Below the pieces are notes generated by a model, which made no database searches, was not told the origin of the DNA, and worked only from the letters and a program-made list of their open reading frames with translations. From positions 5,660 to 69,659 of the forward strand of contig SKQU01000127.1 in assembly GCA_007118855.1 (NCBI GenBank): a DNA stretch of 64,000 nucleotides, written 5' to 3'. A program made the position numbers and the translations under genes. Numbering within the stretch: the stretch's first letter is position 1; the number at the start of each line of letters is the position of its first letter. Source of the DNA: Spirochaetaceae bacterium (GTDB lineage: Bacteria; Spirochaetota; Spirochaetia; DSM-27196; SLST01). Positions 1 to 64,000 of the stretch are shown one piece after another.

Positions 1-1
1 G

Positions 2-232
2 CGCATCTCTGAGAACGGCGTTCTCGTGCGGGTCGTCAGCCACGGCAGCGGTGAGGTCGGCGACGGCGAAGGGGCGCTGCTCGAGTACACGCGCGTCGAG
101 ACGCTCTACCGTGACGGCGCAGAGACCCTGCGCGTCTACTACCGTGCCGAGCAGCGGCTGCTCGAGCAGATCGTTCGCGACGGCGAGGTCGTGCGCACCC
201 GGCGGTTCGGCGCCGATGGCGGGGAGGGGTGA
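2..232 (+). CDS. 3' end of an unidentified protein (gene begins upstream of the window)
   Basis: Frame is open from the window edge. Stop TGA (230-232) overlaps the GTG229/ATG232 start of the next gene, which suggests translational coupling. No motif recognised in the visible codons. Confidence 0.3.
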   Translation, partial: RISENGVLVRVVSHGSGEVGDGEGALLEYTRVETLYRDGAETLRVYYRAEQRLLEQIVRDGEVVRTRRFGADGGEG

Positions 233-1521
233 TGAAGTCACGGTGGGTGTTCTTCGTCTCCGCGCGCCATTTTCGAACCAAACGCCGGGAGAAAGGCCAC
301 ACGGCCGGCCTGCTGTCGGTCCTGGGAATCGCGGCCGGCGTTATGACGCTCATCGCCGTGCTCGCGGTCATGAACGGATTCCAGCTCGGCACGATCGAGG
401 ACATCCTCGAGATCGGCAGCTTTCACCTGCAGGTGGACTCTTCTGATGCCGAGGCGGATGCAGCGGTGCTCGCGGAGCTCCGCGGGGTGCGCACGGCGGT
501 TCCGTACGCCGAGACCTACGGCCTCGCCTACGGGTATTTCCCGGACCCGCTCGCGGTGCTCATCCGTGCGGTCCCTTCGGGGCTGCTCAACCTGGACGAA
601 CGGCTGGCCACCCGGCTGGACATCGTGTCCGGGCGCTGGGACCTCGCCGACGACGGGATCGTGCTGGGGCAGGAGCTTGCCCGGCGCCTCGGCATACGGG
701 TGGGCGACGAGGTGGAGGTGGTCGGCTTCACGGGAGCCTTCTCCGCGACGGATCCCGCAGCGACCTCCTTTCCGGTCACCGCTGTCTTCAGGAGCGGGTT
801 CCTCGAGTATGACGGCGGATGGGGGTTCATCGGTTTCGGCTCCGGGGCCGAATCACTCGGGTTGGGACCGGCCGCACGCGTGGGAGTGAAGCTCGAGGAT
901 CGCTTCCGTGACCGGCAGATCGCCGGACGCATCGAGGCGCTGCTCCCCCAGAGTTCGGTCGAGACCTGGCGCGAGTACAATCGGGCCATATTCGGAGCGT
1001 TGCGGCTCGAGAAGACGATGATGATGCTCCTCGTCGGGCTCATCTTCGTGGTGGTAGGGGTCAACATCTACCAGTCGCTGCGTCGCAGCGTCGTCGAAAG
1101 GACCGAGGAGATCGCGGTGCTCAAGGCGATAGGCTCATCTCCCCTGCGCCTGCAGCTGGTTTTCGTGTTCGAGGGCCTGTGGATCGGGGTGTTCGGAGGC
1201 GGGCTGGGGCTCCTTCTTGGGCTGCTCGTGACGCACAATATCAACCGGCTCTTCGCCGCGGCTGAAGTCGTGGTCAATACCATTGCCTGGGTGGGGGCGT
1301 GGGCGGCGGCGCTCGTCACCGGCGCCGCCCGCCCCGCGCCCGGCGTGTTCTCAATCTTCAGTCCCGCCTACTTCTACCTGGAGGAGGTCCCCGCGGTGCT
1401 CGTGCCGGTTGAGGTCGCGGCGATCGTCGCCTTTGCGGTGCTCTGCGCGACGGTTGCCGCGTACGCGGCGTCCCGACGGGTGAGCATGGTATCGCCGGCC
1501 GGCATCCTGAGGTATGAGTGA
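229..1521 (+). CDS. lolC: Lipoprotein-release-type ABC transporter permease (LolC/LolE, FtsX/MacB family)
   Basis: 430 aa with an N-terminal TM, a large periplasmic loop and a C-terminal FtsX-type TM bundle (LEKTMMMLLVGLIFVVVGVNI, AVLKAIG). Stop 1519-1521 overlaps the next start. Permease-ATPase-permease order matches lolCDE. Confidence 0.75.
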   Translation: MMKSRWVFFVSARHFRTKRREKGHTAGLLSVLGIAAGVMTLIAVLAVMNGFQLGTIEDILEIGSFHLQVDSSDAEADAAVLAELRGVRTAVPYAETYGLAYGYFPDPLAVLIRAVPSGLLNLDERLATRLDIVSGRWDLADDGIVLGQELARRLGIRVGDEVEVVGFTGAFSATDPAATSFPVTAVFRSGFLEYDGGWGFIGFGSGAESLGLGPAARVGVKLEDRFRDRQIAGRIEALLPQSSVETWREYNRAIFGALRLEKTMMMLLVGLIFVVVGVNIYQSLRRSVVERTEEIAVLKAIGSSPLRLQLVFVFEGLWIGVFGGGLGLLLGLLVTHNINRLFAAAEVVVNTIAWVGAWAAALVTGAARPAPGVFSIFSPAYFYLEEVPAVLVPVEVAAIVAFAVLCATVAAYAASRRVSMVSPAGILRYE

Positions 1522-2210
1522 TGAGCATCGTACGGCTTCGCGGCGTCAGCAAGGTGTTTCGCAGCGGCGAGACGGATCTGACCGTCCTCCGGGGGATCGA
1601 TCTCGAGCTTTCCGAGGGCGAAGTCGTCTCGATCAGCGGCTCCTCGGGCAGCGGCAAGAGCACCTTGCTCAATCTGATGGGAGGGCTCGACCGGCCGACC
1701 GGCGGCGAGATTCACGCCTTCGACTACGCGGTCCACTCGCTGAACGAAGCCGACCTGACCGAGTTCCGGGCGCGCCGCCTCGGGTTCGTCTTTCAGTTCC
1801 ACTTTCTGCTGAAGGACTTCACCGCGCTCGAGAACGTCATGCTCCCGGCCTACATGATCGGGATGTCGCGCAAGGAGGCAACCGGGCGCGCCGAGCGGCT
1901 GCTCACCGAGGTCGGTCTGTCGGAGCGTCTCGATCACTATCCCTCGCAGCTCTCCGGAGGCGAGCGGCAGCGAGCTGCGCTCGCCCGTGCCCTCATCAAT
2001 GAACCGGGACTGCTGCTCGCCGACGAGCCCACCGGGAACCTCGACGCGGAGAACAGTGCACTGGTCGAGTCGGTGCTGCTCGAGGTCGTGCGTGCTCACG
2101 GCGCGACCCTCGTCATCGTGACTCATGACGAGCGGCTTGCACGGCTCGGCGACCGACGACTGCGCCTCGAACGGGGCGCTCTGACGCGCGGCACCGTTGA
2201 GGACCGATGA
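1518..2210 (+). CDS. lolD: ABC transporter ATP-binding protein, LolD-like
   Basis: 230 aa. Walker A GSSGSGKST, signature LSGGERQR, Walker B LLLADEPTGNLD. ATGA overlap with the downstream permease at 2207-2210. Confidence 0.85.
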   Translation: MMSIVRLRGVSKVFRSGETDLTVLRGIDLELSEGEVVSISGSSGSGKSTLLNLMGGLDRPTGGEIHAFDYAVHSLNEADLTEFRARRLGFVFQFHFLLKDFTALENVMLPAYMIGMSRKEATGRAERLLTEVGLSERLDHYPSQLSGGERQRAALARALINEPGLLLADEPTGNLDAENSALVESVLLEVVRAHGATLVIVTHDERLARLGDRRLRLERGALTRGTVEDR

Positions 2211-3559
2211 CTACGCGCTCCTCGCTCCTCCTCGCCGTCCGGTTCGTCTTTGGCCGGGCAGGGAACATCAACGCGGCACGACGAATCCGGGGCGGCATCA
2301 TCGGGGTCGGACTCAGTCTCGTGCCGCTCGTTGTTGTCCTGCAGGTCGCCGACGGCATGATCGCCGGAATCACCGCGCGTTACATTGAGGCAGGTTCGTA
2401 CCATGTCCAGGCGATCGCCCGTCAGGCGCCGCAGGCGGAGGAGCTCGAGCGTTCCCTCGAAGCGCTCTCGTCTCTGCCCGGTGTGCGTCTCGCGACTGTC
2501 GAACGACAGGGCCTCGGGCTGGCCGCCGCCGGCGAGCGCCGGACCGCCGTGACGATACGGGCGGTGGAGCCCGATCTCCGGGATCGCGATCCCGGGCTGC
2601 GCGAGTACATCGAGTTCTCCGCCGGGGAGTGGGACCTCGGCCCCGGAGGCATCCTCGTGGGCGAGTACGTCGCCCGGCAACTCGGGCTCGGGCCGGGCGA
2701 TGCGGTGAGACTTCTCACGGCGAGGACGCTCTCCGGCGGTCGCATACTGCCGCGCACGCGCACCTTCACCGTCCGTGGCGTGCTGTCAAGCGGATACGCC
2801 GACCTCGACCGACTCTGGGTCTTCGTTCCATACGCCGAAGGGGCCCCCATGCTTCCGCAGGAGAGCTCCCGGTTCGTTGTCGGGGTCAAGATCGACGATC
2901 CGCTCGCGCTTGCGAATCCCCTCTTTCGTGCTCCGTCCCGCGCTTCCGAGGAGCGTGCCGTCGGGATCGTCGAGTCGGTCCGCACGACGCTCGGGCCCGG
3001 GTTCCGGGTCGCCACCTGGTTCGAGAGCGAGCGCGCGAAGTACATGAGCTTCAAGACCACGAAGGATCTGCTCATCTTCATCATGGTGCTGATCGTCATC
3101 GTGGCGGTGGTCAATATATCGTCGACGCTCGTCATGCTCGTGCTTGAGAAGCAGGAGGAGATCGCGATCATCAAGAGCTTCGGCGCCTCGCCGGCAGGTA
3201 TCATGTACGCCTTCGTCGTCGCCGGGCTGCTGCTCGGCGCGATGGGTACCGCGCTCGGCGTCTCGGTCGGGCTCGCGATCGCGGTCAACATCAACGAGGT
3301 CCTCGCGGCTCTCGAATGGATGATCAACGCCGCCGCCTGGGCGGCAAGCGCTCTCGCGGGGCTCTTCACGGAGGTGACACACGTCCCGGTGGAGCTGCTC
3401 TCCGGCGAGTACTACCTCCAGGAGATACCGATCGCGATCCGTCTTCCGGATCTGGTGCTGGTGACAATCCTGACGCTCGTTCTCGCGACTGCGGCGGCCT
3501 GGTTCCCCGCGCGACGCGCTGCGCGCGTGCGTCCGCTCGACGTCCTGGCGAGGCATTGA
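2207..3559 (+). CDS. lolE: Lipoprotein-release-type ABC transporter permease (LolE-like, FtsX/MacB family)
   Basis: 450 aa with the same architecture as the first permease (N-terminal TM, periplasmic loop, C-terminal FtsX TM bundle with IAIIKSFGA). Third gene of the overlapping triad. Confidence 0.75.
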   Translation: MTTRSSLLLAVRFVFGRAGNINAARRIRGGIIGVGLSLVPLVVVLQVADGMIAGITARYIEAGSYHVQAIARQAPQAEELERSLEALSSLPGVRLATVERQGLGLAAAGERRTAVTIRAVEPDLRDRDPGLREYIEFSAGEWDLGPGGILVGEYVARQLGLGPGDAVRLLTARTLSGGRILPRTRTFTVRGVLSSGYADLDRLWVFVPYAEGAPMLPQESSRFVVGVKIDDPLALANPLFRAPSRASEERAVGIVESVRTTLGPGFRVATWFESERAKYMSFKTTKDLLIFIMVLIVIVAVVNISSTLVMLVLEKQEEIAIIKSFGASPAGIMYAFVVAGLLLGAMGTALGVSVGLAIAVNINEVLAALEWMINAAAWAASALAGLFTEVTHVPVELLSGEYYLQEIPIAIRLPDLVLVTILTLVLATAAAWFPARRAARVRPLDVLARH

Positions 3560-3605
3560 CCACTCCCACGCCGCGCTGTACCCTGTCCGGAATCAGGAGC
3601 AAACC

Positions 3606-4892
3606 GTGTTGGACTTGGCACTCATCCGCAAGAACAGGGAAGCCGTGGAGGACGCGCTGCGCATGCGCATGGACGAGGTGGACCTGTCGGGGCTGCTCGA
3701 CCGGGATGCCCGCCGGCGCGAGCTCGTCGGCTCGGCGGACGAGCTGAAAGCGCGGCGCAACCAGGTCTCCGCGGAGATTCCCCGTCTGAAGAAGGCCGGA
3801 GAGCCGGTCGACACGCTTCTGGCAGAGATGAAGGACGTCTCTGCGCGGATCAAGACGATGGACCAGGAGATTCGCGAGCTCGACGAGGCTATCCGCGATG
3901 AGCTCGCGCGGTTGCCGAACCTTCCGGCTCCCGATGTGCCGGCCGGAGGCAAGGAAGCGAATGTGCCGGTTCGCTCCTGGGGAGAGCCGCCTCAGTTCGA
4001 CTTTGCGGCGAGGGACCACGTGGACCTGGTCACGTCGCTCGGACTCGTCGACTACGAGCGCGGGGTGAAGATGGGCGGCAACGGCTTCTGGCTCTACCGG
4101 GGGACCGGCGCGCGACTCGAGTGGGCCCTTCTGAACTTCTTCGTCGAGAGTCATCTGGCCGACGGGTATGAGTTCGTCCTGCCGCCGCACCTGCTGACCT
4201 ACGAGTGCGGATTCACGGCCGGTCAGTTCCCCAAGTTCGAGGACGACGTATTCCAGATACGCGGTGAGTCGCAGGGGTTCACCCACTTCGTGCTGCCGAC
4301 CGCCGAGACCGCGCTGATCAACTTCCACCGGGACGAGATACTCAGCGAGGCCGAGCTGCCGCGCAAGTACTTCAGCTACACACCGTGCTACCGGAAGGAA
4401 GCCGGGAGCTACCGCGCGCAGGAACGAGGCATGATCCGCGGCCATCAGTTCAACAAGGTCGAGATCTTCCAGTTCACCGCGCCAGAAGACTCCGAACGGG
4501 GCCATGAAGAGCTCCTGGAGAAGGCCGAACGGCTCGTGCGGGAACTCGGTCTGCACTACCGGGTGAGCCTGCTCGCGGCTCGGGATGCATCGGCCTCCAT
4601 GGCAAAGACGTACGACATCGAGGTCTGGATTCCGAGCATGAATCAGTACCTCGAGGTGAGCTCGGTCTCCAATGCGCACGATTACCAGGCTCGACGAGGG
4701 AGTATACGGTTCCGGCGTGAAGGGCAGAAGCAGACCGAGTTCGTGCACTCTCTGAATGCCTCCGGCCTCGCGACGAGTCGCATTCTGCCGGCTCTCGTTG
4801 AACAGGGGCAGCAGGCCGACGGATCGGTGCTTCTTCCGGCCGCGCTTGCCGACCGGCTCGGCGCGGACCGGATTCCCGCAGCCTCCGCGTAG
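3606..4892 (+). CDS. serS: Seryl-tRNA synthetase
   Basis: 428 aa, GTG start. N-terminal coiled-coil arm (MLDLALIRKN...), class II core motifs (FVLPTAETAL, YRKEAGSYR, GHQFNKVE, NASGLATSR). Confidence 0.95.
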   Translation: MLDLALIRKNREAVEDALRMRMDEVDLSGLLDRDARRRELVGSADELKARRNQVSAEIPRLKKAGEPVDTLLAEMKDVSARIKTMDQEIRELDEAIRDELARLPNLPAPDVPAGGKEANVPVRSWGEPPQFDFAARDHVDLVTSLGLVDYERGVKMGGNGFWLYRGTGARLEWALLNFFVESHLADGYEFVLPPHLLTYECGFTAGQFPKFEDDVFQIRGESQGFTHFVLPTAETALINFHRDEILSEAELPRKYFSYTPCYRKEAGSYRAQERGMIRGHQFNKVEIFQFTAPEDSERGHEELLEKAERLVRELGLHYRVSLLAARDASASMAKTYDIEVWIPSMNQYLEVSSVSNAHDYQARRGSIRFRREGQKQTEFVHSLNASGLATSRILPALVEQGQQADGSVLLPAALADRLGADRIPAASA

Positions 4893-4913
4893 CCCCCGAC
4901 TTCCTTCGCGCCT

Positions 4914-4938
4914 GCCGGTCCGGGCCGGCGTTTTTTTT
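4914..4938 (+). terminator. Rho-independent terminator after serS
   Basis: GCCGG(tccggg)CCGGC stem-loop immediately followed by a T8 run (4931-4938), 22 nt after the serS stop. Confidence 0.7.
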
Positions 4939-4985
4939 CGTCGGTCGCAAAGATAGGAGGAACTACGCCGCGCTTTTCGCTACTA

Positions 4986-5492
4986 TTGAGGATGATGAAC
5001 GAACGCCATTGCGACGGATGCGGCAATTCCACGGCCCTGGTCCGGGTCTACCAGACGAAGGGCAGCGACTACAGTGAGCTCTGGCTGTGCGGCGTCTGCG
5101 CTGAGGCGCTCGGAGTCGAAGAGGCCGATCCGGTCTTCGCTCCAACCGTTGGCGAGATGCTCGGCGCGGCGCTGGGAGGTTCGCCGAATCGCAGCTGTTC
5201 GGGCTGCGGTACGAGGTTTCGCACCATTCGACAGACGGGTCGGGCTGGGTGTGCGGAGTGCTACCGGGTCTTCCGGTCGCGCATCCACTATCTGCTCGAA
5301 CAGGCCGGACTGACCGAGGAGCATGTCGGCCGCTATCCGGCCCGCCTCGGTTCGTTCAAGCGGCTGCTCGTCGATCGGGAGGCCCTGCGCGACCGGCTGA
5401 CCGACGCGGTTGCCCGGGAGGACTATGAGCTGGCGGTGACGCTGCGCGACCAGATGCGCGCGCTCGAGGAGCAGCCGGATGCCGAAGTCTGA
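4986..5492 (+). CDS. mcsA: McsA-like activator of protein arginine kinase (zinc-finger / UVR-domain protein)
   Basis: 168 aa. Two CxxC pairs per finger (CDGCG...CGVC; CSGCG...CAEC) and a C-terminal UVR-like helix (EDYELAVTLRDQMRALE). Directly precedes and overlaps mcsB. True start may be ATG 4992/4995. Confidence 0.65.
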   Translation: MRMMNERHCDGCGNSTALVRVYQTKGSDYSELWLCGVCAEALGVEEADPVFAPTVGEMLGAALGGSPNRSCSGCGTRFRTIRQTGRAGCAECYRVFRSRIHYLLEQAGLTEEHVGRYPARLGSFKRLLVDREALRDRLTDAVAREDYELAVTLRDQMRALEEQPDAEV

Positions 5493-6534
5493 GGTAGTTC
5501 GTCTGCCGCTCGTGCCGGCGTGGGCATGCGGGTCCGGTCCGGAGCGTGATGTCGTGCTCGCCTCCCGTGCCAGATTGTCGCGGAATCTGGCCGGCATGCC
5601 GTTTCCCCATGGCGCGTCGGACCCCGAGCGCAGGGCGGTCGATCAGCAGATCCTGGCAGCGGTTCGGGATGAGCTCTCTCCAAAGCCTTTTGGACCGCGC
5701 GCTCTCGACATTGCTCCCGATCGCCTGGATGAGGCCGATCGCGGTTTTCTCGCCGAGCGATCACTCGTCGATGACCCGCTCCCGTGGCGTGTGATAGCCA
5801 CGGATGACGAGCGTCTCGCCGTGCAGATAGGCGCGGTCGACCACCTGCGAATCGTCGGGATCGTGCCCGGGCTCGCGCCTCTCGTGGGTCTTGAGCTGAT
5901 CCGCGATGCCGACAAGGCGCTCGAGCGTTGCCTGAACTACGCGGTCGCCATGGACTGGGGATACCTCTCAACCGAGATCACGAATCTCGGCACGGCTCTT
6001 CGTGTATCGACGCTCGTCCATCTGCCCGCGCTCGAGATGCTCGATCAGATCGGACCGATCCGTGACAGCATGGAGAACTCCGGCTACGAGCTCGTGCCGT
6101 TCGCGAGCGCGATGCACGCCGCGCTTTATCTGCTTCAGAACCGTCGTACGCTCGGCTCGGATGAGGCCGCGATCGTGGCCAAGCTTGAAGAGTACACGGC
6201 CACGTTGGTACATTATGAACGTGGCGCGCGGCAGGAGCTCGTGGCTGCTCGCGGCGATCAGATCAGCGATTCGGCGAATCGGGCGCTCGGCGTCCTGCGT
6301 TTCGCGAGGTGTCTGCCGGCCGCGGAAGCCTGGGCCCTGATAAGCAGCCTGCGTTTTGGGGTGGTGGCCGAGGTGGTGCCTGGTGTCTCGGTTGAGACGG
6401 TGACCACGCTTCTGTTCATCAACCAGGACAACCACGTAGCGCAGAGACGCGTCCGCGAAGGGAATGGAGAGGATGGAGGCATGGTTCGTGCCCGGATCTT
6501 CCGTGAGATGCTGGGAGCGGGTCAGACCGAATGA
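5479..6534 (+). CDS. mcsB: Protein arginine kinase (ATP:guanido phosphotransferase family)
   Basis: 351 aa. SRARLSRNLAGMPFP N-terminal motif typical of McsB, then a phosphagen-kinase-like core (LGTALRVSTLVHLPAL). Sits between the mcsA-like gene and clpC. Confidence 0.85.
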   Translation: MPKSEVVRLPLVPAWACGSGPERDVVLASRARLSRNLAGMPFPHGASDPERRAVDQQILAAVRDELSPKPFGPRALDIAPDRLDEADRGFLAERSLVDDPLPWRVIATDDERLAVQIGAVDHLRIVGIVPGLAPLVGLELIRDADKALERCLNYAVAMDWGYLSTEITNLGTALRVSTLVHLPALEMLDQIGPIRDSMENSGYELVPFASAMHAALYLLQNRRTLGSDEAAIVAKLEEYTATLVHYERGARQELVAARGDQISDSANRALGVLRFARCLPAAEAWALISSLRFGVVAEVVPGVSVETVTTLLFINQDNHVAQRRVREGNGEDGGMVRARIFREMLGAGQTE

Positions 6535-6552
6535 GGCTGGGAGGATCTACAC

Positions 6553-9084
6553 ATGTTCAAGGGTTTGACGCAACGGGCTCAGAAAGTCCTCACGATACTC
6601 GCCCAGGACGAGGCGAAGCGATTTCATTCAGACCAACTGCTGCCGGAACACATCATGCTGGCGCTGTTGAAAGAGGGCGGTGGACTCGGATACAAGGCTC
6701 TTGAGAAGGCCGGGGTAGACCCCGCCAGGATGCAGATCGAGATTGAGAAAGAGATCCCGCGCAAACGGGGCGGTTTCATCCTTGGAGACGTTCCGCCGTC
6801 CGCCCGGGGAAAGAAGGTCCTCGAGGACAGCGCGGAGGAGGCGCGGAACCTCGGGCATGAGTACATCGGGACCGAGCACCTCCTGCTCGCCTGTGCCCGC
6901 GAGTCGGATTGCGTGACGACGCGTTTCCTCGCCGAGTACGGATCCGGCGTCGACGCCCTGCGGGAGATCATCTCGGACCTCAGCGGTTCCGTACAGCCCG
7001 CCGCGAGCAGCGGCACCCCTGCTACCCGCAGCACACAGCAGAAGCGAAAAGGATCAGGACAGGCAACCGCGACGAAGAAGAGCACTCCGACGCTTGATGA
7101 GTTCAGTCGGGACCTGACCCAGTACGCCCGCGACGACAAGCTCGATCCGGTCGTCGGCAGAGGCCGCGAGATCCAGCGTGTGATCCAGATTCTCGCGCGG
7201 CGGACGAAGAACAATCCCGTGCTCATCGGAGAGCCCGGGGTCGGTAAGACTGCGATCGTCGAAGGGCTCGCACAGCGCATCGTCGACGGAAGCGCTCCGG
7301 AGGTCCTGATCGGGAAGCGGGTGATGACGCTCGATCTCGCGTCGCTGATCGCGGGGACCAAGTACCGCGGCGAGTTCGAGGAACGCCTGAAGCGCGTGAT
7401 GAAGGAGATCATCACCGCGGGAAACGTCGTGCTGTTCATCGATGAGCTGCACACCATCATCGGCGCCGGCGGCGCGGAAGGCGCCATTGACGCGAGCAAT
7501 ATGCTCAAGCCCGCGCTTTCGAGAGGCGAGATCCAGTGCATCGGCGCGACGACGCTGAACGAGTACCGGAAGTACGTCGAGAAGGACGCCGCGCTCGAGC
7601 GGCGGTTCCAGACGATCTACGTGGACGAGCCGACGGTCGAAGAGACGCTCGAGATCCTCAAGGGTATCAAGGAGCGCTACGAAGACCATCACAACGTGAG
7701 CTACACGCCGGGCGCACTCGAAGTCTCGGCGCTGCTCTCGCGTCGGTATATCGCCGACCGGTTCCTGCCTGACAAGGCGATCGATCTGATTGACGAGGCG
7801 GGCAGCCGAAAGCGCATTCACAATTCGGTCCGACCCACCGAGCTTGCCGAGCTCGAACGCGAGATCGACAAGCTCAATGCGGAGAAGCTCAGTCTCGTTA
7901 ACAGCCAGAACTACGAGCGTGCCGCCGCCGTCCGCGACCAGGTGCGCCAACTGAAGGCGAAGGTCGAGGAGATGAAGACCCAGTGGAAGGTGACGCTGAA
8001 GACCGAGCAGAACGTCGTGGATTCGGAGGACATCCAGTATGTGCTCTCGGACATGACCGGCATTCCCCTCTCACGCATCGCGCAGAGTGAGAGCGAGAAG
8101 CTGCTGCAGATCGAGGATGAGCTTCACAAGACGGTCGTCGGGCAGGATCCGGCGATTCAGGTCATCTCGTCGGCCATTCGCCGCAGCCGCACCGGGCTCT
8201 CCTCACCGCGTCGCCCCATGGGTTCCTTCGTCTTCCTCGGACCCACCGGCGTGGGCAAGACGCTGCTTGCGAAGACGCTCGCCGAGTTCCTCTTCGGGAG
8301 CGAGGACGCACTGGTGCGGATCGACATGTCCGACTTCATGGAGAAGCACAACGTGAGCCGACTCGTCGGGGCACCTCCGGGGTATGTGGGCTACGACGAA
8401 GGCGGGCTTCTCACCGAGAAGATCAGGCGCAAGCCGTACAGCGTCGTTCTGTTCGACGAGATCGAGAAGGCCCATCCCGACGTCTTCAACATCCTGCTCC
8501 AGGTGCTCGAGGAAGGGCAGCTGCAGGACAGCCTCGGGCATACGGTGAGCTTCAGGAACACGGTGCTGATCATGACGAGCAATGCCGGGGCGCGCGAGAT
8601 CACTCGCGAGTCTTCGGTCGGGTTCAAGACGATTGACGGGCTCATGGACTATCGCGACATCAAGTCGAGTGCGATGAACGAGCTCAAGCGGCTGTTCCGT
8701 CCCGAGTTCATCAACCGCGTCGATGAGATCGTCGTGTTCCACAGCCTCAGCCACGACCAGGTGCGCTCGATCCTCGAGATCGAGCTTGCAGAGGTGCAGA
8801 CGCGCCTCGCCGAGAAGGAGATCACCCTCGAGGTGACCAAGCGAGCGAAGGAACACCTCATCAAGGTCGGCTACGACGTGAAGTTCGGCGCGAGGCCGCT
8901 GAGGCGCACGATCCAGCGCGAGATCGAGGATCCTCTTGCGATGGAAATCCTCAAGGAGCGCTTCGGCGAAGGCAGTCGCGTCGTGGTGACCATCCGGAAC
9001 GAGAAGATCAGCTTCCGGGAGAAGAAGAGCCCGACGAAGGAGCCGGCGGAGGAGCCGGCGGAGGTCACCGCCGCGACAGTATGA
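6553..9084 (+). CDS. clpC: ATP-dependent Clp protease ATP-binding subunit ClpC
   Basis: 843 aa. Double Clp_N repeat, two AAA+ modules (GEPGVGKT; GPTGVGKT) and a UVR-like linker between D1 and D2. RBS GGGAGG upstream. Confidence 0.9.
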
Positions 9085-9135
9085 GTCACCCCAGGACGAG
9101 GCGCATCAGTATGCGGCGCAGCGGGAGCGTTCGGG

Positions 9136-9342
9136 ATGATCCAGTGGTCCTACCTGAGATCGTGCCGCGCCTCGATGATGAGCGCGACCTACGATGTGGC
9201 CTGTGTAGCCGTTCCCCTGCTGCTCGTGCCCTTCATTGTGGGGACGTCGATGGTCGTCCCGTGGTGCGTCGTCGGAGTCGCCCTGCTGGGAGTCGGCGCC
9301 GCACTGACGGCGGGAGGCGAGCGCGAGCGAACACCTGCCTGA
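9136..9342 (+). CDS. Possible small two-helix membrane protein
   Basis: 68-aa ORF (or about 55 aa from ATG 9175) in a 283-nt gap between convergent genes. Hydrophobic hairpin VAVPLLLVPFIV...VVGVALLGVGAAL. Third codon positions are mostly G/C like the real genes. Weak GGGG-cgca-CCCC hairpin after the stop. No strong RBS. Confidence 0.3.
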   Translation: MIQWSYLRSCRASMMSATYDVACVAVPLLLVPFIVGTSMVVPWCVVGVALLGVGAALTAGGERERTPA

Positions 9343-9367
9343 AGTGGGGCGCACCCCCAGCGACGGG

Positions 9368-9931
9368 TCAGTCGTAGCGGTAGCCGCCGGCTTCGTTTTC
9401 GAGCTCGACGCCGAGCGCCAGGACTATGCGATTGACGAAGTTGAAGTACGAGGCGACGAGCGTCGCATCGAGGATTGCCCGGTCGTCGAGACCGCGGGCG
9501 CGCAAGCGTGCGTGCATCGTTACGGCTTCGAGCGACCGGGGCTCCCGGGTGACGAGCGCTGCATACGAGCAGAGCGATCGCTCGCGGTCGCTCAGGTCGT
9601 GGAGCCCGGCTCCTTCGGCGGCCAGCCGACTGACTCGGTCGTGATTCCTCCAGTAGTGGTTGAGCGCATCGCCGTGGTGCGCGACGCAGTATGCGCACTC
9701 GTTTGCCGCTGAGACGACGACCGCCATCATCTCGCGTTCCGCGCGCGAGAGCGGGGAGTGCGAGAACATGACGGTCATGTAGAGATTCATGTGATCGCGA
9801 ATGCTTGCAGGGTTGAGACTCCCGATCTTGTGAACCTCCGCCGGCTTTCCGCGCGACGATGCGAGTTCCTCGTAGATGTCGGCGAGCTCGCCCTGCGCGG
9901 CAGCCGGTTCGATGATGCGTATTCGAGCCAT
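9368..9931 (-). CDS. Carboxymuconolactone decarboxylase / AhpD-like peroxidase-related protein
   Basis: 187 aa with the CMD-family CxxC-x2-H motif (NECAYCVAHHGDAL). Size is typical of 'peroxidase-related enzyme' members. Confidence 0.75.
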   Translation of the reverse strand: MARIRIIEPAAAQGELADIYEELASSRGKPAEVHKIGSLNPASIRDHMNLYMTVMFSHSPLSRAEREMMAVVVSAANECAYCVAHHGDALNHYWRNHDRVSRLAAEGAGLHDLSDRERSLCSYAALVTREPRSLEAVTMHARLRARGLDDRAILDATLVASYFNFVNRIVLALGVELENEAGGYRYD

Positions 9932-9964
9932 GGGATCGATGGTAGTAGTTGCAGGTGCAAGTGT

Positions 9965-10930
9965 CTACGGGCCGCGTGTCGGTGCCGACGGAGCATCCAA
10001 CCGCAACGGATCGACCGGTCGGCCGCGGTGGAACACCATGTAGTGGATTGCGTCGTCGGTGAAGCCGATCAGCGATTCCCGGTACACGAGCTCGCCGTGA
10101 CGGACGACCGGTTCGATCGGCCCGGAGATAATGATGCTCCATGCGGCGCGTGCGTTCGTGATCTGCAGCCGCAGTCCGAGCGGAGTATCTGCGTGAACCC
10201 GGACGATGCCGGTCAGGGGTGCGCGAACCGGTGCGCGTCCTCCTGACCGCGGGGCAACCGTCATTCCTGCGAGGAGCGGGTTCTCAGCCCCGGCCTCCTC
10301 GAAGTCCTTGCGCGTCTCGTACTCACCGAACAGAGGCACCCCGGACGGTTCGGCGAGGGGGTACGCGTGCACTGCGGGCCGGGCCGGGCTGAGCCCGAAG
10401 GTCCGTTCGATCCACGTGACCGGGTTGACGTCCGCGACCCAATCGGTTCCGCGCTGATGGCCGGTGGCGATCGCAAAGTGGAGATGCGGTTCGAGCAACT
10501 GCGTCCACGTTCCGGTTCGGCCGATGAGGCCGAACGGTTCGCCTTGCGACACCCGCCGCGGCTCGTCGATCGTTGACTCGGAAAGGTGTGCGTAGTAGTA
10601 GGTGCGGTTGTCGTCACCGTGCAGCAGGACAGCGATTCCGCCCCGGGGATTGTCGAGACGCGAGGCCTCTCCTGCGATGACCGCCACGACGCTCCTCTCG
10701 TAGAATTCCTGACGCTCCGGAGCACCCGGGGGGAAGTCCGGGCTGACTCCTATGTCGACCGCAAGATTGCCGTCCCAGTGGCGCTCTTCCCACCAGAGGA
10801 TGCTTGTGTCTCCCTCGACGGGAAAGACATAACGCTCGGCGTACACCGATTGCGCGGCGCACACGAGGCAGAGGCACAGGATGAACACGAAACGGCCGGG
10901 AAGACCGCGCTGCCCGATCACCCGCCGCAT
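9965..10930 (-). CDS. Secreted M23 (LytM-type) peptidase-family protein
   Basis: ORF 9965-10966. Likely start is M13 (10930), giving a signal peptide MRRVIGQRGLPGRFVFILCLCLVCAAQSVYA. YYYAHLSE and EPHLHFAI motifs are present. The first HxxxD motif reads NLAVD. Confidence 0.7.
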   Translation of the reverse strand: MRRVIGQRGLPGRFVFILCLCLVCAAQSVYAERYVFPVEGDTSILWWEERHWDGNLAVDIGVSPDFPPGAPERQEFYERSVVAVIAGEASRLDNPRGGIAVLLHGDDNRTYYYAHLSESTIDEPRRVSQGEPFGLIGRTGTWTQLLEPHLHFAIATGHQRGTDWVADVNPVTWIERTFGLSPARPAVHAYPLAEPSGVPLFGEYETRKDFEEAGAENPLLAGMTVAPRSGGRAPVRAPLTGIVRVHADTPLGLRLQITNARAAWSIIISGPIEPVVRHGELVYRESLIGFTDDAIHYMVFHRGRPVDPLRLDAPSAPTRGP

Positions 10931-10934
10931 CCGT

Positions 10935-11891
10935 CTATTGCAGCCCGCCGAGATCGATGAACGCATAGATCATGTTGGACATCGCGGCGCGCTCGGGAAC
11001 CGAAGGTCTATACACGATTCGCCCATTGTCTCCCACGAGCGTTACCAGGAAGTGCCGCGAACCGAGCATCGCGGTCAGCCGGCTGGTGGTCGACGCGTCG
11101 GCTTCCTTGACGAGGGCCTCCCGCAGAAGCGTACCGTCGGTCTCCCTGATGGGTTCGGAATCAAGGACGATCGGTTCGATCGGATCGATCGGATCGCCTC
11201 CTTCTGTTGTGATGAACGCGGCCTGCAGCCCAAACGGCGTGTCGCGGTCGACGTACTGGACCGTGAGGATCAAACGCGCCTCCTTCTCCGGGTCGGCGAT
11301 CGACAGGTACACACCGGTCTGGTCGAGTTGCAGCCGGGTATCGAACATCACCGGCGGTGTCTGCGCAGTGTCCACCCCGATCCCCGGAGCGGACGATGCG
11401 AGTCGCTGCGCTGCCCGCGGATCGTTCCGCAGGCCAATGTAGGGGACGCGCTCCAATCGCGGATCGTCAGAGGGTTCAGGCGGCGCCGAATCGGTGTCGG
11501 TCTCCAGGGTCGCAGGCACCGGCTCCACGACTTCGATGACGCCTGCAGCAGCCCGTAGCCGGTCGAGCTCTCGCTCGAGTCCGTCGAGCTCGTGCTGGAG
11601 ATCGAGGCGGTCCTCGCGCAGCGTACCGAGTTGTCCTAACGCGCGGGTAAGAGCATCCTGAAGCCCCTCGAAGTCGGTCTCGAGACGAGCGATCCGCTCG
11701 TCTCGTTCGGCAAGGCCGGCGGTTGCGCGAGTGAGCTCGTTCTCAAGCTGCCTGATCTCGTCGCTGAGACACTGATCCTCGGGAGTCGAGAGCTCTTCAG
11801 CCGGAGGGGTGCGGCAGCCGGAAAGAGAGGTGACGATGGCGGCCGAAGCGGCAAGCAGCAGATAGGGCGCGAAGCGCCGGAGGATGCGCAT
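10935..11891 (-). CDS. Lipoprotein with coiled-coil segment, function unknown
   Basis: Start at MRILRR (11891) gives a lipobox LAASAAIVTSLSG-C. Heptad-like region EIRQLENELTRATAGLAERDERIARLETDFEGLQ. Its stop lies 4 nt before the M23 gene start. Confidence 0.5.
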   Translation of the reverse strand: MRILRRFAPYLLLAASAAIVTSLSGCRTPPAEELSTPEDQCLSDEIRQLENELTRATAGLAERDERIARLETDFEGLQDALTRALGQLGTLREDRLDLQHELDGLERELDRLRAAAGVIEVVEPVPATLETDTDSAPPEPSDDPRLERVPYIGLRNDPRAAQRLASSAPGIGVDTAQTPPVMFDTRLQLDQTGVYLSIADPEKEARLILTVQYVDRDTPFGLQAAFITTEGGDPIDPIEPIVLDSEPIRETDGTLLREALVKEADASTTSRLTAMLGSRHFLVTLVGDNGRIVYRPSVPERAAMSNMIYAFIDLGGLQ

Positions 11892-11992
11892 GGGTGGATT
11901 GTCCGTCACGGCATCGATTTGATCAAGCCCACCAGTTGTGGTACCCTCAGATCACTATCGGCCGGCTCTTTGCGGCCTTACCGTGAGGTTGT

Positions 11993-13846
11993 ATGGGAAG
12001 GGGAACAACCGCCGCGGCAAAACGCGGCGTCGCGGCGAAGCGCGACCAGGCGTCTGCATCCAGGAAGCAGGCCTACGACGAAAGCAAGATAAAAACGCTG
12101 AGCTCCCTCGAGCATATCCGCCTGCGGACCGGAATGTACATAGGACGGCTCGGTGACGGATCGAACCTCGACGACGGCATCTATATCCTGCTGAAGGAAG
12201 TGATCGACAATGCAGTCGACGAGTACATCATGGGAGCAGGGTCGACGATCCAGATAGACGTGAAAGGTCGTCGGGTGAGAGTTCGTGACTACGGACGAGG
12301 TATTCCGCTCGGCAAGGTCATCGAGTGCGTCAGTGTCATTAACACCGGCGCGAAGTATAACGACGATGTGTTCCAGTTCTCGGTCGGGCTGAACGGCGTC
12401 GGCACGAAGGCAGTCAATGCGTTGAGCAGTGAGTTCCGTGTGGTCTCCATGCGCGACGGCAGGTATACGGAGGCACTCTTCCGCCAGGGAACGCTGATCC
12501 ACGAGAAGTCAGGCAAGACCAGGGAGAAGAACGGAACGTACATCGAGTTCGAGCCCGACGAGGATATCTTCGAGGAGTACGAGTTCAACAATGAGTTCAT
12601 AGAACAACGCCTGTGGAACTACGCCTACCTCAACAGTGGGCTTACGCTCTGCCTTGGCAAACAGAAGTTCGAGAGCAGGAACGGTCTCCACGATCTGCTG
12701 TACAGCGAGGTGGGCGATGAGACCGTCTACCCCATCGCCTATCACAAGGGCGAGCGGCTGGAGATCGCGCTGACCCATACGCAGAACTACGGCGAGACCT
12801 ACTTCAGTTTCGTGAACGGTCAGTACACCTCGGACGGCGGAACCCATCAGAGCGCCTTTCGGGAGGGCCTGCTCAAGGGTGTGAACGAGTTCTACAAGAA
12901 GAACTTCTCCGGTGTGGACGTCCGTGAAGGGGTCGCCGGCGCGATCGCGATCCGGATCAAGAACCCGGTCTTCGAGAGCCAGACGAAGAACAAGCTCGGG
13001 AACACGGAGATCCGCAGCTGGATCATCAACGAGACGAAGAGCGCCATCGTCGACTTCCTGCACAAGAATGCGAAGGCGAACAAGGCGCTCCTGGACAAGG
13101 TTCTCAGCAACGAGCGGTTGCGGAAGGAGCTCAATGCGGTTAAGAAGGAGGCCCGCGAGGCGGCGAAGAAGATCGCGCTCAAGATCCCCAATCTCAAGGA
13201 CTGCAAGTTCCATCTTCAGGACGGTCAGAAGGGGAGAGAATCGACGATATTCATCACCGAGGGCGCAAGCGCCTCCGGGAGCATGGTAAGCTGCCGTGAC
13301 GTCTACCGGCAGGCCATCTTCAGCCTGCGCGGCAAGCCCCAGAACGTCCACTCACGCAAGCGCGCGGATCTGTACCGGAACGAAGAACTGTACAACATGA
13401 TGATGGCCCTCGGAATCGAGAACGATGTGGAGGAGTTGCGCTACGACAGAATCGTGATTGCTACCGACGCCGACTACGACGGTTTTCACATTCGCAATCT
13501 CCTGCTGACGTTCTTCCTGAACTACTTCGAGGACCTTGTGGTGACCGGACGCCTGTGCATACTCGAGACTCCTCTCTTCAGGGTGCGAAACAAGCGTGAG
13601 ACTCGCTACTGCTACAGCATGAAAGAGCGCGATCAGGCGATGAAGGAGCTTTCGAGTCCCGAGGTCACGAGGTTCAAGGGACTCGGGGAGATCTCCCCGA
13701 GCGAGTTTGGGCAGTTCATTGGTCCGGACATACGCCTCGTCCCCGTCAACCTGAAGAATATCAAGAGCATACAGGCGACGCTCGAATTCTACATGGGCAA
13801 GAACACGCCGGAGCGCCGCGAGTTCATCATGGAGAATCTGATATAG
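11993..13846 (+). CDS. parE: Type IIA topoisomerase ATPase subunit, ParE-like (topoisomerase IV subunit B)
   Basis: 617 aa. GHKL ATPase motifs (LEHIRLRTGMYIG, EVIDNAVDE, GLNGVGTKAVNALS), Toprim (FITEGASASG, IATDADYDGFHI). Called ParE because the partner A subunit is too short for GyrA. Confidence 0.8.
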   Translation: MGRGTTAAAKRGVAAKRDQASASRKQAYDESKIKTLSSLEHIRLRTGMYIGRLGDGSNLDDGIYILLKEVIDNAVDEYIMGAGSTIQIDVKGRRVRVRDYGRGIPLGKVIECVSVINTGAKYNDDVFQFSVGLNGVGTKAVNALSSEFRVVSMRDGRYTEALFRQGTLIHEKSGKTREKNGTYIEFEPDEDIFEEYEFNNEFIEQRLWNYAYLNSGLTLCLGKQKFESRNGLHDLLYSEVGDETVYPIAYHKGERLEIALTHTQNYGETYFSFVNGQYTSDGGTHQSAFREGLLKGVNEFYKKNFSGVDVREGVAGAIAIRIKNPVFESQTKNKLGNTEIRSWIINETKSAIVDFLHKNAKANKALLDKVLSNERLRKELNAVKKEAREAAKKIALKIPNLKDCKFHLQDGQKGRESTIFITEGASASGSMVSCRDVYRQAIFSLRGKPQNVHSRKRADLYRNEELYNMMMALGIENDVEELRYDRIVIATDADYDGFHIRNLLLTFFLNYFEDLVVTGRLCILETPLFRVRNKRETRYCYSMKERDQAMKELSSPEVTRFKGLGEISPSEFGQFIGPDIRLVPVNLKNIKSIQATLEFYMGKNTPERREFIMENLI

Positions 13847-15760
13847 ATGGCCTACGTAGACACGCTGTTCAACACGAACTTCCTCGAATACGCGAGCTAC
13901 GTTATCAAGGACCGCGCGATACCGCATCTGGACGACGGGCTGAAGCCGGTTCAGCGCCGAATTCTGCACAGCCTGCTGGAGATGGACGACGGCAAGTACC
14001 ACAAGGTGGCGAATGTCGTCGGCCATTGCATGCAGTATCATCCCCACGGCGATGCATCGATCAACTCGGCGCTCGTCGTGCTTGCGAACAAGGACCTGTT
14101 CATAGACAAACAGGGCAATTTCGGCAACATACTCACCGGCGATGAGGCGAGTGCTCCGCGATACATCGAGTGCAGGGCGACTCCGCTGGCGAGGCGCATG
14201 CTCTATCAGCCCGACATCACCGAATACGAGCCGTCCTACGATGGACGTCGAAAGGAGCCGGTGGTCTTCCCGGCCAAGTTTCCGGTGGTGCTCGCGCTCG
14301 GAGCAGAGGGAATTGCCGTCGGGATGTCGACGAGAATTCTCCCGCATAACTTCATTGAGGTGTGTGAGGCGGTACAGCGGGCCCTGCGCGGTGAGCCGTT
14401 CGAGCTGTTTCCGGATTTTCCCGGCGGCGGGTACGTGGATGTATCCGGATACGACGACGGCCAGGGAAAGGTTCTCGTGCGCGCCAAGCTCGACACGTCG
14501 GATCCAAAGCGTATCGTGATCCGGGAGCTTCCGTACGGATCCACGACTGAGAGTCTCATCAACAGTGTGGAGGCGGCGGCGCGGAAAAACAAGGTGAAGA
14601 TCGCCTCGATCAGCGACTTCACCGCGGAGCATGTGGAGATAGAGATCAAGCTCGCCCGAGGCGTCTATACGCAAGAGGTCGTCGACTCGCTGTTTGCGTT
14701 CACCGAGTGCGAGAACTCGATCAGCGCCAATCTCCTCGTTATCAAGGACGGGAAACCCACCCTGATGACCGTGACGGAGGTCATTCAGCACCACGCGAGG
14801 CGGCTCGTCGCGGTACTCAACCAGGAGCTCGAGCTCGAACGCGGCCAGCTGCTCGACCGTCTGCACGCGCGGGCGCTCGAGCGGATCTTCGTGGAGGAGC
14901 GGCTGTACAAGCGGATCGAGGAGGAGAAGACTGCGGACGCCGTCACGAAGACCGTGATCGAGGGGTTTGAGCCGTTTCGCAACGAGATACGCCGGAAGGT
15001 TACCGTGGAGGATGTCGAACGCCTCCTCAAGATACCCATCAGGCGGATCTCGCGTTACGACATTGAGCGGGCAAGGAAGGAGATCGCCGAGATCAAGGAG
15101 CGCCTGAGCGAGGTCAGGCACCATCTCGCCAATATCACCGACTACGCCATCGACTACCTGGGAGACGTCATGGGCGACTACCAAAGCGCCTATCCGCGGC
15201 GGACCGAGATCGGGAGCTTCGAGCGAGTAGACGTCCGGGAAGCCGCCGTGCGGAACCTGAGTCTGCGCTACGATTCCTCGAGCGGCTACCTCGGGTATAA
15301 CCTCTCGTCGGGGAAAGAGCTCTTCAAGGTCTCGCCCTACGATCGAGTGCTGGTCATCCGGGCGAGCGGGACCTACTCGGTGATCACAGTTCCGGAGAAA
15401 CTGTTCGTCGACAAGGGCATGCTTTCCTGCGGCCTTGCGGACAAGGAGGTGCTTGCGTCCAGGGTGTTCAGCATCGTCTACAAGGACCGCAAGACACACT
15501 ATCCCTACCTGAAACGAACGCGGATCGAGCAGTATATCCTGGACAAGGGGTACGAGATCGTTCCGTCCGGGACGACCGTGCTCGCGCTGACGACGCGGGA
15601 CGGTGTCGTGGCGAACGTGAAGTACCGCAAGAAGAAGAATATCCGGGTGCTCGAGGAGGACTTCGACGTCGATGACTACCTGATCAAGGGGGTCAAGGCG
15701 CTCGGAGTTCGCCTGGCGACGCGCGAGGCCACCAGCGCGCGGTTCGTCGCCAGGCGCTGA
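13847..15760 (+). CDS. parC: Type IIA topoisomerase DNA-cleavage subunit, ParC-like (topoisomerase IV subunit A)
   Basis: 637 aa. LKPVQRRIL, HPHGD, and catalytic-Tyr region SAPRYIECR. The C-terminal domain is much shorter than the roughly 800+ aa GyrA form. Starts 1 nt after the parE stop. Confidence 0.8.
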   Translation: MAYVDTLFNTNFLEYASYVIKDRAIPHLDDGLKPVQRRILHSLLEMDDGKYHKVANVVGHCMQYHPHGDASINSALVVLANKDLFIDKQGNFGNILTGDEASAPRYIECRATPLARRMLYQPDITEYEPSYDGRRKEPVVFPAKFPVVLALGAEGIAVGMSTRILPHNFIEVCEAVQRALRGEPFELFPDFPGGGYVDVSGYDDGQGKVLVRAKLDTSDPKRIVIRELPYGSTTESLINSVEAAARKNKVKIASISDFTAEHVEIEIKLARGVYTQEVVDSLFAFTECENSISANLLVIKDGKPTLMTVTEVIQHHARRLVAVLNQELELERGQLLDRLHARALERIFVEERLYKRIEEEKTADAVTKTVIEGFEPFRNEIRRKVTVEDVERLLKIPIRRISRYDIERARKEIAEIKERLSEVRHHLANITDYAIDYLGDVMGDYQSAYPRRTEIGSFERVDVREAAVRNLSLRYDSSSGYLGYNLSSGKELFKVSPYDRVLVIRASGTYSVITVPEKLFVDKGMLSCGLADKEVLASRVFSIVYKDRKTHYPYLKRTRIEQYILDKGYEIVPSGTTVLALTTRDGVVANVKYRKKKNIRVLEEDFDVDDYLIKGVKALGVRLATREATSARFVARR

Positions 15761-15768
15761 TGTCGGTG

Positions 15769-15791
15769 CGAAGGGGCGCTATTCCCCTTCG
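15769..15791 (+). terminator. Terminator-like hairpin after parC
   Basis: Perfect 8-bp stem CGAAGGGG / CCCCTTCG with a 7-nt loop, 9 nt after the parC stop. No U-tract follows. Confidence 0.45.
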
Positions 15792-15818
15792 TGGCGAACG
15801 GGCGGTATACTACGGCCG

Positions 15819-16739
15819 ATGCGGGTGAAGGCGCGAGTCCGGACACTGGCGAGCCGTGCGTTGGCTGAGTCGATGGAAGTCAAGACGATGGTCCATCTGG
15901 TGCGGCGCCTGTTCGGCACATACGATCTCCATGAACGTACCGGGTTCCCGGCGTCGGTACCTATTCCCAATCGCGATGCCGCTCGGCAGATCGTTGACGA
16001 TGTCGTCGAAGCGGGGCGTTTTCTCGAGTTTGCCGCGCTCATGCTCGAAGTCGAGCGGCTCGGGATGGAGGGGAGGAAGTACCGGTTCCCCCGGCTGCAC
16101 GCGATCGTTCGCGAAATACTGGAGACCGGGTACTGCTTTGACGAACAGACGCGCGTCTTTGTAGAGGACAGTACCATTCGCACGACCCGTAACTGGGGTG
16201 TTCTGCGTGAGGGCGAAACGTACGTGATGGCGTTCCTCGGGATCGACGTGGTGGGCAATTCAGATCTGGTGCGTCGGCACGGACAGGCGGCAATGAGCGA
16301 TCTCTACCGGGCCTTGCGCAATCTCGTCGCGACGTCCGCCGGCCGTCGCAATGGCCGTCTGTGGGGTTGGGAAGGCGACGGCGGGATCGTCGCCTATACT
16401 TTTGAAGAGCAGAATCTCCGCGCGACGCTCACCGGAATGGAGCTCCTGAACGAGTTGCTCATCTACAATCTGGTTGAGTGCCCGCTGGACGCGGGGCTCC
16501 ACGTGCGAATGACCGTCCACAACGGGACCTGCGAGTATACCGACAGCGGAGCGGAGCTGAAGTGCGATACGCTCAAGCGCCTCTGGGAGATCGACACCCT
16601 GCACGGAATGCCGGACACGATGATCGTGACCGATTCGGTCTATCCGAGTCTCGACAGGGTCGTCGCCACCGGCCTGAAGCCGGTTGATGTAGCCGAAGAT
16701 CAGCGGTTCTACGCCTACTCGGTGAGGTTCGCGGACTGA
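15819..16739 (+). CDS. Cyclase-homology-domain (class III nucleotidyl cyclase-like) protein, catalytic Asn/Arg not conserved
   Basis: 306 aa. The C-terminal half aligns by eye to the CHD: VMAFLGIDVVG (F-x-D-x-x-G), WEGDGGIVAYTF (GD), LHVRMTVHNG (RIGIHTG-like), CDTLKRLWEID where GDTVNxAxRxE is expected. Start uncertain. Confidence 0.5.
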   Translation: MRVKARVRTLASRALAESMEVKTMVHLVRRLFGTYDLHERTGFPASVPIPNRDAARQIVDDVVEAGRFLEFAALMLEVERLGMEGRKYRFPRLHAIVREILETGYCFDEQTRVFVEDSTIRTTRNWGVLREGETYVMAFLGIDVVGNSDLVRRHGQAAMSDLYRALRNLVATSAGRRNGRLWGWEGDGGIVAYTFEEQNLRATLTGMELLNELLIYNLVECPLDAGLHVRMTVHNGTCEYTDSGAELKCDTLKRLWEIDTLHGMPDTMIVTDSVYPSLDRVVATGLKPVDVAEDQRFYAYSVRFAD

Positions 16740-16740
16740 G

Positions 16741-17730
16741 ATGACCGTATACGTCGTCACAAACAGCCGAACCGTTCGCGCCTCATTCGCCGCAATCGAC
16801 CGAAGCAGGACGTACACGGTGGAGTACGCCGCGGTGAAGGATCTTGGCGAGACTCTGCGACGGGCAGCCACCGTTCCCGAGTCGTTCGTCTACATGGACG
16901 CGGGCGGGATGGATCAGCCTACTCTCAGACGTCGCCTGCGCCGGCTTGAGAACGAGCGCCCGTACCGGTTCGGTGTGATTGACCATCAGGGACGCGTCTG
17001 CGACGTCGCAGAGCTCTTCCACAGCACCGCTGCCGATTACCTGGGGAAGTCGATGCTCGCGGCCGGGATTACCACAGCACGTCTGCGGCGCGTCGTCGAG
17101 TACGAACCGGCGCTGCCCGCCCGCCCGGCGGACGCGCATGTTCCCGAGCACGAACGCCATCGTTTCACGCCGTCAGGTTCGGATTGGACTGAGGTCGAAG
17201 ACGGGAAGGTGTATACCTTCCTTATGGTCTATGCAGGGCTCGACCAGGCCGGAGACCTGCGGCGAAAATCGAGCGAGGGGTTCCTCGCGGCGCTCCGCAG
17301 GAGCTTCAGCGGCATGCTCGAGCGAGCGTTTGCCGAGTACGCCGCCCGGGTGTGGATGTGGAAGGAGGACGAGGGGCTGCTCCTGATGCCGTTCGACGGA
17401 CGCGGGATGGACGCGGTCATCCCCGCGCTCCGTCTCGTACTGAACCGGACGGTCATCAATGCCGAGGAGTTCTCGCAGTTCGGTGAGCTCAGCTGGCGCC
17501 TCGCGCTGCACCTCGGGAACACGACGTACCGGTCGAGCGGACGAACCGGCGCGATCGTCTCGGAATCCGTGAACTTCCTGTTTCACCTCGGATCGCGGTT
17601 CGTGGAGCCCGGGGGGCTCGCCGTGACCGGACCCTGCCATGCGCTCGTGCCCGAAGGGATCCGCCCGCTCCTGAACCATTGCGGTCTGTTCGAGTCGGTA
17701 CAGGTCTACACCTTGCGCGAGCGGATGTGA
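16741..17730 (+). CDS. Receiver-like N-domain plus degenerate cyclase-homology domain protein
   Basis: 329 aa, ATG 1 nt after the previous stop. N-terminus resembles a CheY-like fold (MTVYVVTN...VYMDAGG...FGVIDHQG). C-terminus is CHD-like: [48 protein letters not shown] (Asn kept, Arg position is His). Confidence 0.5.
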
Positions 17731-17749
17731 CCGGGAGCGCAGGCGGGGC

Positions 17750-17780
17750 CCGGGTCCCGGCCGACGCACCGGGTCCCGGC
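17750..17780 (+). terminator. GC-rich hairpin (two CCGGGTCCCGGC copies) after the cyclase-like pair
   Basis: 12-mer CCGGGTCCCGGC at 17750-17761 and 17769-17780. The near-palindromic copies can pair as an 11-bp stem with one central T-T mismatch and a 7-nt loop. Begins 20 nt after the stop at 17730. Confidence 0.45.
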
Positions 17781-17828
17781 GGCTGCCCGTTGGCAGTTCC
17801 TCCGCGGATCAGTACCTTAGAGGAACCC

Positions 17829-19454
17829 ATGGACATAGCACACGAGATCTCCCGTCGACGAACATTCGGGATCATCAGCCACCCGGACGCCGGGAAGACG
17901 ACGCTCACCGAGAAGCTGTTGCTGTTCGGAGGCAGCATCCGAAGCGCCGGGGCCGTTAAGTCGAACAAGATCCGGAAGACTGCCGCTTCCGACTTCATGG
18001 AGATCGAGAAGCAGCGGGGCATCTCGGTTGCCACGTCGGTCATGAGCTTCGAGTATCGCGGGCAGCTCATCAACATTCTCGACACTCCGGGCCACCGGGA
18101 CTTCGCTGAGGACACGTACCGGACGCTGACCGCCGTCGACAGCGTCATCCTCGTCGTCGATTCGGTGAAGGGCGTGGAGGAACAGACCGAGCGGCTGATG
18201 GAGGTCTGCCGGATGCGGAACACGCCGGTGATCATCTTCATCAACAAGCTCGACCGCGAAGGGCGACCGTCTTTCGAGCTTCTCGATGAGATCGAAGAGA
18301 AGCTGCAGATCGCCGTGCGCCCGCTTACCTGGCCGATCGGGATGGGGCGCGGATTCCGGGGGGTGTACAATCTCCGGGAGCAGAACCTCTACCTCTTCCA
18401 GGCCGGGAAGACCGTTGTCGAGAACGACCGGATACTCGTTGAGCGGCTCGACGATCCGATGCTCGAGAACCTGCTTGGTTCTGCGGCTGACCAGCTTCGC
18501 GAAGATGTCGAGCTGATAGACGGGGTGTACGAGCCTCTCGACGAGGCCGAGTACCGTGGCGCAAACGTGGCACCCGTGTTTTTCGGGAGCGCGCTGAACA
18601 ATTTCGGCGTGCGCGAGTTGCTCGAGACCTTTGTGAGACTCGCGCCGACGCCGACTCCCCGGGATTCCGACCTGCGCACGGTACAGCCGAGCGAGGCGAA
18701 GTTTTCCGGGTTCGTGTTCAAGATCCATGCGAATCTCGACCCGCGTCACCGCGATCGGATCGCATTCCTGCGCGTCTGTTCCGGGGTCTTCCGCAAGGAC
18801 GTCGCCTTTCACCACGTGCGTCAGGGCAGGAGCATCCGCTTCTCGCGTCCCTACAGCTTCATGGCTGAGCGCAAGGCCGTCGTCGATGAAGCCTATCCCG
18901 GGGATGTCGTGGGGCTCTACGATCGCGGAGACCTGAAGATCGGCGATACCCTGACCGAGGGAGAGAACCTTGTCTTCCGCGGTATCCCGAGCTTCGCTCC
19001 CGAGATCTTCAAGGAACTCGTCTCGACCGATCCCATGCGGTCGAAACAGCTGGACAAGGGGATCCAGCAGCTGACCGAGGAAGGGGTCGCCCAGCTGTTC
19101 ATCCAGGACCGGGGACGCCGCAAGATCGTCGGCGCTGTTGGCGAGCTGCAGTTCGAGGTCATCCAGTATCGCCTGACGAACGAGTACGGGGCCGCGTGCC
19201 GGCTGGAACCGCTCCCGTATGCCCGGGCCTGCTGGCTCACGTCTGACGATCCGAAGGTGCTCGCCGAGTTCATGAGGTACCGCGACCGCCAGGTCGCGTA
19301 CGATCGCGACCGACGACCCGTCTACCTCGCCGAGAGCGAGTGGATGCTGCGCTCCATGATCCGGGACAACGCGAAGGTGATGTTCCACTTCACGTCCGAG
19401 TTCAAGACGGCATCATCCGGCGAGACCGATGAGGACAGCGCGTCAGTCGCGTAG
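17829..19454 (+). CDS. prfC: Peptide chain release factor 3 (translational GTPase)
   Basis: ORF is open from 17679, but the homologous N-terminus is [31 protein letters not shown] at ATG 17829. G-motifs AGKT, DTPGH, NKLD. 541 aa from that start. Confidence 0.9.
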
Positions 19455-19585
19455 GAGGCCGCTGACCGCCCTGGAGCAGTTGCGAGTACCGTGGACCGGG
19501 TGTATACTTCGGATGACGGATCGGGCACCGCCCGGTGAGCAGCATGCCTTTCTGCAGCGCGGGCACCGCTTCGGAAGGAGCAACC

Positions 19586-19828
19586 ATGGCAGACATCATC
19601 GAGATGATCCGCAGGGACGTGGAGGACGATGTGTCCCTCAAGGTACGGGCGTTCACCGTCGACATGCTCAAGAAGGGCTTCTTGGTCAAGCGCAAGACGA
19701 TACGGGTCTCCGGGCGTGTCGCGAACGAACACGATCGCGACAAGATAGCCGGAATCGTCAATCACCACGCCGGCGACGGGTATGACATCGAGATTGATAT
19801 ACGCGTCGAGGAGCCCGCTGAAGCATAG
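19586..19828 (+). CDS. Small protein, BON-domain-like
   Basis: 80 aa from ATG 19586 with RBS GGAAGGAG 6 nt upstream. The pattern IRVSGRVANEHDRDKIAGIV...YDIEIDIRV resembles a BON domain. Weak by-eye call. Confidence 0.4.
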   Translation: MADIIEMIRRDVEDDVSLKVRAFTVDMLKKGFLVKRKTIRVSGRVANEHDRDKIAGIVNHHAGDGYDIEIDIRVEEPAEA

Positions 19829-19841
19829 GAGCGCAGCGCTC

Positions 19842-21146
19842 TCAGTACGACCACTTGCGGCTGATCGAGTGAATGACGTCGAGCATGTCGAGAAAATGCT
19901 GAACGAGCGCGGGGTCGAACCGCCCACCCGCCTCGCTTCGCAGATGGTCGATCACACGGGGCTCGGGCCACGGCTCCTTGTACGCCCGATGTGACATCAG
20001 CGCATCGTAGACGTCGGCAATCGCGACGATTCGTGCAGTGACCGGGATCTCGGTGCCGCGCTTGGGGCGTCCGACGCGTACCTTGCGAGCGAAGATGTTT
20101 TCTATGTGCCCGGGATAGCCGGTTCCGTCCCAGCGCTCGTGATGGTTCAGGGTCACTTCCCGGGCGACCAGATCCCAGGCGGAATCGTCGCGTTTGAACA
20201 GACGCGCGCCGTAGATCGTATGCAGCTGCATCCGGCGCCGTTCATCACCCGAAAGATTCCGCCCTTTGCGTAGAATGGTGTCGCTGATCGCGACTTTCCC
20301 CACATCGTGCAGCATCGCCGCGGTCCGGATGATCTCGCGATTGGCTCGCACCTCATCCGGCGGGGTTCCTTCCGCTGTCGCCCACTTGTCGTACAGTTCC
20401 ACCGCGTACGCGCCGACGCGCTTGGCATGCTGGCCGGTTTCGTACGGGTCACGCAGACCGCTGAGCTCGACGAGGCGCAGTACCATGTCGCGCGAGAGTC
20501 GGGCCCGCTCGATCGCGTCCGCCGCCGCCTGCGCGAACTGGTTGGCGTACTGCGTCTCCTGGTAGGAGAATGATACCGTCGAGCCGTCGTCGTCGATTGC
20601 GTTTATCAGCTGCAGCACGCCAACCAGGCTGTTGTCGCGGGTGAGCAGCGGGACGATGAGCATGCTCTTCGTCCGGTAGTTCGACCGGGTGTCGAACTCC
20701 GGGTTGAACGCGTAGCTGACGTTGCTCTGGATGTCGTACACGTCGTCGATCACCAGGGACTCGCCGCTGGCTGCAACGTATCCGGCCAGTGACGATCGGT
20801 TGATCGGGAGGCTGTTGGCCGAGTAGACGTAGCGCGAGTCCGGGGTCTGGCCGGCGAAAAGGGTATCGTTCTGGACGTAACTGAAGAAGAGCCGGTTCTT
20901 GGCTTTGAGGTAGATCGTCCCCGCGTCGGCCCGCACCAGACGGCGCGCCTTCAGGAGGACCTGCTCGAGGAGCGTGTCGAGGTCGCGAACCCGGTTCAGG
21001 CTCTGGATCGCCTGCAGAACCCCCTGCGCATCCCGCCGAGCCGGTTGGGTCTCGGAATCGATCTGGTGGGGCAGGATCGACTCCACGAGCGACAGGTCCG
21101 AGTCCTCAGACGGACCCAGGTCGAATACGTGTACAGGTTGTGCCAC
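19842..21146 (-). CDS. GAF domain / HD-GYP domain protein (putative c-di-GMP phosphodiesterase)
   Basis: 434 aa, GTG start. N-terminal GAF-like region, C-terminal HD-GYP motifs (AAMLHDVGKVAISDTIL, HHERWDGTGYPG). Starts 5 nt after the ROK gene stop. Confidence 0.85.
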   Translation of the reverse strand: MAQPVHVFDLGPSEDSDLSLVESILPHQIDSETQPARRDAQGVLQAIQSLNRVRDLDTLLEQVLLKARRLVRADAGTIYLKAKNRLFFSYVQNDTLFAGQTPDSRYVYSANSLPINRSSLAGYVAASGESLVIDDVYDIQSNVSYAFNPEFDTRSNYRTKSMLIVPLLTRDNSLVGVLQLINAIDDDGSTVSFSYQETQYANQFAQAAADAIERARLSRDMVLRLVELSGLRDPYETGQHAKRVGAYAVELYDKWATAEGTPPDEVRANREIIRTAAMLHDVGKVAISDTILRKGRNLSGDERRRMQLHTIYGARLFKRDDSAWDLVAREVTLNHHERWDGTGYPGHIENIFARKVRVGRPKRGTEIPVTARIVAIADVYDALMSHRAYKEPWPEPRVIDHLRSEAGGRFDPALVQHFLDMLDVIHSISRKWSY

Positions 21147-21151
21147 TCTTC

Positions 21152-22351
21152 TTATTGTAGAGTGTTTACTCGAGCATAACCATAAGAAAACTCGGTTCCG
21201 CGGTTGTCCGATCCGGCGAGCTCATTGAGCGGCAGGGCCGGACTCTCCGGTGAGAACAGGGTCTCAACGACCATCTGCGCGGCGCCGTGCGCAACCGCGA
21301 GGAGCTCCGGCTCGCGAAAGGCTATCTCGACCTGGCCCGGCGGGACGAGGTCTGCGGCAAGCCTTCGCATCTCCAGGCCGAGTGCGCCGAGATCCCCGGC
21401 TACCACGATTCGGGGAGGGTCGAGCAGTGAGGAGATCACGACCAGATTGCGGATCAGCTCCGTCGCGGCGGCGTTGACCGCGGCCTGCTGCCCGTCACGG
21501 AGCCGAATCTGCTCGAGGTCAACGCCGAGCTGGTCCGCGTCACGCACGGTATACCCGTATCCGCGCAGTTCCCCGGCGGCGCCCCGGTGACCGCGGAGAA
21601 TGCGCCCCTCGGCTACGACTATCACCCCGACTCCCATCCCCGTGGGGAGGAATCGTTCACCATCCGTGTGGAGCTTGGTGTAGACGTAGACGCCGTCGGC
21701 GGCGGTCGTCTCTCCGCGCGAGAGCTCGGTGCGGCAGGCGGCGATCTCACGCCATGCGTAACAGGTTGCATCGTTCGCCGCGCGCAGCGGAGGATCGTCG
21801 CAGTTCCAGACAGATGCGATGTCGAGGTCCGAGAGCCCGAGCTCGAACGACTCGACGAGCCGGGAGCGCGAACGGTCGAAGAGCCCGGGGAGCGCCAGCC
21901 CGACCCCGAGAACCCGACGGCCGTCCGGATGCGACCGGACGATATCGCGCAGGTCGGCGAGGACGCCCTCCATCCAGGAACGACGCACTGCTCCGCCGGC
22001 CGAAGGCATGCTCGGCCCGAGTGCCCCGTCCGCGAGCGGCTCCCCCTGCAGGTCGGTGAGCAACCATCGCACGCTCCTCGATCGCACCTCGGCGCTGAGT
22101 ATCGAGTACCTGCTCCGCTCGACGGAGAGCAGCTCGGCGCGCCGTCCTCCGCGGCTGCCCGCCGGCGCCTCGGCTACCGCCTCGATGAGTCGTGCGGCGA
22201 GCAGTGCGGAGGTGATGTGGGTCATCGTCGATCGATCGAGCCCGAGTTGAGCCGCCAGCTCGCTCCGGCTCGCCCTTCCGAGCGATATGAGCGCGCGCAT
22301 GACCGCGAAAGCGTTCTGTGCGCGACCGCGCTGCCGGCTCCTGCCGTTCAC
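21152..22351 (-). CDS. ROK-family transcriptional regulator (NagC/XylR-like)
   Basis: 399 aa. N-terminal winged-helix (RALISLGRASRSELAAQLGLDRSTMTHITSALL) and a sugar-kinase-like ROK body. GTG start overlaps the upstream TAG by 1 nt. Confidence 0.8.
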   Translation of the reverse strand: MNGRSRQRGRAQNAFAVMRALISLGRASRSELAAQLGLDRSTMTHITSALLAARLIEAVAEAPAGSRGGRRAELLSVERSRYSILSAEVRSRSVRWLLTDLQGEPLADGALGPSMPSAGGAVRRSWMEGVLADLRDIVRSHPDGRRVLGVGLALPGLFDRSRSRLVESFELGLSDLDIASVWNCDDPPLRAANDATCYAWREIAACRTELSRGETTAADGVYVYTKLHTDGERFLPTGMGVGVIVVAEGRILRGHRGAAGELRGYGYTVRDADQLGVDLEQIRLRDGQQAAVNAAATELIRNLVVISSLLDPPRIVVAGDLGALGLEMRRLAADLVPPGQVEIAFREPELLAVAHGAAQMVVETLFSPESPALPLNELAGSDNRGTEFSYGYARVNTLQ

Positions 22352-24729
22352 TACGCGTTCTCCGCGCGCCGGCGCAGATCGCGGGAGTACCGGTAGAACT
22401 CCTGCGGGCTCATGGTGCGCACGAAGACGAATCCTCGCGTCGCCCGTATGAGGGGGCTTTCGTGGCCGTAGAAGTAGTCTCGCCCGAGGCAGTTTGCCAA
22501 CATCTCGTACTGACTGACCTGGATCCGCTGAGAGAGCTCGCAGAATGGTCCCTGGTGATCGTGACTCGGGAAGCTCGCTTCGCGCTGCGAGAGATACGTG
22601 TTCATGAACGAGTAGTGCTCGAGCGTGAGCATGTTGAGTGAGACGGGCACGAACACGCTTGCCTCGGACGGATGGAACCGAAACCAGACATTGCGGTAGC
22701 CGAGCACCGTGATGTCATCACGCCCTGACTCCTCCTGGTAGATCCGCAACGCCTCAGCGATCGCCTGCATAACCTTGTAGTGGGTATCCGGACCGCTGGC
22801 CTCCGGATCAAAGGCGACGGTGATGTAGTCCGGCTCGACCTTCCGGATGAGTTCGAGAACCGGGCCGACGTCACGGCCGAGCTGCGGTTCAGGAGTGAAG
22901 ACATCACCGGTGTAGAATCCGAGCCGCAGGTCCTCAACCGAGTTCGAGTCCCACCCGAAGTATCCCCACAGACAGGCGCTCTCCCACTCGCGCACCATGC
23001 CCTTGAGGGTCTGGATGTGCGGCAGATCCTTCTTCCCCGGGTACTGTGTCTCGAAGTAGTTCACGAGCTCCTCAACACGTTCGCGCAGATCGCGCGGTTC
23101 GAGCTCGTCGAATACGTGAATGAGATTGCGCAGAAACCGCCGCATCGTACCCTCGAGCTTGAGCTCTTCGTCCTCCGCGGCGATGCCGTCGAGGTACCGA
23201 AGTACGTCGTAGTCCTCGTACTGCTCGGCTTCCGGGCTGAAGTAGCCCTCCTCGAGCAGTCGGGAGAAACCGAATCGCTCTTCGTCGATCGTGCGCCGCA
23301 TCTCGCGGCAGAGGCGAAGCATGTACTCGTTGGTGACCGACGTGAAACCGCTGGTGAGCGTCGCGAAATGGTGCGTGTTCGAGTGGTCGCGGATTGTCCG
23401 CACGACGAACGGCATGTAACCGAGCATTATGTCGTCGTGATGGGGTTCGGTGTGCAGGAATCGCTTGCCGGTCGGCAGGTGCCGTCCCGCCTCGATCCGC
23501 GCGCGCAGATCGTCGGCGACGAGGCGCGTGAGCTGGTCGACCGGTCCGTCGGTGAGGCGCAGCAGCACCGTGCCGTACGGGTCTTCGGCGAAGTCGTCCC
23601 GGCTGAGGTCGACGACCCGTTTGCCGGTCTTGAGCGCAAGGTCGATCACGATCCGCTGGATTTCCCGTTCGTCAAGCGTTCCCGTCGTCTCGAGCGATGC
23701 AATACGGCGAGCGGTCAGGTGCTTCGCGGCACCCTTGGTCAGGTAGACCCGGCTCTCGCTCAGGCTGGTCAGCGCCGTGGCGGGGTAGCGGACGTCGCGG
23801 TCGTGCTGGACCGCGTCCGCGACGACAGCGGCCTTCGCCTCGCCGGCGGCCATGATCAGCGCGACGGTCTCCGGATTGAAGGTGATGGTCGCGAGCCCGA
23901 TGGTGATCACCAGGCGCTCCTCGGCGACCTCGATCCCGCCAAGGTCGGTTGCCGCGGCCGCCTTCGTCTCGTAGTTGACCTGCGTCAGGCGGGTCGTGGA
24001 GTGCATGTCACTGCCGCGGACGTTGAAGCCGATGTGGCCGTCTGGACCGATTCCGCCGAGGAAGAACCCGATTCCGCCGAGCGCACGGATACGGTCCTCG
24101 AATTCCACGCACCATTGATCAACGTTCCGGATGACGCGTTGCTGGAGCTGTTCGCGCGGTCCCCGCGGGAGCCGGTACCGCAGCTCGAGGTCGACTCCGC
24201 CGCTCCCCCAGATCGACTCGAGGCTGTGTCCCTCGGGAATCCCGATCTCGTCGCACCGGATGAAGTGCCCTCGCCGCGGGTCGAGCTCCAACCCCTCCAC
24301 ATAGTACTTGTGCACGTAGTAGTAGAAGCTGTTCTGGTGACGCGGGTTGATCGGGTAGAACTCGTCGATCTGCACGAAGCGGAGTCCTTCGGTTCGGGGC
24401 CTGATTCCCGGATCGAGTCCGAGCCCCTCGACCTCCGTGCGAGTCCCGGGGGAATCCCAGCTGTTGAGGATGCGGAGAGTCTCCTTGATGAAGTGTTCCG
24501 GCGTCCGCCCGGTGGGCAGCGCGATCGTTCCCTCCGGGTGGGTCTGTACCCATTCGAGGAATCGGGCCGCGGTGAGCGTCCCGAGCGTCGGGAAGCTGTC
24601 CACGACGATGACCCCTATCCGCTCGTCAGGAGCATACTGCAGCGATTGGCCCGAACGATCGAGAAAGGTCTTTTCAACGGGGGACGGCACCGGCGCTCCT
24701 CTTCTCCGGGCCCGGCGACGTCCTGCCAC
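22351..24729 (-). CDS. nagB: Glucosamine-6-phosphate deaminase fused to a LmbE/PIG-L-like deacetylase-fold domain (long NagB form)
   Basis: 792 aa. N-terminal half has NagB motifs (ALPTGRTPEHF, VQIDEFYPI, GGIGPDGHIGFN). C-terminal half has an LmbE-type motif (TEPHHDDIMLGYMPF). GTG start at 24729 is uncertain. Confidence 0.8.
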   Translation of the reverse strand: MAGRRRARRRGAPVPSPVEKTFLDRSGQSLQYAPDERIGVIVVDSFPTLGTLTAARFLEWVQTHPEGTIALPTGRTPEHFIKETLRILNSWDSPGTRTEVEGLGLDPGIRPRTEGLRFVQIDEFYPINPRHQNSFYYYVHKYYVEGLELDPRRGHFIRCDEIGIPEGHSLESIWGSGGVDLELRYRLPRGPREQLQQRVIRNVDQWCVEFEDRIRALGGIGFFLGGIGPDGHIGFNVRGSDMHSTTRLTQVNYETKAAAATDLGGIEVAEERLVITIGLATITFNPETVALIMAAGEAKAAVVADAVQHDRDVRYPATALTSLSESRVYLTKGAAKHLTARRIASLETTGTLDEREIQRIVIDLALKTGKRVVDLSRDDFAEDPYGTVLLRLTDGPVDQLTRLVADDLRARIEAGRHLPTGKRFLHTEPHHDDIMLGYMPFVVRTIRDHSNTHHFATLTSGFTSVTNEYMLRLCREMRRTIDEERFGFSRLLEEGYFSPEAEQYEDYDVLRYLDGIAAEDEELKLEGTMRRFLRNLIHVFDELEPRDLRERVEELVNYFETQYPGKKDLPHIQTLKGMVREWESACLWGYFGWDSNSVEDLRLGFYTGDVFTPEPQLGRDVGPVLELIRKVEPDYITVAFDPEASGPDTHYKVMQAIAEALRIYQEESGRDDITVLGYRNVWFRFHPSEASVFVPVSLNMLTLEHYSFMNTYLSQREASFPSHDHQGPFCELSQRIQVSQYEMLANCLGRDYFYGHESPLIRATRGFVFVRTMSPQEFYRYSRDLRRRAENA

Positions 24730-24742
24730 CAGTGCATCCCGG

Positions 24743-24769
24743 CTAGTTGATTTATGTTATAAACTAACG
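24743..24769. promoter_or_regulatory. AT-rich imperfect inverted repeat in the 52-bp divergent promoter region (candidate ROK/NagC-type operator)
   Basis: CTAGTTGATTTATGTTATAAACTAACG: TAGTT...AACTA and TTTAT-gtt-ATAAA arms. One of only two clearly AT-rich intergenic patches seen in the window, lying between the nagB fusion and the NahK-like kinase. Confidence 0.35.
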
Positions 24770-24781
24770 TAGACTACCGGC

Positions 24782-25870
24782 ATGAGTCAAGCGTTTCACC
24801 CGCAGCAGCAACTGCCGCAGCAACCGCTGCCGGTTGCCCGCGCCTTCGCGACCGCGAGTGAGGTGATCGAGGTCACTCCGATCAGCGACGGTCATATCCA
24901 CGACACCTACCGATGTGCCTGCCGGGACGGGGCGCTCTCTATCCTGCAGCGGATCAACACCGCGGTCTTCGTCGATCCGGCCGCCGTCATGCGCAACATC
25001 GTGATCGTGCTGAGCGCGGCGAACGCCGGGCACCGGGCGATACGGCTTCCGGCGCTCATCGGCGCGTCGCAGCCGGACGCAGCGCTGCCGGTCGTGCGCC
25101 GGCCGGACGGGAGTTGGTGGCGCATGTGGCATGCGATTCCGGGCGCCGTTTCGGCGCCGATCCCCGCGCGGCCCCGCGAGGCGAACGCCTGCGGCCGGGG
25201 CTTCGGCGCATTCCTCGCATTCACCCGGGAGCTCGAGCCGAAGAGGCTCACCGAGACGATTCCGCGCTTCCACGACATAGAACGCCGGCTCGGCGAACTT
25301 GCCGACGCGATCCGACTCGATCCGGCCGGTCGGCTGTCCGGAGTCAAACGTGAAGTGGGACTTGTGGAGGAGCGGGCTTCGCGGATGACCTCGTACTTCC
25401 GGTCGCTTGGACGGATCGCGCCGCGGGTCACTCACAACGACACGAAGTTCAACAATATTCTGCTCGACGCACAGTCGGGCGAGCCGCGCGCGGTCATCGA
25501 TCTCGACACCGTGATGGCGGGCTATGCGGCCTACGACTTCGGCGACGGTGCGAGAACCGGCGCCGCGACCGCCGCGGAAGACACCGGCGAGCCGCAACTG
25601 ATGGGCCTGAACCGCGAGAGCTTCCGTGCCTATGCCGACGGGTTTCTTGAGGAGGCCTCGCTCTCGGCCGACGAGCTCGCGACCCTGCCGCAGGCGACCG
25701 CCTATATGACGTTCATCATGGCGGTCCGGTTCCTTACCGACTACCTCGCCGGCGACCGGTACTACCACGTCGATGACCCGGAGCACAACCTCAGGCGGGC
25801 TCGCGCGCAGCTTTCGCTCGTCCTCGCGCTCGAGGCCGACGCGGATCAGATCAGGGCCGTCTTCCCGTAG
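24782..25870 (+). CDS. APH-family phosphotransferase, N-acetylhexosamine-1-kinase-like
   Basis: 362 aa. Catalytic-loop THNDTKFNNILLD and metal-binding VIDLDTV, typical of the aminoglycoside/sugar kinase fold. Amino-sugar context supports a NahK-like role (inference). Confidence 0.6.
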   Translation: MSQAFHPQQQLPQQPLPVARAFATASEVIEVTPISDGHIHDTYRCACRDGALSILQRINTAVFVDPAAVMRNIVIVLSAANAGHRAIRLPALIGASQPDAALPVVRRPDGSWWRMWHAIPGAVSAPIPARPREANACGRGFGAFLAFTRELEPKRLTETIPRFHDIERRLGELADAIRLDPAGRLSGVKREVGLVEERASRMTSYFRSLGRIAPRVTHNDTKFNNILLDAQSGEPRAVIDLDTVMAGYAAYDFGDGARTGAATAAEDTGEPQLMGLNRESFRAYADGFLEEASLSADELATLPQATAYMTFIMAVRFLTDYLAGDRYYHVDDPEHNLRRARAQLSLVLALEADADQIRAVFP

Positions 25871-25898
25871 ATTTCGGCCGCCAGCCGCGTGCGCCGGC

Positions 25899-26771
25899 CT
25901 ATGCGCCGAGGGCGGTTCGCATCAGGCCGGGGATCTCATCCGGTTTGTCGGCAACGGCGACCCCGGCGTTCCGGAAGGCCTCGACCTTCGCCTGCGGGGT
26001 TCCCTTGCCTCCCGAGATGATCGCGCCCGCGTGGCCCATGCGCTTCCCCGGCGGTGCGGTGCGACCCGAGATGAACGCCACCACCGGCTTGGTCATCTTC
26101 GTATTGATGAACTCGGCGGCCCGTTCCTCGGCCTCGCCGCCGATTTCTCCTATCAGCACAACGCCCGCGGTTCCCGCGTCGGCTTCGAAGAGCTCGAGCA
26201 GATCGGTGAAGGTCGTACCGATGATGGGGTCTCCGCCTATGCCGATGCATGTCGACTGGCCGAGCCCCGCGACCGTCAGATTGTAGACGACCTCGTAGGT
26301 CAGGGTACCGCTGCGGCTGATGACGCCGATGGCGCCCTCCTTGTGGATGCGGTACGGCATGATGCCGATCTTGCTCTTGCCCGGAGAGATCAGCCCCGGA
26401 CAGTTGGGACCGATCAGGCGCAGTCCCCGCTCCTTGACGTACCGGTAATTCTCCACCATCTCGAGGACCGGCATCCCCTCGGTGATACAGATGATGAGCG
26501 GCACGCCCGCGTCCGCGGCCTCACGGATCGCGGCCGAGGCGAACTTCGGTGGAACGAAGATGACCGTCGCGTCGACCCGGTGGTCCGCCGCGGCTTCACC
26601 CACGCTGTTGTAGACCGGTATCTCGTCGAGCTTCTGCCCGCCCTTGCCTGGGGTCACGCCCGCGACCACGCGGGTGCCGTCGGCGACCATCTGTCGCGCA
26701 TGGAAGGAGCCGTCCCGGCCGGTGACGCCCTGGACGATCACGTTGGTGTTCTGGTCTATCAATATGCTCAT
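25899..26771 (-). CDS. sucD: Succinyl-CoA synthetase alpha subunit
   Basis: 290 aa. [18 protein letters not shown], phospho-His loop [17 protein letters not shown]. Confidence 0.95.
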
Positions 26772-26781
26772 CCTGCTCTCC

Positions 26782-27924
26782 CTACGCCTTCACGCCGCCG
26801 GCGGCGGCCACCACGTGCTCCACCGCCTCGCCGAGCGACTGGTATGACTCGAGTCCCGCCCCTTCGAGGATCCTGCGCCCCTCATCGTCGTTCGTCCCGA
26901 TCAGGCGTATGACCATCGGCAGCTTGAGATCTATCTGAGCGAGCGCCTCGAGGATGCCGTTGGCGATGTCGTCGCACCGCGTGATGCCGCCGAAAATGTT
27001 GATGAGGATCGCCTCCACCCGGGGATTGCCCGTGATGATCTTAAGCGCGCTCACGACCTTCGCGGGATTGGAGCTGCCGCCCACGTCGAGAAAATTGGCC
27101 GGGTCGCCGCCGTAGAGCTTGATGATGTCCATCGTGGCCATCGCGAGCCCGGCGCCGTTTACCATGCACCCGATCGTCCCGTCCATGCTCACGAAGGAGA
27201 GGCCCGCGGCGTTCGCAGTCGTCTCGTCGGCCGAAAGCTCCTCCGGGTTGCGCAGCGCCTCCACCTCCGGGTGCTTGAACACCGCGTTGTCGTCGAAGTT
27301 CACCTTTGCGTCGAGCGCGACGAGCTTCTCATCCTCGACGAGCGCGTACGGGTTGATCTCGACGAGCGAGCAGTCCTTCTCCATGAAGATCCGGTAGAGC
27401 CTGTGCACCGCGTCCTTCGCCTGGCTCTGGAGGGTCGGTGTCTCGAAGACCTCGGCGAGCGCCGCCTCGAGGCCCGACTCGTCGATGCCGTCGGCCGGGT
27501 GGATGGGGAATCTGATGATCTCCTCGGGGCGGTTCACCGCGAGATCCTCGATGTCGACGCCGCCTGCCCGGCTCATCATCAGCAGCAGGTTGTTGTCGTT
27601 GCGGTTGACGGTGATCGAGACGTAGTACTCGCGGTTGATCTCGCTCGCCGGCGTGATCATCACCTTCTCGACGGGGATACCCTTGATCGTGAGCGCGAGG
27701 ATATCGCGCGCTCGAGCGTCGGCCTCCTCCGGCGTCTTCGCGATTTTCACGCCGCCCGCCTTGCCTCGGCCGCCCACGAGAACCTGCGCCTTCACGACGA
27801 CCGTGGTTCCCATCGCAGACGCCGCCTCCCGTGCGGCCTCCGGAGTCGTCACGATCGCCTGATCGTTGACCGGTATGCCGTACTCCTTGAAGATCTCCTT
27901 GCCCTGGTACTCGTGGATATTCAC
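26782..27924 (-). CDS. sucC: Succinyl-CoA synthetase beta subunit
   Basis: 380 aa, GTG start. [22 protein letters not shown]-grasp N-terminus, [11 protein letters not shown]. The start overlaps the sdhB stop (GTGA). Confidence 0.95.
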
Positions 27925-28676
27925 GTCGCGGCTCCTCCGTCGTTTGTCTGTTCACCGCGCGCCTCTCTGAGCTTCTTGATCTCGCGCTTGGTGAAGTTGA
28001 TCATCTTCGTCACCTTGATGTCACGCGGACAGACACGCGTGCACTCGAAATGGTTCTCGCACGCCCATACGCCGTCGGGCCTGTCGAGGATGTCGAGTCG
28101 GGCCTCGATGCCTTTCTCCCGGCTGTCGAAGACGAAGCGCGCCGCCTGGACGATCGCCGCCGGTCCGATGAAGCTCGGGTTCTTGTCGATGACCGGGCAT
28201 GCGGAGTAGCAGGCGCCGCAGAGGATACACTTCGTGGGATCGTCGAAGACCGAGCGTTCCTCGACGCTCTGCAGGTACTCCTTCTGCGGCGCCGGTTTCG
28301 CCTCGTCCGCGATGAAGAACGGCTTGACCGCGCGGTAGTTCGCGAAGAAGGTGTCCTGCTTGACCATGAGGTCCCGCTGGACCTCCATGTGACGGGCAGG
28401 CGCGATCGTGATCGTCGCGCCGTCCGACTCGGCGACGTCCTGGATAAGGGTCTTGCAGGCGAGCGCCTCCTTCCCGTTGATGACCATCGCGTCGGAACCG
28501 CACACCCCGTGGGCGCAACTGCGCCTGAAGGTCAGTGTCCCGTCGACGTTCCGGTTGATCGTCGTCAGCGCGTCGAGTACCCGGTCCGTGGGTTCGACGT
28601 CGAGCGTATACCGCTGGACGTGCGACGCCCGGTCGGCTTCCGGGTTGAAGCGCTCTATATCAAGATGAACCGTCAT
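27921..28676 (-). CDS. sdhB: Succinate dehydrogenase / fumarate reductase iron-sulfur subunit
   Basis: 251 aa from ATG 28676 (RBS AGAGGAG). 2Fe-2S motif SCAHGVCGSDAM, 4Fe-4S CILCGACYSACP, 3Fe-4S CxxxxxC...CP (CENHFECTRVCP). The longer ORF to 29288 lies antisense inside sdhA and is rejected. Confidence 0.9.
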   Translation of the reverse strand: MTVHLDIERFNPEADRASHVQRYTLDVEPTDRVLDALTTINRNVDGTLTFRRSCAHGVCGSDAMVINGKEALACKTLIQDVAESDGATITIAPARHMEVQRDLMVKQDTFFANYRAVKPFFIADEAKPAPQKEYLQSVEERSVFDDPTKCILCGACYSACPVIDKNPSFIGPAAIVQAARFVFDSREKGIEARLDILDRPDGVWACENHFECTRVCPRDIKVTKMINFTKREIKKLREARGEQTNDGGAAT

Positions 28677-28696
28677 GCTCGCTCCTCTTCTGCGCC

Positions 28697-30430
28697 TCAG
28701 TAGGTGCGCGGTTTTGGCTTCCAGATGGATACGTCGACATCCTTGTAGTCGATCGTCACGTCGGCTCCGTCGAGGCCGGCCAGGGTGTGCTTGAGCCAGT
28801 TGGGGTCGTCGCGTTCGGGGTAGTCCTCGCGGCTGTGCGCCCCCCGACTCTCGGTTCGGTTCAGCGCGCTCGCCGCGGTGACCAGAGAGAGGTCGAGCAG
28901 ATTCTCGAGCTCGAGGATCCCCAGGATGTCCGAGTTGAAGGCGCTGCTCGAGTCTTCCGTACGTACGTCCCGGTACTCTTCGCGCAGGCGCCGGATCTCG
29001 TCGACGGCCTCGGACATCGGCCCTGCGTTTCGGTAGACCCCCACCTTGGCCATCATCGTCTCCTGCATCTTCTCGTAGAACGGGCCGACGTGCGGTCCTT
29101 TGCGGCCGTCGCGCAGCCGTTCGATCTTCTTCACGCCGCGCTCTTCGCCTCCCGGCGGGATGGACGGCATGGAGGCGTTCTTCACGTACTCGGCCACGTG
29201 CCTGCCGGCGCGGCGGCCGAACACCACGAGGTCCACGAGACTGTTCGTTCCGAGCCTGTTGGCCCCATGGACGCTTACACAGGCACACTCGCCGGCGGCA
29301 TACAGTCCTTCGTACGTGACGGCGCCGGTCGTCACCTGCCCGTCCACGTTCGTCGGGATACCGCCCATCGCGTAGTGCGCCGTCGGCTGGACCGGCATCG
29401 GCTTCTCGGCCGGATCGATCGCGAGGTACGTCTTGCAGAAGTCGGCGATGTCCGGGATCTTCTCGTACACGACATCCCGGCCGAGGTGGGTGGCGTCGAG
29501 CATGACGTAGTCGTCGATCTTCCGGTCACCCCGGACACCGTTGCCCCGGGAGATCTCCGTCATGATCGCGCGGCTGACCATGTCGCGCGGCGCGAGATCG
29601 AGCAGGGTAGGGGCGTACTCCTCCATGAAGCGCGTGCCGTGGCGGTTGCGCAGAATCCCGCCCTCGCCCCGTACGCCTTCGGTGATGAGGATTCCCATCC
29701 CGAGGATTCCCGTGGGGTGGAACTGAAAGAACTCCATGTCTTCGAGCGGGATGCCCGCTCGCGCGAGCAGCGCCGGCCCGTCGCCGGTATTGGCGTAGGC
29801 GTTCGAGGTAATCCGGAACATCCGTCCGAAGCCGCCGGTGGCGAAGAGGACCGCCTTCGAGGTGAAGAGGTGGAGCTCCCCGGTCGCGAGCTCGAGCGCG
29901 AGGAGCCCGGTGACTCGATTACCGTCCATGATGATGTCGATCGCCTGGAACTCGTCGTAGAAGCTCACCTCGTTCTTGATGCACTGCTGGTACAATGTCT
30001 GCAGGATCATGTGACCGGTCCGGTCGGCCGCGTAGCAGCTGCGGTGTACCGCCGATTCGCCGAAGTTGCGCGTATGACCGCCGAAGCGGCGCTGTGCGAT
30101 TCTGCCGTCCTCTGTTCGGCTGAACGGAAGTCCCCGGTTCTCGAGATCGTAGACCGCGCGGACCGCCTCCTCGGCGAGGATCTTTGCCGCCTGCTGGTCG
30201 ACGAGATAGTCGCCGCCCTTCACCGTGTCAAAGGCGTGCCACTCCGGCTTGTCTTCCTCAACGTTCCCGAGCGCTGCTCCTATGCCGCCCTGGGCCGCTC
30301 CGGTGTGGCTTCTGCTCGGATAGAGTTTGCTCACCACGGCGGTGCGCGCCGTCCTGCTCGCTTCGAGCGCGGCATAGAGGCCCGAGCCCCCCGCGCCAAC
30401 GATTACTGCGTCGTACTCATGTCTGATCAA
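28697..30430 (-). CDS. sdhA: Succinate dehydrogenase / fumarate reductase flavoprotein subunit
   Basis: 577 aa from TTG 30430, preceded by GGAAAGGAG 6 nt upstream. [16 protein letters not shown] fold, SHTGAAQGG (FAD-linked His), HPTG, HGANRLG. Confidence 0.9.
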
Positions 30431-30536
30431 AGCCGACTCCTTTCCGGGGCGAAAGTCTACTGAATCTCTGTGAATATATGCCGCAGACGAAAGGAGGGGC
30501 AACCACCAGTGGCTGCCGGGTCGGTTTTCACCACCC

Positions 30537-30968
30537 ATGGTACCATGGGGCATGAGCGTCCACCAGACAACAGTCACGATTTCCCCGCAGCGTCGCGGGT
30601 GCCGGTTGATCACGCGCGAGATCCAGAGCGCGGTGTCCGGGCTCGACTTCACCGGCGACGGGCTCGCCCACCTCTTTCTCCAGCACACGTCGGCTTCGCT
30701 GACCATCAACGAGAATGCGAGTCCGGATGTCCGCTCAGACATGGAGAGCGTCCTGAACCGGATCGTCCCCGAGCAGTCGTCGTATCGTCACTCCATGGAG
30801 GGTCCGGACGACATGCCCGCTCACGCCAAGTGCTCGCTCTTCGGCGTAAGCCTGACGGTTCCGGTGTCAGGCGGGCGGCTCGCGCTCGGTACATGGCAGG
30901 GCATCTACCTCTGCGAGCACCGCTCGCAGGCTCCGCGTCGAACGGTCGTGATCACCGTGATGAGCTGA
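30537..30968 (+). CDS. YjbQ/UPF0047-family protein
   Basis: 143 aa (or from MSVHQ at 30552). Family-typical blocks [48 protein letters not shown]. Confidence 0.75.
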
Positions 30969-30970
30969 TG

Positions 30971-31019
30971 CGCCGCTGCCGGGTCCCGGGTCCCGGGTCC
31001 CAGGCCCGGGACAGCGGCG
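30971..31019. terminator. Long GC hairpin between convergent genes (bidirectional terminator candidate)
   Basis: CGCCGCTG (30971-30978) pairs perfectly with CAGCGGCG (31012-31019), with further CCGGG/CCCGG pairing inside. The interior holds three tandem GGGTCC units. No U-tract. Confidence 0.5.
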
Positions 31020-31028
31020 TCGGCCGGC

Positions 31029-31634
31029 TTAGAACGCCTCGGCGAGCTCCGCGAAGCTGAACTCCTGAGCGTTGACGAGCACGCCGCCTTCGGTCGCCGG
31101 CTCTTCGGCGTCGGCGAATCCTGAGAGGTCGATCGCCACACGCCGTGCGGGGTGGGTCTCAGGCTCGTCGTGATCCGCCTCGAGTTCCATCACAAGCCGC
31201 GTCCGCGCGCCGGTTTCTGATTGGAGCAGGATCGTCCCGCTCAGGCGATAGCCGTGGTAGGCCACGGCAAAGGGGTCGTCCTCGGCCACGGCGTAGCGGT
31301 CGAGCGTGATCTCGTAGGTGCCGGCGCCTGAGAGGAAGTCGGCATCCTCGCTCCACGTGAGCGACAGCCGCCCGTCGTCGCTCGAGACAGACCGGTCGGA
31401 CGCCGAAGCAGTGATCGCGAGGTAGAGGGCCTGGGAGGCCACGAGCATCGCATCGGCGACGACCTCGCCGGCCTCGGTCGCCGTGAGCGGCGCCTGCGCC
31501 GGGTCCGGGACCGGGACCGGGACTTCGGGATCATCGGCCGCGCACGAGAGGAGCAGCGCCAGTGCGATGAGTGCGGCGAACGATGTGCGGCTGATGCCTG
31601 GCCGGCTCGCGGTTGGGAGCTCAGAGGCGATCAT
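31029..31634 (-). CDS. Lipoprotein, function unknown
   Basis: 201 aa. Signal peptide plus lipobox (FAALIALALLLS-C). No catalytic motif recognised. Confidence 0.45.
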   Translation of the reverse strand: MIASELPTASRPGISRTSFAALIALALLLSCAADDPEVPVPVPDPAQAPLTATEAGEVVADAMLVASQALYLAITASASDRSVSSDDGRLSLTWSEDADFLSGAGTYEITLDRYAVAEDDPFAVAYHGYRLSGTILLQSETGARTRLVMELEADHDEPETHPARRVAIDLSGFADAEEPATEGGVLVNAQEFSFAELAEAF

Positions 31635-31723
31635 ACGCCGTCCAGTATAGAATCGATCGAGCTGCGCGCCAATGCGTTCCTGGGCACGATCGTCCTCCGC
31701 GGTGCCGCCGGGTAGTATGGCGT

Positions 31724-31951
31724 ATGCGCCCTTTCGAGATCATCATGCTCGTCTGCTTCGGCCTCGCGTGGCCGTTCTCGATCTACAAGAGCGCCACCAC
31801 GCGGCAGATCGGTTCGGCGAGTCTTCCGTTTCTCGTCGCTCTGCTGATCATCCTCTACGCCCTGAACGGAACCATGGTCTCCACTCACATCACACTCTAT
31901 CTGCGTAACCGCGGGTACCACGTCCGTGAGAGTGCCGGGAAGGCGCACTGA
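31724..31951 (+). CDS. Small membrane protein (PQ-loop-like N-terminus), function unknown
   Basis: 75 aa from ATG 31724. Two clear TM helices (IIMLVCFGLAWPFSIY, LPFLVALLIILYAL). A -10-like TAGTAT lies 5 nt upstream of the ATG. Confidence 0.4.
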   Translation: MRPFEIIMLVCFGLAWPFSIYKSATTRQIGSASLPFLVALLIILYALNGTMVSTHITLYLRNRGYHVRESAGKAH

Positions 31952-32013
31952 GAGTCGCGATCCTCTGCGTCAGCAAGTATGGTGCAATGTGGCACGGCGC
32001 GCTCCGCCGGACG

Positions 32014-32541
32014 CTACGGCTCGTCCCGTCGTCCCGGCCGGCGCAAGCCCGCCGGTGGTCCGAGGAGCTCGCTGTATACGACCGCGCGCTGAAGCGGAGA
32101 CAGCGGGGCGACTCTCGCTTCGAGCACCTGTCCAGGAGGGCGCCGCTCAGGCGACACAGACACTCCGAAAGAAACGCCGCCGAGGCGTTCCCGCCTGACG
32201 CCGGCTATCCTGGCGGCATCCTTCAGCTCCTGCTCCAGGGTCTCACGCCGCCTCTGCGGGTAGATCTCTCGCACCGGGCGCGGCGGCTGCGGGCGCGACT
32301 CCTGTAGACGCGGTCTCTGGTTCGCCTGGTCGTTCTCAGGTCGGTCGGAGAGCCGGCCCATGATCGGCTGCGCTTCCGGCCCCTGCGAGTTCGCGCCCGG
32401 GGGAGTCTTCGCGTCGGGAGCGCCCCCTTTGTCCTCCCGTATTGACCGACTCTGGACGGCCCGCCTGCCCATCAGCAGGAGAACCGGCAGCAGGCTGATG
32501 AGCGCGGCGAAGATCAGCGAAAAGATCGCCGGCAGATTCAT
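32014..32541 (-). CDS. Single-TM protein with Pro/Arg/Gln-rich disordered tail, function unknown
   Basis: 175 aa. N-terminal TM MNLPAIFSLIFAALISLLPVLLLMG. Starts 6 nt after the floA stop, so it is the last gene of the NfeD-FloA operon. Confidence 0.4.
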   Translation of the reverse strand: MNLPAIFSLIFAALISLLPVLLLMGRRAVQSRSIREDKGGAPDAKTPPGANSQGPEAQPIMGRLSDRPENDQANQRPRLQESRPQPPRPVREIYPQRRRETLEQELKDAARIAGVRRERLGGVSFGVSVSPERRPPGQVLEARVAPLSPLQRAVVYSELLGPPAGLRRPGRRDEP

Positions 32542-32547
32542 CGATTC

Positions 32548-33561
32548 CTACCCCTGATCCGTCGGCGGCCGGTTGGCGCCGCCCTGACCTTCACCTCCGA
32601 TGCTTTGTCGCATCGATGTATCGGCCTGAACGTTGCGCAGCCGGTAGTAGTCCATGATTCCCAGGTTGCCCTCGCGGAACGCCTCGGCGATCGCCTTGGG
32701 GATCTCCGCCTCGGCGAGCACGACCTTCGCCCGGTTCTCCTGCGTGAGGGCGTGCATCTCCTGCTCGCGGGCGAGCGCGGCGGCGCGCCGCTTCTCGGCC
32801 TCGGCCTGGAAGCGTCGCTTGTCCGCCTCCGCCTGGTCGGCCTGCAACTTCGCCCCGATGTTCTCGCTCACGTCGATGTCCGCGATGTCGATTGAAAGGA
32901 TCTCGAACGCCGTACCGGCGTCAAGGCCCTTCTCCAGCACGCGCTTGGAGATCAGATCCGGGTTCTCGAGCACCGCCTTGTAGTCCTCCGACGAGCCGAT
33001 CGTCGTGACGATGCCCTCGCCGACGCGCGCGATAATCGTCTCTTCGGTTGCCCCGCCGACGAGGCGTTCGATGTTCGCGCGCACCGTGATGCGCACCTTC
33101 ACCTTGAGCTGAATCCCGTCCTTCGCAACCGCATCGATTGCCTGCTTGCCCTTGGTCGCGTCCGGGCAGTCGATCACCTTGGGGTTGACGCTCGTCCTTA
33201 CCGCCTCGAGGACGTCGCGTCCGGCGAGATCGATCGCGGCGGCGCGCTGAAACGGAAGCGGAATGTTCGCCTTGTTCGCGGCGACGAGCGCCTGGCTCAC
33301 GCGCTTCACATCGCCGCCGGCGAGGTAGTGCGTTTCGAGCATATCCGTATCGAGCGGTATCCCCGCCTTCGCGAGCATGATTCTCGCGTCCACGATCGTC
33401 GACGGGTCGACGCGCCGCAGCCACATGCCGATCAACCGGGCCGGACCTACCGGCGCTCCGGAGAGCAGCGCGCGGAACCAGAGACCGAAGAACTTGACGA
33501 ACAGCACAAAGAGGCCAAGTGCGACGATTCCGAGTACGACGTAGAGAATGATAACTTCCAT
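32548..33561 (-). CDS. floA: Flotillin-like protein FloA (SPFH/UPF0365 family)
   Basis: 337 aa. N-terminal hairpin [38 protein letters not shown] typical of FloA/YqfA, an SPFH body and an Ala/Glu-rich coiled coil ([26 protein letters not shown]). Confidence 0.85.
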
Positions 33562-33570
33562 CGGTTCCTC

Positions 33571-34110
33571 CTATTCCTGTGGCTCGGGAGCCTTGCGAAC
33601 GACCACCCGGCTGCCTTCCACGCGGATCACCCGAATCCGGGCCCCGCGCTCAATATAATCTCCTGCCGTCACGACGCTCATCTTCCGGTCACCGAACCGT
33701 GCCGTTCCGGAAGGTCGCAGCACCGTGAGGGCTTCGCCTTCGTCTCCCTCTTCGATGCCGGCGACCGGCAGAGCGATCGAAGCGGCGATATTCACGGCCG
33801 GCGGTTCTTCGTTCCGCCTGCGTGACGACGGCGCGTTGCTGCCGCCGTCGCCGAGGATCAGTCGCCGACCAACCGGTGTCTTCGGGAACACCTTGAGGCC
33901 GAGCACGACGGCGGTGGGCGTCGCGATCAGCGCGGTGAAGAGCACGATCGAGCCGGTTATCACGTCGTGGTGCGCGTACCCGAGCACCACTCCGGCGACG
34001 ATCATCCCGCCCCCGGCGAGTCCGATCAGGCCGGCCGCGGGCACAAAAATCTCCACGTAGATCGCGATAATTCCTATCGCGATCAGCCCGAACGAGACCC
34101 ACAGCTGCAT
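33571..34110 (-). CDS. Short NfeD-family membrane protein (TM region plus C-terminal OB-fold NfeD domain)
   Basis: 179 aa from ATG 34110 (TGATG overlap with the upstream gene). MQLWVSFGLIAIGIIAIYVEIFVP TM bundle. C-terminal LRPSGTARFGDRKMSVVTAGDYIERGARIRVIRVEG matches the NfeD OB pattern. Confidence 0.7.
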   Translation of the reverse strand: MQLWVSFGLIAIGIIAIYVEIFVPAAGLIGLAGGGMIVAGVVLGYAHHDVITGSIVLFTALIATPTAVVLGLKVFPKTPVGRRLILGDGGSNAPSSRRRNEEPPAVNIAASIALPVAGIEEGDEGEALTVLRPSGTARFGDRKMSVVTAGDYIERGARIRVIRVEGSRVVVRKAPEPQE

Positions 34111-35600
34111 CAGCCGATCCTCCTGACGATGATCCGGTTCCCGTTGACCGACGCGATTTCTATGGGCGTCCCCGCCTCGATGTACTCGCCGTCCGACTCC
34201 ACAACCAGCGTATCGTCGGCGAAGTCGGCCTTGCCGGACGGCCGCAGCGGGGTGATCGTGACTCCTTGCTTTCCCAGGTACTCGGCTTCGAGCGAGCTCT
34301 CCTGCACCGTATACCCGGCGGTTGCATCCTGCGCTTCGGCCAGAACGAGCCGCGAAAACGCTCCGAACTTGGGCACGAAGTGCGCGAGCACCCCGAAGGC
34401 GATCAGCGCTCCGAAGATGTTGCCGACCACGATGAGAATATTGCGATGGAACGCGTCCCACTCCCACTCGAAGGTGGGGATGACGAAGGTCTGAAGCGAG
34501 AGCACGAGCGAGACCGCGATGAGGCCGATTCCCGAGATACCGGCGATCCCGAAGCCCGGTATTACGAACACCTCGAGGATGAGGAGTACCGTGCCCAGCA
34601 TGAAGAGCAGCAGCTCCACGGATCCAACCCGGCCGAGCAGGCCGTTCGCCACGAAGATGACCGCGAAGCAGAGGATGCCGACGGTTCCCGGGACGCCGAA
34701 TCCCGGGCTCGTGACCTCCGCGAAAATCGCGATCAGTCCGATCAGGATCAGGAGACTCGTGAGGCCGGCGCTCGTCACGATTGAGACCGCCTGGTCGGCG
34801 GCAGTGGGCTCAAGCCGGACGATCTCGCGTTCCTCGAGCCCGAGGTCGGCAAGGAGCGCGTTCAGGCTTCCCACGGTACCGCGCGAAACCCCGTAGTACT
34901 CCATCTGACCGGCGGTCAGCGAGAGGAGCTTCCCCGCCTCAGAGAGCGTCGGGCCGACCTCCACGGTACTCCCGGCGGCCTCCGCCCTGCGAACGACCGC
35001 ATCCTTCTCGCCGGAGGTCACAACGACGATTTCGCCGTCAATCGTGAGCTCGATCAGCTCGATGTCGAAGTCGACCATTGCCTGGGCGATCGCGACCGGG
35101 TGGTCGTTCTTCTCCGCGAGCGCGGCCATCTGCGTGCGGACGGCGCTCACGGTCTTCTCGTCGGCCGGTTGCGCGCCTTCCGGGCCCTGGATTACCGGCG
35201 CCGCTGCGCCCATGGAGGTGCCGGGCGCCATGTAGATCGCGTCGCAGGCGAGCGCGATGAGCGCGCCCGCGGACCAGCTGACCGCCGTGCCCTCGGCGCG
35301 TACCGGGACGAAGGCTATCGTCTCGATCTCCGTGAGGGCGCCGATGACGGTCGTGATCTGCAGCGCCGAATCCACGCGACCGCCGAAGGTATCGATGTCG
35401 AAAACGATGTGGGTCGCGCCGGCGTCCGCGGCCCGGTTGACCGAACGCCGCAGAAAGACCATGAGACTCGGGTTGATCTCGCCGTGGATGGGCACGACGT
35501 AGACCGGACCCTGCATGTCCGGCGTCTCAGGCGCTGCGGATGTCACGGCCGCGAAGAACAGGGCAGGCACGAGCAGGAAGCGAAGCAGAAACTCTCTCAC
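34110..35600 (-). CDS. Long NfeD-family membrane-bound serine protease (ClpP-fold, STOPP-like)
   Basis: 496 aa. Signal peptide, ClpP/crotonase-like domain (IVFDIDTFGGRVDSAL, SAGALIALACD), several TM helices, and a C-terminal NfeD OB domain (LRPSGKADFADDTLVVESDGEYIEAGTPIEI). Confidence 0.8.
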   Translation of the reverse strand: MREFLLRFLLVPALFFAAVTSAAPETPDMQGPVYVVPIHGEINPSLMVFLRRSVNRAADAGATHIVFDIDTFGGRVDSALQITTVIGALTEIETIAFVPVRAEGTAVSWSAGALIALACDAIYMAPGTSMGAAAPVIQGPEGAQPADEKTVSAVRTQMAALAEKNDHPVAIAQAMVDFDIELIELTIDGEIVVVTSGEKDAVVRRAEAAGSTVEVGPTLSEAGKLLSLTAGQMEYYGVSRGTVGSLNALLADLGLEEREIVRLEPTAADQAVSIVTSAGLTSLLILIGLIAIFAEVTSPGFGVPGTVGILCFAVIFVANGLLGRVGSVELLLFMLGTVLLILEVFVIPGFGIAGISGIGLIAVSLVLSLQTFVIPTFEWEWDAFHRNILIVVGNIFGALIAFGVLAHFVPKFGAFSRLVLAEAQDATAGYTVQESSLEAEYLGKQGVTITPLRPSGKADFADDTLVVESDGEYIEAGTPIEIASVNGNRIIVRRIG

Positions 35601-35676
35601 ATGCTTAGTATACTCGATTTTTCCTTCGGGAGCACCCGCCTTTACGCCGCATCGTGCCCGCGATACCGTATCAAGG

Positions 35677-36429
35677 GTGATACACTCCTCCCCGCAGCTG
35701 GCCGCGGCGCTCGATCGGCTCTTTCCCTTTGTCGACGGTCCGGATGACCTGCCGTTGGTCCCCCGGCTCCTCGAGGAGCGCGGCGGCGAGTTCTGCGTGG
35801 CGACGCGTCACGACCCGCAGATGGTCGCCGCCGTGTGCCGGCACGGCTACATGCCCATGAGCGAGGACTCGACCGGCCTTGACCTGCTGCTGATCAAATC
35901 TCATCGCTCGCGTTGCGTGCTCGACCCGTCTTCGGTCCATGTCTCGAAGAGCACCCGTCGTCGGTCGAGCGGGCTCGATATCCGCGTCGACTCCGCCTTC
36001 ATCGAATGCCTGGGCCGGATCGTCCGCCACCATCGGGACCGGTGGCTCTCCCGCAGCCTGCGCGAGGCACTCCGTTCGCTGCACCGCACGCCCATGAACG
36101 GGGTCGCGGCCCGCTCCGTGGAGGTCTACGCCCGCGGGGAGCTCATCGCCGGCGAGATCGGCTATACCTGCGGTCGCGCGTACACGAGTCTGTCAGGGTT
36201 CTACGCGGTGAGCGGCGCCGGGTCCGTGCAGCTTGCCTGTCTGGGCCGGTTGCTCGCCCGGGCGGGGTTTGCACTGTGGGACCTGGGGATGGAGATCGAC
36301 TACAAGATCAGGCTCGGCGCCAGGCTCGTCGAGCGCAGTCGATTTCTCTCCGAGTACCGTACCGCCTGCGCCGAACCGACTCCGTCGATTCAGTTGCGCG
36401 CGAGCTGTGAGGAGCTCCTGGAGCGCTAA
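35677..36429 (+). CDS. Leucyl/phenylalanyl-tRNA-protein transferase-like protein
   Basis: By-eye collinearity with Aat: HGYMPM... / SRCVLDPSSVHVSKSTRR / FIECLGRIV / VEVYARGELIAGEIGYTCGRAYTSLSGF / LGARLVERSRFL. GTG 35677 is chosen because upstream ORF codons overlap the NfeD gene, so the start is uncertain. Its stop overlaps the rhodanese stop (CTAA). Confidence 0.5.
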   Translation: MIHSSPQLAAALDRLFPFVDGPDDLPLVPRLLEERGGEFCVATRHDPQMVAAVCRHGYMPMSEDSTGLDLLLIKSHRSRCVLDPSSVHVSKSTRRRSSGLDIRVDSAFIECLGRIVRHHRDRWLSRSLREALRSLHRTPMNGVAARSVEVYARGELIAGEIGYTCGRAYTSLSGFYAVSGAGSVQLACLGRLLARAGFALWDLGMEIDYKIRLGARLVERSRFLSEYRTACAEPTPSIQLRASCEELLER

Positions 36430-36767
36430 TCATCGACCGGATAGCCGGCCTCCTTCCATTCCCGCTTGCCGCCTGAGAACTCATAGACGTGCCTGTACCC
36501 CATTCCCTCGAGCTTCTTCGCGGCGATCGGACTGGCGTTGCACTCCTCGTCGTGGCAGTAGAGGACGATGTCGCTGTCCTTGTCCAGTCGCTCGCGGGCC
36601 TGCTTGGTGATCTTGTTGAAGTGGATGTTGATCGCGCCGGGCAGGTGCCACTTCTCGAACTCTTCGGGCAACAGGGTCTCAACGAGGTGGAAGCTCTCTC
36701 CGCGGTCCATCTTCGCCTTCAGCTCGCTGGCGGTGATCTTCTCTGCCATGGATGCCTCCAAAGACAA
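36426..36767 (-). CDS. Rhodanese-domain sulfurtransferase
   Basis: 113 aa. HLPGAINI and active-site loop VLYCHDEECNAS, GGKREWKEAGYPV. Confidence 0.8.
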   Translation of the reverse strand: MSLEASMAEKITASELKAKMDRGESFHLVETLLPEEFEKWHLPGAINIHFNKITKQARERLDKDSDIVLYCHDEECNASPIAAKKLEGMGYRHVYEFSGGKREWKEAGYPVDD

Positions 36768-36844
36768 GTGTACCGGCAGCAGTGGAGGCTGTCACGAGCT
36801 TGCCCCTCTGCCGTCACCCCGCGTAGAATCTGCCCGGAGGCGGC

Positions 36845-37606
36845 ATGAAGTATCTCCATGGACGGGTAGAGAAGGGCGAACGGTTGTTCGGCACCTGGTG
36901 CAACCTGGGGTCGAGCATCACCGCGGAGATCGCCGGGCTCGCCGGTTTCGACTGGGTGCTGATCGATATGGAGCACGGCTCCGGCGACTACGGGAACCTT
37001 GTTCACCAGATCCAGGCGGTCGCCGCTACCCCGGCGGCGCCCATCGTCCGGATCGCGTGGAACGACCCTGTTGCCTTTAAACGGGTCCTCGACCTTGGCG
37101 CGTCCGGAATCATGGTTCCCTACGTGCAGACCGCGGACGAGGCGAGGAGTGCGGTTCGCGCCATGCGCTACCCGCCGAACGGCGTTCGCGGCGTTGCGTC
37201 GCTGAACCGTGCGACCCGGTTCGGCGTCGGCTTCGCCGAATATGCCGCGCGCGCCGATACCGAGCTTCTGACGATCGTGCAGATAGAGACTCCCGCTGCG
37301 GTTGAGAACGCGGCGCAGATCGCGGCGGTTGAGGGGGTCGACGTGCTCTTCGTGGGACCGCTCGATCTGAGCACCGGGCTCGGGGTGCAGGGTCGCTACG
37401 ACGAGCCGGCCTATCTCGACGCGATCGACCGTGTCGTAGAGGCCGCGCGCGACGCCGGCAAGGCGAGCGGCATTCTCCTGCTCTCTGCGGACGCGGTCGA
37501 GCCGATGGCGGCCCGGGGGCTGCGGTTCATCGCGCTCGGATCCGACGGGGGCCTGGTCGCCGCCGGCATGCGGGCCAACGCGGAGCTCGTCGCGAAGAGC
37601 CGGTGA
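36845..37606 (+). CDS. HpcH/HpaI-family 2-keto-3-deoxy-acid aldolase
   Basis: 253 aa. FGTWCNLGSSITAEIAGLAGFDWVLIDMEHG, RYPPNGVRG, QIETPAAVENA, FVGPLDLS. Confidence 0.85.
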   Translation: MKYLHGRVEKGERLFGTWCNLGSSITAEIAGLAGFDWVLIDMEHGSGDYGNLVHQIQAVAATPAAPIVRIAWNDPVAFKRVLDLGASGIMVPYVQTADEARSAVRAMRYPPNGVRGVASLNRATRFGVGFAEYAARADTELLTIVQIETPAAVENAAQIAAVEGVDVLFVGPLDLSTGLGVQGRYDEPAYLDAIDRVVEAARDAGKASGILLLSADAVEPMAARGLRFIALGSDGGLVAAGMRANAELVAKSR

Positions 37607-37617
37607 GCTCCCCGCTC

Positions 37618-39060
37618 TCAGCTCAGTACGGTGCGTTCGAGCTCCTGGGCGTACTCGAGCAGGTTCTTGAGGATCACCTTGTCACGGGCGGGGGTGTCGA
37701 TCCGTGAGAGGCGGTTCTGCACGTCGCGCCGGAAGGTCCCTATGTCGATCGCGCCGTCGGGCTCGGGGGTGAGAATGCGCGAGGCGCAGAAGCTCTTCCA
37801 CTTCTCGCGCTCATCCGCGCTGAGCGATTCCGGATAGTTTCGCGCGATGTAGCGCCACAGCATCTCCGGACCGCGAGGGTCGTAGAGGCGGGGCGGGTCT
37901 GCCTGGAGCTCGTCCGGTGGGAGCGAGCGGATCTGCTCGAACTCGACGCGGTCCTCGTCCGGGAAGAAGTCACCGCTGTAGATCTGGAGATCGGGGTCAC
38001 GGTAGGAGCGCGAGGGCCGCTCGGCGTAGACGCTGCGGATGCGCTGGACCAGGTCCCGTCGGGCGCGGATGAGCTCGGCGTGACGCAAGCACGCGTCGAC
38101 GTCCAGACCGAGCGCCGCGGCTCGATCCGCGTCGATCGTCGACAGCGGTGCGATCGCGGGGCAGCGGTTGATATGGATGCTGTTCAGCGGGACGCGCGGG
38201 GTGTCGCCGAGCTCTTCCTGTCTGGTGAAGACCCGACGTCGGATCTCCCGGACCGGCGCATCGATCCAGTCGCCGGGGTCGCGGCGCAGGTCGCAGGCGA
38301 TGATCTCGTTCGCGTTCGACGGCGAAACGCTGAGCGGGATCACCACCGTCGTGCACCCGGCAGGAGAGGTGAACATGGGTGAGGTATGGAGGACCGGCTC
38401 CATCTGCTGAAGGTTGAGCCGACGTCTGACCTCTTCCTTCTTCCGCAGTGAGAAGTGGTACCGGAAGAGCTTGCGCTGCGAGCGGTGGACGCGCTTCGCG
38501 AGACCGATCGTGGCGCGGACGTCCGAGAGCGCATCGTGCGCCTGCTCGTGCTCGACGCCGTTGGCCGCCGCGAGCTCGTCGAGCCTGAATACCGGGACGC
38601 CGCGGTCGTCGTATCGCCACTCGATTCCCTCCGGCCGCAGGTCGTGGCACATGCGCAGGAGGCCGAGGATGTCCCACCGGGAGTTACTCTCGGCGTACTC
38701 CCGTCGGTATGGATCGTAGAGACACCGGTAGAAGAGCGCTCTGATGAACTCGTCGTCGAACCGCAGATTGTTGAACCCGACCGTGCACGTCCCGGGGCGG
38801 ATCATCTGCTCATAGACAAGCGCCGCGAACTCGCGTTCCGACGACCCCCGCTCCTGCACGAGTTGCGGCGTGATACCCGTCAGCAGGCATGCGTCAGGGT
38901 TGGGGACGTAATCCGGGGTGAGCCGGCAGTAGGCCACGATCGGGTCATCAACCTGCTCGAAGGCGTCGGTCGTGCGGATCGCGGCGAGCTGCGCGATACG
39001 ATCCCACTGCGGGTGACGCCCGAAGGTCTCCAGATCGTACCAGAGCAGCGTGAACGGCAT
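37618..39060 (-). CDS. sbcB: Exodeoxyribonuclease I
   Basis: 480 aa. DnaQ-like Exo motifs (LWYDLETFG, GFNNLRFDDEF, HDALSDVRA) followed by the SH3-like and helical ExoI C-domains. Starts 11 nt after the MutS-like gene stop. Confidence 0.85.
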   Translation of the reverse strand: MPFTLLWYDLETFGRHPQWDRIAQLAAIRTTDAFEQVDDPIVAYCRLTPDYVPNPDACLLTGITPQLVQERGSSEREFAALVYEQMIRPGTCTVGFNNLRFDDEFIRALFYRCLYDPYRREYAESNSRWDILGLLRMCHDLRPEGIEWRYDDRGVPVFRLDELAAANGVEHEQAHDALSDVRATIGLAKRVHRSQRKLFRYHFSLRKKEEVRRRLNLQQMEPVLHTSPMFTSPAGCTTVVIPLSVSPSNANEIIACDLRRDPGDWIDAPVREIRRRVFTRQEELGDTPRVPLNSIHINRCPAIAPLSTIDADRAAALGLDVDACLRHAELIRARRDLVQRIRSVYAERPSRSYRDPDLQIYSGDFFPDEDRVEFEQIRSLPPDELQADPPRLYDPRGPEMLWRYIARNYPESLSADEREKWKSFCASRILTPEPDGAIDIGTFRRDVQNRLSRIDTPARDKVILKNLLEYAQELERTVLS

Positions 39061-39071
39061 GGGTGACTCTA

Positions 39072-40838
39072 TCAGAGACCCTTCGTGCTCTCAAGCGCGC
39101 TCTCGATAACGTCTTCAGGGTACCCGATCAGCCGCAGGAGCTTGATGGCGTTTCGCGTCTGCACGACGCCCGGGTGAATCTGGTAATCGAAGGAGAGGCC
39201 CTTCTCGTCGGCGCTGTCGGTGAAGTAGTGCAGTGCGTAGCGGTCGGCGACGCCGTTCGCTATGGCCACATCGTGCGTGGCGGCGATCGTGAGCGCCGGA
39301 CGGTCTGCAAGGTAATGGAGGATCGCAACCGACGCGCTCTCGCGCTCGAGCGAATTGGTTCCCGAGAGCAACTCGTCTATGAGCAGCAGAACCGGCGTCT
39401 GCGCCTGGGCCTCCTCGATCATCCGGTAGATGCGCTCGGCCTCGTCGTAGTAGAAACTCTTTCCTTCGGCGAGATCGTCGTGCTTCTCGATCGACGACAT
39501 GACCCGGAATCGCGGAGCGCGGTATGCCTTCGCAAAGGCGTATCCGGCCGTCTGCGCGAAGAGGACGTTGATCCCAACCGTGCGCAGAAAGGTCGACTTG
39601 CCGGCCATGTTGGTTCCGGTCACGATCGCGCCCGGCCGGCGGAGCTCCACCGTATGGGGAACCGCGCGAGCGATCAGTGGATGGTAGGCGCCGGAGAGCT
39701 CGAGGTTCCCATTCTCCAGGATCTCCGCGTCACAGATACGGTTCCTGCGGGACCGGTAGGAGGCGAGCGCATAGAGCGCGTCGATCGACCCGATTCCCTG
39801 GTAGATCGCCCGGAAGGCATCCCGCTCCGCGGTGATGGTACGGATGATTTTGTTGTACGCGATGAGGTCGATCTGAAAGTAGATCTTCACGTAGAGGAGG
39901 ATCGTCTCCATGATATCCCCGGTGAAGGTGGGAGAGGGGCTCGGGGCGCCGGTGAGCAGCCAGCCGAATGCCCGCCGGGCCGGGCCCGTTCGAGAACGAA
40001 GCTCCGGCAGATCGTGCCAGGGCAGGTCCACCGCGATGTTGATCATCCGGCTCAGCACCCGGAGCGCCGGTACGTAGATCGAGACGTGGCGGGCCTTGCG
40101 GTAGTAGATCCACATGTTGCTGACGAAGGTGACGATGATCATGATGATACCGAGCGTGGGATTGACCGCCGCGGCAACGAGAATCGAGGCGATCGCAAGC
40201 CCGCACATCGCGATGAACATGGGGAACAGATCGTCGCTCTCTACCGCGTCGCTCCAGAGGAGGTCCGCCGGGTCCGCGTCACGCTCCTCGCCCACGTAGG
40301 CGAGCGACTGCGCGACTCGCTGCCGAAGCGCCTCGTCGTCGGTGAGTTCCTCGATGAGCCTGGAGCGCTCGCCGATGGTCTCACCCGGCGGCAGCACGTG
40401 CCTGAGCATGCGGTAGAGCTCGTTGCGCCCGGCCATCGTGAAGGCAACGTCGATCCGGTCGTGGATCTCGTCCATTCCCAGATCGTTCCACGTGCGATCG
40501 TCCACGAATCCCAGGCTCGGGTCGCGGGTGTAGTCACCGTATTGCGATCGCAACTGCTCGAACCGCGTGTAGGGAACGCGCTCGACCGACGGACCGTACG
40601 CTCGCCACCTCGCGCGTCCCCGCACGCGGGCATCGGCTACCGGAACCGCGCGGCGGAGCGTGAAGTAGAGCGAGGCCGGCACGACCGCACTCACCATCAG
40701 CCAGTACCAGTCCGGCGAGAGGTTGTAGCCGATCGAGCCGAAAACGGCGATCGTCGCGAGCGTGAGGACACCGCAGCTCGTTCGCAGAAAGCGAAGTCGG
40801 GAGGGGCGGAACCGTGAGATGCTGGTTGTGAGGCTCAT
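39072..40838 (-). CDS. Membrane-anchored MutS-related ATPase (MutS domain V only)
   Basis: 588 aa with about 4 TM helices in the N-terminal half. C-terminal MutS ABC-ATPase: Walker A GTNMAGKSTFLRTVG, SFYYDEAERI, Walker B LLLIDELLSGTNSLE, ATHD. No mismatch-binding domain I recognised. Confidence 0.75.
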   Translation of the reverse strand: MSLTTSISRFRPSRLRFLRTSCGVLTLATIAVFGSIGYNLSPDWYWLMVSAVVPASLYFTLRRAVPVADARVRGRARWRAYGPSVERVPYTRFEQLRSQYGDYTRDPSLGFVDDRTWNDLGMDEIHDRIDVAFTMAGRNELYRMLRHVLPPGETIGERSRLIEELTDDEALRQRVAQSLAYVGEERDADPADLLWSDAVESDDLFPMFIAMCGLAIASILVAAAVNPTLGIIMIIVTFVSNMWIYYRKARHVSIYVPALRVLSRMINIAVDLPWHDLPELRSRTGPARRAFGWLLTGAPSPSPTFTGDIMETILLYVKIYFQIDLIAYNKIIRTITAERDAFRAIYQGIGSIDALYALASYRSRRNRICDAEILENGNLELSGAYHPLIARAVPHTVELRRPGAIVTGTNMAGKSTFLRTVGINVLFAQTAGYAFAKAYRAPRFRVMSSIEKHDDLAEGKSFYYDEAERIYRMIEEAQAQTPVLLLIDELLSGTNSLERESASVAILHYLADRPALTIAATHDVAIANGVADRYALHYFTDSADEKGLSFDYQIHPGVVQTRNAIKLLRLIGYPEDVIESALESTKGL

Positions 40839-40871
40839 CGTGGTGAGCCTACCATCCCTCGCCGGCTTATG

Positions 40872-41159
<288 letters not shown>

Positions 41160-41286
41160 ACGCGCTCCTTTGAGTCTCCTCCATAGTGTACCCCGATCTC
41201 CGGGCGTTTCAAAGGCGTCCGCGGCGCCCCGGTTCCGGGCCTGCCACCTTCTTGGAAAAGCCGCATCCCGGCTGTACACTGATGGT

Positions 41287-41817
41287 ATGGCAGGAAACGT
41301 GGAGAAGCTACCCGAACGGGTAAGGGAGCACGTGCGACAGCTCGTTGAGCCGGCCGGTCTGTCCGGCGTCGAGAATGCCGAGGAGCTGCTCGCCGAAGGG
41401 TGGATGGAGAAACACCGCGCTTTTGAGCGTCACACCGCCGAGCGCGGGATGGCCCCGGCCGAGACCTTTGCCGCGGGCGAGTTTGGCGGCGCCCTCGCGA
41501 TGACCTACTCGGGCTCGATCGTGAGCGTCGGTCCCATGATCGACGGGGAGCGGGACGTCGCGTACGCGAGTATCGGGGCCCGGCGCGACGTTCCGCAGAT
41601 GTCGGTCAAGCAGGACAGCCGGCTCGCGTCGGACATCGCCGTCGATCAGGTGATCGAGTTTGCCGAAGGCCCGGTGCAGAAGACCTCGCCCGTCTTCGCG
41701 ATCGCGGTCTTCCAGAAGGCACTGCCGGCGGCAAAGGAGCAGGCTGCACTCGTCGAGGTGACGCAGGTGCTGACCGAGCGGTTCGTCGACATCAACAACG
41801 ATACGCTGCACGGTTAG
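41287..41817 (+). CDS. Hypothetical protein, first gene of the kinase/FHA cluster
   Basis: 176 aa from ATG 41287. No motif recognised. Ends 10 nt before the kinase start. Confidence 0.4.
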
Positions 41818-41827
41818 CGGACCACCC

Positions 41828-43555
41828 ATGGCACGGACCCCGGACCAGATCGGCAAGTACTCGATCGTCGATCAAATCGGCAAGGGTGGGATGGGGATGG
41901 TCTACAAGGCCGAGCACCCCACGCTCGACCGGCTTGTGATCCTCAAGAAGCTGAACATTTCCGGCGACCCGGTGATGCGCGAGCGGTTCCGTCGTGAGGC
42001 GGCGATCATGATCGACTTCCGCACCGACTACGTGGTCGACGTCTATGACCACTTCCGTCACGGGTCGTCGGACTACATCGTGCTCGAGTACATCGACGGG
42101 GTCTCGCTCGAGGAGATCCTTGCGCGCGAACGGTACCTGCCGAGCGATCTCGCGCTCTTCATCGCGCGCGACGTCTTTCGCGGGCTCGAGTACGTGCACG
42201 GCAAGGGCGTCGTGCACCGCGACGTGAAGCCGGGGAACGTCGTCATCGCCCGCGACGGCTCGGTGAAGCTGCTCGACTTCGGGATCGCCTCACGGGGCGG
42301 CGAGTTCCAGGACGAGCTGACGCGAGAGGGCATGACCCTCGGCACCGTCGCGTACATCGCGCCCGAGCAGATCGAGCGCAGTCGGGACGTGGACCGGCGG
42401 GCGGACATCTACTCGGCCGGCGCCACGCTCTACGAGATGGTGACCGGCGCGAAGGCGTTCTCCGGCGGGTTCAACCCGGAGACGGTCAACCGGATCCAGC
42501 GCGGCCGCTATCGCCACCCGCGGAGACTCAATCCCCGCGTCTCGCGGCCGGTTGTCAGGGTCATCAGGCGCTGCATGCGCCGCAAGCCCCGGCGGCGGTT
42601 CCAGCATGCCGCGGATGTCGTGGGGCGGCTCGACGCGCTCTTCCGCAGGGAGGACGAGGCGCGGATGCGCCGACGTCTTTCCGCGCTCGCCGAAGGCAGA
42701 CCCGAGAGCGTCGAGCGGCCGCGCCGGAAGCATCGCTCCTGGATGCGACCCGTCGTCGCGGGGGTGCTCATCCTGCTCGTCGCGGGGGCGCTCGCCTGGT
42801 GGACCGGCGAGGCTCAGGGCTTGATCCTCGGGCGCACGCACGCGCTCGTGCGCGCGGAGATACGCCTGCGCAAGACCGATCGCTCCGTGGACGAGCACCT
42901 GATCCGCATCGAGCTCGCCCGCGAGGAGAACGGCCGGTTTGCCGACGTGCCGTTGCGGTTGCCGTTGATGCGCACGGTCGACGCGCTCGAGACCCCTGAC
43001 TACGTCGTCGTTCGATCGCGCCTGCTGACCATGCCTGCCGGGCGCTACCGGGTGACGGTCGCCGTAGAGGATTCGGTTGACCGGAAGATCCTGACGCTGG
43101 ACTCCGTCGCCACTGCGGGCGAGACCCAGGTCATTGCAGTGCGATGGGACCCGGTTCCGCCGGCGTCGTTCACGCTCGATCTCGCGGTTCACGATGCCCG
43201 GACCGCAGCCCCGGTGGACGAGGTGAAGGTCGAAGCATGGCTGAACGATGAGTGGCGGGTGCTGAACCGACGAGGCACCGGCTGGGAGACTCCGGCGCGA
43301 ACGGACCCGGCTCGGCAGCTGACCGCGGACGGCGCGCTGACGGCGGACGGCGAGGAGATTCACCCGCTGCGGGGAATCGGATCGGCCTACCTCTCGTTGG
43401 CCCGCGCCGTGCGCTTCGCGCCGGGAGATACCGTGCGGCTGCGTCTAGCGCACCCGGACTACCATGAGGAGCAGGTCTCCCTGGAGACCGACCGCCTCAC
43501 GCGACAGGTCACGGTGGAGGTTGCGCTTCTGCCTCGCACCGAGGAGGAGAGATGA
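41828..43555 (+). CDS. Transmembrane Hanks-type Ser/Thr protein kinase with extracytoplasmic beta-rich (PEGA-like) region
   Basis: 575 aa. GKGGMGMVYKA, VILKKL (VAIK-like), HRDVKPGNVVI, DFGIAS, YIAPE. One TM (WMRPVVAGVLILLVAGALAWW) around residue 300, then about 250 aa outside. Confidence 0.9.
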   Translation: MARTPDQIGKYSIVDQIGKGGMGMVYKAEHPTLDRLVILKKLNISGDPVMRERFRREAAIMIDFRTDYVVDVYDHFRHGSSDYIVLEYIDGVSLEEILARERYLPSDLALFIARDVFRGLEYVHGKGVVHRDVKPGNVVIARDGSVKLLDFGIASRGGEFQDELTREGMTLGTVAYIAPEQIERSRDVDRRADIYSAGATLYEMVTGAKAFSGGFNPETVNRIQRGRYRHPRRLNPRVSRPVVRVIRRCMRRKPRRRFQHAADVVGRLDALFRREDEARMRRRLSALAEGRPESVERPRRKHRSWMRPVVAGVLILLVAGALAWWTGEAQGLILGRTHALVRAEIRLRKTDRSVDEHLIRIELAREENGRFADVPLRLPLMRTVDALETPDYVVVRSRLLTMPAGRYRVTVAVEDSVDRKILTLDSVATAGETQVIAVRWDPVPPASFTLDLAVHDARTAAPVDEVKVEAWLNDEWRVLNRRGTGWETPARTDPARQLTADGALTADGEEIHPLRGIGSAYLSLARAVRFAPGDTVRLRLAHPDYHEEQVSLETDRLTRQVTVEVALLPRTEEER

Positions 43556-44433
43556 GTCTGTTCATGCGGCGTATCATCGTGCTCGCGGCCGGGGTTGTGG
43601 GCGGGCTGCTCGCCTGGCCCTTCGCCGAGCTCCTGCTCGGCGCCCAGCCGGGCTTCCCCTCGTACCTGTTCTTCATGGTGACCACCGGCTCGGTCTACGG
43701 AGCCTTCTTCGGTCTCGCCTTCGGAAGCGTCGACGGCATTACCGCCGGCGTGGGCGCCAGGAAGTGGCTCGGACTCGGGACCGGAGCCGCCGCCGGCCTG
43801 CTTGCCGGGGCGACCGGTGTGCTCGTAGGTCAGGCGGTCTATCTCGCGCTTGGCCAGTACCTGCTGCAGCGGCCGGACGCCCGTCTCGCCGGCTTCGTGA
43901 TCGCGCGCGGGCTCGGATGGTCGGTGACGGGCGCCGTGATCGGCGCGGTGGAGGGGCTGCGGCTGCGCTCCGGGAAACGTGCCGGGATCGGCGCGCTCGG
44001 CGGTTTCGTTGGGGGGCTTTCCGGGGGGCTTCTCGTCGAGTACGGGATGCACGTGTTCGCGGATGCGTGGTGGGTCCGTCCGGTGGGCACCGTGGTGCTC
44101 GGTCTGCTGCTCGGGGCAGGCTTCGCGGCGATCGAGCGCGGGTTCCTGCTCGGGCGACTCGCGCTCCTGACCGGAGCCCTTCGCGGGCGTGAGTACCCGC
44201 TTCCTCCGGGCCGGACGACGATTGGAGACTCACTCGGCGACACGGTCACCATTGCCAACTACACCGAGGTCTCGCCGAGGCACGCGGTGGTGGTGGGCGA
44301 TCGGGCCGGGCTCAGGATCGAGCGGGGGCGCGGTGAGCTGCGGGTGAACGAGGAGCCGGTCGACCGGGCCGAGCTCAAGTACGATGATGTGATCGACGTG
44401 GGCACGGCACGCTTCTACCTGAAGCGGCCGTGA
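43552..44433 (+). CDS. Polytopic membrane protein with C-terminal FHA domain
   Basis: 293 aa, ATGA overlap with the kinase. Gly-rich TM helices (GLGTGAAAGLLAGATGVLVG, GIGALGGFVGGLSGGLLV). C-terminal FHA pattern GRTTIGDS...VSPRHAVVV...LRVNEEPV...DDVIDVGTARFYL. Confidence 0.8.
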   Translation: MSLFMRRIIVLAAGVVGGLLAWPFAELLLGAQPGFPSYLFFMVTTGSVYGAFFGLAFGSVDGITAGVGARKWLGLGTGAAAGLLAGATGVLVGQAVYLALGQYLLQRPDARLAGFVIARGLGWSVTGAVIGAVEGLRLRSGKRAGIGALGGFVGGLSGGLLVEYGMHVFADAWWVRPVGTVVLGLLLGAGFAAIERGFLLGRLALLTGALRGREYPLPPGRTTIGDSLGDTVTIANYTEVSPRHAVVVGDRAGLRIERGRGELRVNEEPVDRAELKYDDVIDVGTARFYLKRP

Positions 44434-44456
44434 CCGGACGGTCGAGGAGGTATCCC

Positions 44457-45863
44457 ATGATTCGACGGGCAATGATGCTGATCGTGCTCTGCGCCGCGGT
44501 CGCGGCGAGCGTCCCGGCCCAGCGCCTGGCGGTCGGCCAGATCGATACCGGCCGCCTCCTGTTCGGTCAGCGGGTCGACCTCTATCTGTCGCTCGACCTG
44601 CCGGCGGGCCGCACGATCGACCCGGAGCGTCTGGGAGAGCTTCTGCGCGTGTACGAGTCGGGTGACGGCAGACTGTACCACGAGGTCGACGCCGTACTCG
44701 ATGTCGTGCCGGTGCGCAGCCTTGACGCGCCGCTCTCCTTCTACATGCTCGTCGACTATTCCGGCAGCATGTACGATGAGCATGTGCCCGGAAGGCCCGA
44801 CCTTCGGCGCATCGACGCCGCGCGTCAGGCGATCCGTCACTTCGTCAACAACATCACCCACGAGCGGGACCGGGTCGGCCTCGCCCTGTTCGGCACCCGG
44901 TATCACCAACTCGCGCCTCCGGGCCGGGACAAGGCGCGCCTTGGTCCAATCCTCGACGACATCGAGCGGCCGCCTCGAGCCGAGGGGTATACCGAGCTCT
45001 ACGCCGCGCTCGTCGAGTCGGCCTCGGATGCGGCAGACATCGGTCGTCGGACCGTCATCGTTCTCTCCGACGGCGAGAACTACCCCTACTCGATCTACGA
45101 GGGCGAGCCGCATCCGGAGCACGGCGAGCGGCTGTTCACCTATACCGAGGCTGTTGATGCATTCCAGCGCGAAGGACTGAGCCTTTTCGCCATCCACTAC
45201 GGAGACGATGAGGAAGATCCGCACCTTGGGCGGATCGCCGAACAGACCGGCGGACGGGTGTACCGTGCCGTGACGACGGACGAGCTTGCACGGGTCTACC
45301 AGGACATCCGCTCGGTGCTGCTCGAAGAGTACCGGGTCTCCTACACCGCGACGATGATCCCGTCGCAGCGGCGCATCGTGCGGGTGACCTACCGTGACGC
45401 GGATGTCGACCTTCGCGTCGAGCGGCCGTACTTCGCCGGGACGCTTTTCGCCGGGCCAGAGGAGGCGCCCGCGCCTGCACCCATCATCGTGTTCCTCGCG
45501 GGGATCCTCGGTCTTGCGGCGCTTCTGGCGGTCGCCATACGGGCAGGCCGCGCCGGGACGAGTCTGGTGCTGCTCGATTCCGGGGGGGCCGCCGCGCTCT
45601 CGAAGACGGTTGTGCTCGGCGACGGGGAGACCGTGATCGGCGCGAGCCCGGACGCGGACCTGACGATCGCCGGGAGTCCGGCGGTCGGCGAACGGCACGC
45701 GGTCGTGACGTACGAGCCGAAGCGCGGCGAGTACACAATCGTCAGCGACACACCGGTCCGGGTGAACAACAAACCGGTGACCCGCAGGATCCTCAAGCGC
45801 GGCGACGTGATCAACATCGAGGGCACCGTCTTCGCATTTGATGAGCCTGACGAGAAGGAATGA
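44457..45863 (+). CDS. Signal peptide - vWA domain - TM - FHA domain protein
   Basis: ATG 44457 with RBS GAGGAGG. MIDAS residues VDYSGSM...GYTELY...LSDGEN. TM PIIVFLAGILGLAALLAVAI. C-terminal FHA (TVIGASPDADLTI...ERHAVVTYE...VRVNNKPV...GDVINIEGTVFAF). Confidence 0.8.
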   Translation: MIRRAMMLIVLCAAVAASVPAQRLAVGQIDTGRLLFGQRVDLYLSLDLPAGRTIDPERLGELLRVYESGDGRLYHEVDAVLDVVPVRSLDAPLSFYMLVDYSGSMYDEHVPGRPDLRRIDAARQAIRHFVNNITHERDRVGLALFGTRYHQLAPPGRDKARLGPILDDIERPPRAEGYTELYAALVESASDAADIGRRTVIVLSDGENYPYSIYEGEPHPEHGERLFTYTEAVDAFQREGLSLFAIHYGDDEEDPHLGRIAEQTGGRVYRAVTTDELARVYQDIRSVLLEEYRVSYTATMIPSQRRIVRVTYRDADVDLRVERPYFAGTLFAGPEEAPAPAPIIVFLAGILGLAALLAVAIRAGRAGTSLVLLDSGGAAALSKTVVLGDGETVIGASPDADLTIAGSPAVGERHAVVTYEPKRGEYTIVSDTPVRVNNKPVTRRILKRGDVINIEGTVFAFDEPDEKE

Positions 45864-45923
45864 GCGATCGAAAAGCGTCGGGCCCGGCAGACGACGGGGC
45901 GGTTCTCTGAGTACGTTCTTCCG

Positions 45924-47360
45924 GTGAACGGATCTGAGCCCACGAAGATACGCTACGGCATCGCGATCGCCGCGATCGCGGTTCTCGCCGCGTGCGCTCC
46001 TGAGATCGTGGAAGAGCGCTTCGAGCCCGCGACCTCGCATCAGGAGTACCGCGCCGCGCTCGAGCTCCTCGACCTGGACGACACGGCGCTCGGTCAATCG
46101 TGGATCGCCGCGGCCGAGGCCGCGGTCGCCGAGCCTCTGACCGTCGAGACACCCTTCGAGGAGGTTGTGCTCTTCGATCCCCATGAGCCGCGGGCGATCG
46201 GGTACGAGTTCGTCGCCGAACGCGGCCGGGCCGTAACCGTCTCCATGGAGACCGGGATCGAGCGCTACTACGCAGACCTCTTCCGGGTGGAGGCCGGATC
46301 CGGGCTCGTCATGGTCGCAAGCCGGCCCGCCGAATCCTCCGAAATCCGGTTCGAGCCGCGGCGCGACGGGCGGTATCTCCTTCGGGTGCAGCCGGAGCTC
46401 CTGCGTGGCGGTCGGGTGGTTGTCCGGATCGTCGCGACCGCCTCGCTCGCCTTTCCGGTTGAGGCGGTCGGGCCCGGGCAGATTCTGAGCTACTTCGGCG
46501 ACGGACGCGACGGCGGACTCCGCATACACGAGGGGGTGGACATCTTCGCCCCTCGCGGGACACCGCTTCTCGCGGCGAGCGATGCGGTGGTGCACCGTGT
46601 GGGGGTTCGCGACCGAGGCGGCAATATCGTCTCACTCTACGACGAGAAGCGCGACCTGTTGCTCTACTACGCCCATCTGGAGGAGCAGATGGTGCGGCAG
46701 GGCGAGCGCGTGACGGCCGGGCAGGTCATCGGTACCGTCGGCAATACCGGGAACGCGATCACGACGCCACCGCACCTGCATATTGGCGTCTATCAGGGCG
46801 GATGGCAGCACGCCGTGGATCCGTGGAACTACTTCGTCGATCCGCCGCTCACCGTTCCGCAACCGGCGCTGCACGAGGATCTCCTTGGATCGTGGCACCG
46901 TCTGGCGGCCGGGACCTCCTTGCGGGTCGGCCTGGAGGCGCCGGCCGTGGGGCCGCGCTGGATCAACCGGAATCCGCTCCTTCGAGTCGAGGGCGCCGGG
47001 GACAGCCGGGGGTCCGGCCGGTTGGAGAGCGCCGACGCCGGTTCCGTGACGCCCCCGATCCGCGACGCCGGCGGGACCCGCGACATGCCCGCCGACACTC
47101 CGCTTCTCGTCGTGGGGGCGGCAGGATCGGTCGTCCGGGTTCGAACGCCCGACGGCGATTACGGCTACATGGATCCGTCGCCGCTGGCCTCCGCGACCGA
47201 GATGCGTCTCCTCGAGCGCGAGGTCGGCCTGCGCGACCCGGTCACCGGCGATCTCTTCCGCCGGCTTTCCGGCGGCGGAGCCGTCGAGTACCTGGGGTCG
47301 TACGAGGGGCGGATCTACCTGCGCACCGAAGACGGGAGGGTCGGGTTCGTCGACGCTTGA
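45924..47360 (+). CDS. Lipoprotein M23 peptidase with extra N- and C-terminal domains
   Basis: 478 aa, GTG start. Lipobox IAVLAA-C. Canonical M23 motifs HEGVDIFAPRGTPL, YYAHLEE, PPHLHIGVY. C-terminal about 120 aa is SH3-like (VVRVRTPDGDYGYM...IYLRTEDGRVGFV). Confidence 0.8.
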   Translation: MNGSEPTKIRYGIAIAAIAVLAACAPEIVEERFEPATSHQEYRAALELLDLDDTALGQSWIAAAEAAVAEPLTVETPFEEVVLFDPHEPRAIGYEFVAERGRAVTVSMETGIERYYADLFRVEAGSGLVMVASRPAESSEIRFEPRRDGRYLLRVQPELLRGGRVVVRIVATASLAFPVEAVGPGQILSYFGDGRDGGLRIHEGVDIFAPRGTPLLAASDAVVHRVGVRDRGGNIVSLYDEKRDLLLYYAHLEEQMVRQGERVTAGQVIGTVGNTGNAITTPPHLHIGVYQGGWQHAVDPWNYFVDPPLTVPQPALHEDLLGSWHRLAAGTSLRVGLEAPAVGPRWINRNPLLRVEGAGDSRGSGRLESADAGSVTPPIRDAGGTRDMPADTPLLVVGAAGSVVRVRTPDGDYGYMDPSPLASATEMRLLEREVGLRDPVTGDLFRRLSGGGAVEYLGSYEGRIYLRTEDGRVGFVDA

Positions 47361-47371
47361 GGAATCCCCGG

Positions 47372-47950
47372 CTACGGCGCCGCGTGGTCTTCGATCGTCT
47401 CCACGATTGTTATGAAGGCGTCCTGGTCTATGACGCCTTCCTCGCGCAGCCATTCAATGCGCCTCCGCTCGAGCGGAGCCGGTCGAGCGACGTCGATCCT
47501 TGCGTACCGGTCACGCAGGTAGGCATCGCGACGGGCGAAGAGTGTACGGCGGAAGTCCACGTATTCCCGGCGCGTCGGTCGGCCCCACAGCAGTCGAAAC
47601 ACGCGACCGTCTGCGAGCGGATACACCTCGTAGCGAACTCCGGTGAGCCGGTAGGCCGCGTAGCATGCCCCGGCGACGAGCGCCCAGAGGATGGCGACCC
47701 GCGGGTCGAGGCTGACCAGAAAACCGAACGCCACCGTTCCGACGACCAGGATGCCGAAGTAGATCGCCACGTTACGGAAGAAGAGATTGGACCGATAGTA
47801 GTCGGTGGTCCGACGACACAGCAGTTCGTACGGTACTGCGGCCGAGCCTTCGCTGCCGCGAACCCTGGACGCGTAGGTGAACTGTGTGTCGTCGAGCTCA
47901 ACCCGGTACTCTTCCCTGCCGCGTCGCTGCTCGAATACGCGCTGGTTCAT
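47372..47950 (-). CDS. Two-TM membrane protein, function unknown
   Basis: 192 aa. Central hairpin VAIYFGILVVGTVAFGFLV / ILWALVAGACYAAY flanked by Arg-rich soluble segments. ATGA-type 4-nt overlap with the upstream gene. Confidence 0.45.
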   Translation of the reverse strand: MNQRVFEQRRGREEYRVELDDTQFTYASRVRGSEGSAAVPYELLCRRTTDYYRSNLFFRNVAIYFGILVVGTVAFGFLVSLDPRVAILWALVAGACYAAYRLTGVRYEVYPLADGRVFRLLWGRPTRREYVDFRRTLFARRDAYLRDRYARIDVARPAPLERRRIEWLREEGVIDQDAFITIVETIEDHAAP

Positions 47951-49053
47951 CGGTGGTTCCCTCTGCCCCGCTTCCCGGTTCTTCGCGCGCGGGCGCTACC
48001 AATCGCGGTGAAGGCACGCACCGCCGCGGACCGCACAAGTATCCCGGCTCCCGAGAGATAGAGGATCGGGATGAGGGTGGCTTCCGTCAAGAGCAATCCG
48101 GGCGGGGCCGCCGCGGAGGCGATCGCGACGGCGACCTGGGTGAGGGCCGCGATGCCGGCTACGGAGAGGACGAGCGCCATGGCGATACGGGCTGCCTGAA
48201 CGCGCCGCATCAGGCCCACGGTGAGCAGTGCGAAGACGATCAACTGGACGGTGTGGGTCACGAGGGAACTCGTGACTCCGCCGCCCGCCGTTCGGATCAC
48301 CAGCGAGAGCGACAGCAGAACCGCGCTCAGTCCGACCGAGAGGCTCCACAGGCGTCCGTCGTGGCGCAACGCCTGCTGGAGACGGGCGTACCGCTCAGGG
48401 CTGATCCACCGCGGCAGGCGTGGTGTGCGGCGTTCGGCCCGATCCGGCAAGGGCATCTGGACATGAGGAGGATCGGGGTGGAACGATGCGCCCGGGTAGA
48501 TTCGAAGCGGCGGGGGTACGCGGCTGGTGCTCGAGTCGGACTCGAGGAGCTGCGGATAGATGCCGTAGGGCCGGTCGGGCCCTACCATCGCGTCCACGAG
48601 GATCATGCGCCGTACCCGGTCAGGCACCCCGGCACGCGCTTCGATGAGGACCGAATCGCCGGGAACGAGGGTGACGTTTGCGGCAATCGGGTACCGGTAG
48701 TTCGGCACACCGGTACCCAGGTGCTGGCGCTGGATCGCGGTTGCGCCGAAGACGCCGCCCGGTTCGTCGGCGACGTAGATGACCTCGCCACCGGAGCTCG
48801 AGACCGTGGCCGGCACCACGTGCAACTCCGGATCGCGCAGGTCGTCATCGCTCTGGGAGTACTGGTAGAGCAACGTCAGCCCCGACTGTATGGGGACCGA
48901 CACCGTGTGATCGTAGGGGTTGGTGAGCGTGTACCGGACGATGATCTGCGGGCCGGGGGCGTCGCGCATGACCTCGATCGATTCCACACGTTTCTCGACC
49001 ACCTGTCCGTCTGCCGAGATGGGAGTGTAATACGAGCCCTCACCGCGAAACAT
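47947..49053 (-). CDS. Protein with N-terminal beta-rich soluble domain and C-terminal 4-TM region, function unknown
   Basis: 368 aa. No signal peptide. TM helices after residue 235 or so (LWSLSVGLSAVLLSLSLVI, QLIVFALLTVGLM, MALVLSVAGIAALTQVAVAIA, LIPILYLSGAGILV). Confidence 0.45.
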   Translation of the reverse strand: MFRGEGSYYTPISADGQVVEKRVESIEVMRDAPGPQIIVRYTLTNPYDHTVSVPIQSGLTLLYQYSQSDDDLRDPELHVVPATVSSSGGEVIYVADEPGGVFGATAIQRQHLGTGVPNYRYPIAANVTLVPGDSVLIEARAGVPDRVRRMILVDAMVGPDRPYGIYPQLLESDSSTSRVPPPLRIYPGASFHPDPPHVQMPLPDRAERRTPRLPRWISPERYARLQQALRHDGRLWSLSVGLSAVLLSLSLVIRTAGGGVTSSLVTHTVQLIVFALLTVGLMRRVQAARIAMALVLSVAGIAALTQVAVAIASAAAPPGLLLTEATLIPILYLSGAGILVRSAAVRAFTAIGSARARRTGKRGRGNHR

Positions 49054-49155
49054 CTCTGTGTACAGCTTCCCATACGACGGGCCGTGCGGTCAACCGCGCC
49101 GCGGCATGGACACAGCGCGTCGGGCCCCGTATCATGGCCCGGAGGTGCATGTGCG

Positions 49156-49851
49156 ATGCCGTCAGCAGTGAGAGTTTCGTCGGTCCATGTGGGTATGCCC
49201 GCGCGGTTCGGGCCCTCGGGAGAGCCGAGCGCGATCCACAAGAAACCGGTGTCCGCTCGCGTGTTCGTGACCGCCGCGGGGCTCGAGGGAGACGGGCACG
49301 GAGACACGATACACCACGGCGGGCCGGACAAGGCGGTGCATCACTATGCCTTCGACCACTACGAGTTCTGGGCGCAGACGTATCCGCAGGCGCAGGCGCA
49401 CTTCCGCGCGCCGGCCTTCTTTGGAGAGAACCTGAGCACAACCGGTGTGGTTGAAGCCGACGTCTGTGTTGGCGACGTCTACCGCGCCGGGAACGCGGTC
49501 CTGCAAGTGTCAGAGGTTCGACAGCCGTGCTGGAAGCTGTCACATCGCTGCGGCGTCCCCGGGTTTGCCCGTCGGGTTCAGGATACCGGACGTACCGGGT
49601 GGTACTACCGGGTGCTCGAACCGGGTTCGCTCGAAGCGGGCGATGCGATTGTCCTTGACGACCGCCCCCATCCGGAGTGGCCTCTGTCGCGAGTGCTCGA
49701 AGCGCTGTACGTGACGCCGCTCGATCCCCATGAGTTGAGGGCGATGACGGCACTGTCTGAGCTTGCCTCCGGTCAGCGTGCGGTCGCCGAACGTCGTCTG
49801 GAGACCGGGGTCGTGGAGGAGTGGGATGGTCGGCTCGAGGGCCGGCGTTGA
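49156..49851 (+). CDS. MOSC-domain protein (YiiM-like)
   Basis: 231 aa from ATG 49156 (RBS GGAGGTG). GLEGDGHGDTIHHGGPDKAV, QVSEVRQPCWKL (conserved Cys), C-terminal helical domain. The long upstream ORF extension is antisense to the membrane genes and is rejected. Confidence 0.8.
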   Translation: MPSAVRVSSVHVGMPARFGPSGEPSAIHKKPVSARVFVTAAGLEGDGHGDTIHHGGPDKAVHHYAFDHYEFWAQTYPQAQAHFRAPAFFGENLSTTGVVEADVCVGDVYRAGNAVLQVSEVRQPCWKLSHRCGVPGFARRVQDTGRTGWYYRVLEPGSLEAGDAIVLDDRPHPEWPLSRVLEALYVTPLDPHELRAMTALSELASGQRAVAERRLETGVVEEWDGRLEGRR

Positions 49852-49923
49852 CATTGAGGGCTCGCTCCGTTTGAACCGGGTGATATTCCTGAGTATCTTC
49901 AGCAGGAAGAAAGGAGTTTCGCC

Positions 49924-50508
49924 ATGGCTTTCACGCTCGAATCAGGCGCCAGAGCCCCCCTGTTCTCGCTCCCGGCGACCGATGGCAGGAGGTATTCGCT
50001 CGACGACTTCTCGGAGTCGCCGGTTCTCGTGGTCTTCTTCACCTGCAATCACTGTCCGTACGTCACGGGGTCTGATGAGGTGACCAGGGCGACCGCGGAG
50101 ACGTATGCTTCCAGAGGCGTTTCCTTCGTCGCGATCAACTCGAACGACACCGCCGCGCACCCGGACGACGACTTCGATCACATGGTCGCCCGCATGAAGG
50201 AGCACCGGTTTCCGTGGGTCTACCTGCACGATCAGACGCAGGATGTCGCACGGGCTTACGGTGCGCTGCGCACGCCTCACTTCTACGTGCTCGACAAGGA
50301 TCGCAGGCTGATCTACACGGGCCGAGGCGTCGATAATCCCAAGGACACGGACAGGATGACCGTGAACGACCTTGATCGCGCGCTTGCCGAGGTGACCGAC
50401 GGGAAGCCGATCAGCGTGCCGGTGACGAACCCCATCGGCTGTAATGTGAAGTGGCGCGGCCAGGATGCGCACTGGATGCCGCCGGAGGCGTGCGACCTGG
50501 TGCTCTGA
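49924..50508 (+). CDS. Thioredoxin-fold redoxin (AhpC/TSA-like, CxxC)
   Basis: 194 aa, [20 protein letters not shown]...[14 protein letters not shown] motif. [10 protein letters not shown]. Confidence 0.75.
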
Positions 50509-50520
50509 TCACCCGTCGGG

Positions 50521-50859
50521 TCATCCGTCGCACGGCGCCTCTTCGGCTGCACGCGGTCGGTCTGTAGTGTGACGCCATCGTTCGGCTATGACCGGCGCGT
50601 ATTCCTGGTGCCGGTCTGCGTATGTCTGCACGAAGGGGCAGCTCGGCACGACCTGTTTGCCGTGTGCCCGGGCGTACTCGAGCGCGCTCCTGATGATCGC
50701 GGTCGCGATCCCTCTCCCCCGAATCTCGTTCGGTGTGTAGGTGTGCGAGTAGTCGAGCAAGCCGTCGGGCAGCTCGTAGTACTCGAGGTACGCCTCGTGT
50801 CCGAGCTCCCGGACGACGAACCGGTGCCTTTCCGTGTCATGAATCACTGAATGCTGCAT
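50521..50859 (-). CDS. Small GNAT-like acetyltransferase (YjdJ-type)
   Basis: 112 aa from ATG 50859 (RBS AAGGAGGAG). RGRGIATAIIRSALEYARAHGKQVVPSCPFV matches the GNAT-like acetyl-CoA site of this small family. Confidence 0.65.
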   Translation of the reverse strand: MQHSVIHDTERHRFVVRELGHEAYLEYYELPDGLLDYSHTYTPNEIRGRGIATAIIRSALEYARAHGKQVVPSCPFVQTYADRHQEYAPVIAERWRHTTDRPRAAEEAPCDG

Positions 50860-50970
50860 GACTGCTCCTCCTTCGGTTCGCACTAGGACGAAACCGCTGG
50901 TATACTCGGTAGACTGGAGATCGATTGCAGGCAAGGGAGGGCGACTCGCCGGCGGTGCTCTTCTCGGTTC

Positions 50971-52152
50971 TCATGCCACCGGCTCCTGCTCGCCCTTCGT
51001 CGCGAGCCGCTTGCGGGCGGGGCACCGCGGCGCCTCCTTGAACCAGTAACAGTGCGGTTCGCAGTGCCGGCACGGCTCGATGGGCCGCTCGTCGAGCCCG
51101 AGCGCCTTGCGCGCCCATGCCGGATCGGCGAGCGTGCCGCGCCCGACGGCCACCAGGTCGGCGATGCCGGCGATGACTGCACGGGCGGCATGGGCGGGGG
51201 TGCGTATTCCCCCGACGCCGATGACCGGGACCGAGACGGCAGTCTTCGCGATTGCCGCGAGCCTCAAGGTGGACGACCAGCCGTCTGCCTCGTCGGCCCG
51301 CCCGGAGCCCTTCGCCGCGAAGTTCGCCGCGAAGCTCGCCGCGATCTGCGAGGCAAGCTCATCATCGATTGGCCCGCCGTGCGAGACGTCCAGCAGATCA
51401 GCTCCCGCCTGCTCCGCTGCGATCGCGGCGACACACCCCTCCTCGAGCGACAGCGAGCTCGGCGGGCTCGCGGCGAGCCCGAGCCGGACGGTGAGCGCGG
51501 CGGAGTCCGCGCGTCCCGCACGGGAGATTTCGTGGCGAACCGATCTCAACGCCTCGAGGAGGAAGCTCCGGCGGGAGTCCGGAGAGCCGCCCCACCGGTC
51601 TGGGCGCCGATTCGTGTCGGGCGAGAGGAACTGGCTGATGAGGTACCCGTGGGCGCCGTGCAGCTCGATCACGCGGAACCCCGCGTCGAGCGCGCGCCGG
51701 GCGGCATGGGCGAAGGAGGCGATCGTGTGCTCGATGTCCTTCGCACTCATCTCAGTCGCTGCGTCAGGGGAACCTCTGACGAGCGACGGGACCCGTGGGG
51801 GCAGCCCGCAGGTGTTCTTGAGGCTGGTGCTGCCGCCTGCGTGATGAAGCTGGATGCCGGGCAGGCCGCCGGCGTCCGCGATGACGCGGGCGAGGCGGCT
51901 GAGTCCGACGATCTGGTCGTCGGACCATGCCCCGAGCTGGGTGGCGGCGAGACGGCCCTCCGGCGCGATCGCGGTTGCCTCCACGACGATCAGCCCGGGG
52001 CCTGCGGAGCGCCGGTAGTGCGCGACGTGGTAGTCGGTGACCATGCCGGTCTCGTCGGCCTTCCAGATGACGAGCGGTGGCATCACGATGCGGTTGGGCG
52101 CGGTGAGCGGGCCGATTCGGACCGGCTGGGAGAGGACGTCTGCGTGCTGCAT
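50971..52152 (-). CDS. NADH:flavin oxidoreductase (Old Yellow Enzyme family) with C-terminal Cys cluster
   Basis: 393 aa from ATG 52152. PNRIVMPPL, ELHGAHGYLISQFLSP TIM-barrel motifs. C-terminal CRHCEPHCYWFKEAPRC (C-x2-C-x3-C-x8-C). Confidence 0.85.
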   Translation of the reverse strand: MQHADVLSQPVRIGPLTAPNRIVMPPLVIWKADETGMVTDYHVAHYRRSAGPGLIVVEATAIAPEGRLAATQLGAWSDDQIVGLSRLARVIADAGGLPGIQLHHAGGSTSLKNTCGLPPRVPSLVRGSPDAATEMSAKDIEHTIASFAHAARRALDAGFRVIELHGAHGYLISQFLSPDTNRRPDRWGGSPDSRRSFLLEALRSVRHEISRAGRADSAALTVRLGLAASPPSSLSLEEGCVAAIAAEQAGADLLDVSHGGPIDDELASQIAASFAANFAAKGSGRADEADGWSSTLRLAAIAKTAVSVPVIGVGGIRTPAHAARAVIAGIADLVAVGRGTLADPAWARKALGLDERPIEPCRHCEPHCYWFKEAPRCPARKRLATKGEQEPVA

Positions 52153-52244
52153 GGTACAGGGAAGTATACCAGGGATGATCCCGTCACCCAAGGCGCGACC
52201 GCCGGCATGGGAATGAGTACTATACGCCGAGGAGGCGAAGCAGT

Positions 52245-53243
52245 ATGTCAGAGATCACCACAACCGTCGTCGGCAGCTACCCGGTTCCCGAGTGGCTGCG
52301 CGCCTATCCGTCCGCGCCCAACCTGCGTGACGCCATTCTCACCGTGCTCAAGACTCAGGAGCTCGCGGGAATCGAGGTCGTCACCGACGGCGAGCTCTCT
52401 CGCTGGAGCGTGAATCATCCGGATACCAACGGGATGATCGAGACCTTCATTGCGCCGCTCGCAGGCGTTCGGACCCGTCTGTCACGCCACGAAATCGCCG
52501 AGTTTCGCTCCATGCCCGGGATGGGCTTTCGTGCGATGCCGGCGGGCGTCGTCGAGGGGCCCCTCACCGAAGGCCTGCTCGATCTGGTTGCCGAATGGCG
52601 TTCCATCCGGGATCTCGCATCGGCGACGCTCAAGTTCACGGTAACCTCTCCCTACATGCTCGCGCGAACGCTGCTCGACCATCACTACCGCGATCTGCCC
52701 ACGCTGACCGCGGCGATCGCCTCCGCGCTCGCGAAGCAGGTTTCGGGGATCGACGCGGCCGTCGTGCAGGTGGATGAGGCGAACCTTCCCGGCAATCCCG
52801 GCGACGGGACCTGGGCGCACGAGCCGATCAACACGGTCCTGGACGCGATCACGGGGGCAAAGGGAATGCACTTCTGCTTCGGCAACTACGGCGGGCAGAG
52901 CATTCAGAGCGGCACATGGGACGACCTGATCGAGTTTTTCAACAAGCTCCATCTCGATCACCTGGTGCTGGAGTTTGCGCGCCGGGGGTACGGGGAGCTC
53001 GAGCGGTTCGGCAGCCTCCGGGAGGACATCCACCTCGGGATCGGCGTGATCGACATCAAGGACAACGAGGTGGAGACGGCGGAAATCGTGGCGAGGAGAA
53101 TCGAGGAAGCGGTCAGGGTGCTCGGACCCGAGCGGGTCCGCTGGGTGCACCCCGACTGCGGATTCTGGATGCTGCCACGCAGCATCGCAGACCGTAAGAT
53201 GGTGAGCCTCGTTGCGGGCCGGGATCTCTACCTGGGTCGCTGA
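52245..53243 (+). CDS. Cobalamin-independent methionine synthase-like protein (short MetE catalytic-domain form)
   Basis: 332 aa. TTVVGSYPVPEWL, VQVDEANL, HFCFGNYGG, VHPDCGFW (Zn-ligand His/Cys pattern of the MetE C-domain family). Confidence 0.75.
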   Translation: MSEITTTVVGSYPVPEWLRAYPSAPNLRDAILTVLKTQELAGIEVVTDGELSRWSVNHPDTNGMIETFIAPLAGVRTRLSRHEIAEFRSMPGMGFRAMPAGVVEGPLTEGLLDLVAEWRSIRDLASATLKFTVTSPYMLARTLLDHHYRDLPTLTAAIASALAKQVSGIDAAVVQVDEANLPGNPGDGTWAHEPINTVLDAITGAKGMHFCFGNYGGQSIQSGTWDDLIEFFNKLHLDHLVLEFARRGYGELERFGSLREDIHLGIGVIDIKDNEVETAEIVARRIEEAVRVLGPERVRWVHPDCGFWMLPRSIADRKMVSLVAGRDLYLGR

Positions 53244-53279
53244 GGAGTTCCGCGACCTGAACCACAGGCCGCGGATGCA

Positions 53280-53309
53280 CGGCCGCCGCGAGCTGCTGCG
53301 AGGCGGCCG
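53280..53309. terminator. Hairpin between convergent metE-like and hydA genes
   Basis: CGGCCGCC (53280-53287) pairs with GGCGGCCG (53302-53309), with a 14-nt loop. No U-tract. Confidence 0.4.
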
Positions 53310-53314
53310 GCGGG

Positions 53315-55102
53315 CTACACGACCTGCCGGGCCACGTACTTCGTGTGCAGCAGGTGGTGGGAGCGTTCGCCGAGCGGTGCCTTCAGGTAGCGCTCGTAGA
53401 TCTCCGAGATCTGCGGGTTGAGGTGCGACTTGCGCAGCTCCTTCCCCTCGTCCTCGCGGTAGATCGCGGCGATACGCTTGCGCCGGACCTCGTCGGTCGT
53501 CATGCGCGGCTGCCCGCCGCCCCCAATGCATCCGCCCGGGCAGGTCATGATCTCGACGAAGTGGTACTCGCGCTGACCGCTCTTGATCTCTTTGATGAGC
53601 TGCGCTGTGTTGCCGAGCCCATGCGCGACTGCCACCTTGAGCTCCACGCCGTCGAGGAAGCTCCAGTCCGGAAGGGGATCCTCTATGACCAGCGACGCTT
53701 CCTTGATGCCGGCGAGCCCTGCCACCGGTTCGACGTGCAGATTCCCGGTCGGCAACTCGCGACCGGTCACGAGCTCCCACGCGGTGCGAAGCGCCGCCTC
53801 CATGACCCCGCCCGAGTTCGCGAAAATGTCCGCAGCACCCGAGCTCAACCCCATGGGGGCGTCCATCTCGTCGTCGGGCAGCGATCGGAAGTCGATGCCC
53901 GCGGAGGCGATCATCCTCCCGAGCTCCCGCGTCGTGAGAACGTAGTCCACGTCCCGGTAGCCGCTGGCATTCATCTCGTCGCGCGTGGCCTCGAACTTCT
54001 TGGCCGTACACGGCATCACCGACACGACGACCATCTTCTCCGGGTCCACTCCGGCCTGCTCGGCGTAGTAGGTCTTCGCCAGGGCGCCGAACATCTGTTG
54101 CGGCGACTTGCAGGTCGAGAGGTTGGGGAGCATCTCCGGGTAGAAGTACTCGGCGAACTGGATCCAGCCCGGCGAACAGCTCGTGAACTGCGGCAGCGCG
54201 CTGGGTCCGTGGTATCCCTCGGCCTTCCCGGTCAGTGCCGCCTTGAGTCGCATGAGCAGCTCCGTTCCCTCCTCCATGATGGTCAGGTCGGCGGTGAAGT
54301 TCGTGTCGAACACGGCGTGGAAGCCGATCTCGCGCAGCGCGCTCACCATCTTCCCGGTGACCAGCGTGCCCGGCTCGTACCCGAAGCACTCACCGAGCGC
54401 GGCGCGAACGGCCGGAGCGGTCTGGACGACCACGTGTTTCTCCGGATCGTCGAGCGCGCGCCACACACCCTCTATGTGGCTCGCCTCGCTGATCGCGCCG
54501 ACGGGGCAGACCGCGGCGCACTGGCCGCACTGGACGCAGGCGACCGAGTCGAGGTCCATGGCGAAGGCTGGTCCGACCACCGTGTCGTATCCCCGGTACT
54601 GGGGAAAGAGCGCGCCGATCTGCTGCACCTCGTTGCAGACGGTGACGCATCGGCGGCATTTGATGCACTTGCCGGAGTCGCGGATGAGCCCCGGTGTGCT
54701 CGTGTCGAGAACCGACGGGACGCGTTCGCCCTCGTACTCCGGCGCTTCGATCGTCAGATCGTGGGCGATCTCCTTCAGCTCACAGTCCACGCTGCGGTCG
54801 CAGTACTGGCAGTTCCCCTCGTGTTCGCTCAAGAGCAGATCGATCACCGTTCGGCGAGACTGCCGCGCACGGCGGGAGTTCGTGTTGACGACCATGTTGT
54901 CCGTCACGGGCGTTGCGCAGGCGGCCTGGAGTGTCCGCGCGCCCTCAACCTCAACGACGCAGACCCGGCAGGCGCCGAGCGGCGCCCGGTGCTCGAGGAA
55001 GCAGAGGGTGGGAATGGACACCCCTGCCTGCCGGGCGGCGTCGAGTATGGTCGACCCTTCGGCGATCTGAACGTCTTTTCCGTTAATCGTCACGTTATAC
55101 AC
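53315..55102 (-). CDS. hydA: [FeFe]-hydrogenase catalytic subunit (CpI-like M3 architecture)
   Basis: 595 aa. N-terminal 2Fe-2S (CxxxxxxxxxxCxxC), His-ligated 4Fe-4S (HEGNCQYCDRSVDC), 2x 4Fe-4S (CIKCRRCVTVC; CVQCGQCAAVCP). H-domain motifs FTSCSPGW (variant L1), MPCTAKKFE, EIMTCPGGCIGGGGQP. Confidence 0.9.
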   Translation of the reverse strand: MYNVTINGKDVQIAEGSTILDAARQAGVSIPTLCFLEHRAPLGACRVCVVEVEGARTLQAACATPVTDNMVVNTNSRRARQSRRTVIDLLLSEHEGNCQYCDRSVDCELKEIAHDLTIEAPEYEGERVPSVLDTSTPGLIRDSGKCIKCRRCVTVCNEVQQIGALFPQYRGYDTVVGPAFAMDLDSVACVQCGQCAAVCPVGAISEASHIEGVWRALDDPEKHVVVQTAPAVRAALGECFGYEPGTLVTGKMVSALREIGFHAVFDTNFTADLTIMEEGTELLMRLKAALTGKAEGYHGPSALPQFTSCSPGWIQFAEYFYPEMLPNLSTCKSPQQMFGALAKTYYAEQAGVDPEKMVVVSVMPCTAKKFEATRDEMNASGYRDVDYVLTTRELGRMIASAGIDFRSLPDDEMDAPMGLSSGAADIFANSGGVMEAALRTAWELVTGRELPTGNLHVEPVAGLAGIKEASLVIEDPLPDWSFLDGVELKVAVAHGLGNTAQLIKEIKSGQREYHFVEIMTCPGGCIGGGGQPRMTTDEVRRKRIAAIYREDEGKELRKSHLNPQISEIYERYLKAPLGERSHHLLHTKYVARQVV

Positions 55103-58100
55103 GGAGTTCCTCCCGGACTGGTTCTACCTGGGCCGCTGCCGGCTTTCCGTAATCGCAGCGCAGGCAACGCTTGGCCTGGCGCAGGGCGACCGCCTCGCAC
55201 CAGGATTGTTCAACCTCGTCGAAGTTATGACGCCGTCGTCCGACTTCGATCGTCTGATACGGCTCTCGCGGATACGGCGCAGGGTCGGCCTCGGAGTCGA
55301 ATGCGGTGTCGATGGTCTCTGCCTTGCGCCAGAAGGCATGCGACTCTCCCGTCAGGTACAGATCGATTCCGACCGCGGCTCGCTCTCCGGCGGCAATCGC
55401 CGTGACTACGGAGGCGGGTCCGCTCGCCGCATCACCGCCTGCAAAGATCCACGGCACGCTCGTCTGGCCGGTCAGCGGATGGATGCCGATGAAGCCGTCG
55501 GGGGTCATCTCGAGCTCGCTCCCGAGCGCCAGGTCGGGCTGCACGAGCGGCGTGAGATCGAGTGTCTGGCCAATCGCCACGATGACCTGGTCCGCCGGCA
55601 GCTCGAATTCGTCGTGCTCGGAGCGCTGCGGCCGGCGTCGTCCCGAACGGTCGAACTCGCCGAGTGTCATGCGGGCGCACGTGATCGTCCGTGCCTTGCC
55701 TTCCTCGTCCACGTTGACCCGAAGCGGCTGGGTCAGGTCACGGAGCTCGACGCCTTCGTGCAGCGCTTCTTCGATCTCCTCGGCGTAGGCCGGCATCTGC
55801 TCGCGCGTGCGGCGGTAGATGACCGTGACCGTTTCGGCGCCGAGCCGAAGCGCGGTGCGTGCCGCATCGATCGCGGCGTTGCCGCCACCGACGACGACCG
55901 TGTTCTTGCCGACCGGAACCGAGCCGCGGATGTTGTACTGGCGCAGGTAGTCTCCTGCGAGGACCACCCCGTCGGCGTCCTCTCCCGGTACTCCCATGGC
56001 CTGGCAGCCCGGGGCTCCCACGCCGAGGAAAACGGTGTCGTACCCGTCGTCCTGCAGGCTGCCGAGGGTGAAGTCGCGGCCGAGCGCGGTTCCCGTCCGG
56101 ATTTCGACGCCGAGCTGCTCGATCATGCGAATTTCGCGCGCGAGCGTCTCGCGCGGAAGCCGGTACGCGGGAATCGTCTGAACGAGCATGCCGCCGGGTC
56201 GGGACTCGGCCTCAAAGACCGTGGGGCGGTACCCGAGGCGCGCAAGGAAGTACGCGCAGGAGAGGCCCGCGGGCCCCGCGCCGACGATCGCGATCTTTCG
56301 TTTCTCGTTCTCCGGCGATTCGCGGACCTCGGGCGTCTGGATGACGACTTCCTGGTCAACCATGAACCTCTTGACCGCGCGGATGGCTACCGGCTCGTCG
56401 AGCGAGGATCGTCGGCAGTGGTCCTCGCAGGTGTGGAAGCAGACCCGGGCGCAGACGGCCGCGAAGGGATTGCGCTCGCGGTGTACCTGCAGCGCCTCCG
56501 CGTACCGCCGTTCGGCGATCAGGGAGACGAAGCCGGGGACGTCCACGCCGGCCGGACACGCGCTCTGGCAGGGTGCGCGTACCAGCCCCGGGCAGACTCC
56601 TGCCTCGCAGTGCTTCTCCCGGATGTGCGCCTCGTACTCGTGGCGGAAGTGACGAATCGTGGAGAGCACGGGATTGGGCGCCGTCTGTCCGAGCCCGCAG
56701 AGCGAGGTGTCCTTGATCCGCTCTCCGAGTTCGATGAGGCGGTCGATATCGTCCGGTCTGCCGTGGCCGGAGGTGATTCTGTCGAGGATTTCGAGCATCC
56801 GCCGTGTGCCGACGCGACACGGGACGCACTTCCCGCACGACTCCTCCTGGACGAACTCGAGGAAGTAGCGCGCCACGTCGACCATGCAGGTCTCGTCGTC
56901 CATCACGATGAGTCCGCCCGAACCCATGATTGCTCCGAGCTCCTGGAGCGACTCGTAGTCGAGCGGAATGTTCAGATGCTCGCGCGGCACGCAGCCGCCG
57001 GAGGGGCCGCCGATCTGTGCGGCCTTGAATGCGCGTCCGCCCCGGACGCCGCCGCCTATGTCGTAGATCAGCTCACCAAGGGTCGTGCCAATGGGAACCT
57101 CAACGAGACCGGTATTCTCAACGGCTCCCGCGAGCGCGAAGACCTTCGTGCCGGGGCTGTCAGCGGTCCCGATAGCCCGCCATTGTCCTCCGCGCGTCAT
57201 GATGGCGGCGACATTGGCGTAGGTCTCGACGTTGTTCAGGACGCTCGGCCTTCCCCAGAGCCCTTTCTGGGCGGGAAAGGGCGGTCGCGGGCGCGGCTCG
57301 CCGCGCTTGCCTTCGATCGAGTTCATCAGTGCGGTCTCTTCTCCGCAGACGAAGGCGCCTGATCCCTTGCGGATCTCCAGGTCGAACGAGAACCCGCTGC
57401 CGAGGATATCCTCGCCGAGCAGCCCGTATTCGCGGGCCTGGCCGAGTGCGACCTCGAGCCGCTCAATGGCAAGCGGGTACTCGGCGCGAACGTAGACGAA
57501 CCCGCGGACTGCGCCGATCGCCCGTGCGGCGATCGTCATTCCCTCGATCAGGCTGTGCGGATCGCCTTCGAGAATGCTGCGATCCATGAACGCGCCGGGA
57601 TCACCCTCGTCGGCGTTGCAGATCACGTACTTCGCACCGTCCTCCGACTGCGCGTCGCGCGTGAACCGCCACTTCATCCAGGTGGGAAATCCGGCGCCTC
57701 CGCGTCCCCGCAGGCCGGATTCCCTCATCCGCTCGATGATCGCGTCGGGGTCGAGCTTCAGGGCCTCCGCGAGCGCCGCGTACGCCTCATGCGAGATCGC
57801 ATCGTCAATACTGCCCGGGTCCACCGTACCGCAACGTGCAAGGACCGTGCGCGTCTGCGCGTCGAGGAAGGTCTGCACGTCGTCGACCGCATCCCGTTCC
57901 TTGCCGGACAGCGCCTCCTCGATGATACGGTCGATGTCCTGCGGCTCCACATGCGTGTAGCTTCGGCCGGAGGGCAGGACCGTGACGACCGGGCCGCGCG
58001 AGCACGGCCCCATGCAGCCGGTCCCCACGAGCTCGACGGTGCCGTTGCGTTCCGCCAACCGCGCCCGCAGGCGCTCGAGCACCTCGTCGGCCCCTGATGC

Positions 58101-58220
58101 GATACAGCTCGCGCCCATGCAGACACGAAACCGGTGTTCGCACCGGGCCGCGTGCCTGGAACGCTCATCCCGCAGGCTGTGGAGGTCGGCCTGTGTGTTG
58201 ATTCGTCGGTTCGCGCTCAT
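55095..58220 (-). CDS. hydB: HydB-like NuoF-type flavoprotein fused to a GltD/NfnB-like FAD/NAD(P)H oxidoreductase module
   Basis: 1041 aa. N-terminal Trx-like 2Fe-2S (CMGASC...GCMGPC). NuoF motifs GRGGAGFPTWMKW, ICNADEGDPGAF, ESCGKCVPCRVG. Then a GltD-type Fe-S segment (CQSACPAG...CARVCFHTCEDHC), FAD fold IAIVGAGPAGLSCAY and a second Rossmann VVVGGGNAAIDAAR. ATGA overlap with hydC and an 8-nt overlap with hydA. Confidence 0.85.
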   Translation of the reverse strand: MSANRRINTQADLHSLRDERSRHAARCEHRFRVCMGASCIASGADEVLERLRARLAERNGTVELVGTGCMGPCSRGPVVTVLPSGRSYTHVEPQDIDRIIEEALSGKERDAVDDVQTFLDAQTRTVLARCGTVDPGSIDDAISHEAYAALAEALKLDPDAIIERMRESGLRGRGGAGFPTWMKWRFTRDAQSEDGAKYVICNADEGDPGAFMDRSILEGDPHSLIEGMTIAARAIGAVRGFVYVRAEYPLAIERLEVALGQAREYGLLGEDILGSGFSFDLEIRKGSGAFVCGEETALMNSIEGKRGEPRPRPPFPAQKGLWGRPSVLNNVETYANVAAIMTRGGQWRAIGTADSPGTKVFALAGAVENTGLVEVPIGTTLGELIYDIGGGVRGGRAFKAAQIGGPSGGCVPREHLNIPLDYESLQELGAIMGSGGLIVMDDETCMVDVARYFLEFVQEESCGKCVPCRVGTRRMLEILDRITSGHGRPDDIDRLIELGERIKDTSLCGLGQTAPNPVLSTIRHFRHEYEAHIREKHCEAGVCPGLVRAPCQSACPAGVDVPGFVSLIAERRYAEALQVHRERNPFAAVCARVCFHTCEDHCRRSSLDEPVAIRAVKRFMVDQEVVIQTPEVRESPENEKRKIAIVGAGPAGLSCAYFLARLGYRPTVFEAESRPGGMLVQTIPAYRLPRETLAREIRMIEQLGVEIRTGTALGRDFTLGSLQDDGYDTVFLGVGAPGCQAMGVPGEDADGVVLAGDYLRQYNIRGSVPVGKNTVVVGGGNAAIDAARTALRLGAETVTVIYRRTREQMPAYAEEIEEALHEGVELRDLTQPLRVNVDEEGKARTITCARMTLGEFDRSGRRRPQRSEHDEFELPADQVIVAIGQTLDLTPLVQPDLALGSELEMTPDGFIGIHPLTGQTSVPWIFAGGDAASGPASVVTAIAAGERAAVGIDLYLTGESHAFWRKAETIDTAFDSEADPAPYPREPYQTIEVGRRRHNFDEVEQSWCEAVALRQAKRCLRCDYGKPAAAQVEPVREELRV

Positions 58221-58765
58221 TCGGCAACTCCTTCTGTGACCAGATCCGTCTCGTGCTCCTCGTTCTCCTCCTCGCGGTACGAGGCGAGTAGCTCGCGGAC
58301 TCGAGCGGGTTTCACCCGTTGATGCACGTCGTCGTCGACCATCACAACCGGCGCAAGCCCGCAGGCGCCGAAACAGCGTCCGATCTCGAGCGAGAAGAGG
58401 CGATCCTCAGTCGTCTGACCGACCTCGATTCCGAGCTCATGCCGCAGTGCGGCGAGCACTTCCTGTCCTCCGCGGACATAGCAGGCGGTGCCGAGGCATA
58501 CCCGGATGAGGCGGCGCCCGCGAGGGACGGTCGAGAAGAACGAGTAGAAGGTCACCACCCCCGCAACTTCGCTGAAGGGAATGTCGAGTCGCCTGCTGAT
58601 GTGGCGGATCACCTCGTCCGGCAGGTACCCGAAGAGCTCCTGCGCCCGCTGGAGAGCCGGGATGAGCAGTCCCTTGACATCCTTTCGCTCGTCAATGAAG
58701 CGGTCGAGCTCGGCAAGCTTGACCTGGTCCACCTCTTCGGCACACTGGTTGTTCTGCCGCACCAT
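58217..58765 (-). CDS. hydC: NuoE/HydC-like thioredoxin-fold [2Fe-2S] subunit
   Basis: 182 aa, RBS AAAGGAG. LIPALQRAQELFGYLP, CLGTACYVRG...CFGACGLAPV cysteine pattern. Confidence 0.85.
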   Translation of the reverse strand: MVRQNNQCAEEVDQVKLAELDRFIDERKDVKGLLIPALQRAQELFGYLPDEVIRHISRRLDIPFSEVAGVVTFYSFFSTVPRGRRLIRVCLGTACYVRGGQEVLAALRHELGIEVGQTTEDRLFSLEIGRCFGACGLAPVVMVDDDVHQRVKPARVRELLASYREEENEEHETDLVTEGVAE

Positions 58766-58832
58766 ATGGGTCTCCTTTCTTCTCGTATCTCATCGGAACC
58801 GAAGCTCCGCGCTCAACAGAAAGAAGAGGACT

Positions 58833-58895
58833 GTCGGTAATCTATTATCGATATAACCGAATCGATATCCTCAAATCGATACTACATGAACGATA
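58833..58895. promoter_or_regulatory. Array of 14-bp-phased ATCGATA repeats upstream of the hydrogenase operon
   Basis: GTCGGTA 58833, ATCGATA 58847, ATCGATA 58861, ATCGATA 58875, AACGATA 58889, giving an exact 14-bp spacing. It lies in an AT-rich 138-bp gap, 68-130 nt upstream of the hydC start on the minus strand. Confidence 0.5.
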
Positions 58896-58903
58896 AGAGA
58901 ATG

Positions 58904-60082
58904 TCAAATGGTATCCGGCCTCTGTCCTGCGGCGAAGTACGCCTCGATCTCGCCCGCCAGCGGTGGTACGCGTCGCAGCCCGTTGTCCGTCCGCAGTGAG
59001 TCCGTTGCCATCACGCCGGCGGCAACCGCGTACCGTGCGGCGACCGGCGAGGTATTGGGAGGCGTCCCGTTGCGGAGAAAGTCCACGAAACTCCGGACGA
59101 TCGCCGGGTCCGACCCGCCATGGCTCCCCGATTGGGGGCGCATCGCAATCGTCTCATCGGGCTCGCTCCGGCCGCCGGACCTCGTCGTGTAGAGATGAAC
59201 CGCGCAGCTTCCCGAGTCGCCGAAGTTCTCAATCCGTCCTTCGGTCCCGATGAAGGTGTAGTTGCGCCAGTAATCGGGCGTGTAGTGGCACTGGACGTAC
59301 GAGGCCTGGACGCCGTTGGCCAGCTGCATGAGCACCATGGTGTGGTCTTCAACGTCGATCTGCGGCGAATAGTCGTCGGCGGCCAGCGGCGGCCAGTTCT
59401 TTGAGTCGATCGACACGGACATCGTCTCGCCCGGTTCTCTGCGCCGGGCACGGTTGTAAACGGAGAGCTTGCCCATGGACACGACCGCCTGCGAGTAGCT
59501 TCCCGCGAGCCAGTGGATCACGTCGATGTCATGAGCTCCCTTCTGCAGGAGCAGTCCGGTCGTGTTTTTCCGCTCGGAGTGCCAGTCCTTGAAGTAGGCA
59601 TCGCCTCCAATCCCCACGAAGTGGCGGCACCAGACCGCCTCCAGGCGCCCGATCCTGCCGGAGTCAAGGAGGCGCTTCATCGCGAGGACCGCCGGGAAGT
59701 AGCGCATGTTGTGGCCGAGGTAGAGCCGACTGCCGGTTCGCATCGCGGTCTCAAGGATCCGGTCGGCGCCCTCGATTGTGATCGCAATCGGCTTCTCGAG
59801 GTAGACCGCCTTCCCGGCCTCGAGCGCCGCGGTCGCGTGCGATTCGTGCAGGTGGTCCGGGCTGCAGACGAAGACGCCGTCGAGGTCGTCCCGTTCGACG
59901 AGCTCCCGGTAGTCCGAGGTCACAAAGCGATCGGGCCCGTGCTTCTCCCGGAACCGCTCCAGTGCCTCCGGAACGACGTCCGCGGCCGCGACGAGCCGGC
60001 TTGCCGGGTCGACATCCTCCACACAGGAGGCGAGAGAGCCTCTGCCCCCGGGACCGATCACGCCGAAACGTAATGCTTCCAT
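58904..60082 (-). CDS. Gfo/Idh/MocA-family NAD(P)-dependent oxidoreductase
   Basis: 392 aa. N-terminal Rossmann FGVIGPGGRG, EKP motif (VYLEKPIA), C-terminal alpha/beta dimerisation domain. Confidence 0.85.
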   Translation of the reverse strand: MEALRFGVIGPGGRGSLASCVEDVDPASRLVAAADVVPEALERFREKHGPDRFVTSDYRELVERDDLDGVFVCSPDHLHESHATAALEAGKAVYLEKPIAITIEGADRILETAMRTGSRLYLGHNMRYFPAVLAMKRLLDSGRIGRLEAVWCRHFVGIGGDAYFKDWHSERKNTTGLLLQKGAHDIDVIHWLAGSYSQAVVSMGKLSVYNRARRREPGETMSVSIDSKNWPPLAADDYSPQIDVEDHTMVLMQLANGVQASYVQCHYTPDYWRNYTFIGTEGRIENFGDSGSCAVHLYTTRSGGRSEPDETIAMRPQSGSHGGSDPAIVRSFVDFLRNGTPPNTSPVAARYAVAAGVMATDSLRTDNGLRRVPPLAGEIEAYFAAGQRPDTI

Positions 60083-60092
60083 TGGCTCCTCT

Positions 60093-60587
60093 CTACACGA
60101 ACTCCCGAATCAGCGTCTGGGACTTGAGCGGTAGCCGCCCGAGGCGCGGGATATCGTAGCGGTTCCCGTCGACGTCCTTGACGATGTATCTTCCGCCGCC
60201 GACCGATCGAACGTTCTTGCGTGGATCGCGAACCTCGAAGGTCCGCGACCCCTTGTCCGTGAAGACGTTCCAGGTGATGACGTTCAGGTCGTCGGTGACT
60301 GAGAAGATCTCCTCGATTCGGGGCAGGAAGTACGAGCGGTTGAGCTCTTCGTGCACGATGTGCCTGGAGGTTCCGTCGAGGTCGTCAGTCCGCTCGAGCA
60401 CGGCTATCTCGTCGCCGTTGAGGTCGCGAAGCGAGACGAAGGCGCCCCGGTTCGAGATTGGAAAGACGCTCAGCACGTGTCCGAGCACGATCTGCGTCTC
60501 CCCGATCCGTGCGACCGGATCGCCGTGCTCGTTCCGTGTGATGCGGACATCCGCGGGTTTCAGCATTGCTCCGTATTCGACGCTCAC
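60093..60587 (-). CDS. Small beta-rich protein, DUF1854-like (ABC-transporter-associated)
   Basis: 164 aa. Pattern FPIS...FVSLRD..G.EI..L...D.L....R.IV.EEL..R.F.P.I..I......W.V.TD.G...F......V....GG..IV.D.DG.RY.I resembles my recollection of DUF1854. Starts 23 nt after the ABC gene stop. Confidence 0.45.
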   Translation of the reverse strand: MSVEYGAMLKPADVRITRNEHGDPVARIGETQIVLGHVLSVFPISNRGAFVSLRDLNGDEIAVLERTDDLDGTSRHIVHEELNRSYFLPRIEEIFSVTDDLNVITWNVFTDKGSRTFEVRDPRKNVRSVGGGRYIVKDVDGNRYDIPRLGRLPLKSQTLIREFV

Positions 60588-60610
60588 AGGCGCCTCCCTC
60601 TTCTCACAGC

Positions 60611-62953
60611 TCAGGCGATAAAACCGGCATTGCCGGTTCCGATCATCTCGCGGGCGAAGCCCGCCTGCTTCTCCACGAGATCGGCGTAGATGCCGCCGGC
60701 CGAGAGAAGCTCCTCGTGGGTGCCCGTCTCCACGATCTCGCCTTTCTCCATCACGATGAGCTTGTCGGCGTTGCGGAGCGTCGACAGCCGGTGGGCGATC
60801 GCGATCGTGGTCCGACCCGTCACGAGACGGTCCATCGCCTCCTGGATCGACGCCTCGGTCGCCGAGTCTACCGCCGACGTGGCTTCGTCGAGTATCAGTA
60901 TTGCCGGGTTCTTCAGGATCGCGCGGGCGATCGAGACGCGCTGCTTCTCGCCCCCGGAAAGCGTGATCCCCCGTTCGCCGACTTCGTTGTCGTACGCGTC
61001 CGGGAAACCCATGATGAACTCGTGAGCATTGGCCGCCTTTGCCGCCTCGATGATCTGGCGGTCGGACGTAACGTCGGTCCCGTAGGCGATGTTCTCCTTG
61101 ATCGTCCGCGCGAACAGGAAGGTGTCCTGAAGAACGAGACCGATGTTCTTGCGAAGCGATTGCGTTCGGACGTTCCGGAGATCCTCGCCGTCAATCGTGA
61201 TCGTCCCGGACGTCGGGTCGTAGAACCTGCAGACCAACGAGACGAGCGTGCTCTTTCCTGAGCCGGTCTGCCCGACGACGCCGACCATCTCGCCCGGCTC
61301 GATCGTCAGGTTGACGTTCTTCAGCACCCGCTCGCCCACGTTGTACCCGAAGGAAACGTTTTTCAGTTCGATTCGCCCCTCCGGGCGATCGAGATCGACG
61401 GCCTGATCGTGGTCGGTGAGCTCGGAGGGCATGTTCATGATGTTGAATACGCGCTCGGCCGCGGTGGCGCTCTGCTGGTACACCTCCGTGAGCTGAATCA
61501 GCATCTGGATGGGCGCGTAGAACTGGTTCATGTAGGTGATGAACTGCAGGAGGAGGCCCAGGGTGAGCACACCGACGACCACCTGGTGTCCGCCGTATGC
61601 CCAGACAACGACCGTGCCGATTGACATGACGAAGAGCACGATCGGCTGGAAAAACGAGCGCGTCTGCACGGCCGAGAGGCTCGCGTCGTAGAAGTCCTTG
61701 TTCCGCCCCTCGAAGGTGTCGTACTCGCGTTCTTCCTGCGCGAAGGACTTCACGACACGGACGCCGGTCACGCTTTCGGCGACTGCCGCGGAGAGCGAGG
61801 AGTACTTCCTGCGGACCGATCGGAAGACTCCCTTGAACCTTTTCGAGAAGAAGCGGCCGAGGAAGATCACCAGCGGAATCGGCCCGAGCGCGATGAGCGC
61901 GAGCGTCGTATTCGCGCTGAACAATGCGACGCTGATCCCCACGATCATCAGCACATTGATGATCGCCTGCTGCAGCGCGTTGACGATGAAGCCCTGTACC
62001 ATCTGCGTGTCGCCCAGAACGCGGGCCATGATGCGCCCGGTGAGCTCACTGTCGTAGTAACTGAGCGACAAGCGCTGAAGGGCGCGGTACGCGTCGATCC
62101 GCATCGCTCGCACCACGCTGCTCCCGAGAACCCCCATGATCTTGATGCGGAAGTGCTGGCAGAGCATGCGAAGGAATATGAGCCCGAGAAATGCACCGCT
62201 GATGAGCGCGAGCATCCGAAATCGACCGGCGGCATCGAGGTGCTCGGCCATGATCGCCTCATCGACGAGCAGCCGTACGAAGAAGCCGGGGCCGAGGTTC
62301 GCGATCGTGACGACGATCGACAGGAGCGAGCCGACCACGATCAGCCCGACGTGTGGCTTCAGGTATCGGGTGATATTCGCGATGAAGCCGCGCTTGTTGG
62401 TGCACTTGGGGCAGACGTCGCCCTGGTGGGCGAGCGGGTATCCGCAGGTGTGACACCGGTAGGTCGTGTCCGACTCTCTGACGCCTGAGGTCTTCTCGGT
62501 GGGTTCCTCAGGGCCGCCGGCCTGAGCGTCTGTGCCGTTCGCCGTCAGCCCGATCCTGCGGTTCGTCTCGCGGATGAACTCGTCGACCGCGTCTGATAGC
62601 GTTCGCGTGTATCGCGCGATCTCTATCTTGCGCCGGTCGCTCATTCGCAGCTCGATAACTCCGTTGCCCACGAAGTCGCGATTGAAGATCTCCGCGATGG
62701 TCGAGATCTCCGCATTCGTCGTCACCGCGGTCCCCGAGATCACCACGACACGTTCCCGGCACCGGATGACGTAGCTTCTGCCGAACTCTCCGGTGGGCAG
62801 CATGTCGGAGACGATGATCTCCTCGGTCTCGGCCGGATCAACTCCGGCCGAACGGATAATCTCCTGGTCGCTGGACGGGAGCGTTTCAAATGTCTGACTG
62901 ATATGAAGAGGCTTGTCGTCCTCCGAACCGTCGCGCACAATTCGCCGCAGCAT
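60611..62953 (-). CDS. ABC exporter (fused TMD-NBD, MsbA-like) with about 190-aa N-terminal extension containing a zinc ribbon
   Basis: 780 aa. N-terminal soluble domain plus CHTCGYPLAHQGDVCPKC. Six-TM exporter domain. NBD with Walker A GQTGSGKST, signature LSGGEKQR, Walker B ILILDEATSAVD. Confidence 0.85.
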   Translation of the reverse strand: MLRRIVRDGSEDDKPLHISQTFETLPSSDQEIIRSAGVDPAETEEIIVSDMLPTGEFGRSYVIRCRERVVVISGTAVTTNAEISTIAEIFNRDFVGNGVIELRMSDRRKIEIARYTRTLSDAVDEFIRETNRRIGLTANGTDAQAGGPEEPTEKTSGVRESDTTYRCHTCGYPLAHQGDVCPKCTNKRGFIANITRYLKPHVGLIVVGSLLSIVVTIANLGPGFFVRLLVDEAIMAEHLDAAGRFRMLALISGAFLGLIFLRMLCQHFRIKIMGVLGSSVVRAMRIDAYRALQRLSLSYYDSELTGRIMARVLGDTQMVQGFIVNALQQAIINVLMIVGISVALFSANTTLALIALGPIPLVIFLGRFFSKRFKGVFRSVRRKYSSLSAAVAESVTGVRVVKSFAQEEREYDTFEGRNKDFYDASLSAVQTRSFFQPIVLFVMSIGTVVVWAYGGHQVVVGVLTLGLLLQFITYMNQFYAPIQMLIQLTEVYQQSATAAERVFNIMNMPSELTDHDQAVDLDRPEGRIELKNVSFGYNVGERVLKNVNLTIEPGEMVGVVGQTGSGKSTLVSLVCRFYDPTSGTITIDGEDLRNVRTQSLRKNIGLVLQDTFLFARTIKENIAYGTDVTSDRQIIEAAKAANAHEFIMGFPDAYDNEVGERGITLSGGEKQRVSIARAILKNPAILILDEATSAVDSATEASIQEAMDRLVTGRTTIAIAHRLSTLRNADKLIVMEKGEIVETGTHEELLSAGGIYADLVEKQAGFAREMIGTGNAGFIA

Positions 62954-62970
62954 GGTTCCCCCCTTTCGTG

Positions 62971-63019
62971 CGGTCGTCGGTGCGGTACACCTTGACTATG
63001 GAACTACGATCGACGACCG
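62971..63019 (-). other. 9-bp perfect inverted repeat in the 236-nt leader of the ABC exporter gene
   Basis: CGGTCGTCG (62971-62979) and CGACGACCG (63011-63019), 31 nt apart. On the mRNA the 3' arm ends 17 nt before the start codon, just upstream of the GAAAGGGGGGA RBS. Confidence 0.3.
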
Positions 63020-63189
63020 GGACCCGAGCCTCGCGAGGGGACGGCCGGAACACGAGGAATCGATGGACGCAGGGTATGTGTCGCACAGGACATGAAGAAA
63101 CCTCTTGGCCGCGTGGGCCGGAGTCACGGCGCCTGAACTGACGCCGACTCCTTACCAAAATGCTACATCCTCGAGCGCGAGGCAACCGT

Positions 63190-64000
63190 CTACCAGTCGA
63201 TCAGATTACCGCCGTAGCTCAGACCCGCGCCGAAACCGACCGTCAGGACGCGCTGTCCTCGGGTGAGCAGCCCGCGCTCCTCCATCTCGACCAGGGCAAT
63301 GGGGATAGATGCCGCAGACGTGTTCGCGTAGCGATCCAGGTTGAGATAGAACCTCTCCAGCGGCAGCCCAAGACGCTTCGCAGCCGCTTCGATGATCCGG
63401 GCGTTTGCCTGGTGGGGCACGATCCAGTCGAGCTCGGTTCGTTCGATCCCGGCACGCTCGCACAGCGCCCCGATCGTCTGGACGATCGCGTCGACGGCGA
63501 ACAGGTAGACCTGCTTGCCGTTCATCGTGAGCGTGAGGTCCGTTGCCGAGTGGGTTCCGTCGACAAAGGGCGTTCTCGTGCCGCCGGCGGGCCTGATGAG
63601 TGCCTTCCCTCCACTGCCCTTCGACCTGAGCCACGAATAACAGATCTCGTGACCCGCGTCGCCCTCGGCCGGCTCCACGACCGCCGCGCCGGCACCGTCG
63701 CCGAGCAGGACGCAGGTATTCCGATCGTTCCAGTTGGTGATCTTGGACAGCACCTCGGCTCCGACGACGAGGACGCATCGGGCGCCGCCGGAGACAACCG
63801 CGCTTCGAGCGGACTCGAGCGCGTAGGCGAAGCCCGTACATCCGGCCTGCAGGTCGAACGCCCCCGCATTGGAGCAGCCGAGTCGGTTCTCCATCATGCA
63901 GGCCGTGGATGGAAAGGTCAGGTAGTCCGGAGTCGAGGTGGCACAGATGATGAGGTCTACCGCTTCGGGACCGATGTTCCGTTTCCTGAGTGCCGCCCGG
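63190..64000 (-). CDS. fabH: 3-oxoacyl-ACP synthase III (C-terminal about 270 codons; N-terminus beyond the window)
   Basis: Frame is open to the window edge (…DLIICATSTPDYLTFPSTACMM). Active-site DLQAGCTGFAYAL, HQANARII, GFGAGLSYGG. Confidence 0.9.
   Translation of the reverse strand, partial: RAALRKRNIGPEAVDLIICATSTPDYLTFPSTACMMENRLGCSNAGAFDLQAGCTGFAYALESARSAVVSGGARCVLVVGAEVLSKITNWNDRNTCVLLGDGAGAAVVEPAEGDAGHEICYSWLRSKGSGGKALIRPAGGTRTPFVDGTHSATDLTLTMNGKQVYLFAVDAIVQTIGALCERAGIERTELDWIVPHQANARIIEAAAKRLGLPLERFYLNLDRYANTSAASIPIALVEMEERGLLTRGQRVLTVGFGAGLSYGGNLIDW

Follow-up and report, generated by a model that had tools for sequence, protein, structure and literature searches.

Adjacent spirochaete genes encoding cyclase-homology domains with complementary active-site residues: a candidate C1/C2-like heterodimeric class III enzyme

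The catalytic pocket of a class III cyclase takes its metal-binding aspartates from one subunit and the Asn/Arg pair from the other, and to our knowledge all class III cyclases form head-to-tail dimers. The bacterial enzymes have been described as homodimers with two equivalent sites, and the asymmetry that leaves a single site has been seen as a eukaryotic innovation (PMC9552081; PMC4821796). For Rv1625c, the account given in PMC4821796 (citing Guo et al., 2001) has the D300A and R376A mutants each inactive and complementing one another when together. In the literature searched there was no account of any heterodimeric class III cyclase occurring naturally in bacteria, nor of the protein family that is described here.

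The locus under study lies on a 64,000-nt stretch of Spirochaetaceae DNA (contig SKQU01000127.1; hereafter the window) and consists of two adjacent genes, whose products are referred to as P1 (ORF1, gene 1) and P2 (ORF2, gene 2). The reading that we favour, and which we hold to be probable if only by a little, is that P1 and P2 are co-expressed and make up an obligate C1/C2-like heterodimeric class III enzyme with one composite site. The features of the two genes are collected in Table 1.

Table 1. Features of the P1-P2 gene pair, in positions of the window
Feature	Position	Strand	Description and basis
Gene 1 (P1, 306 aa)	15819..16739	+	Helical N-domain and C1-like cyclase-homology domain; ORF list
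P1 N-terminal domain (residues 1-116)	15819..16166	+	Helices and beta-hairpin in AF2 model
P1 cyclase-homology domain (residues 134-301)	16218..16721	+	Profile matches to 3mr7 and Ma1120; Foldseek TM 0.80 to Ma1120
P1 D143 codon, first metal-binding Asp	16245..16247	+	Asp in 81/81 of family; aligns to metal Asp of 3mr7 and Ma1120
P1 D187 codon (GDG), second metal-binding Asp	16377..16379	+	Asp in 81/81; aligns to GDG of 3mr7 and Ma1120
P1 K253...E257, canonical transition-state Asn/Arg positions, both lost	16575..16589	+	Alignment to 3mr7
Gene junction TGA-g-ATG	16737..16743	+	Read in sequence; single base between ORF1 and ORF2
Gene 2 (P2, 329 aa)	16741..17730	+	Receiver-like domain, flexible linker and C2-like cyclase-homology domain; ORF list
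P2 receiver-like (beta-alpha)5 domain (residues 1-120)	16741..17100	+	AF2 secondary structure; weak receiver profile matches; Foldseek
P2 D53 codon, phospho-acceptor position at end of beta3, occupied by Asp	16897..16899	+	Asp in 78/80; aligns to acceptor Asp of 3w9s (sub-threshold match)
P2 inter-domain linker (residues 124-139)	17110..17157	+	Predicted disordered, pLDDT <50; length varies in alignment
P2 cyclase-homology domain (residues 157-325)	17209..17715	+	hhalign to P1 family; Foldseek TM 0.75 to Ma1120
P2 G166 codon, structural equivalent of first metal Asp, non-Asp here	17236..17238	+	hhalign register and matching strand/helix boundaries
P2 D210 codon, second metal-Asp position, unconserved in family	17368..17370	+	Family F35, Y11, D10, E3 and others
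P2 N278...H282, canonical transition-state Asn kept, His at Arg position	17572..17586	+	Aligned to Asn/Arg columns via P1 family and 3mr7
P2 F317-E318, beta7-beta8 hairpin turn	17689..17694	+	Site of phosphate-binding Lys in canonical C2-type domains

Gene pairing and cyclase-homology fold

The two open reading frames run on the same strand and, as the initial annotation had read, are 1 nt apart. P1 has 96 homologues, each of them either without annotation or named 'class 3 adenylate cyclase' by JGI. P2 has 40 close homologues, and a search of 1.84 billion representatives returned 200 clusters at E ≤ 1e-30; the JGI label on P2 homologues is 'CheY-like'. Among 80 species-level Spirochaetota loci, a P2 homologue was found directly downstream of the P1 homologue in 79, with the sole unpaired locus being a truncated contig, and in 70 of these 79 the gap between the genes is -4 to +4 nt. 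Adjacency persists to 38% (P1) and 27% (P2) identity and was also found in a pair whose P1 is at 31% identity. Genomic P1/P2 sequences number about 350, besides metagenomic pairs; no genetically tractable spirochaete bearing both genes came up among the named cultured species. The pair is therefore kept as same-strand neighbours in relatives, a property on which the initial annotation had made its reading depend.

The genes around the pair are not kept in this way, with the flanking genes (parE/parC-like, prfC) common only to the closest ~12 loci. When all neighbours in the 80 loci were clustered, no third conserved gene was common to more than 13 loci, and the one cluster that reached 13 is made up of ORFs antisense to the two genes themselves, by which a larger conserved operon was rejected. 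A cNMP-binding neighbour gene occurs in only 2 of 86 loci, and no cyclic-nucleotide effector or phosphodiesterase was found consistently linked to the pair. No natural P1-P2 fusion is present among the best 150 P2 relatives. Two candidate fusions were set aside: a 630-aa protein (P0371), which has an unrelated N-terminus, lies on a 2.4-kb contig at ~2x coverage and is probably a chimera, and a 632-aa ORF (locus L040), which is merely the P2 frame open further upstream.

The C-terminal halves of both proteins had been aligned by eye to class III cyclase domains, and this assignment is upheld by their predicted structures. AF2 models of P1 (pLDDT 90) and P2 (pLDDT 86) were compared with the PDB using Foldseek. 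The best 50 matches of the P1 model are class III cyclases in every case, as are the best 50 of the P2 model except for three receiver-GGDEF diguanylate cyclases. For Ma1120, the TM(target) value is 0.80 against the P1 model (E ~1e-8) and 0.75 against the P2 model (E ~1e-7). A GGDEF or other palm-domain identity was excluded on the P1 matches, and the presence of PleD and DgcR among the P2 matches is explained by the receiver-plus-palm arrangement alone.

Detection of the fold by sequence depended on the method. Direct Pfam and NCBIfam scans of P1 and P2 detected nothing, and PF00211 gave no match to either protein of the window at E ≤ 10; among their relatives it matched 13 of 59 P1 weakly (best E 2e-4), below threshold, and 0 of 35 P2. 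Single-sequence searches of the PDB with P1 and P2 reached only E ~0.7 and family profiles were needed, that of P1 finding the solved class III cyclases 3mr7 (E 1.9e-8) and Ma1120 (E 1.6e-7). The P2 family profile on its own had no cyclase match in the PDB, and P2 is tied to characterised cyclases by sequence only via P1. The P1 and P2 families are homologous to each other (hhalign probability 99.2%, E 1.1e-19). Sequence identity of P1 and P2 to the best matches, Ma1120 and 3mr7, is only 12-22%.

Sequence searches of Pfam, NCBIfam and the PDB gave no match for the N-terminal domain of P1; within this domain, Y35 is invariant and conservation reaches 90% or more at D36, P50, A54, A55 and D61. 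In the AF2 model of the P2 N-domain, five strands alternate with helices (pLDDT >85), and P2 aligns over 310-327 columns with the receiver-GGDEF proteins PleD and DgcR in Foldseek; the (beta-alpha)5 assignment comes from this secondary structure and these full-length alignments, not from a domain-only search. Matches of the P2 profile to PDB receivers are weak (best E 0.09-1), and PF00072 was seen in 1 of 35 P2 members at a non-significant E of 0.33. The initial annotation had described a receiver-like domain with no obvious phospho-acceptor context, which needs correcting at the acceptor position itself, where D53 is conserved, and which stands for the rest of the pocket. Positions 7-9, which correspond to the acidic pair after beta1, are Ser/Thr, Asp/Asn and Ser/Asn/Thr/Gly, with at most one acidic residue; the Thr/Ser position after beta4 is Asp81 (76/80), and the Lys position after beta5 is Lys/Arg in 57 of 80.

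Active-site residues across the two families

Both metal-binding aspartates that had been picked out in P1 by eye (in GIDVVG and EGDG) are present, as D143 and D187, and are conserved throughout the family along with the GDG glycines G186 and G188 (81/81). The Lys and Glu noted in CDTLKRLWEID are K253 and E257, which the alignment of the P1 family profile with 3mr7 places on the canonical Asn and the canonical Arg, respectively. The P1 family varies at these two positions (K56/N8/R6 and others at 253; E36/D13/Q12/R8 and others at 257). The base-specifying Lys position of P1 is occupied by Ser/Asn/Gly, and two arginines, Arg177 and Arg180, are P1-specific invariants.

For P2, structure and hhalign give a domain register of P1 + 23. 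The equivalent of P1 D143 is G166, and P2 does lack a clear first metal Asp in YAGLDQAG, where D168 lies two residues further on; in the P2 family this position is Glu in 65% and variable in the rest (Glu, non-acidic or Asn). The initial annotation had called the GD of KEDEG ambiguous. D210 does occupy the place of the second metal Asp, and it is unconserved, with Asp/Glu confined to the subclade of the window and Phe/Tyr found in most of the family. The Asn of ESVNFLFH, with His at the Arg position, is a family property: N278 is Asn in 78 of 78 P2 sequences and H282 is His in 76, with Asn in the other two. When both families were aligned by hhalign, these residues fell on the same columns as P1 K253 and E257.

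Canonical class III cyclases carry a specificity pair, Lys/Asp or Lys/Thr for ATP and Glu/Cys for GTP. In P2 the base-specifying Lys position is Met/Ile, and the second specificity position is variable in P1 and P2; neither the Lys/Asp pair for adenine nor the Glu/Cys pair for guanine is present in the two proteins. At the hairpin turn, F317 is at least 90% conserved, and E318 is invariant in alignment A2 and 96% conserved over 80 sequences; the register of F317-E318 against a canonical cyclase (from locus L026) was set by eye from raw sequences, in a region of uncertain alignment. Two P2 family-specific invariants, E318 and T269 (the latter in a 2-residue insertion), have no canonical counterpart.

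Conservation of 95% or more is reached in P1 by 25, and in P2 by 13, of the 180 columns aligned across the domain. Both metal-Asp columns fall within the conserved set of P1 and outside that of P2, while the Asn and Arg-position columns fall within the P2 set and outside the P1 set. With conserved columns placed at random, the chance of such an arrangement is ~6e-5 (arithmetic on the 25 and 13 of 180 counts). An unbiased scan of the 180 columns found D143, G186 and D187 conserved in P1 only and N278, H282 and G284 in P2 only. In the 80 listed pairs with both proteins read, P1 is D..D in each. All P2 sequences that could be read at the relevant positions keep the Asn, and the Arg position holds His in all but two of them, which have Asn there; this pattern extends to L082, the most divergent pair. 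The partly complementary degeneracy noted for this one pair of sequences thus holds family-wide and, as judged from the alignments, reflects a selective constraint on the family as a whole.

This pattern bears on whether P1 and P2 might instead be two independent homodimers, adjacent as tandem paralogues in one operon and having separate non-canonical functions. Such an arrangement would agree with the homodimers described for bacterial class III cyclases (PMC9552081; PMC4821796), and the differing N-terminal domains could mean different inputs. However, a P1 homodimer would set invariant metal Asps opposite variable Lys/Glu positions and a P2 homodimer would set invariant Asn/His opposite degenerate Asp positions, leaving the constraint without a rationale in both. 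Pairing in 79/80 loci, near-zero spacing and unconserved flanks also exceed what is expected of unrelated tandem paralogues, and we consider independent homodimers improbable.

Three distant relatives with the architecture of P1 (P0094, P0095 and P0096) are single genes with no P2-like neighbour. Two of these, P0094 and P0096, carry D, GDG, N and H together, and P0095 scores like them against both family profiles. The pair probably arose by duplication and complementary loss, in which a single-gene ancestor of homodimer type with all four residues would have been duplicated and each copy would then have lost what the other kept.

A proposed composite site

In the heterodimeric enzyme that we favour, P1 would take the C1 role, supplying the metal-binding D143 and D187 together with S148 as the phosphate-loop Ser/Thr, and P2 the C2 role, supplying N278 as the ribose/transition-state Asn, with H282 replacing the usual Arg. 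A head-to-tail P1-P2 dimer would then hold one full catalytic pocket, predicted to cyclise an NTP, and one degenerate pseudo-site; neither a P1 homodimer nor a P2 homodimer would be able to build a complete pocket. Control would presumably be exerted via the atypical receiver-like domain of P2 and the helical N-domain of P1. Since the residues that canonically specify the base and bind the phosphates are missing, no nucleotide product can be named.

Three replacements in P2 count against an enzyme: Lys to Met/Ile, Arg to His and, apparently (the register being uncertain), the hairpin Lys to Phe-Glu. With these canonical pocket residues missing, it is not obvious that P2 could bind a triphosphate. 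The pair might accordingly be a heterodimeric pseudo-enzyme, whose composite pocket only binds a metal-nucleotide or small ligand and which serves as a sensor or scaffold, making no messenger. The lack in P2 of counterparts to the base-specifying Lys, the hairpin Lys and the transition-state Arg would suit such a role, as would the failure of the Pfam cyclase model and the absence of a conserved effector or phosphodiesterase gene beside the pair. Against it, the metal Asps are kept in 81/81 P1 and the Asn/His in nearly all P2, down to 27-38% identity, as is expected of catalytic residues. The single-gene relatives keep the same D/D/N/H set, from which N...H seems to be a variant that works within this clade, and the invariant Arg177 and Arg180 of P1 might replace the missing positive charges. 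A pseudo-enzyme is in our view a possible but doubtful explanation.

We think it unlikely that the pair is a split enzyme with a pocket unlike that of all characterised class III cyclases and a product other than cAMP/cGMP. In such a pocket, P1 would provide the metal Asps along with Arg177/Arg180 and P2 the Asn, the His and Thr269, with no base-specifying or phosphate-binding Lys from P2. A further alternative is a heterodimeric enzyme of cyclase fold that has different chemistry or a non-purine substrate, giving for instance a cyclic pyrimidine nucleotide or a different product of nucleotidyl transfer. The missing adenine and guanine specificity pairs, with Met/Ile at the Lys position of P2, the His for Arg in 76/78 P2 and the invariants T269 and E318 could all be read in this way. 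P1 also weakly matches the model of PycC, the pyrimidine cyclase of Pycsar (E 2.6e-5), which probably reflects general fold homology only. There is, however, nothing positive for any particular substrate, and variation at the specificity positions is tolerated by class III cyclases. The surroundings of the pair are housekeeping genes, not a defence island, and PADLOC gave no match for P2. Different chemistry is for these reasons judged very unlikely. An anti-phage Pycsar system was itself rejected, as the PycC match of P1 is weak, the effector gene is absent and the neighbourhood is of housekeeping type.

Comparison with known cyclases

If the composite-site reading is true, the asymmetric one-site design would have had an independent origin in bacteria. 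The pair would offer a small, soluble system, separable by genetics, in which to ask why asymmetry evolves and, for example, whether the pseudo-site turns into a regulatory one, and the single-gene relatives with the full residue set would serve as a built-in evolutionary comparison. Over 300 protein clusters labelled 'hypothetical' and invisible to Pfam are flagged here as one family. Should the product be other than cAMP/cGMP, it would be a spirochaete-specific second messenger or come from a new nucleotidyl-transfer reaction.

Both domains find their best matches, in sequence and in structure, in Ma1120 (4wp8/4wp9) and 3mr7, which have the fold, the GDG motif and the beta4 Arg in common with the pair, but these are homodimers with a complete residue set on each chain. 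In the bacterium Rhodospirillum centenum, the guanylyl cyclase GcyA/GcyB/GcyC is reported to need separately encoded operon subunits that are annotated as hypothetical (PMC4681086). GcyB and GcyC are, however, described as non-catalytic subunits, and no search revealed homology between them and P1 or P2.

Further parallels in design are found among eukaryotes. In the mammalian membrane adenylyl cyclases, C1 keeps the metal Asps, as does P1, and C2 the transition-state Asn, as does P2; there is one catalytic pocket and one pseudo-site, as predicted for the spirochaete pair, and the two domains derive from duplication of a homodimer-type ancestor (PMC9552081). The mammalian domains are fused and membrane-anchored, whereas P1 and P2 are soluble, are encoded separately by neighbouring genes and would be of independent, bacterial origin. 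Mammalian C2 also has Lys/Asp for adenine, Arg1029 and Lys1065, where P2 has Met/Ile, His and apparently Phe-Glu. [quoted passage not shown] It differs in being eukaryotic, in its haem-NOB/PAS/coiled-coil modules and in its canonical Glu/Cys and Arg, while the spirochaete proteins have receiver-like and helical domains and no coiled-coil signalling helix was recognised in them. The fungal rhodopsin-guanylyl cyclases (NeoR/RGC) are heterodimers that arose from homodimers via duplication of neighbouring genes, with the cyclase domain of one partner inactive alone (PMC10622942); unlike the present pair, they occur in eukaryotes, sense through rhodopsins and have the canonical chemistry of guanylyl cyclases.

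The combination of Rv1625c D300A and R376A from Mycobacterium tuberculosis, in the account cited above, has the metal Asp lost in one chain, the Arg lost in the other and a single restored pocket, and the spirochaete pair seems to be the counterpart in nature of this complementing dimer. Rv1625c D300A/R376A was constructed in the laboratory from a single gene, the wild type of which is a symmetric homodimer with two pockets, whereas the spirochaete arrangement has become fixed by nature in hundreds of species and joins two proteins with differing N-terminal domains.

Fold and gene pairing of P1 and P2

The C-terminal halves of P1 and P2 had been described in the initial annotation as an adjacent pair of cyclase-homology domains with partly complementary degeneracy, and ORF calls, family profiles, models and residue counts all confirm this. 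Direct Pfam and NCBIfam scans gave no match for either protein, and single-sequence PDB searches reached at best an E of about 0.7. A profile of 59 P1 relatives matched the solved class III cyclases 3mr7 (E 1.9e-8) and Ma1120 (E 1.6e-7) over P1 residues 135-296. The P2-family profile matched no cyclase in the PDB directly, and the two profiles aligned to each other in hhalign with 99.2% probability (E 1.1e-19; P1 118-301 to P2 140-326). AlphaFold2 models built from these alignments were confident (pLDDT 90 for P1, 86 for P2). The best 50 Foldseek matches of the P1 model in the PDB were all class III adenylyl/guanylyl cyclases (Ma1120, TM 0.80), and those of P2 were class III cyclases (Ma1120, TM 0.75) except three receiver-GGDEF chains of the diguanylate cyclases PleD and DgcR. 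These profiles, models and structural matches show that both halves have the class III cyclase fold and are paralogues, each nearer to its partner than to the canonical enzymes.

Using one genome per species, P1 relatives were found in 354 genomes, of which the 80 best loci were kept. In 79 of these 80, the next gene on that strand, downstream of P1, encodes a P2 relative, the exception being a contig that ends inside P1. Adjacency persists down to 38% (P1) and 27% (P2) identity, and the P1 stop and P2 start are -4 to +4 nt apart in 70 of the 79 loci; the window junction reads TGA-g-ATG. In a pair more distant still (L082, P1 31% identical) the proteins again measure 306 and 329 aa, and no gap separates the genes. 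No neighbour beyond the pair is conserved across the 80 loci, the parE/parC and prfC flanks being common to only the ~12 closest relatives. P2 relatives make up a compact family: a search of 1.84 billion representatives gave 200 clusters at E<=1e-30, with nearly all matches single stretches of ~200-390 aa, mostly 310-390 aa and the rest shorter fragments. No natural P1-P2 fusion was found among the best 150 P2 relatives. In one 630-aa match (P0371), a P2-type cyclase-homology domain follows an unrelated N-terminal region that contains a P-loop-like motif ('GPHGSGKT'); because its contig is 2.4 kb at about 2x coverage, the fusion may not be real but a chimera of the assembly.

In the window (G+C ~64%) the surrounding genes are housekeeping, and the nearest public relative, a Spirochaetales metagenome-assembled genome (L001), has the same gene order and a P1 87% identical. 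The GyrB/ParE-like and GyrA/ParC-like genes form a tight pair, the stop of the first abutting the start of the second; the latter is short. The GAF-HD protein is possibly an HD-GYP-type phosphodiesterase, and its position is syntenic across the closest relatives, L001, L003, L005, L008 and L011. By eye, the N-terminal part of the 792-aa ORF resembles sugar-phosphate isomerase/deaminase-type sequences ('ALPTGRTPEHF'). A terminator-like hairpin exactly over the GDG codons of ORF1 most likely reflects chance within the coding region; 15500-18000 holds five such sites against 1.0 expected from shuffles.

Coordinates of features in the window and at related loci
Feature	Position	Strand	Remark
GyrB/ParE-like gene, 617 aa	11993..13846	+	upstream of pair
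GyrA/ParC-like gene, 637 aa	13847..15760	+	directly upstream of pair; sole match DNA_topoisoIV core model
ORF1 (P1, 306 aa)	15819..16739	+	ORF list
Terminator-like hairpin, T-rich tail	16373-16395	+	within ORF1
ORF2 (P2, 329 aa)	16741..17730	+	ORF list
P2 degenerate Asp positions	17236-17244, 17368-17370		residues 166-168 (first metal-Asp position and Asp168) and 210
Release factor 3 gene	about 17829..19454		downstream of pair
GAF + HD-domain protein gene	19842-21146	-	HD/HD_5 Pfam matches; two genes downstream of pair
792-aa ORF	22351-24729	-	no Pfam match at E<=0.01
Single-gene relatives (P0094, P0095, P0096)	L081 5001-5975, L083 686-1633, L084 3021-3995, L085 625-1599		
P0371	L086 488-2380		
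718-aa protein	L082 2586-4742	-	
918-aa protein	L026 2562-5318	-	

Catalytic positions and the proposed composite pocket

The class III cyclase pocket sits at a head-to-tail dimer interface, with two metal-binding Asp from one subunit and, from the other, base-specifying residues and the Asn and Arg that stabilise the transition state (PMC9552081). Conservation was counted over 81 P1 and 80 P2 sequences, the P2 equivalents of both metal Asp being placed by a structural register (P2 = P1 + 23) backed by hhalign and matching strand/helix boundaries.

Conservation at catalytic positions of the two families
Position	P1	P2
First metal Asp	D143, 81/81	G166; family Glu 65%
Second metal Asp	D187 (GDG), 81/81	D210; Phe 35, Tyr 11, Asp 10
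Phosphate-loop Ser/Thr	S148; Ser/Thr 81/81	position 171, variable
Transition-state Asn	K253; K56/N8/R6 and others	N278, 78/78
Transition-state Arg	E257; E/D/Q/R and others	H282, 76/78

These counts uphold the earlier description of P1, with both Asp and Lys/Glu at the Asn/Arg positions, and of P2, with Asn and His; adjacency and complementary conservation support the suggested heterodimer, with three corrections. P2 does lack the first metal Asp, but in another register than had been assumed, and the second, called ambiguous, is occupied by an Asp that is a subclade feature. An unbiased scan of 180 aligned columns, for at least 95% conservation in one family but not the other, returned D143, G186, D187, N147, R177, R180, E185 and N217 among P1-only columns, and N278, H282, G284, E318, G267 and an inserted T269 among P2-only ones. 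With 25 (P1) and 13 (P2) conserved columns placed randomly, the four positions specified beforehand would show this complementarity with a probability of ~6e-5. The pattern recurs in the most divergent pair, L082, where these positions read, in order, D, D, Ile, Ile in P1 and Arg, Arg, Asn, His in P2.

The best-supported reading of these sequence patterns is that P1 and P2 form an obligate heterodimer with one composite pocket. Co-translated, they would assemble one composite site (P1 metals, P2 Asn/His) and one degenerate pseudo-site, and a complete pocket would be impossible in either homodimer. We infer both steps, from complementary constraint to a physical heterodimer and to catalysis. 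Independent P1 and P2 homodimers match the conservation pattern poorly and seem very unlikely.

The degenerate P2 Asp positions appear to covary. The window subclade (L001-L012) combines Gly166 with Asp/Glu210, and elsewhere Glu166 and, in most members, Phe/Tyr210 predominate, family frequencies and a few sequences suggesting a joint change. Asp168, two residues past the metal-Asp position, is 92% conserved.

Several residues that define adenylyl or guanylyl cyclases are absent. At the base-specifying Lys position P2 has Met/Ile and P1 has Ser/Asn/Gly, P2 varies at the second specificity position, and the P2 beta7-beta8 hairpin apparently places Phe317-Glu318, in an uncertain register, at the C2-type phosphate-binding Lys site. 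As a speculation, the invariant P1-specific Arg177 and Arg180 might compensate for missing pocket residues. Being non-canonical, the pocket does not point to a particular product. The Met/Ile, the Arg-to-His exchange and the hairpin would also suit a ligand-binding pseudo-enzyme, which we consider rather unlikely, and departures from canonical residues would suit an enzyme of unusual substrate or chemistry, an improbable alternative.

The L082 pair has, divergently upstream, a gene for a 718-aa protein that combines two cyclic-nucleotide-binding domains (cNMP_binding E 5e-33) and a metallo-beta-lactamase-fold region and gives a weak Apyc1-like match. It is possibly a cyclic-nucleotide-regulated phosphodiesterase; only one other locus (L045) has a cNMP-binding neighbour. 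Five related loci (L014, L018, L026, L049, L053) encode, ~700 nt upstream of the pair on the opposite strand, a protein of 918 aa whose class III cyclase domain is fully canonical (FTDVKGFS, KYEGD, VNLAARLE), with an N-terminal part that looks, by eye, hydrophobic and membrane-associated.

N-terminal domains and single-gene relatives

In the AlphaFold2 models, P1 residues 1-116 form a helix bundle plus hairpin, and P2 has a five-stranded alpha/beta domain (1-120) followed by a disordered linker (124-139). The P1 domain, in which Tyr35 is invariant and Asp36 nearly so, had no match in any library searched. For that of P2, profile matches to receivers of response regulators stayed below threshold (E 0.09-1). 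It had been described as having no obvious phospho-acceptor context; Asp53 in fact falls on the acceptor position and is kept in 78/80 sequences, but the rest of the pocket is atypical. Beta1 is followed by no more than one acidic residue, Asp81 stands for the usual Thr/Ser (76/80) and the beta5 Lys position is Lys/Arg in only 57/80. 'Atypical receiver' or 'pseudo-receiver' is the most fitting name for the domain.

Three distant relatives (P0094, P0095, P0096; about 25% identical) have the full P1 architecture as single genes, and no P2-like neighbour was found at their loci. In P0094 and P0096 a single chain has Asp, GDG, Asn and His together ('SIDICGNS', 'WAGDGG', 'DVINYASHLE'), which makes these two candidates for a homodimeric ancestral state; P0095 scores like them against both family profiles. 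A homodimer-type ancestor with His already in place of Arg may have been duplicated, one copy exchanging its N-terminal domain and the two undergoing complementary loss, a scheme that fits P0094 and P0096 having all four residues.

Comparison with known cyclases

Our literature search found no description of this family, whose members seen were unnamed, 'hypothetical' or given generic JGI labels, with no named cultured organism among them. We file the pair as a putative two-gene, C1/C2-type heterodimer of the class III cyclase fold, with an Asn-His signature and confined to Spirochaetota. All of the best 80 loci (Leptospirales bins included) are so titled except one "uncultured bacterium". In the literature searched, bacterial class III cyclases are described as homodimers whose two pockets are equivalent (PMC9552081, PMC4821796). 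For the accessory cyclase subunits of R. centenum, called 'non-catalytic' (PMC4681086), no relation to P1/P2 was found. Reports of heterodimers come from eukaryotes, among them the NeoR/RGC pairs of fungi (PMC10622942). The proposed arrangement is like that of the animal adenylyl cyclase C1/C2 core, of soluble guanylyl cyclase alpha/beta and of the engineered Rv1625c D300A + R376A pair, two dead mutants that complement each other (PMC4821796); the fungal NeoR/RGC proteins likewise derive from neighbouring duplicated genes (PMC10622942).

Follow-up and report, generated by a model that had tools for sequence, protein, structure and literature searches.

A conserved spirochaete gene cluster is an uncharacterised variant of the kinase, FHA, vWA and phosphatase theme

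Several described systems combine Hanks-type kinases with FHA and vWA domains. In the H1-T6SS of Pseudomonas aeruginosa, the kinase PpkA (with a vWA domain within the kinase protein), the PP2C phosphatase PppA and Fha1, a canonical phosphothreonine (pThr) reader, are encoded in the T6SS locus. The archaellum network of Sulfolobus comprises ArnA (ZnF-FHA), ArnB (vWA, beta-sandwich and C-terminal domain), ArnC/ArnD and PP2A, and phosphorylation alters the state of its FHA–vWA complex, which acts on transcription regulators (PMC12852372, PMC7472852, PMC5300886); ArnA, ArnB, ArnC and PP2A establish that a transcription-linked switch can be built from an FHA domain, a vWA domain, a PPP phosphatase and a Hanks kinase (PMC12852372, PMC7472852). 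In Deinococcus radiodurans, DRA0331–DRA0334 is described in the abstract of a preprint as a compact operon of vWA, STPK, FHA and KI-FHA-PP2C proteins (bioRxiv 10.64898/2026.01.23.701218). The Esr and MoxR-vWA ternary systems place a vWA domain, a kinase/phosphatase pair and an FHA output in one module, the output in many cases being joined to domains that bind nucleic acids (PMC13622651, PMC7159879). Here we describe a gene cluster that is an uncharacterised spirochaete variant of this kinase, FHA, vWA and phosphatase theme, in a form that is reduced in the stretch of DNA that we analysed (64,000 nucleotides from a Spirochaetaceae bacterium, GCA_007118855.1; hereafter, the window).

The cluster and the gene that follows it form five open reading frames on the plus strand at positions 41287–47360 of the window:

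g1, 41287..41817, plus strand: 176-aa cytoplasmic protein; no match in Pfam, PADLOC or PDB
g2, 41828..43555, plus strand: Hanks-type Ser/Thr kinase; Pkinase 1e-49
g3, 43552..44433, plus strand: Gly-rich six-helix membrane domain and C-terminal FHA fold; Yop-YscD_cpl 5e-8
g4, 44457..45863, plus strand: vWA, transmembrane segment (TM) and cytoplasmic degenerate FHA; VWA_2 8e-12, VWA 1.5e-10
g5, 45924..47360, plus strand: lipoprotein M23 metallopeptidase; Peptidase_M23 2e-23

The junctions are a 10-nt gap (g1/g2), an ATGA overlap (g2/g3), a 23-nt gap (g3/g4; a 4-nt overlap if g4 starts at GTG 44430) and a 60-nt gap (g4/g5). The reading frames are confirmed, as are the junctions between them and the main motifs that they encode: an earlier note on this DNA had described five same-strand genes with these junctions, and our ORF calls agree, as do Pfam and a motif scan with its identification of a Hanks kinase, a vWA domain with an intact MIDAS, M23 zinc motifs and FHA folds. 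Its description of a tightly packed cluster without known characterisation also holds, as we found no published study of the cluster in the literature.

We compared the top 80 matching loci (a further 268 loci lie outside this set), and counted gene order in the 54 spirochaete species-level loci among them that have full upstream sequence, defining the conserved module as the same-strand order g1, kinase, g3, g4. This order is kept in the window and in all 54 species, with g1 upstream of the kinase every time. Linkage of g1 to g4 is far beyond chance, and the cluster is inherited stably, as a single locus. Independent gene calls of a JGI contig have the same layout, in which genes overlap or nearly abut. 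The expectation that the order would extend well beyond close relatives was therefore correct; the proposed unit of five genes found no such support, because an M23 gene lies 3′ of g4 in only 2/54 species, both around 82% identical to the window. From this distribution, g5 appears to be a recent neighbour, a bystander outside the conserved module. Comparison of the sequences shows an invariant core that consists of g1, the membrane-bound Hanks kinase, g3 and g4.

The g1 protein defines a small and so far uncharacterised domain family, which comprises only 168 clusters among 1.84 billion representatives. Its conserved motifs are W39-x2-K42, T73-Y-S-G-S77, R89, Y93-x-S95, R99-x-D-V-P103, S134 and F166-x3-N170, and motif conservation indicates strong purifying selection on the domain in both paralogues (the second is described below). 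An AF2 model (pLDDT 79) had no Foldseek match in PDB or BFVD to hint at a biochemical activity. In one g4 orthologue (P0242), which is encoded beside a g3 homologue, a g1 domain replaces the FHA domain.

The g2 protein is a Hanks-type Ser/Thr kinase, with a kinase domain at residues 1–280 (Pkinase 1.2e-49) and all five catalytic motifs intact (GKGGMG18, VILK37, HRDVKPGN130, DFG150 and APE178). The juxtamembrane segment (residues 255–304) is basic and lacks Thr, and a single TM at 304–328 leads to a periplasmic domain of 247 aa that is evolving fast: median identity of the kinase domain across loci is 55%, whereas an ectodomain match could be detected in just 10/75 loci, with around 25% identity. 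This ectodomain has no Pfam match in the window even at E ≤ 10; in the relative L071, matches to CarboxypepD_reg (E = 0.003) and PEGA (0.17) are both below the cut-off. A PknB_PASTA_kin match (243 bits versus a 450-bit cut-off) covers the kinase domain only, and Pfam and NCBIfam found no PASTA domain. In a variant locus (L083), g3 and g4::g1 occur with an adenylate/guanylate cyclase and without the kinase, which suggests that the kinase may be an input that can be exchanged, and not the core of the module.

The AF2 model of g3 (pLDDT 90.9) consists of six long helices, which make up the membrane domain (residues 1–197), and an FHA domain. Gly makes up 20.5% of the first 200 residues, which contain 25 Gxxx[GAS] motifs, and 24 of the 26 invariant Gly residues are within the membrane domain, for which Foldseek found no structural match. 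The g4 protein (468 aa in the database gene call, P0001) has a signal peptide or anchor, a periplasmic beta-domain, a vWA domain, a TM at 336–366 and a cytoplasmic FHA domain. Its vWA domain carries a MIDAS (DYSGS100 in the window), of which D100, S102, S104, T179 and D205 are invariant in 20 sequences, and the nearest solved vWA domains are Bat-type. For three labels of the earlier note, Pfam matches were below the cut-off or absent: the PEGA-like ectodomain; the SH3-like tail of g5, for which SH3_YKFC_2nd is sub-threshold (E = 0.084); and the Pfam glycine zipper of g3, for which the Gly-zipper_YMGG match (E = 0.003) reaches 17.7 of the required 28.9 bits.

Both C termini have the FHA fold, by definition an 11-stranded beta-sandwich, and both also match the Pfam family Yop-YscD_cpl. 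That of g3 aligns with the FHA domains of GarA, FhaA, EmbR and YscD at TM scores of 0.8–0.9 (Foldseek), and that of g4 matches the FhaA FHA domain by profile. Neither has the Gly-Arg, Ser-x-x-His and Asn of a canonical phosphothreonine-binding FHA domain: the Arg, Ser and Asn positions are D, S and a gap in the g3 of the window and A, G and T in its g4. Among orthologues, g3 has the canonical Arg in 15/65, the Ser in 6/65 and the Asn in none, and g4 has none of the three in any of 80 sequences. Owing to the lack of these residues, the two domains are probably not pThr readers, and the earlier proposal of two membrane-tethered pThr readers, which also has to contend with a Thr-free juxtamembrane segment in the kinase, finds no support. 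Because several species fuse g3 and g4 into one protein of around 760 aa, comparison indicates that the two probably work as one membrane unit, with a predicted periplasmic MIDAS vWA head and two cytoplasmic FHA-fold domains.

Most relatives encode more than this core. A PP1-like metallophosphoesterase lies between g1 and the kinase in 45/54 species, a divergently transcribed g1 paralogue fused to an HU/IHF DNA-binding domain is present in 37/54, and 12/54 have a small canonical FHA protein; in L071, the three match Pfam Metallophos, Bac_DNA_binding (2e-13) and FHA (5e-15). Pfam Metallophos is found in 6/8 members of this putative phosphatase family, in which D34-x-H36, G71-D72 and G131-N-H-E134 are invariant (PPP phosphatases are defined by GDxHG, GDxxDRG and GNHE) and for which the PDB sequence matches, although weak (E = 0.013–0.8), are all PP1, PP5 or BSU1. 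The HU domain is reached by 38/41 ORFs of the g1 paralogue, and the small FHA protein has Arg, Ser and Asn in 14/14 cases. Searches with the L071 proteins (tblastn) found none of the three in the window, where a mere 10 nt separates g1 from the kinase, and no PP2C or metallophosphoesterase was matched among 48 large ORFs scanned across it. Absence of the phosphatase falls in four clades on the g4 tree, from which the phosphatase-free state is judged to be derived and to have arisen at least four times. The comparison points to a full ancestral set that adds the metallophosphoesterase and the g1::HU/IHF protein to the core and, in some lineages, the canonical small FHA protein. The absence of an eraser and of a DNA-binding output, which the earlier note took as the design of the system, is at odds with the in-cluster metallophosphoesterase and adjoining g1::HU/IHF gene of most relatives. 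As a statement about the window, the absence of PP2C was confirmed among the ORFs scanned and that of a DNA-binding output was not: a ROK/HTH regulator, unlinked to the cluster, is present at 21152–22351.

We tentatively propose, at somewhat less than an even chance, that g1–g4 represent, in reduced form, a transmembrane signalling module that works by Ser/Thr phosphorylation and is specific to Spirochaetota. The g3/g4 complex would be an envelope receptor and scaffold, and its degenerate FHA domains, by analogy with SctD/YscD or EssC, would be phospho-independent docking modules that tether g1-domain proteins at the membrane. The kinase, with signal specificity given by its fast-evolving ectodomain, would alter the state of the g1 domain, for which the conserved T-Y-S-G-S hairpin is the candidate site, and the phosphatase would reset it; in this way, access of the g1::HU protein to the nucleoid would be controlled. 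As the phosphatase, the HU fusion and the small FHA protein are absent from the 64-kb window, the module in this genome may use unlinked partners, or g1 alone. Several observations count against the proposal: the membrane FHA domains without the pThr triad, which leave the kinase without an evident link to the scaffold, the kinase-free L083, the lack of all three partner genes, and with them of the proposed output, in the window, and a g1 fold without structural matches.

The degenerate FHA domains would also suit a different arrangement, in which g3 and g4 are structural parts of a spirochaete envelope-spanning assembly, with these domains as fixed interfaces, the kinase merely tuning the assembly and g1 as a cytoplasmic assembly factor. 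Both domains lack the pThr triad and have better scores with Yop-YscD_cpl than with FHA, the structural matches include YscD and PscD, the g3/g4/g1 core persists without a kinase in L083, and a MIDAS vWA is typical of stable metal-dependent adhesion. However, secretion, pilus or flagellar genes have no consistent linkage to the cluster among the 80 loci (flagellar rod genes lie 3′ of it in L081 only), and the recurrence of phosphatase and HU-domain partners suggests that signalling is reversible and that its output is linked to DNA; we consider a structural assembly unlikely. Somewhat less likely still is the five-gene unit of the earlier note, with an M23 endopeptidase governed by the kinase, FHA and vWA proteins. 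Such a unit would regulate cell-wall cleavage or morphogenesis through contact of the periplasmic vWA or kinase ectodomain with the enzyme. The g5 product is predicted to be an active peptidase M23 (1.9e-23), with an intact lipobox (LAAC) and HxxxD and HxH zinc ligands (HEGVD202 and HLH284) and with LytM, lysostaphin and ShyA among its PDB matches. Its gene follows g4 on the same strand after only 60 nt without an intervening terminator-like site, although none was found anywhere in the region, and contact among all three periplasmic modules is conceivable. The g4–M23 arrangement is retained in the two closest genomes (L001 and L002), but among the best 80 loci these are the only ones with an M23 homologue within 8 kb of the cluster, which does not support M23 as the terminal gene of the unit. 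It is missing from L003–L005 (62–64% identical), and in L003 and L004 the same downstream genes lie directly 3′ of g4; no other peptidoglycan enzyme family is conserved beside the cluster, and the window carries a second M23 gene at 9965–10966.

A conflict system had also been suggested; it could be anti-phage, anti-epibiont or abortive, with envelope sensing that leads to membrane perturbation by the Gly-rich g3, and we regard it as very unlikely. In its favour, the ectodomain of the kinase evolves very fast, the g3 membrane domain has no structural match, and in the Esr pathway of Actinomycetales, modules of vWA, kinase, phosphatase and FHA proteins act as threat sensors (PMC13622651). The kinase domain matches the PADLOC kinase models PD-T4-6 and mad6, yet these PADLOC-DB 2.0 matches are to a generic kinase domain rather than to system-specific models of known anti-phage defence, and the other eight proteins tested have none. 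The invariant order in 54/54 loci, inheritance at a single stable locus, flanks of housekeeping genes (window ORFs scanned), the lack of a MoxR, beta-propeller, toxin or nuclease partner, and conserved phosphatase and HU-like partners all suggest regulation instead. A membrane-anchored FHA protein and a Hanks kinase are shared with the actinobacterial-type division cluster (FhaA/FhaB-PstP-RodA-PbpA-PknA/PknB), and the g4 FHA domain resembles that of FhaA in sequence and fold; the locus might then be a fragment of such a cluster with the other genes elsewhere. This mycobacterial-type origin is effectively refuted, and we give it almost no weight: no PP2C, FtsW/RodA (SEDS) or PBP gene is present among the window ORFs scanned, the kinase lacks PASTA domains, the phosphatase of relatives is a metallophosphoesterase and not PP2C, and beyond the partner genes of the module itself no gene family is found near the cluster in more than 8 of the 80 loci. 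For the earlier note, a fragment of the standard FHA-PP2C-STK-FtsW/PBP cluster would have refuted its reading, and in this respect that reading holds.

The signalling module that we favour can be placed among known systems by its components. With PpkA/PppA/Fha1 it shares a membrane Hanks kinase, a periplasmic vWA domain and FHA domains at the inner membrane; it is not the T6SS threonine phosphorylation pathway, as its vWA domain is on a separate protein, PP2C is lacking, its FHA domains are degenerate, and T6SS families are found neither in the window nor in the gene calls of L081 and L083. The DRA0331–DRA0334 operon also unites a vWA protein, a Ser/Thr kinase and FHA with a phosphatase; as described in the abstract, this eraser is a PP2C with its own FHA domain and the FHA domains are canonical, and the abstract makes no mention of a g1 domain, an HU fusion or a polytopic protein like g3. 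The Esr and MoxR-vWA systems depend on a MoxR AAA+ ATPase together with a beta-propeller (or VMAP) sensor at the surface, and neither MoxR nor a propeller is found in or beside the cluster in the window, L071, L081 or L083; the sole AAA+ protein of the window is a distant ClpB/ClpC-type ATPase (6553–9084). SctD/YscD (T3SS) and EssC (T7SS) have membrane-tethered cytoplasmic FHA folds that lack pThr residues and serve as protein interfaces. Yop-YscD_cpl is the best Pfam score of g3 and g4, and YscD and PscD are among the fold matches; unlike these systems, the cluster has no linked secretion-system genes, and the domain order of g4 is reversed, with the periplasmic domain first and the FHA domain last. 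The solved vWA domains closest in sequence to g4 are those of Bat proteins (BatA/BatB; 4rck, 4jdu and 3ibs), although the NCBIfam match to Leptospira BatA is weak (24.8 bits versus a 380-bit family cut-off), the cluster lacks MoxR, DUF58 or BatC/D partners and, to our knowledge, Bat proteins carry no FHA domain. The Arn network likewise has FHA, vWA and a Hanks kinase, and the eraser in relatives is, as there, not PP2C but a metallophosphoesterase; this is a likeness without shown sequence-level orthology. Arn proteins are soluble proteins of the cytoplasm, and the phosphorylated C-terminal domain of ArnB is described as a ligand of the ArnA FHA domain. In the spirochaete cluster, by contrast, the vWA domain belongs to a membrane protein and lies in the periplasm, the FHA domains are degenerate and tethered to the membrane, and a new domain, g1, is an obligate partner, either by itself or in fusion with HU.

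The conserved core of this cluster is four genes, not five, and the M23 peptidase gene at its 3′ end is a bystander. The earlier note had described five ORFs on the plus strand; these ORFs, their junctions and their main motifs are borne out by ORF coordinates, Pfam searches and a motif check.

Genes of the cluster in the window
41287–41817, plus strand: g1, cytoplasmic protein of 176 aa; no Pfam family
41828–43555, plus strand: g2, Hanks kinase of 575 aa; Pfam Pkinase, 1e-49
43552–44433, plus strand: g3, membrane protein of 293 aa; Pfam FHA-type domain at the C terminus
44457–45863, plus strand: g4, vWA protein of 468 aa (477 aa from GTG at 44430); Pfam VWA/VWA_2 and a C-terminal FHA-type domain
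45924–47360, plus strand: g5, M23 lipoprotein of 478 aa; Pfam Peptidase_M23, 2e-23

From g1 to g5, the genes are separated by a 10-nt gap, an ATGA overlap, a 23-nt gap (or a 4-nt overlap) and a 60-nt gap. The kinase is intact, with GKGGMG, VILK, HRDVKPGN, DFG and APE motifs and one transmembrane segment (residues 304–328). Glycine makes up 20.5% of residues 1–200 of g3. The g4 protein has a signal peptide, an intact DYSGS MIDAS (the metal site of the vWA domain) and a transmembrane segment at residues 336–366, and g5 has an LAAC lipobox and HEGVD and HLH motifs. The labels ‘PEGA-like’, ‘SH3-like’ and Pfam Gly-zipper are unconfirmed, as their matches are below threshold or lacking. No terminator-like site was found anywhere in the region by a promoter and terminator scan, which was uninformative.

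The cluster is flanked by housekeeping genes (exonuclease I, a MutS-domain protein, a SEC-C protein, peroxiredoxin, TCA-cycle enzymes and hydrogenase subunits). Directly upstream and divergent from g1 (39072–41159, minus strand) are genes for a small SEC-C-motif protein and a 588-aa protein, the sole domain of which is a C-terminal MutS domain V ATPase. Elsewhere in the window are two FtsX/MacB-type permeases with an ABC ATPase (229–3559), and a FloA flotillin-like protein (E = 1e-153) adjoining a three-domain NfeD protein (32548–35600, minus strand), a standard membrane-microdomain pair. Three stretches (22351–24729, minus strand; 15819–17730, plus strand; 31029–32541, minus strand) hold ORFs of 792, 306, 329, 201 and 175 aa with coding-like GC3 and no Pfam family at E ≤ 0.001. 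At 9965–11909 (minus strand), the gene of a second M23 peptidase (333 aa) overlaps that of a 324-aa protein with only a weak coiled-coil-type match; the two, unrelated to the cluster, may be an EnvC/NlpD-like pair.

We scanned one genome per species for g4 relatives and found 348 loci that encode one. The best 80 of these are all from Spirochaetota, including Alkalispirochaeta, Sediminispirochaeta, Treponemataceae and Leptospirales MAGs, and the nearest relatives are MAGs from soda-lake sediment, which suggests a spirochaete of that kind as the source of the window. Protein relatives of g4 are numerous and carry generic annotations only; all named sources are spirochaetal. The window proteins were mapped onto the best 80 loci, and gene order was counted in the 54 with at least 6.8 kb of sequence upstream of g4. 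In all 54, g1, the kinase, g3 and g4 occur in the same order, and an M23 gene lies directly 3′ of g4 in only two (L001 and L002, both approximately 82% identical to the window). The downstream flank, which encodes two membrane proteins of 192 and 368 aa without a Pfam family (47372–49053, minus strand), is kept in L001–L004; in L003 and L004 (62–63% identity) it follows straight after g4, so that M23 stands between g4 and this pair only in the window, L001 and L002. The L005 sequence stops too soon after g4 for its flank to be visible. The MutS/SEC-C upstream flank is kept only in the window’s own clade (L001, L002, L004 and L005), and no other flanking gene family is common to more than 8 of the 80 loci. 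Because of this distribution, we conclude that the conserved unit stops at g4 and that M23 is a recent neighbour. The tightly linked cluster of the earlier note is real and uncharacterised, but it is not a five-gene unit.

Relatives carry additional genes. The spacing between g1 and the kinase is around 1 kb in most of them, and at L071, on a complete chromosome, this gap contains the gene of a calcineurin-like metallophosphoesterase of 308 aa. The relatives’ enzyme has invariant D-x-H, G-D and G-N-H-E motifs, and six of eight diverse members score above the Metallophos cut-off of Pfam; the only PDB sequence matches, all of them weak (E = 0.013–0.8), are to PP1, PP5 or BSU1 Ser/Thr phosphatases. 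Upstream and divergent at L071 is the gene of a 284-aa protein, g1::HU, which consists of a g1 paralogue (N-terminal 175 residues) and a C-terminal HU/IHF domain (Bac_DNA_binding, 2e-13); the alignment extends to the HU domain in 38 of 41 g1-paralogue ORFs. In one clade, the gene of a 123-aa canonical FHA protein (FHA, 5e-15) adjoins g1::HU. On a JGI contig, gene calls made independently show this layout again, with overlapping genes. The putative phosphatase is present in 45 of the 54 loci, g1::HU in 37 and the small FHA protein in 12.

None of these three genes was found in the 64-kb window by tblastn, and Pfam detected neither a PP2C nor a metallophosphoesterase among 48 ORFs spanning it, so that neither search revealed a phosphatase away from the cluster. 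When g4 is placed on a neighbour-joining tree, the loci without the phosphatase are spread over four separate clades and the root is inferred to have had the gene, so the lack of an eraser is a derived reduction. The lack of g1::HU is also the rarer state among relatives. Thus, the earlier statement that there is no phosphatase and no DNA-binding output stands for these genes in the window, but not as the design of the system: the absence of the phosphatase here, and probably that of g1::HU, is a lineage-specific reduction.

The FHA domains of g3 and g4 from all loci were aligned with the small FHA protein (a GarA segment was included in the first alignment as a guide only). All 14 sequences of the small FHA protein carry the canonical Gly-Arg, Ser-x-x-His and Asn. 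Among 65 g3 sequences, 15 have the Arg and 6 the Ser, and no g3 sequence has the Asn; all three residues are missing from the 80 g4 sequences. At the Arg, Ser and Asn positions, g3 of the window reads D, S and a gap, and its g4 reads A, G and T. The fold predicted for the g3 domain is certainly that of an FHA domain: the AF2 model (pLDDT 90.9) superposes on the FHA domains of GarA, FhaA and YscD with TM scores of 0.8–0.9. All 50 Foldseek matches listed are FHA-domain structures, and none has a counterpart of the helical membrane part. The Arg and Ser of FHA domains touch the phosphate directly, and we know of no pThr binding by FHA domains that lack them (YscD/SctD and EssC). Given these residue losses, the g3 and g4 domains are probably docking modules, and the ‘two membrane-tethered pThr readers’ proposed earlier are probably not readers. 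The kinase juxtamembrane segment (residues 255–304) contains no Thr, which removes the docking site proposed there and makes pThr docking on it unlikely. The cluster is a further case of FHA folds without pThr-binding residues that are still tied to a kinase.

Searching 1.84 billion representative proteins with a g1 profile recovered only 168 clusters. Family members are approximately 176 or 290–300 aa in length, with rare fusions to vWA-TM or to DUF2442 (P0179). In P0310 (451 aa), the g1 domain is C-terminal and the N-terminal part is FHA-like by eye, without a Pfam match. Both paralogue classes keep W39-x2-K42, (T)YSGS 73–77, R89, Y93-x-S95, R99-x-DVP and F166-x3-N170. For g1, no significant match came from Pfam, NCBIfam, a PDB profile search or Foldseek (PDB and BFVD); we set aside as noise a FliH match (NCBIfam E = 0.0015, 18 versus 235 bits).

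Fusions of g3 and g4 into a single protein of around 760 aa occur in at least six loci and nine database clusters (L025, L028, L031, L038, L069 and L080; L081, 10001–12322); the order of their parts is Gly-rich helices, FHA, TM, vWA, TM, FHA. For one fusion, P0058, the alignment with g3 covers residues 1–289 (38% identity), after which the protein runs on into g4. The topology is consistent: the first FHA domain is cytoplasmic after six g3 helices, the g4 signal sequence is then a TM helix that runs outward, the vWA domain is periplasmic and the last TM brings the chain back to the second FHA domain. The g4 orthologue P0242 (33% identity over ectodomain and TM) has a g1 domain in place of the cytoplasmic FHA, plus a 125-aa tail of no named kind. 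It is encoded at 8001–10106 of L083, in a low-GC (30%) variant without a kinase (4595–10106), where its neighbours are the genes of a HAMP-adenylate/guanylate cyclase and a g3 homologue. On the opposite strand, 2 kb downstream, is a 7TMR-DISM-SpoIIE (PP2C) gene. The g3–g4 and g4::g1 fusions indicate that g1, g3 and g4 form one functional unit, and suggest an exchangeable role for the kinase as a signalling input. Relative to the window proteins, median identity outside the window’s own clade is 55% for the kinase domain, 41% for the g4 ectodomain and 40% for g1. The kinase ectodomain (42812–43552), which has no Pfam match, could be detected in just 10 of 75 loci, with around 25% identity, and is the fastest-evolving part of the module; the MIDAS residues of g4 are invariant. 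Thus, the variable element is the periplasmic domain of the kinase and the vWA head is conserved.

We tentatively favour a scheme, which we would put at somewhat below an even chance, in which g3 and g4 would act as envelope receptor and scaffold, their FHA folds docking g1-domain proteins the state of which is switched by the kinase and the PP1-like phosphatase. Most species would use the nucleoid protein g1::HU as their output; in this genome, the module may run on unlinked partners or on g1 alone. A bolder and rather unlikely extension is that g1 is a new type of signalling module coupling an envelope receptor to the nucleoid, in a spirochaete-specific pathway that bypasses classical transcription factors. 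A periplasmic MIDAS-vWA/FHA complex of g3 and g4 would then hold or free the chromosome-binding protein g1::HU under control of the Hanks kinase and PP1-like phosphatase, with standalone g1 as a paralogous competitor.

Other explanations are improbable to differing degrees. A structural assembly with SctD-like FHA domains would fit the superposition on YscD and the degenerate triads, and we regard it as unlikely. Control of M23 by the cluster, suggested by adjacency in the window, is less likely still, and synteny rules out M23 as a module member. A conflict system is very improbable, as PADLOC models of known defence systems match the generic kinase domain only. The kinase and FHA modules could also recall a fragment of an actinobacterial division cluster, an explanation to which we give almost no weight.

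To our knowledge, hardly any work has addressed Ser/Thr kinase signalling in spirochaetes, and we found no published study of a spirochaete FHA/vWA/kinase cluster. This module is one of few kinase clusters kept across free-living Spirochaetota lineages. Defining its true gene set, with a putative phosphatase, an HU-fusion partner and an uncharacterised domain family, yields a concrete, testable system and averts a misleading tie to peptidoglycan hydrolysis.

The cluster varies the known kinase/FHA/vWA/phosphatase theme in a new way that is specific to the phylum, and it includes one uncharacterised domain family. It lacks at least one defining feature of the PpkA/PppA/Fha1 pathway of T6SS, of the actinomycete Esr pathway (PMC13622651), of the MoxR–vWA ternary systems (PMC7159879) and of the Deinococcus DRA0331–0334 operon as its preprint abstract describes it (bioRxiv 10.64898/2026.01.23.701218); nor is it the same cluster as the ternary systems of Kaur et al. 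The closest analogue in logic is Sulfolobus ArnA/ArnB/ArnC/PP2A, which combines an FHA protein, a vWA protein, a Hanks kinase and a PPP phosphatase and forms a complex that depends on phosphorylation and affects transcription (PMC12852372, PMC7472852). The Arn network is soluble and its FHA domain canonical, whereas the cluster described here is membrane-embedded and its g3 and g4 FHA domains are degenerate. With it, the archaeal ArnA/ArnB FHA–vWA switch gains a membrane-embedded counterpart from bacteria.

Follow-up and report, generated by a model that had tools for sequence, protein, structure and literature searches.

Organization of the hydCBA operon

Three adjoining genes on the reverse strand of the window, by which we mean the whole 64-kb stretch of DNA that was analyzed, encode HydC, HydB, and HydA subunits of an [FeFe]-hydrogenase. 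The hydB gene is fused in a single unbroken frame to a gltD-like module. The genes, the parts of HydB that are discussed below, and a putative control region are as follows.

58846..58907, (-) strand: putative operon control region, a promoter-like TTGACA-17-TAGTAT lying over three ATCGAT palindromes with 14-nt spacing
58765..58217, (-) strand: hydC, 182 aa, NuoE-like, thioredoxin-like [2Fe-2S] cluster C1 (PF01257)
58220..55095, (-) strand: hydB fused to the gltD-like module, 1041-aa diaphorase subunit, ATG start
57915..58145, (-) strand: HydB N-terminal thioredoxin-like [2Fe-2S] domain, residues 26-102 (PF01257; C34, C39, C69, C73)
57207..57725, (-) strand: HydB FMN/NAD(H) domain, residues 166-338 (PF01512 at 1.5e-47, 161.7 bits)
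56625..56879, (-) strand: HydB [4Fe-4S] cluster B1 domain, residues 448-532 (PF10589 at 2.8e-36, 123.7 bits)
56577..56627, (-) strand: HydB hinge EYEAHIRxKHCEAGVCPGLV, residues 532-548 (H532, C538, C543), located by alignment
56349..56576, (-) strand: Fe-S subdomain of the module, residues 549-624 (Fer4_20 PF14691 at 5e-22)
55386..56297, (-) strand: FAD and NAD(P)H Rossmann domains of the module, residues 642-945 (PF07992 at 1.5e-32, PF00070)
55146..55262, (-) strand: permuted tail ...RRRHNFDEVEQ...RQAKRCLRCDYG, residues 987-1025, supplying the CxxC pair C1019/C1022
55102..53315, (-) strand: hydA, 595 aa, GTG start, H-cluster subunit of the M3 type

The start of hydB overlaps the stop of hydC by 4 nt, the start of hydA overlaps the stop of hydB by 8 nt, and the ATG of hydC is preceded by a Shine-Dalgarno-like AAAGGAGA. 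The same three products were obtained by an independent gene caller from three other assemblies. The nearest relative, L009, has four copies of ATCGAT with the same spacing. Within the window we found no Rex-box-like sequence upstream of hydC and no hydEFG maturase genes.

A preliminary description of this DNA had proposed the HydC/HydB/HydA layout with overlapping genes, which the gene calls and Pfam matches confirm, and had named an assembly or frameshift artefact as one outcome that would speak against it. The fusion is real: the 1041-aa HydB is identical in four assemblies, the gene order is syntenic in related loci, the junction residues are invariant, the GC3 (0.82) is similar to that of the neighboring genes, and the same full-length architecture occurs in at least 120 protein clusters and at least 583 species genomes. 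Thus, with no support found for it, the notion that separate hydB and gltD genes have been joined by an artefact or in a decaying pseudogene has virtually no chance of being correct.

HydC and HydA are ordinary subunits of a bifurcating-type hydrogenase

HydC matches PF01257 (1.3e-48, residues 21-163) and carries the four Cys ligands of the [2Fe-2S] cluster C1 (C90, C95, C131, and C135). Tested by Pfam, it has the NuoE-type thioredoxin-like [2Fe-2S] domain (IPR002023) that defines BfuC.

HydA scores 865 bits against NF040763, '[FeFe] hydrogenase group A6', for which the cutoff is 765, and it matches PF02906 at 2e-95 as well as PF02256. Its nearest solved relatives are the HydA1 proteins of A. 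woodii and T. kivui, with E values of about 1e-175. The H-cluster motifs TSCSPGW (residues 307-313), MPCTAKK (363-369), and MTCPGGC (519-525) are all present, and so are the ligands of a [2Fe-2S] cluster (C34, C45, C48, and C62), a His-ligated [4Fe-4S] cluster (H94, C98, C101, and C107), and two ferredoxin-type [4Fe-4S] clusters (C146-C156 and C189-C199). HydA therefore has the L1, L2, and L3 motifs together with the M3 accessory clusters that characterize group A3 (NCBIfam 'A6'). The L1 motif is the Ser variant, and the same Ser is found in the active HydA1 of A. woodii. HydA and HydC are ordinary, and the unusual part of the enzyme is HydB.

HydB retains a complete bifurcating core

The order of Pfam domains in HydB is PF01257 (26-102), PF01512 (166-338), PF10531 (361-409), PF10589 (448-532), Fer4_20 PF14691 (535-624), and Pyr_redox_2 PF07992 (642-945). 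We scored invariance in an alignment of 41 HydB homologues that are 1022-1069 aa long and 66-85% identical; no residue of the clusters, of the FMN and FAD motifs, or of the NADPH motif varies among them. In the core the invariant residues include the FMN/NAD(H) motifs GRGGAGF (172-178), CNADEGDPGA (201-210), and GEETAL (293-298), as well as the ligands of cluster B1 (C462, C465, C468, and C508). The Cys residues of the N-terminal domain (C34, C39, C69, and C73) and the hinge residues H532, C538, and C543 are invariant across phyla. The SLBB domain is recognized at 30.1 bits, above the cutoff of 27. Judged by the definition that Schut et al. (2022, PMC9304861) give for the family, the Pfam matches identify the Nuo51 FMN-binding, SLBB, and NuoF [4Fe-4S] domains of BfuB (IPR011538, IPR019554, and IPR019575), and HydB also has the [2Fe-2S] cluster B5 at its N terminus and the His/Cys site of the hinge (B2/Zn). 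The Adams nomenclature names the N-terminal cluster 'B5', and that of Mueller and Schuller names it 'B2'.

The nearest solved relative of HydB is that of A. woodii (7q4v_B, E 7e-207), which matches over residues 30-548, confirming that the core is intact. The hinge aligns residue for residue with those of StnB and of the A. woodii, T. kivui, and A. mobile HydB proteins, the similarity ends at about residue 548, and the domain swap begins right after the hinge. The HydB of T. kivui uses NADP+ at its FMN site. In canonical HydB the hinge forms a Zn2+ (or cluster B2) site ahead of the ferredoxin-like domain (PMC10021017). We considered C538 and C543 as possible cluster ligands of the module and rejected them, since both are part of the hinge of all canonical HydB proteins and the missing CxxC comes from the permuted tail.

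A permuted flavin module stands in place of the ferredoxin-like domain

The module comprises about 490 residues with eight invariant Cys residues. In its Fe-S subdomain, which aligns with NfnA, StnC, and NfnB, residues C551, C555, C590, C594, C598, C602, and K617 are invariant, and together with C1019 and C1022 they are predicted to bind two [4Fe-4S] clusters. K617 aligns with StnC K170, which is a cluster ligand, and NfnB has Glu at that position. In the Rossmann domains, the invariant residues are GAGPAG (647-652), R687, GGGNAAID (778-785), Y802-R803-R804, and GGD (928-930). At the YRRT..MPA motif the module can be aligned with NfnA, StnC, NfnB, and NfnL, all of which use NADPH and have an identical YRR, and this motif identity predicts that the module prefers NADP(H).

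The tail that follows the FAD domain corresponds to the N-terminal segment of NfnB/NfnL, matching residues 10-47 of Pf NfnL and 14-43 of Tm NfnB. Further matches are to StnC 493-566, Csac NfnA 510-567, and Tsi NfnA 555-594, in which the segment again lies C-terminal to the FAD domain. Nine of its residues are invariant (F1000, E1002, V1003, E1004, R1018, C1019, L1020, R1021, and C1022). Among known modules the order of closeness is Tsi NfnA, Csac NfnA, StnC, Tm NfnB, and Pf NfnL, with DPD and GltD more distant. By sequence, the module is of the circularly permuted, Lys-ligated Stn/Nfn-Bfu type.

The ferredoxin motif CxxCxxCxxxC occurs neither in HydB nor in any of the 41 family members, indicating that the canonical ferredoxin-like domain has been replaced and not merely supplemented. 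Likewise, HydB has no ferredoxin-type Fer4 Pfam match, only Fer4_20. The C-terminal ferredoxin-type domain of BfuB (IPR017896; B3/B4, two CX2CX2CX3CP) is thus absent, and the two predicted [4Fe-4S] sites sit in a DPD_II-type fold. An AlphaFold2 model of the 1041-aa chain built with 41 homologues has a pLDDT of 72.7 and a pTM of 0.55. Because pLDDT is below 50 in the Fe-S subdomain (541-630) and in the tail (965-1041), the placement of the module relative to the core cannot be read from the model.

The preliminary description had cited the GAGPAG and GGGNAAID motifs and had proposed that a 'complete GltD-type unit' replaces the ferredoxin-like end of HydB. Both motifs are present, and the Pfam order and the missing ferredoxin motif bear out the replacement by an Fe-S, FAD, and NAD(P)H unit. 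That unit is not a plain GltD, since it is of the circularly permuted Stn/Nfn-Bfu type.

Comparison with known systems

The HydB-GltD architecture is not new. It was described from genomes as 'sub-type I BfuB' by Zheng and Huang (mSystems 2024, PMC11406978), and a HydB with a GltA domain has been reported in archaeal hybrid hydrogenases (PMC11216029); the novelty implied by the preliminary description was therefore overstated. In sub-type I BfuABC, the B3/B4 domains of the same BfuB are swapped for DPD_II (2x[4Fe-4S]) and an FAD/NAD(P) domain, and HydA is likewise M3a with Ser in the P1 motif (PMC11406978). All of these features are found here: DPD_II and a C-terminal FAD/NAD(P) domain in place of B3/B4, the gene order C-B-A, and an M3a HydA. 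We see no essential difference between the two, and this locus represents a further member from a Spirochaetales MAG, whose source assemblies are absent from the supplement of PMC11406978. Sub-type I has been reported in Spirochaetota, Planctomycetota, Verrucomicrobiota, Kiritimatiellota, and Hydrogenedentota, mostly without BfuD, and Zheng and Huang presented no biochemistry for it but suggested a second bifurcating FAD (PMC11406978). On the strength of sequence, the locus almost certainly belongs to a soda-lake Spirochaetales bacterium and is a functional hydCBA operon on its chromosome, encoding a HydABC/Bfu-type [FeFe]-hydrogenase of the variant 'sub-type I BfuABC'. Two features did not appear in the literature that we examined: the permuted type of the module with its Lys ligand, and its location at the exit of low potential (ferredoxin).

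Compared with the canonical HydABC enzymes of A. woodii (7q4v), T. kivui (8a6t), and T. maritima (7p5h), HydA, HydC, and HydB residues 30-548 all match. In canonical HydB, however, the C-terminal end is a ferredoxin-like domain with 2x[4Fe-4S] through which ferredoxin is reduced, whereas here that position is taken by the roughly 490 residues for FAD and NADP(H).

The closest solved modules are those of the StnABC/NfnABC (Nfn-Bfu) transhydrogenases (8oh5, 9bov, and 9n5u), which share the permutation, the Lys ligand, the YRR motif, and a BfuBC-type core with the present enzyme. The topology differs as the preliminary description had stated: StnC (8oh5_C) and NfnA (9bov_A and 9n5u_A) are HydA-like subunits lacking an H-cluster, into which the module is inserted on the input branch of mid potential, and the B subunit of these enzymes keeps B3/B4 for ferredoxin. 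Here, in contrast, it is the B subunit that carries the module, at the low-potential exit; B3/B4 are absent, and HydA has a complete, true H-cluster. The large subunit of NfnAB/NfnSL (4ylf and 5jca), with 2x[4Fe-4S], FAD, and NADPH, is also homologous, but NfnB/NfnL is not permuted, has Glu at the proximal cluster, where the present enzyme has an invariant Lys (position 617), and is paired with an NfnA/NfnS partner that gives its FAD a second outlet. No NfnA/NfnS-like partner ([2Fe-2S] and FAD, FNR-like) is present in the operon or within 10 kb.

Two further systems bear a more limited likeness. The archaeal group F hybrid [FeFe]/[NiFe] hydrogenases have a NuoF-like HydB with a glutamate-synthase-type 'GltA domain' (Greening et al., Cell 2024, PMC11216029), a likeness by description only, in enzymes with five subunits, a HydA-HyhS fusion, and a [NiFe] large subunit. 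The HydAB(C) enzymes of Syntrophus aciditrophicus and Syntrophomonas wolfei are likely, as the present enzyme may be, ferredoxin-independent, nucleotide-linked [FeFe]-hydrogenases (PMC7311640), but their HydB lacks the N- and C-terminal clusters and the FAD module. In the searchable literature we found genomic descriptions alone and no characterized HydB-GltD enzyme, and thus no orthologue with the simple NADPH-dependent activity that the preliminary description had named as counting against its proposal.

How far the fusion has spread was a question posed in the preliminary description, and it proved to be widespread. The at least 583 genomes, which are species representatives, belong to Spirochaetota, the Planctomycetota-Verrucomicrobiota-Lentisphaerota-Kiritimatiellota group, Fibrobacterota, Bacteroidota/Ignavibacteriota, and Hydrogenedentota. 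The hydC-hydB-hydA order is kept in all related loci that reach far enough, across at least eight phyla. No universal neighbors beyond hydCBA were found among 80 related loci, of which 9 have a Rex-like gene, 10 a CBS-domain protein, and 9 a sensor kinase or response regulator. In seven loci a canonical HydCBA adjoins the variant, indicating that the two types are not redundant.

Possible reactions of the enzyme

Given a module that is predicted to prefer NADP(H), we consider what the enzyme might do. The preliminary description had suggested that the complex might link H2, NADH, NADPH, and possibly ferredoxin. The usual second branch of HydABC enzymes runs from C1 through B3 and B4 to ferredoxin. 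[quoted passage not shown] In the reading that we favor, H2 would be split or made at the H-cluster, and electrons would pass through the HydA clusters and B1 to FMN, which would trade hydride with NAD(H). The second branch would run from C1 through the two [4Fe-4S] clusters of the module to FAD, which would trade hydride with NADP(H). The module FAD would be a plain two-electron/one-electron converter rather than a second bifurcation site, as in StnC, whose FAD is non-bifurcating and feeds a cluster chain (PMC10482914). Each HydB is predicted to contain one FMN and one FAD, with Zn at the hinge. The net reaction would be 2 H2 + NAD+ + NADP+ <-> NADH + NADPH + 2 H+, without ferredoxin. In a further reading, to which we give less than an even chance, the enzyme would be a ferredoxin-independent confurcating/bifurcating hydrogenase with NADP(H) as the low-potential partner and NAD(H) as the high-potential partner. 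Taken as a whole, the best explanation joins the sub-type I identity with a ferredoxin-independent H2/NAD(H)/NADP(H) reaction, and to that combination we give an even chance.

Such a reaction would have consequences for the nicotinamide pools. In cells the NADPH pool is the more reducing, at about -380 mV versus about -280 mV for NADH, and joint oxidation would therefore let fermenters shed NADH as H2 up to ~140 Pa; the computed H2 threshold is roughly 140 Pa for joint oxidation of NADH and NADPH, as against about 3 Pa. In reverse, H2 could hold the NADPH pool highly reduced. At standard conditions, however, NAD+ and NADP+ both lie near -320 mV, so that energetic coupling is not obligatory.

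This last point, that both acceptors lie above H2 at standard conditions and need no coupling, speaks for a plain NAD(P)H-dependent hydrogenase of dual specificity, in which the two nucleotide sites work independently and there is no bifurcation or confurcation. The absence of the ferredoxin domain from HydB fits such an enzyme, and ferredoxin-independent NADH hydrogenases do exist (PMC7311640). Such an enzyme would be comparable to the NADH-dependent HydAB(C) of Syntrophus and Syntrophomonas, equipped in addition with a port for NADPH. Nevertheless, HydB homologues known to be non-bifurcating have shed their extra clusters, namely the N-terminal [2Fe-2S] and the hinge clusters (PMC9304861), and the HydB described here keeps them. 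The invariance of C34, C39, C69, C73, H532, C538, and C543 across phyla speaks for continued use of the gating machinery, and we consider an uncoupled enzyme unlikely.

The same wholly retained core is compatible with an enzyme of four substrates, in which ferredoxin docks at the distal [4Fe-4S] of the module, as on NfnL/NfnB, and NADPH is an extra entry or exit. It would merge a hydrogenase with an Nfn-type transhydrogenase, so that ferredoxin would be linked with H2, NAD(H), and NADP(H). Tm NfnB and Pf NfnL are homologues of the module, and the corresponding subunit of NfnSL has two [4Fe-4S] clusters through which electrons reach ferredoxin. Greening et al. likewise guessed that ferredoxin is the acceptor at the GltA domain of the archaeal HydB (PMC11216029). 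However, HydB no longer has its Lys-rich domain for ferredoxin docking, the distal cluster could be wired only if it faced the HydBC core, and the clusters of StnC/NfnA-type modules pass electrons inward and not to ferredoxin. Use of ferredoxin by this route therefore seems to us improbable.

Homology to the bifurcating NfnB/NfnL subunit, together with a conserved Arg near the flavin N5 (R687, equivalent to StnC R239 and NfnB R201), might instead indicate that the module FAD bifurcates beside the FMN-FeS center, giving two bifurcation centers as proposed by Zheng and Huang 2024 (PMC11406978). To bifurcate, however, an FAD must have two distinct outlets for single electrons, and the partner that would provide the second was missing from the 10 kb searched. 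The proximal ligand is Lys, as in the non-bifurcating StnC, and not Glu as in NfnB, and the permuted tail fits the StnC/NfnA type. The permutation and the Lys ligand thus argue against a second bifurcating FAD, which we regard as very unlikely.

Implications

Electron-bifurcating hydrogenases set the H2 thresholds and the redox balance of anaerobic communities, and how they gate electrons is still debated. The variant described here is a natural domain swap, in which the ferredoxin exit has been exchanged for an NADPH-flavin module and all other parts of the bifurcating core have been kept, and several cultured organisms carry it. Candidates among them are Sediminispirochaeta bajacaliforniensis, Alkalispirochaeta sphaeroplastigenens, 'Ca. 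Marispirochaeta associata' JC231, Syntrophus gentianae, Desulfotignum balticum, and also Victivallis vadensis, provided that the match in a MAG applies to its cultured strain. If its reaction differs from that of canonical HydABC, labels such as 'bifurcating, ferredoxin-dependent HydABC' or 'NuoF' in metabolic reconstructions would be wrong for many genomes. If the enzyme should prove to be a ferredoxin-independent confurcating/bifurcating hydrogenase, it would be the first Bfu-type enzyme with a pyridine nucleotide in the place of ferredoxin on the low-potential branch, and it would give many fermentative and H2-consuming anaerobes an H2-buffered direct valve between their nicotinamide pools.

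Organization of the hydCBA operon

Gene calling and profile searches bore out the HydC-HydB-HydA layout with overlapping genes that had been proposed in the preliminary description. The three genes are as follows.

58765-58217, minus strand: hydC, 182 aa (gene call)
58220-55095, minus strand: hydB, 1041 aa, overlapping hydC by 4 nt (gene call)
55102-53315, minus strand: hydA, 595 aa, GTG start, overlapping hydB by 8 nt (gene call)

The GC3 of this region (0.78-0.88) matches that of the surrounding genes. Profile search assigns HydC to the NuoE-type thioredoxin-like [2Fe-2S] proteins. HydA scores 865 bits against a cutoff of 765 with the NCBIfam profile of the multimeric NADH-linked [FeFe]-hydrogenase group, and motif inspection reveals the M3 set of accessory clusters and all three H-cluster motifs. 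In motif L1 (TSCSPGW, HydA residues 307-313, window 54164-54184), Ser310 takes the place of one Cys ligand of the H-cluster [4Fe-4S]. The same Cys-to-Ser change (Ser301) is found in A. woodii HydA1, an active enzyme (PMC10021017), and Ser in L1 is common in several BfuA sub-types (PMC11406978). Profile searches of HydB give the domain order thioredoxin-like [2Fe-2S], Nuo51 FMN, SLBB, NuoF [4Fe-4S], DPD-II-type Fe-S (Fer4_20) and a two-Rossmann pyridine-nucleotide-disulfide-oxidoreductase fold holding GAGPAG (647-652) and GGGNAAID (778-785), and thus recover the GltD-type unit, Fe-S segment included, that had been read in this subunit. We regard the identification of a hydrogenase whose HydB carries an NADPH module as practically certain.

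The fusion is widespread and its architecture has been described

It is hardly conceivable that the fusion is an assembly artefact, as had been considered at the outset, given that the same 1041-aa protein, 100% identical, occurs on four independently assembled contigs (MAG assemblies GCA_007124615.1 and GCA_007132295.1 among them), that a protein database search gave at least 120 clusters, ~1040 aa long and 65-85% identical, and that full-length relatives with their hydC/hydA flanks occur in many phyla. The survey of its spread proposed in the preliminary description, a scan of one genome per species, yielded at least 583 relatives. All of the best 80 are full length, and their hosts belong to Spirochaetota, Fibrobacterota, Verrucomicrobiota, Kiritimatiellia, Lentisphaerae, Planctomycetota, Bacteroidota, Ignavibacteria/Kapaibacteria and Hydrogenedentota. 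Wherever the contig of a related locus is long enough, the fusion gene stands between hydC in front and hydA behind. A Spirochaetales MAG obtained from the sediment of a soda lake is the closest species representative among the matches listed (92% identity over residues 1-740), and therefore the spirochaete of the window is most likely a soda-lake dweller.

The novelty of the fusion is limited because its architecture was published in 2024 by Zheng and Huang (mSystems; PMC11406978), who sorted the BfuABC hydrogenases of Hydrogenedentota into five sub-types, the present layout being their sub-type I BfuB. Greening et al. (Cell 2024; PMC11216029) noted that HydB of archaeal hybrid hydrogenases carries a glutamate-synthase domain, whose partner they guessed to be ferredoxin. 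The survey of the Bfu (HydABC) family by Schut et al. (PMC9304861) does not mention the fusion variant and requires a ferredoxin-type 4Fe-4S domain in BfuB, which would exclude it. A literature search found no characterised orthologue of the fusion HydB; thus, the operon is a further member of a variant known from genomic descriptions.

HydB switches to an NADPH module at the hinge

Residues 30-548 are the only part of HydB that aligns with solved HydB/BfuB subunits, best with A. woodii HydB (E = 7e-207); next in rank come A. mobile NiFe-HydB, Csac NfnB, StnB, T. kivui and T. maritima. This likeness stops at the motif EYEAHIRxKxCxAGxCxxL, whose canonical counterpart is a hinge loop with conserved Cys and His that bind Zn2+, leading into the ferredoxin-like B3/B4 domain (PMC10021017). 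Therefore, the swap starts exactly at the hinge. No ferredoxin-type CxxCxxCxxxCP motif is present in HydB or in 41 aligned relatives.

From residue 549 on, the similarity of HydB is to the NADPH modules of Tsi NfnA (1.6e-82), Csac NfnA, StnC, Tm NfnB and Pf NfnL; DPD and GltD are more distant matches. At the C-terminus, a stretch of 40-odd residues (…RRRHNFDEVEQ…RQAKRCLRCDYG) corresponds to an N-terminal segment of NfnL (residues 10-47) and of NfnB (14-43). Single tail matches have weak E-values (0.014-0.3) owing to the short length of the segment; the tail motif is nonetheless invariant in the family. In StnC and both NfnA proteins, as in HydB, the segment lies C-terminal to the FAD domain, a position that, judged from the alignments, is a circular permutation common to these proteins. 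Position 617 of HydB is an invariant Lys that aligns with K170 of StnC, an unusual ligand of the cluster next to the FAD, whereas bifurcating NfnB/NfnL have Glu there. The permuted tail and Lys617 tie the module to the Stn/Nfn-Bfu kind of transhydrogenase rather than to NfnB or GltD.

Eight Cys, tail included, are invariant (C551, C555, C590, C594, C598, C602, C1019 and C1022) and would be available for two predicted [4Fe-4S] clusters, which leaves the hinge site with C538 and C543. Across the 41 sequences, which share only 66-85% identity, no cofactor residue varies; the set comprises the N-terminal [2Fe-2S], the FMN and NADH loops, B1, the hinge, the FAD motifs, GGGN and Y802-R803-R804. NADPH-using relatives have an identical YRRT..MPA stretch, and we infer the nucleotide specificities of HydB from its motifs. 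An AlphaFold2 model of HydB (pLDDT 72.7, pTM 0.55) did not resolve the Fe-S subdomain and tail.

Residues 502-1022 (window 55155-56717) also match NCBIfam PRK12771 'NAD(P)-binding protein', a 566-position profile, at 482 bits against a cutoff of 516. The match begins where the NuoF four-helix bundle ends, takes in the hinge and covers the whole module; thus, stand-alone proteins of hinge plus permuted module may exist.

Genomic neighbourhood and upstream region

The operon lies amid housekeeping genes (ClpB-like, SerRS, topoisomerase IV, RF3, succinyl-CoA ligase, fumarate-reductase-type flavoprotein and FloA/NfeD), and across 80 related loci no neighbours beyond hydCBA are conserved. No hydEFG genes were found in the 64-kb window; for the hydrogenase to be active, the source organism would have to encode maturases in another part of its genome. 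In seven related loci, a second, canonical HydCBA set lies directly beside the fusion operon.

L015 7878-11872: second canonical HydABC set, hydC detected
L042 874-5168: second canonical HydABC set, hydC detected
L051 11909-15147: second canonical HydABC set, hydC not detected
L058 6915-10213: second canonical HydABC set, hydC not detected
L061 11775-15130: second canonical HydABC set, hydC not detected
L072 1-2363: second canonical HydABC set, cut by contig end, hydC not detected
L076 432-4011: second canonical HydABC set, hydC detected

The HydB of these second sets is ~45-54% identical and is without FAD/NADPH domains. The two hydrogenase types therefore coexist, sometimes clustered, which argues that they do different jobs.

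In locus L056 (11876-14544), the region downstream of the fusion-type operon has a free-standing GltD-like gene (39% identity with residues 539-952) and then a second hydC-like gene; this may be a split or alternative layout of the same parts. Genes adjoining the operon in the 80 related loci include those for a Rex-like redox-sensing repressor (9 loci), a CBS-domain protein (10) and a sensor kinase or response regulator (9), as at L061 11062-11703 and L030 3332-3820; none of these stands next to the operon in the window. The fumarate-reductase/succinate-dehydrogenase-type flavoprotein (681 aa; window 28697-30742, minus strand) lies near both succinyl-CoA ligase subunits (25899-27924, minus strand), which points to a possible fumarate/succinate branch of fermentation in this organism. 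ORFs that are long and have a strong coding signal occupy window 21152-24729 (minus strand), 43552-46595 and 47372-49053; these six (399, 792, 293, 726, 192 and 368 aa; GC3 0.73-0.85) have no Pfam match at E <= 1e-8.

A 138-nt AT-rich spacer upstream of hydC holds the following feature.

58846-58907, minus strand: promoter-like TTGACA-17-TAGTAT overlapped by three ATCGAT palindromes, upstream of hydC

The palindromes lie at -119, -105 and -91 from the hydC ATG, an exact 14-nt spacing, and 4 of the window's 7 TATCGAT matches fall inside this 36-nt stretch. Locus L009, which is the closest relative and belongs to another species, has four ATCGAT copies at the same spacing. This array is a candidate operator of a regulator.

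Proposed reaction

In HydABC, electrons from the H-cluster pass through B1 to the FMN, where NAD(P)+ is reduced, and a low-potential branch uses the N-terminal [2Fe-2S] and C1 to reach B3/B4. [quoted passage not shown] The homologous FAD of StnC is a non-bifurcating NADPH port feeding a linear cluster chain (PMC10482914). We propose that the two clusters of the module would stand in place of B3/B4 and that its FAD would exchange hydride with NADP(H), making H2, NAD(H) and NADP(H) the three terminals of the enzyme, with no need for ferredoxin. The N-terminal [2Fe-2S] and hinge, which non-bifurcating HydB relatives have lost (PMC9304861), are invariant here, and this conservation suggests that the NAD(H) and NADP(H) reactions are still coupled. 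We tentatively favour this three-terminal, ferredoxin-independent reaction over its rivals, at somewhat below even odds.

Ferredoxin may still dock on the distal cluster of the module, which we consider unlikely. Equally doubtful is that the two nucleotide sites act independently, with no coupling. Zheng and Huang, who state that biochemistry is absent, see the FAD, as a speculation, in the role of a second bifurcation centre (PMC11406978); the Lys ligand at 617, the Stn-type permutation and the absence of an NfnA/NfnS-like partner within 10 kb of the operon make this very improbable.

Under the three-terminal reaction, joint oxidation of NADH and NADPH, at a mean of -330 mV, would allow an H2 ceiling of ~140 Pa at pH 7, as computed from assumed cellular potentials, and NADH alone a computed ~3 Pa. 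The cellular potential of NADPH was taken as ~-380 mV. That of NADH was taken as ~-280 mV (quoted in PMC9304861). In reverse, H2 above ~140 Pa could hold the NADPH pool strongly reduced. The reaction catalysed by this variant is potentially unusual and is directly testable in cultured carriers.
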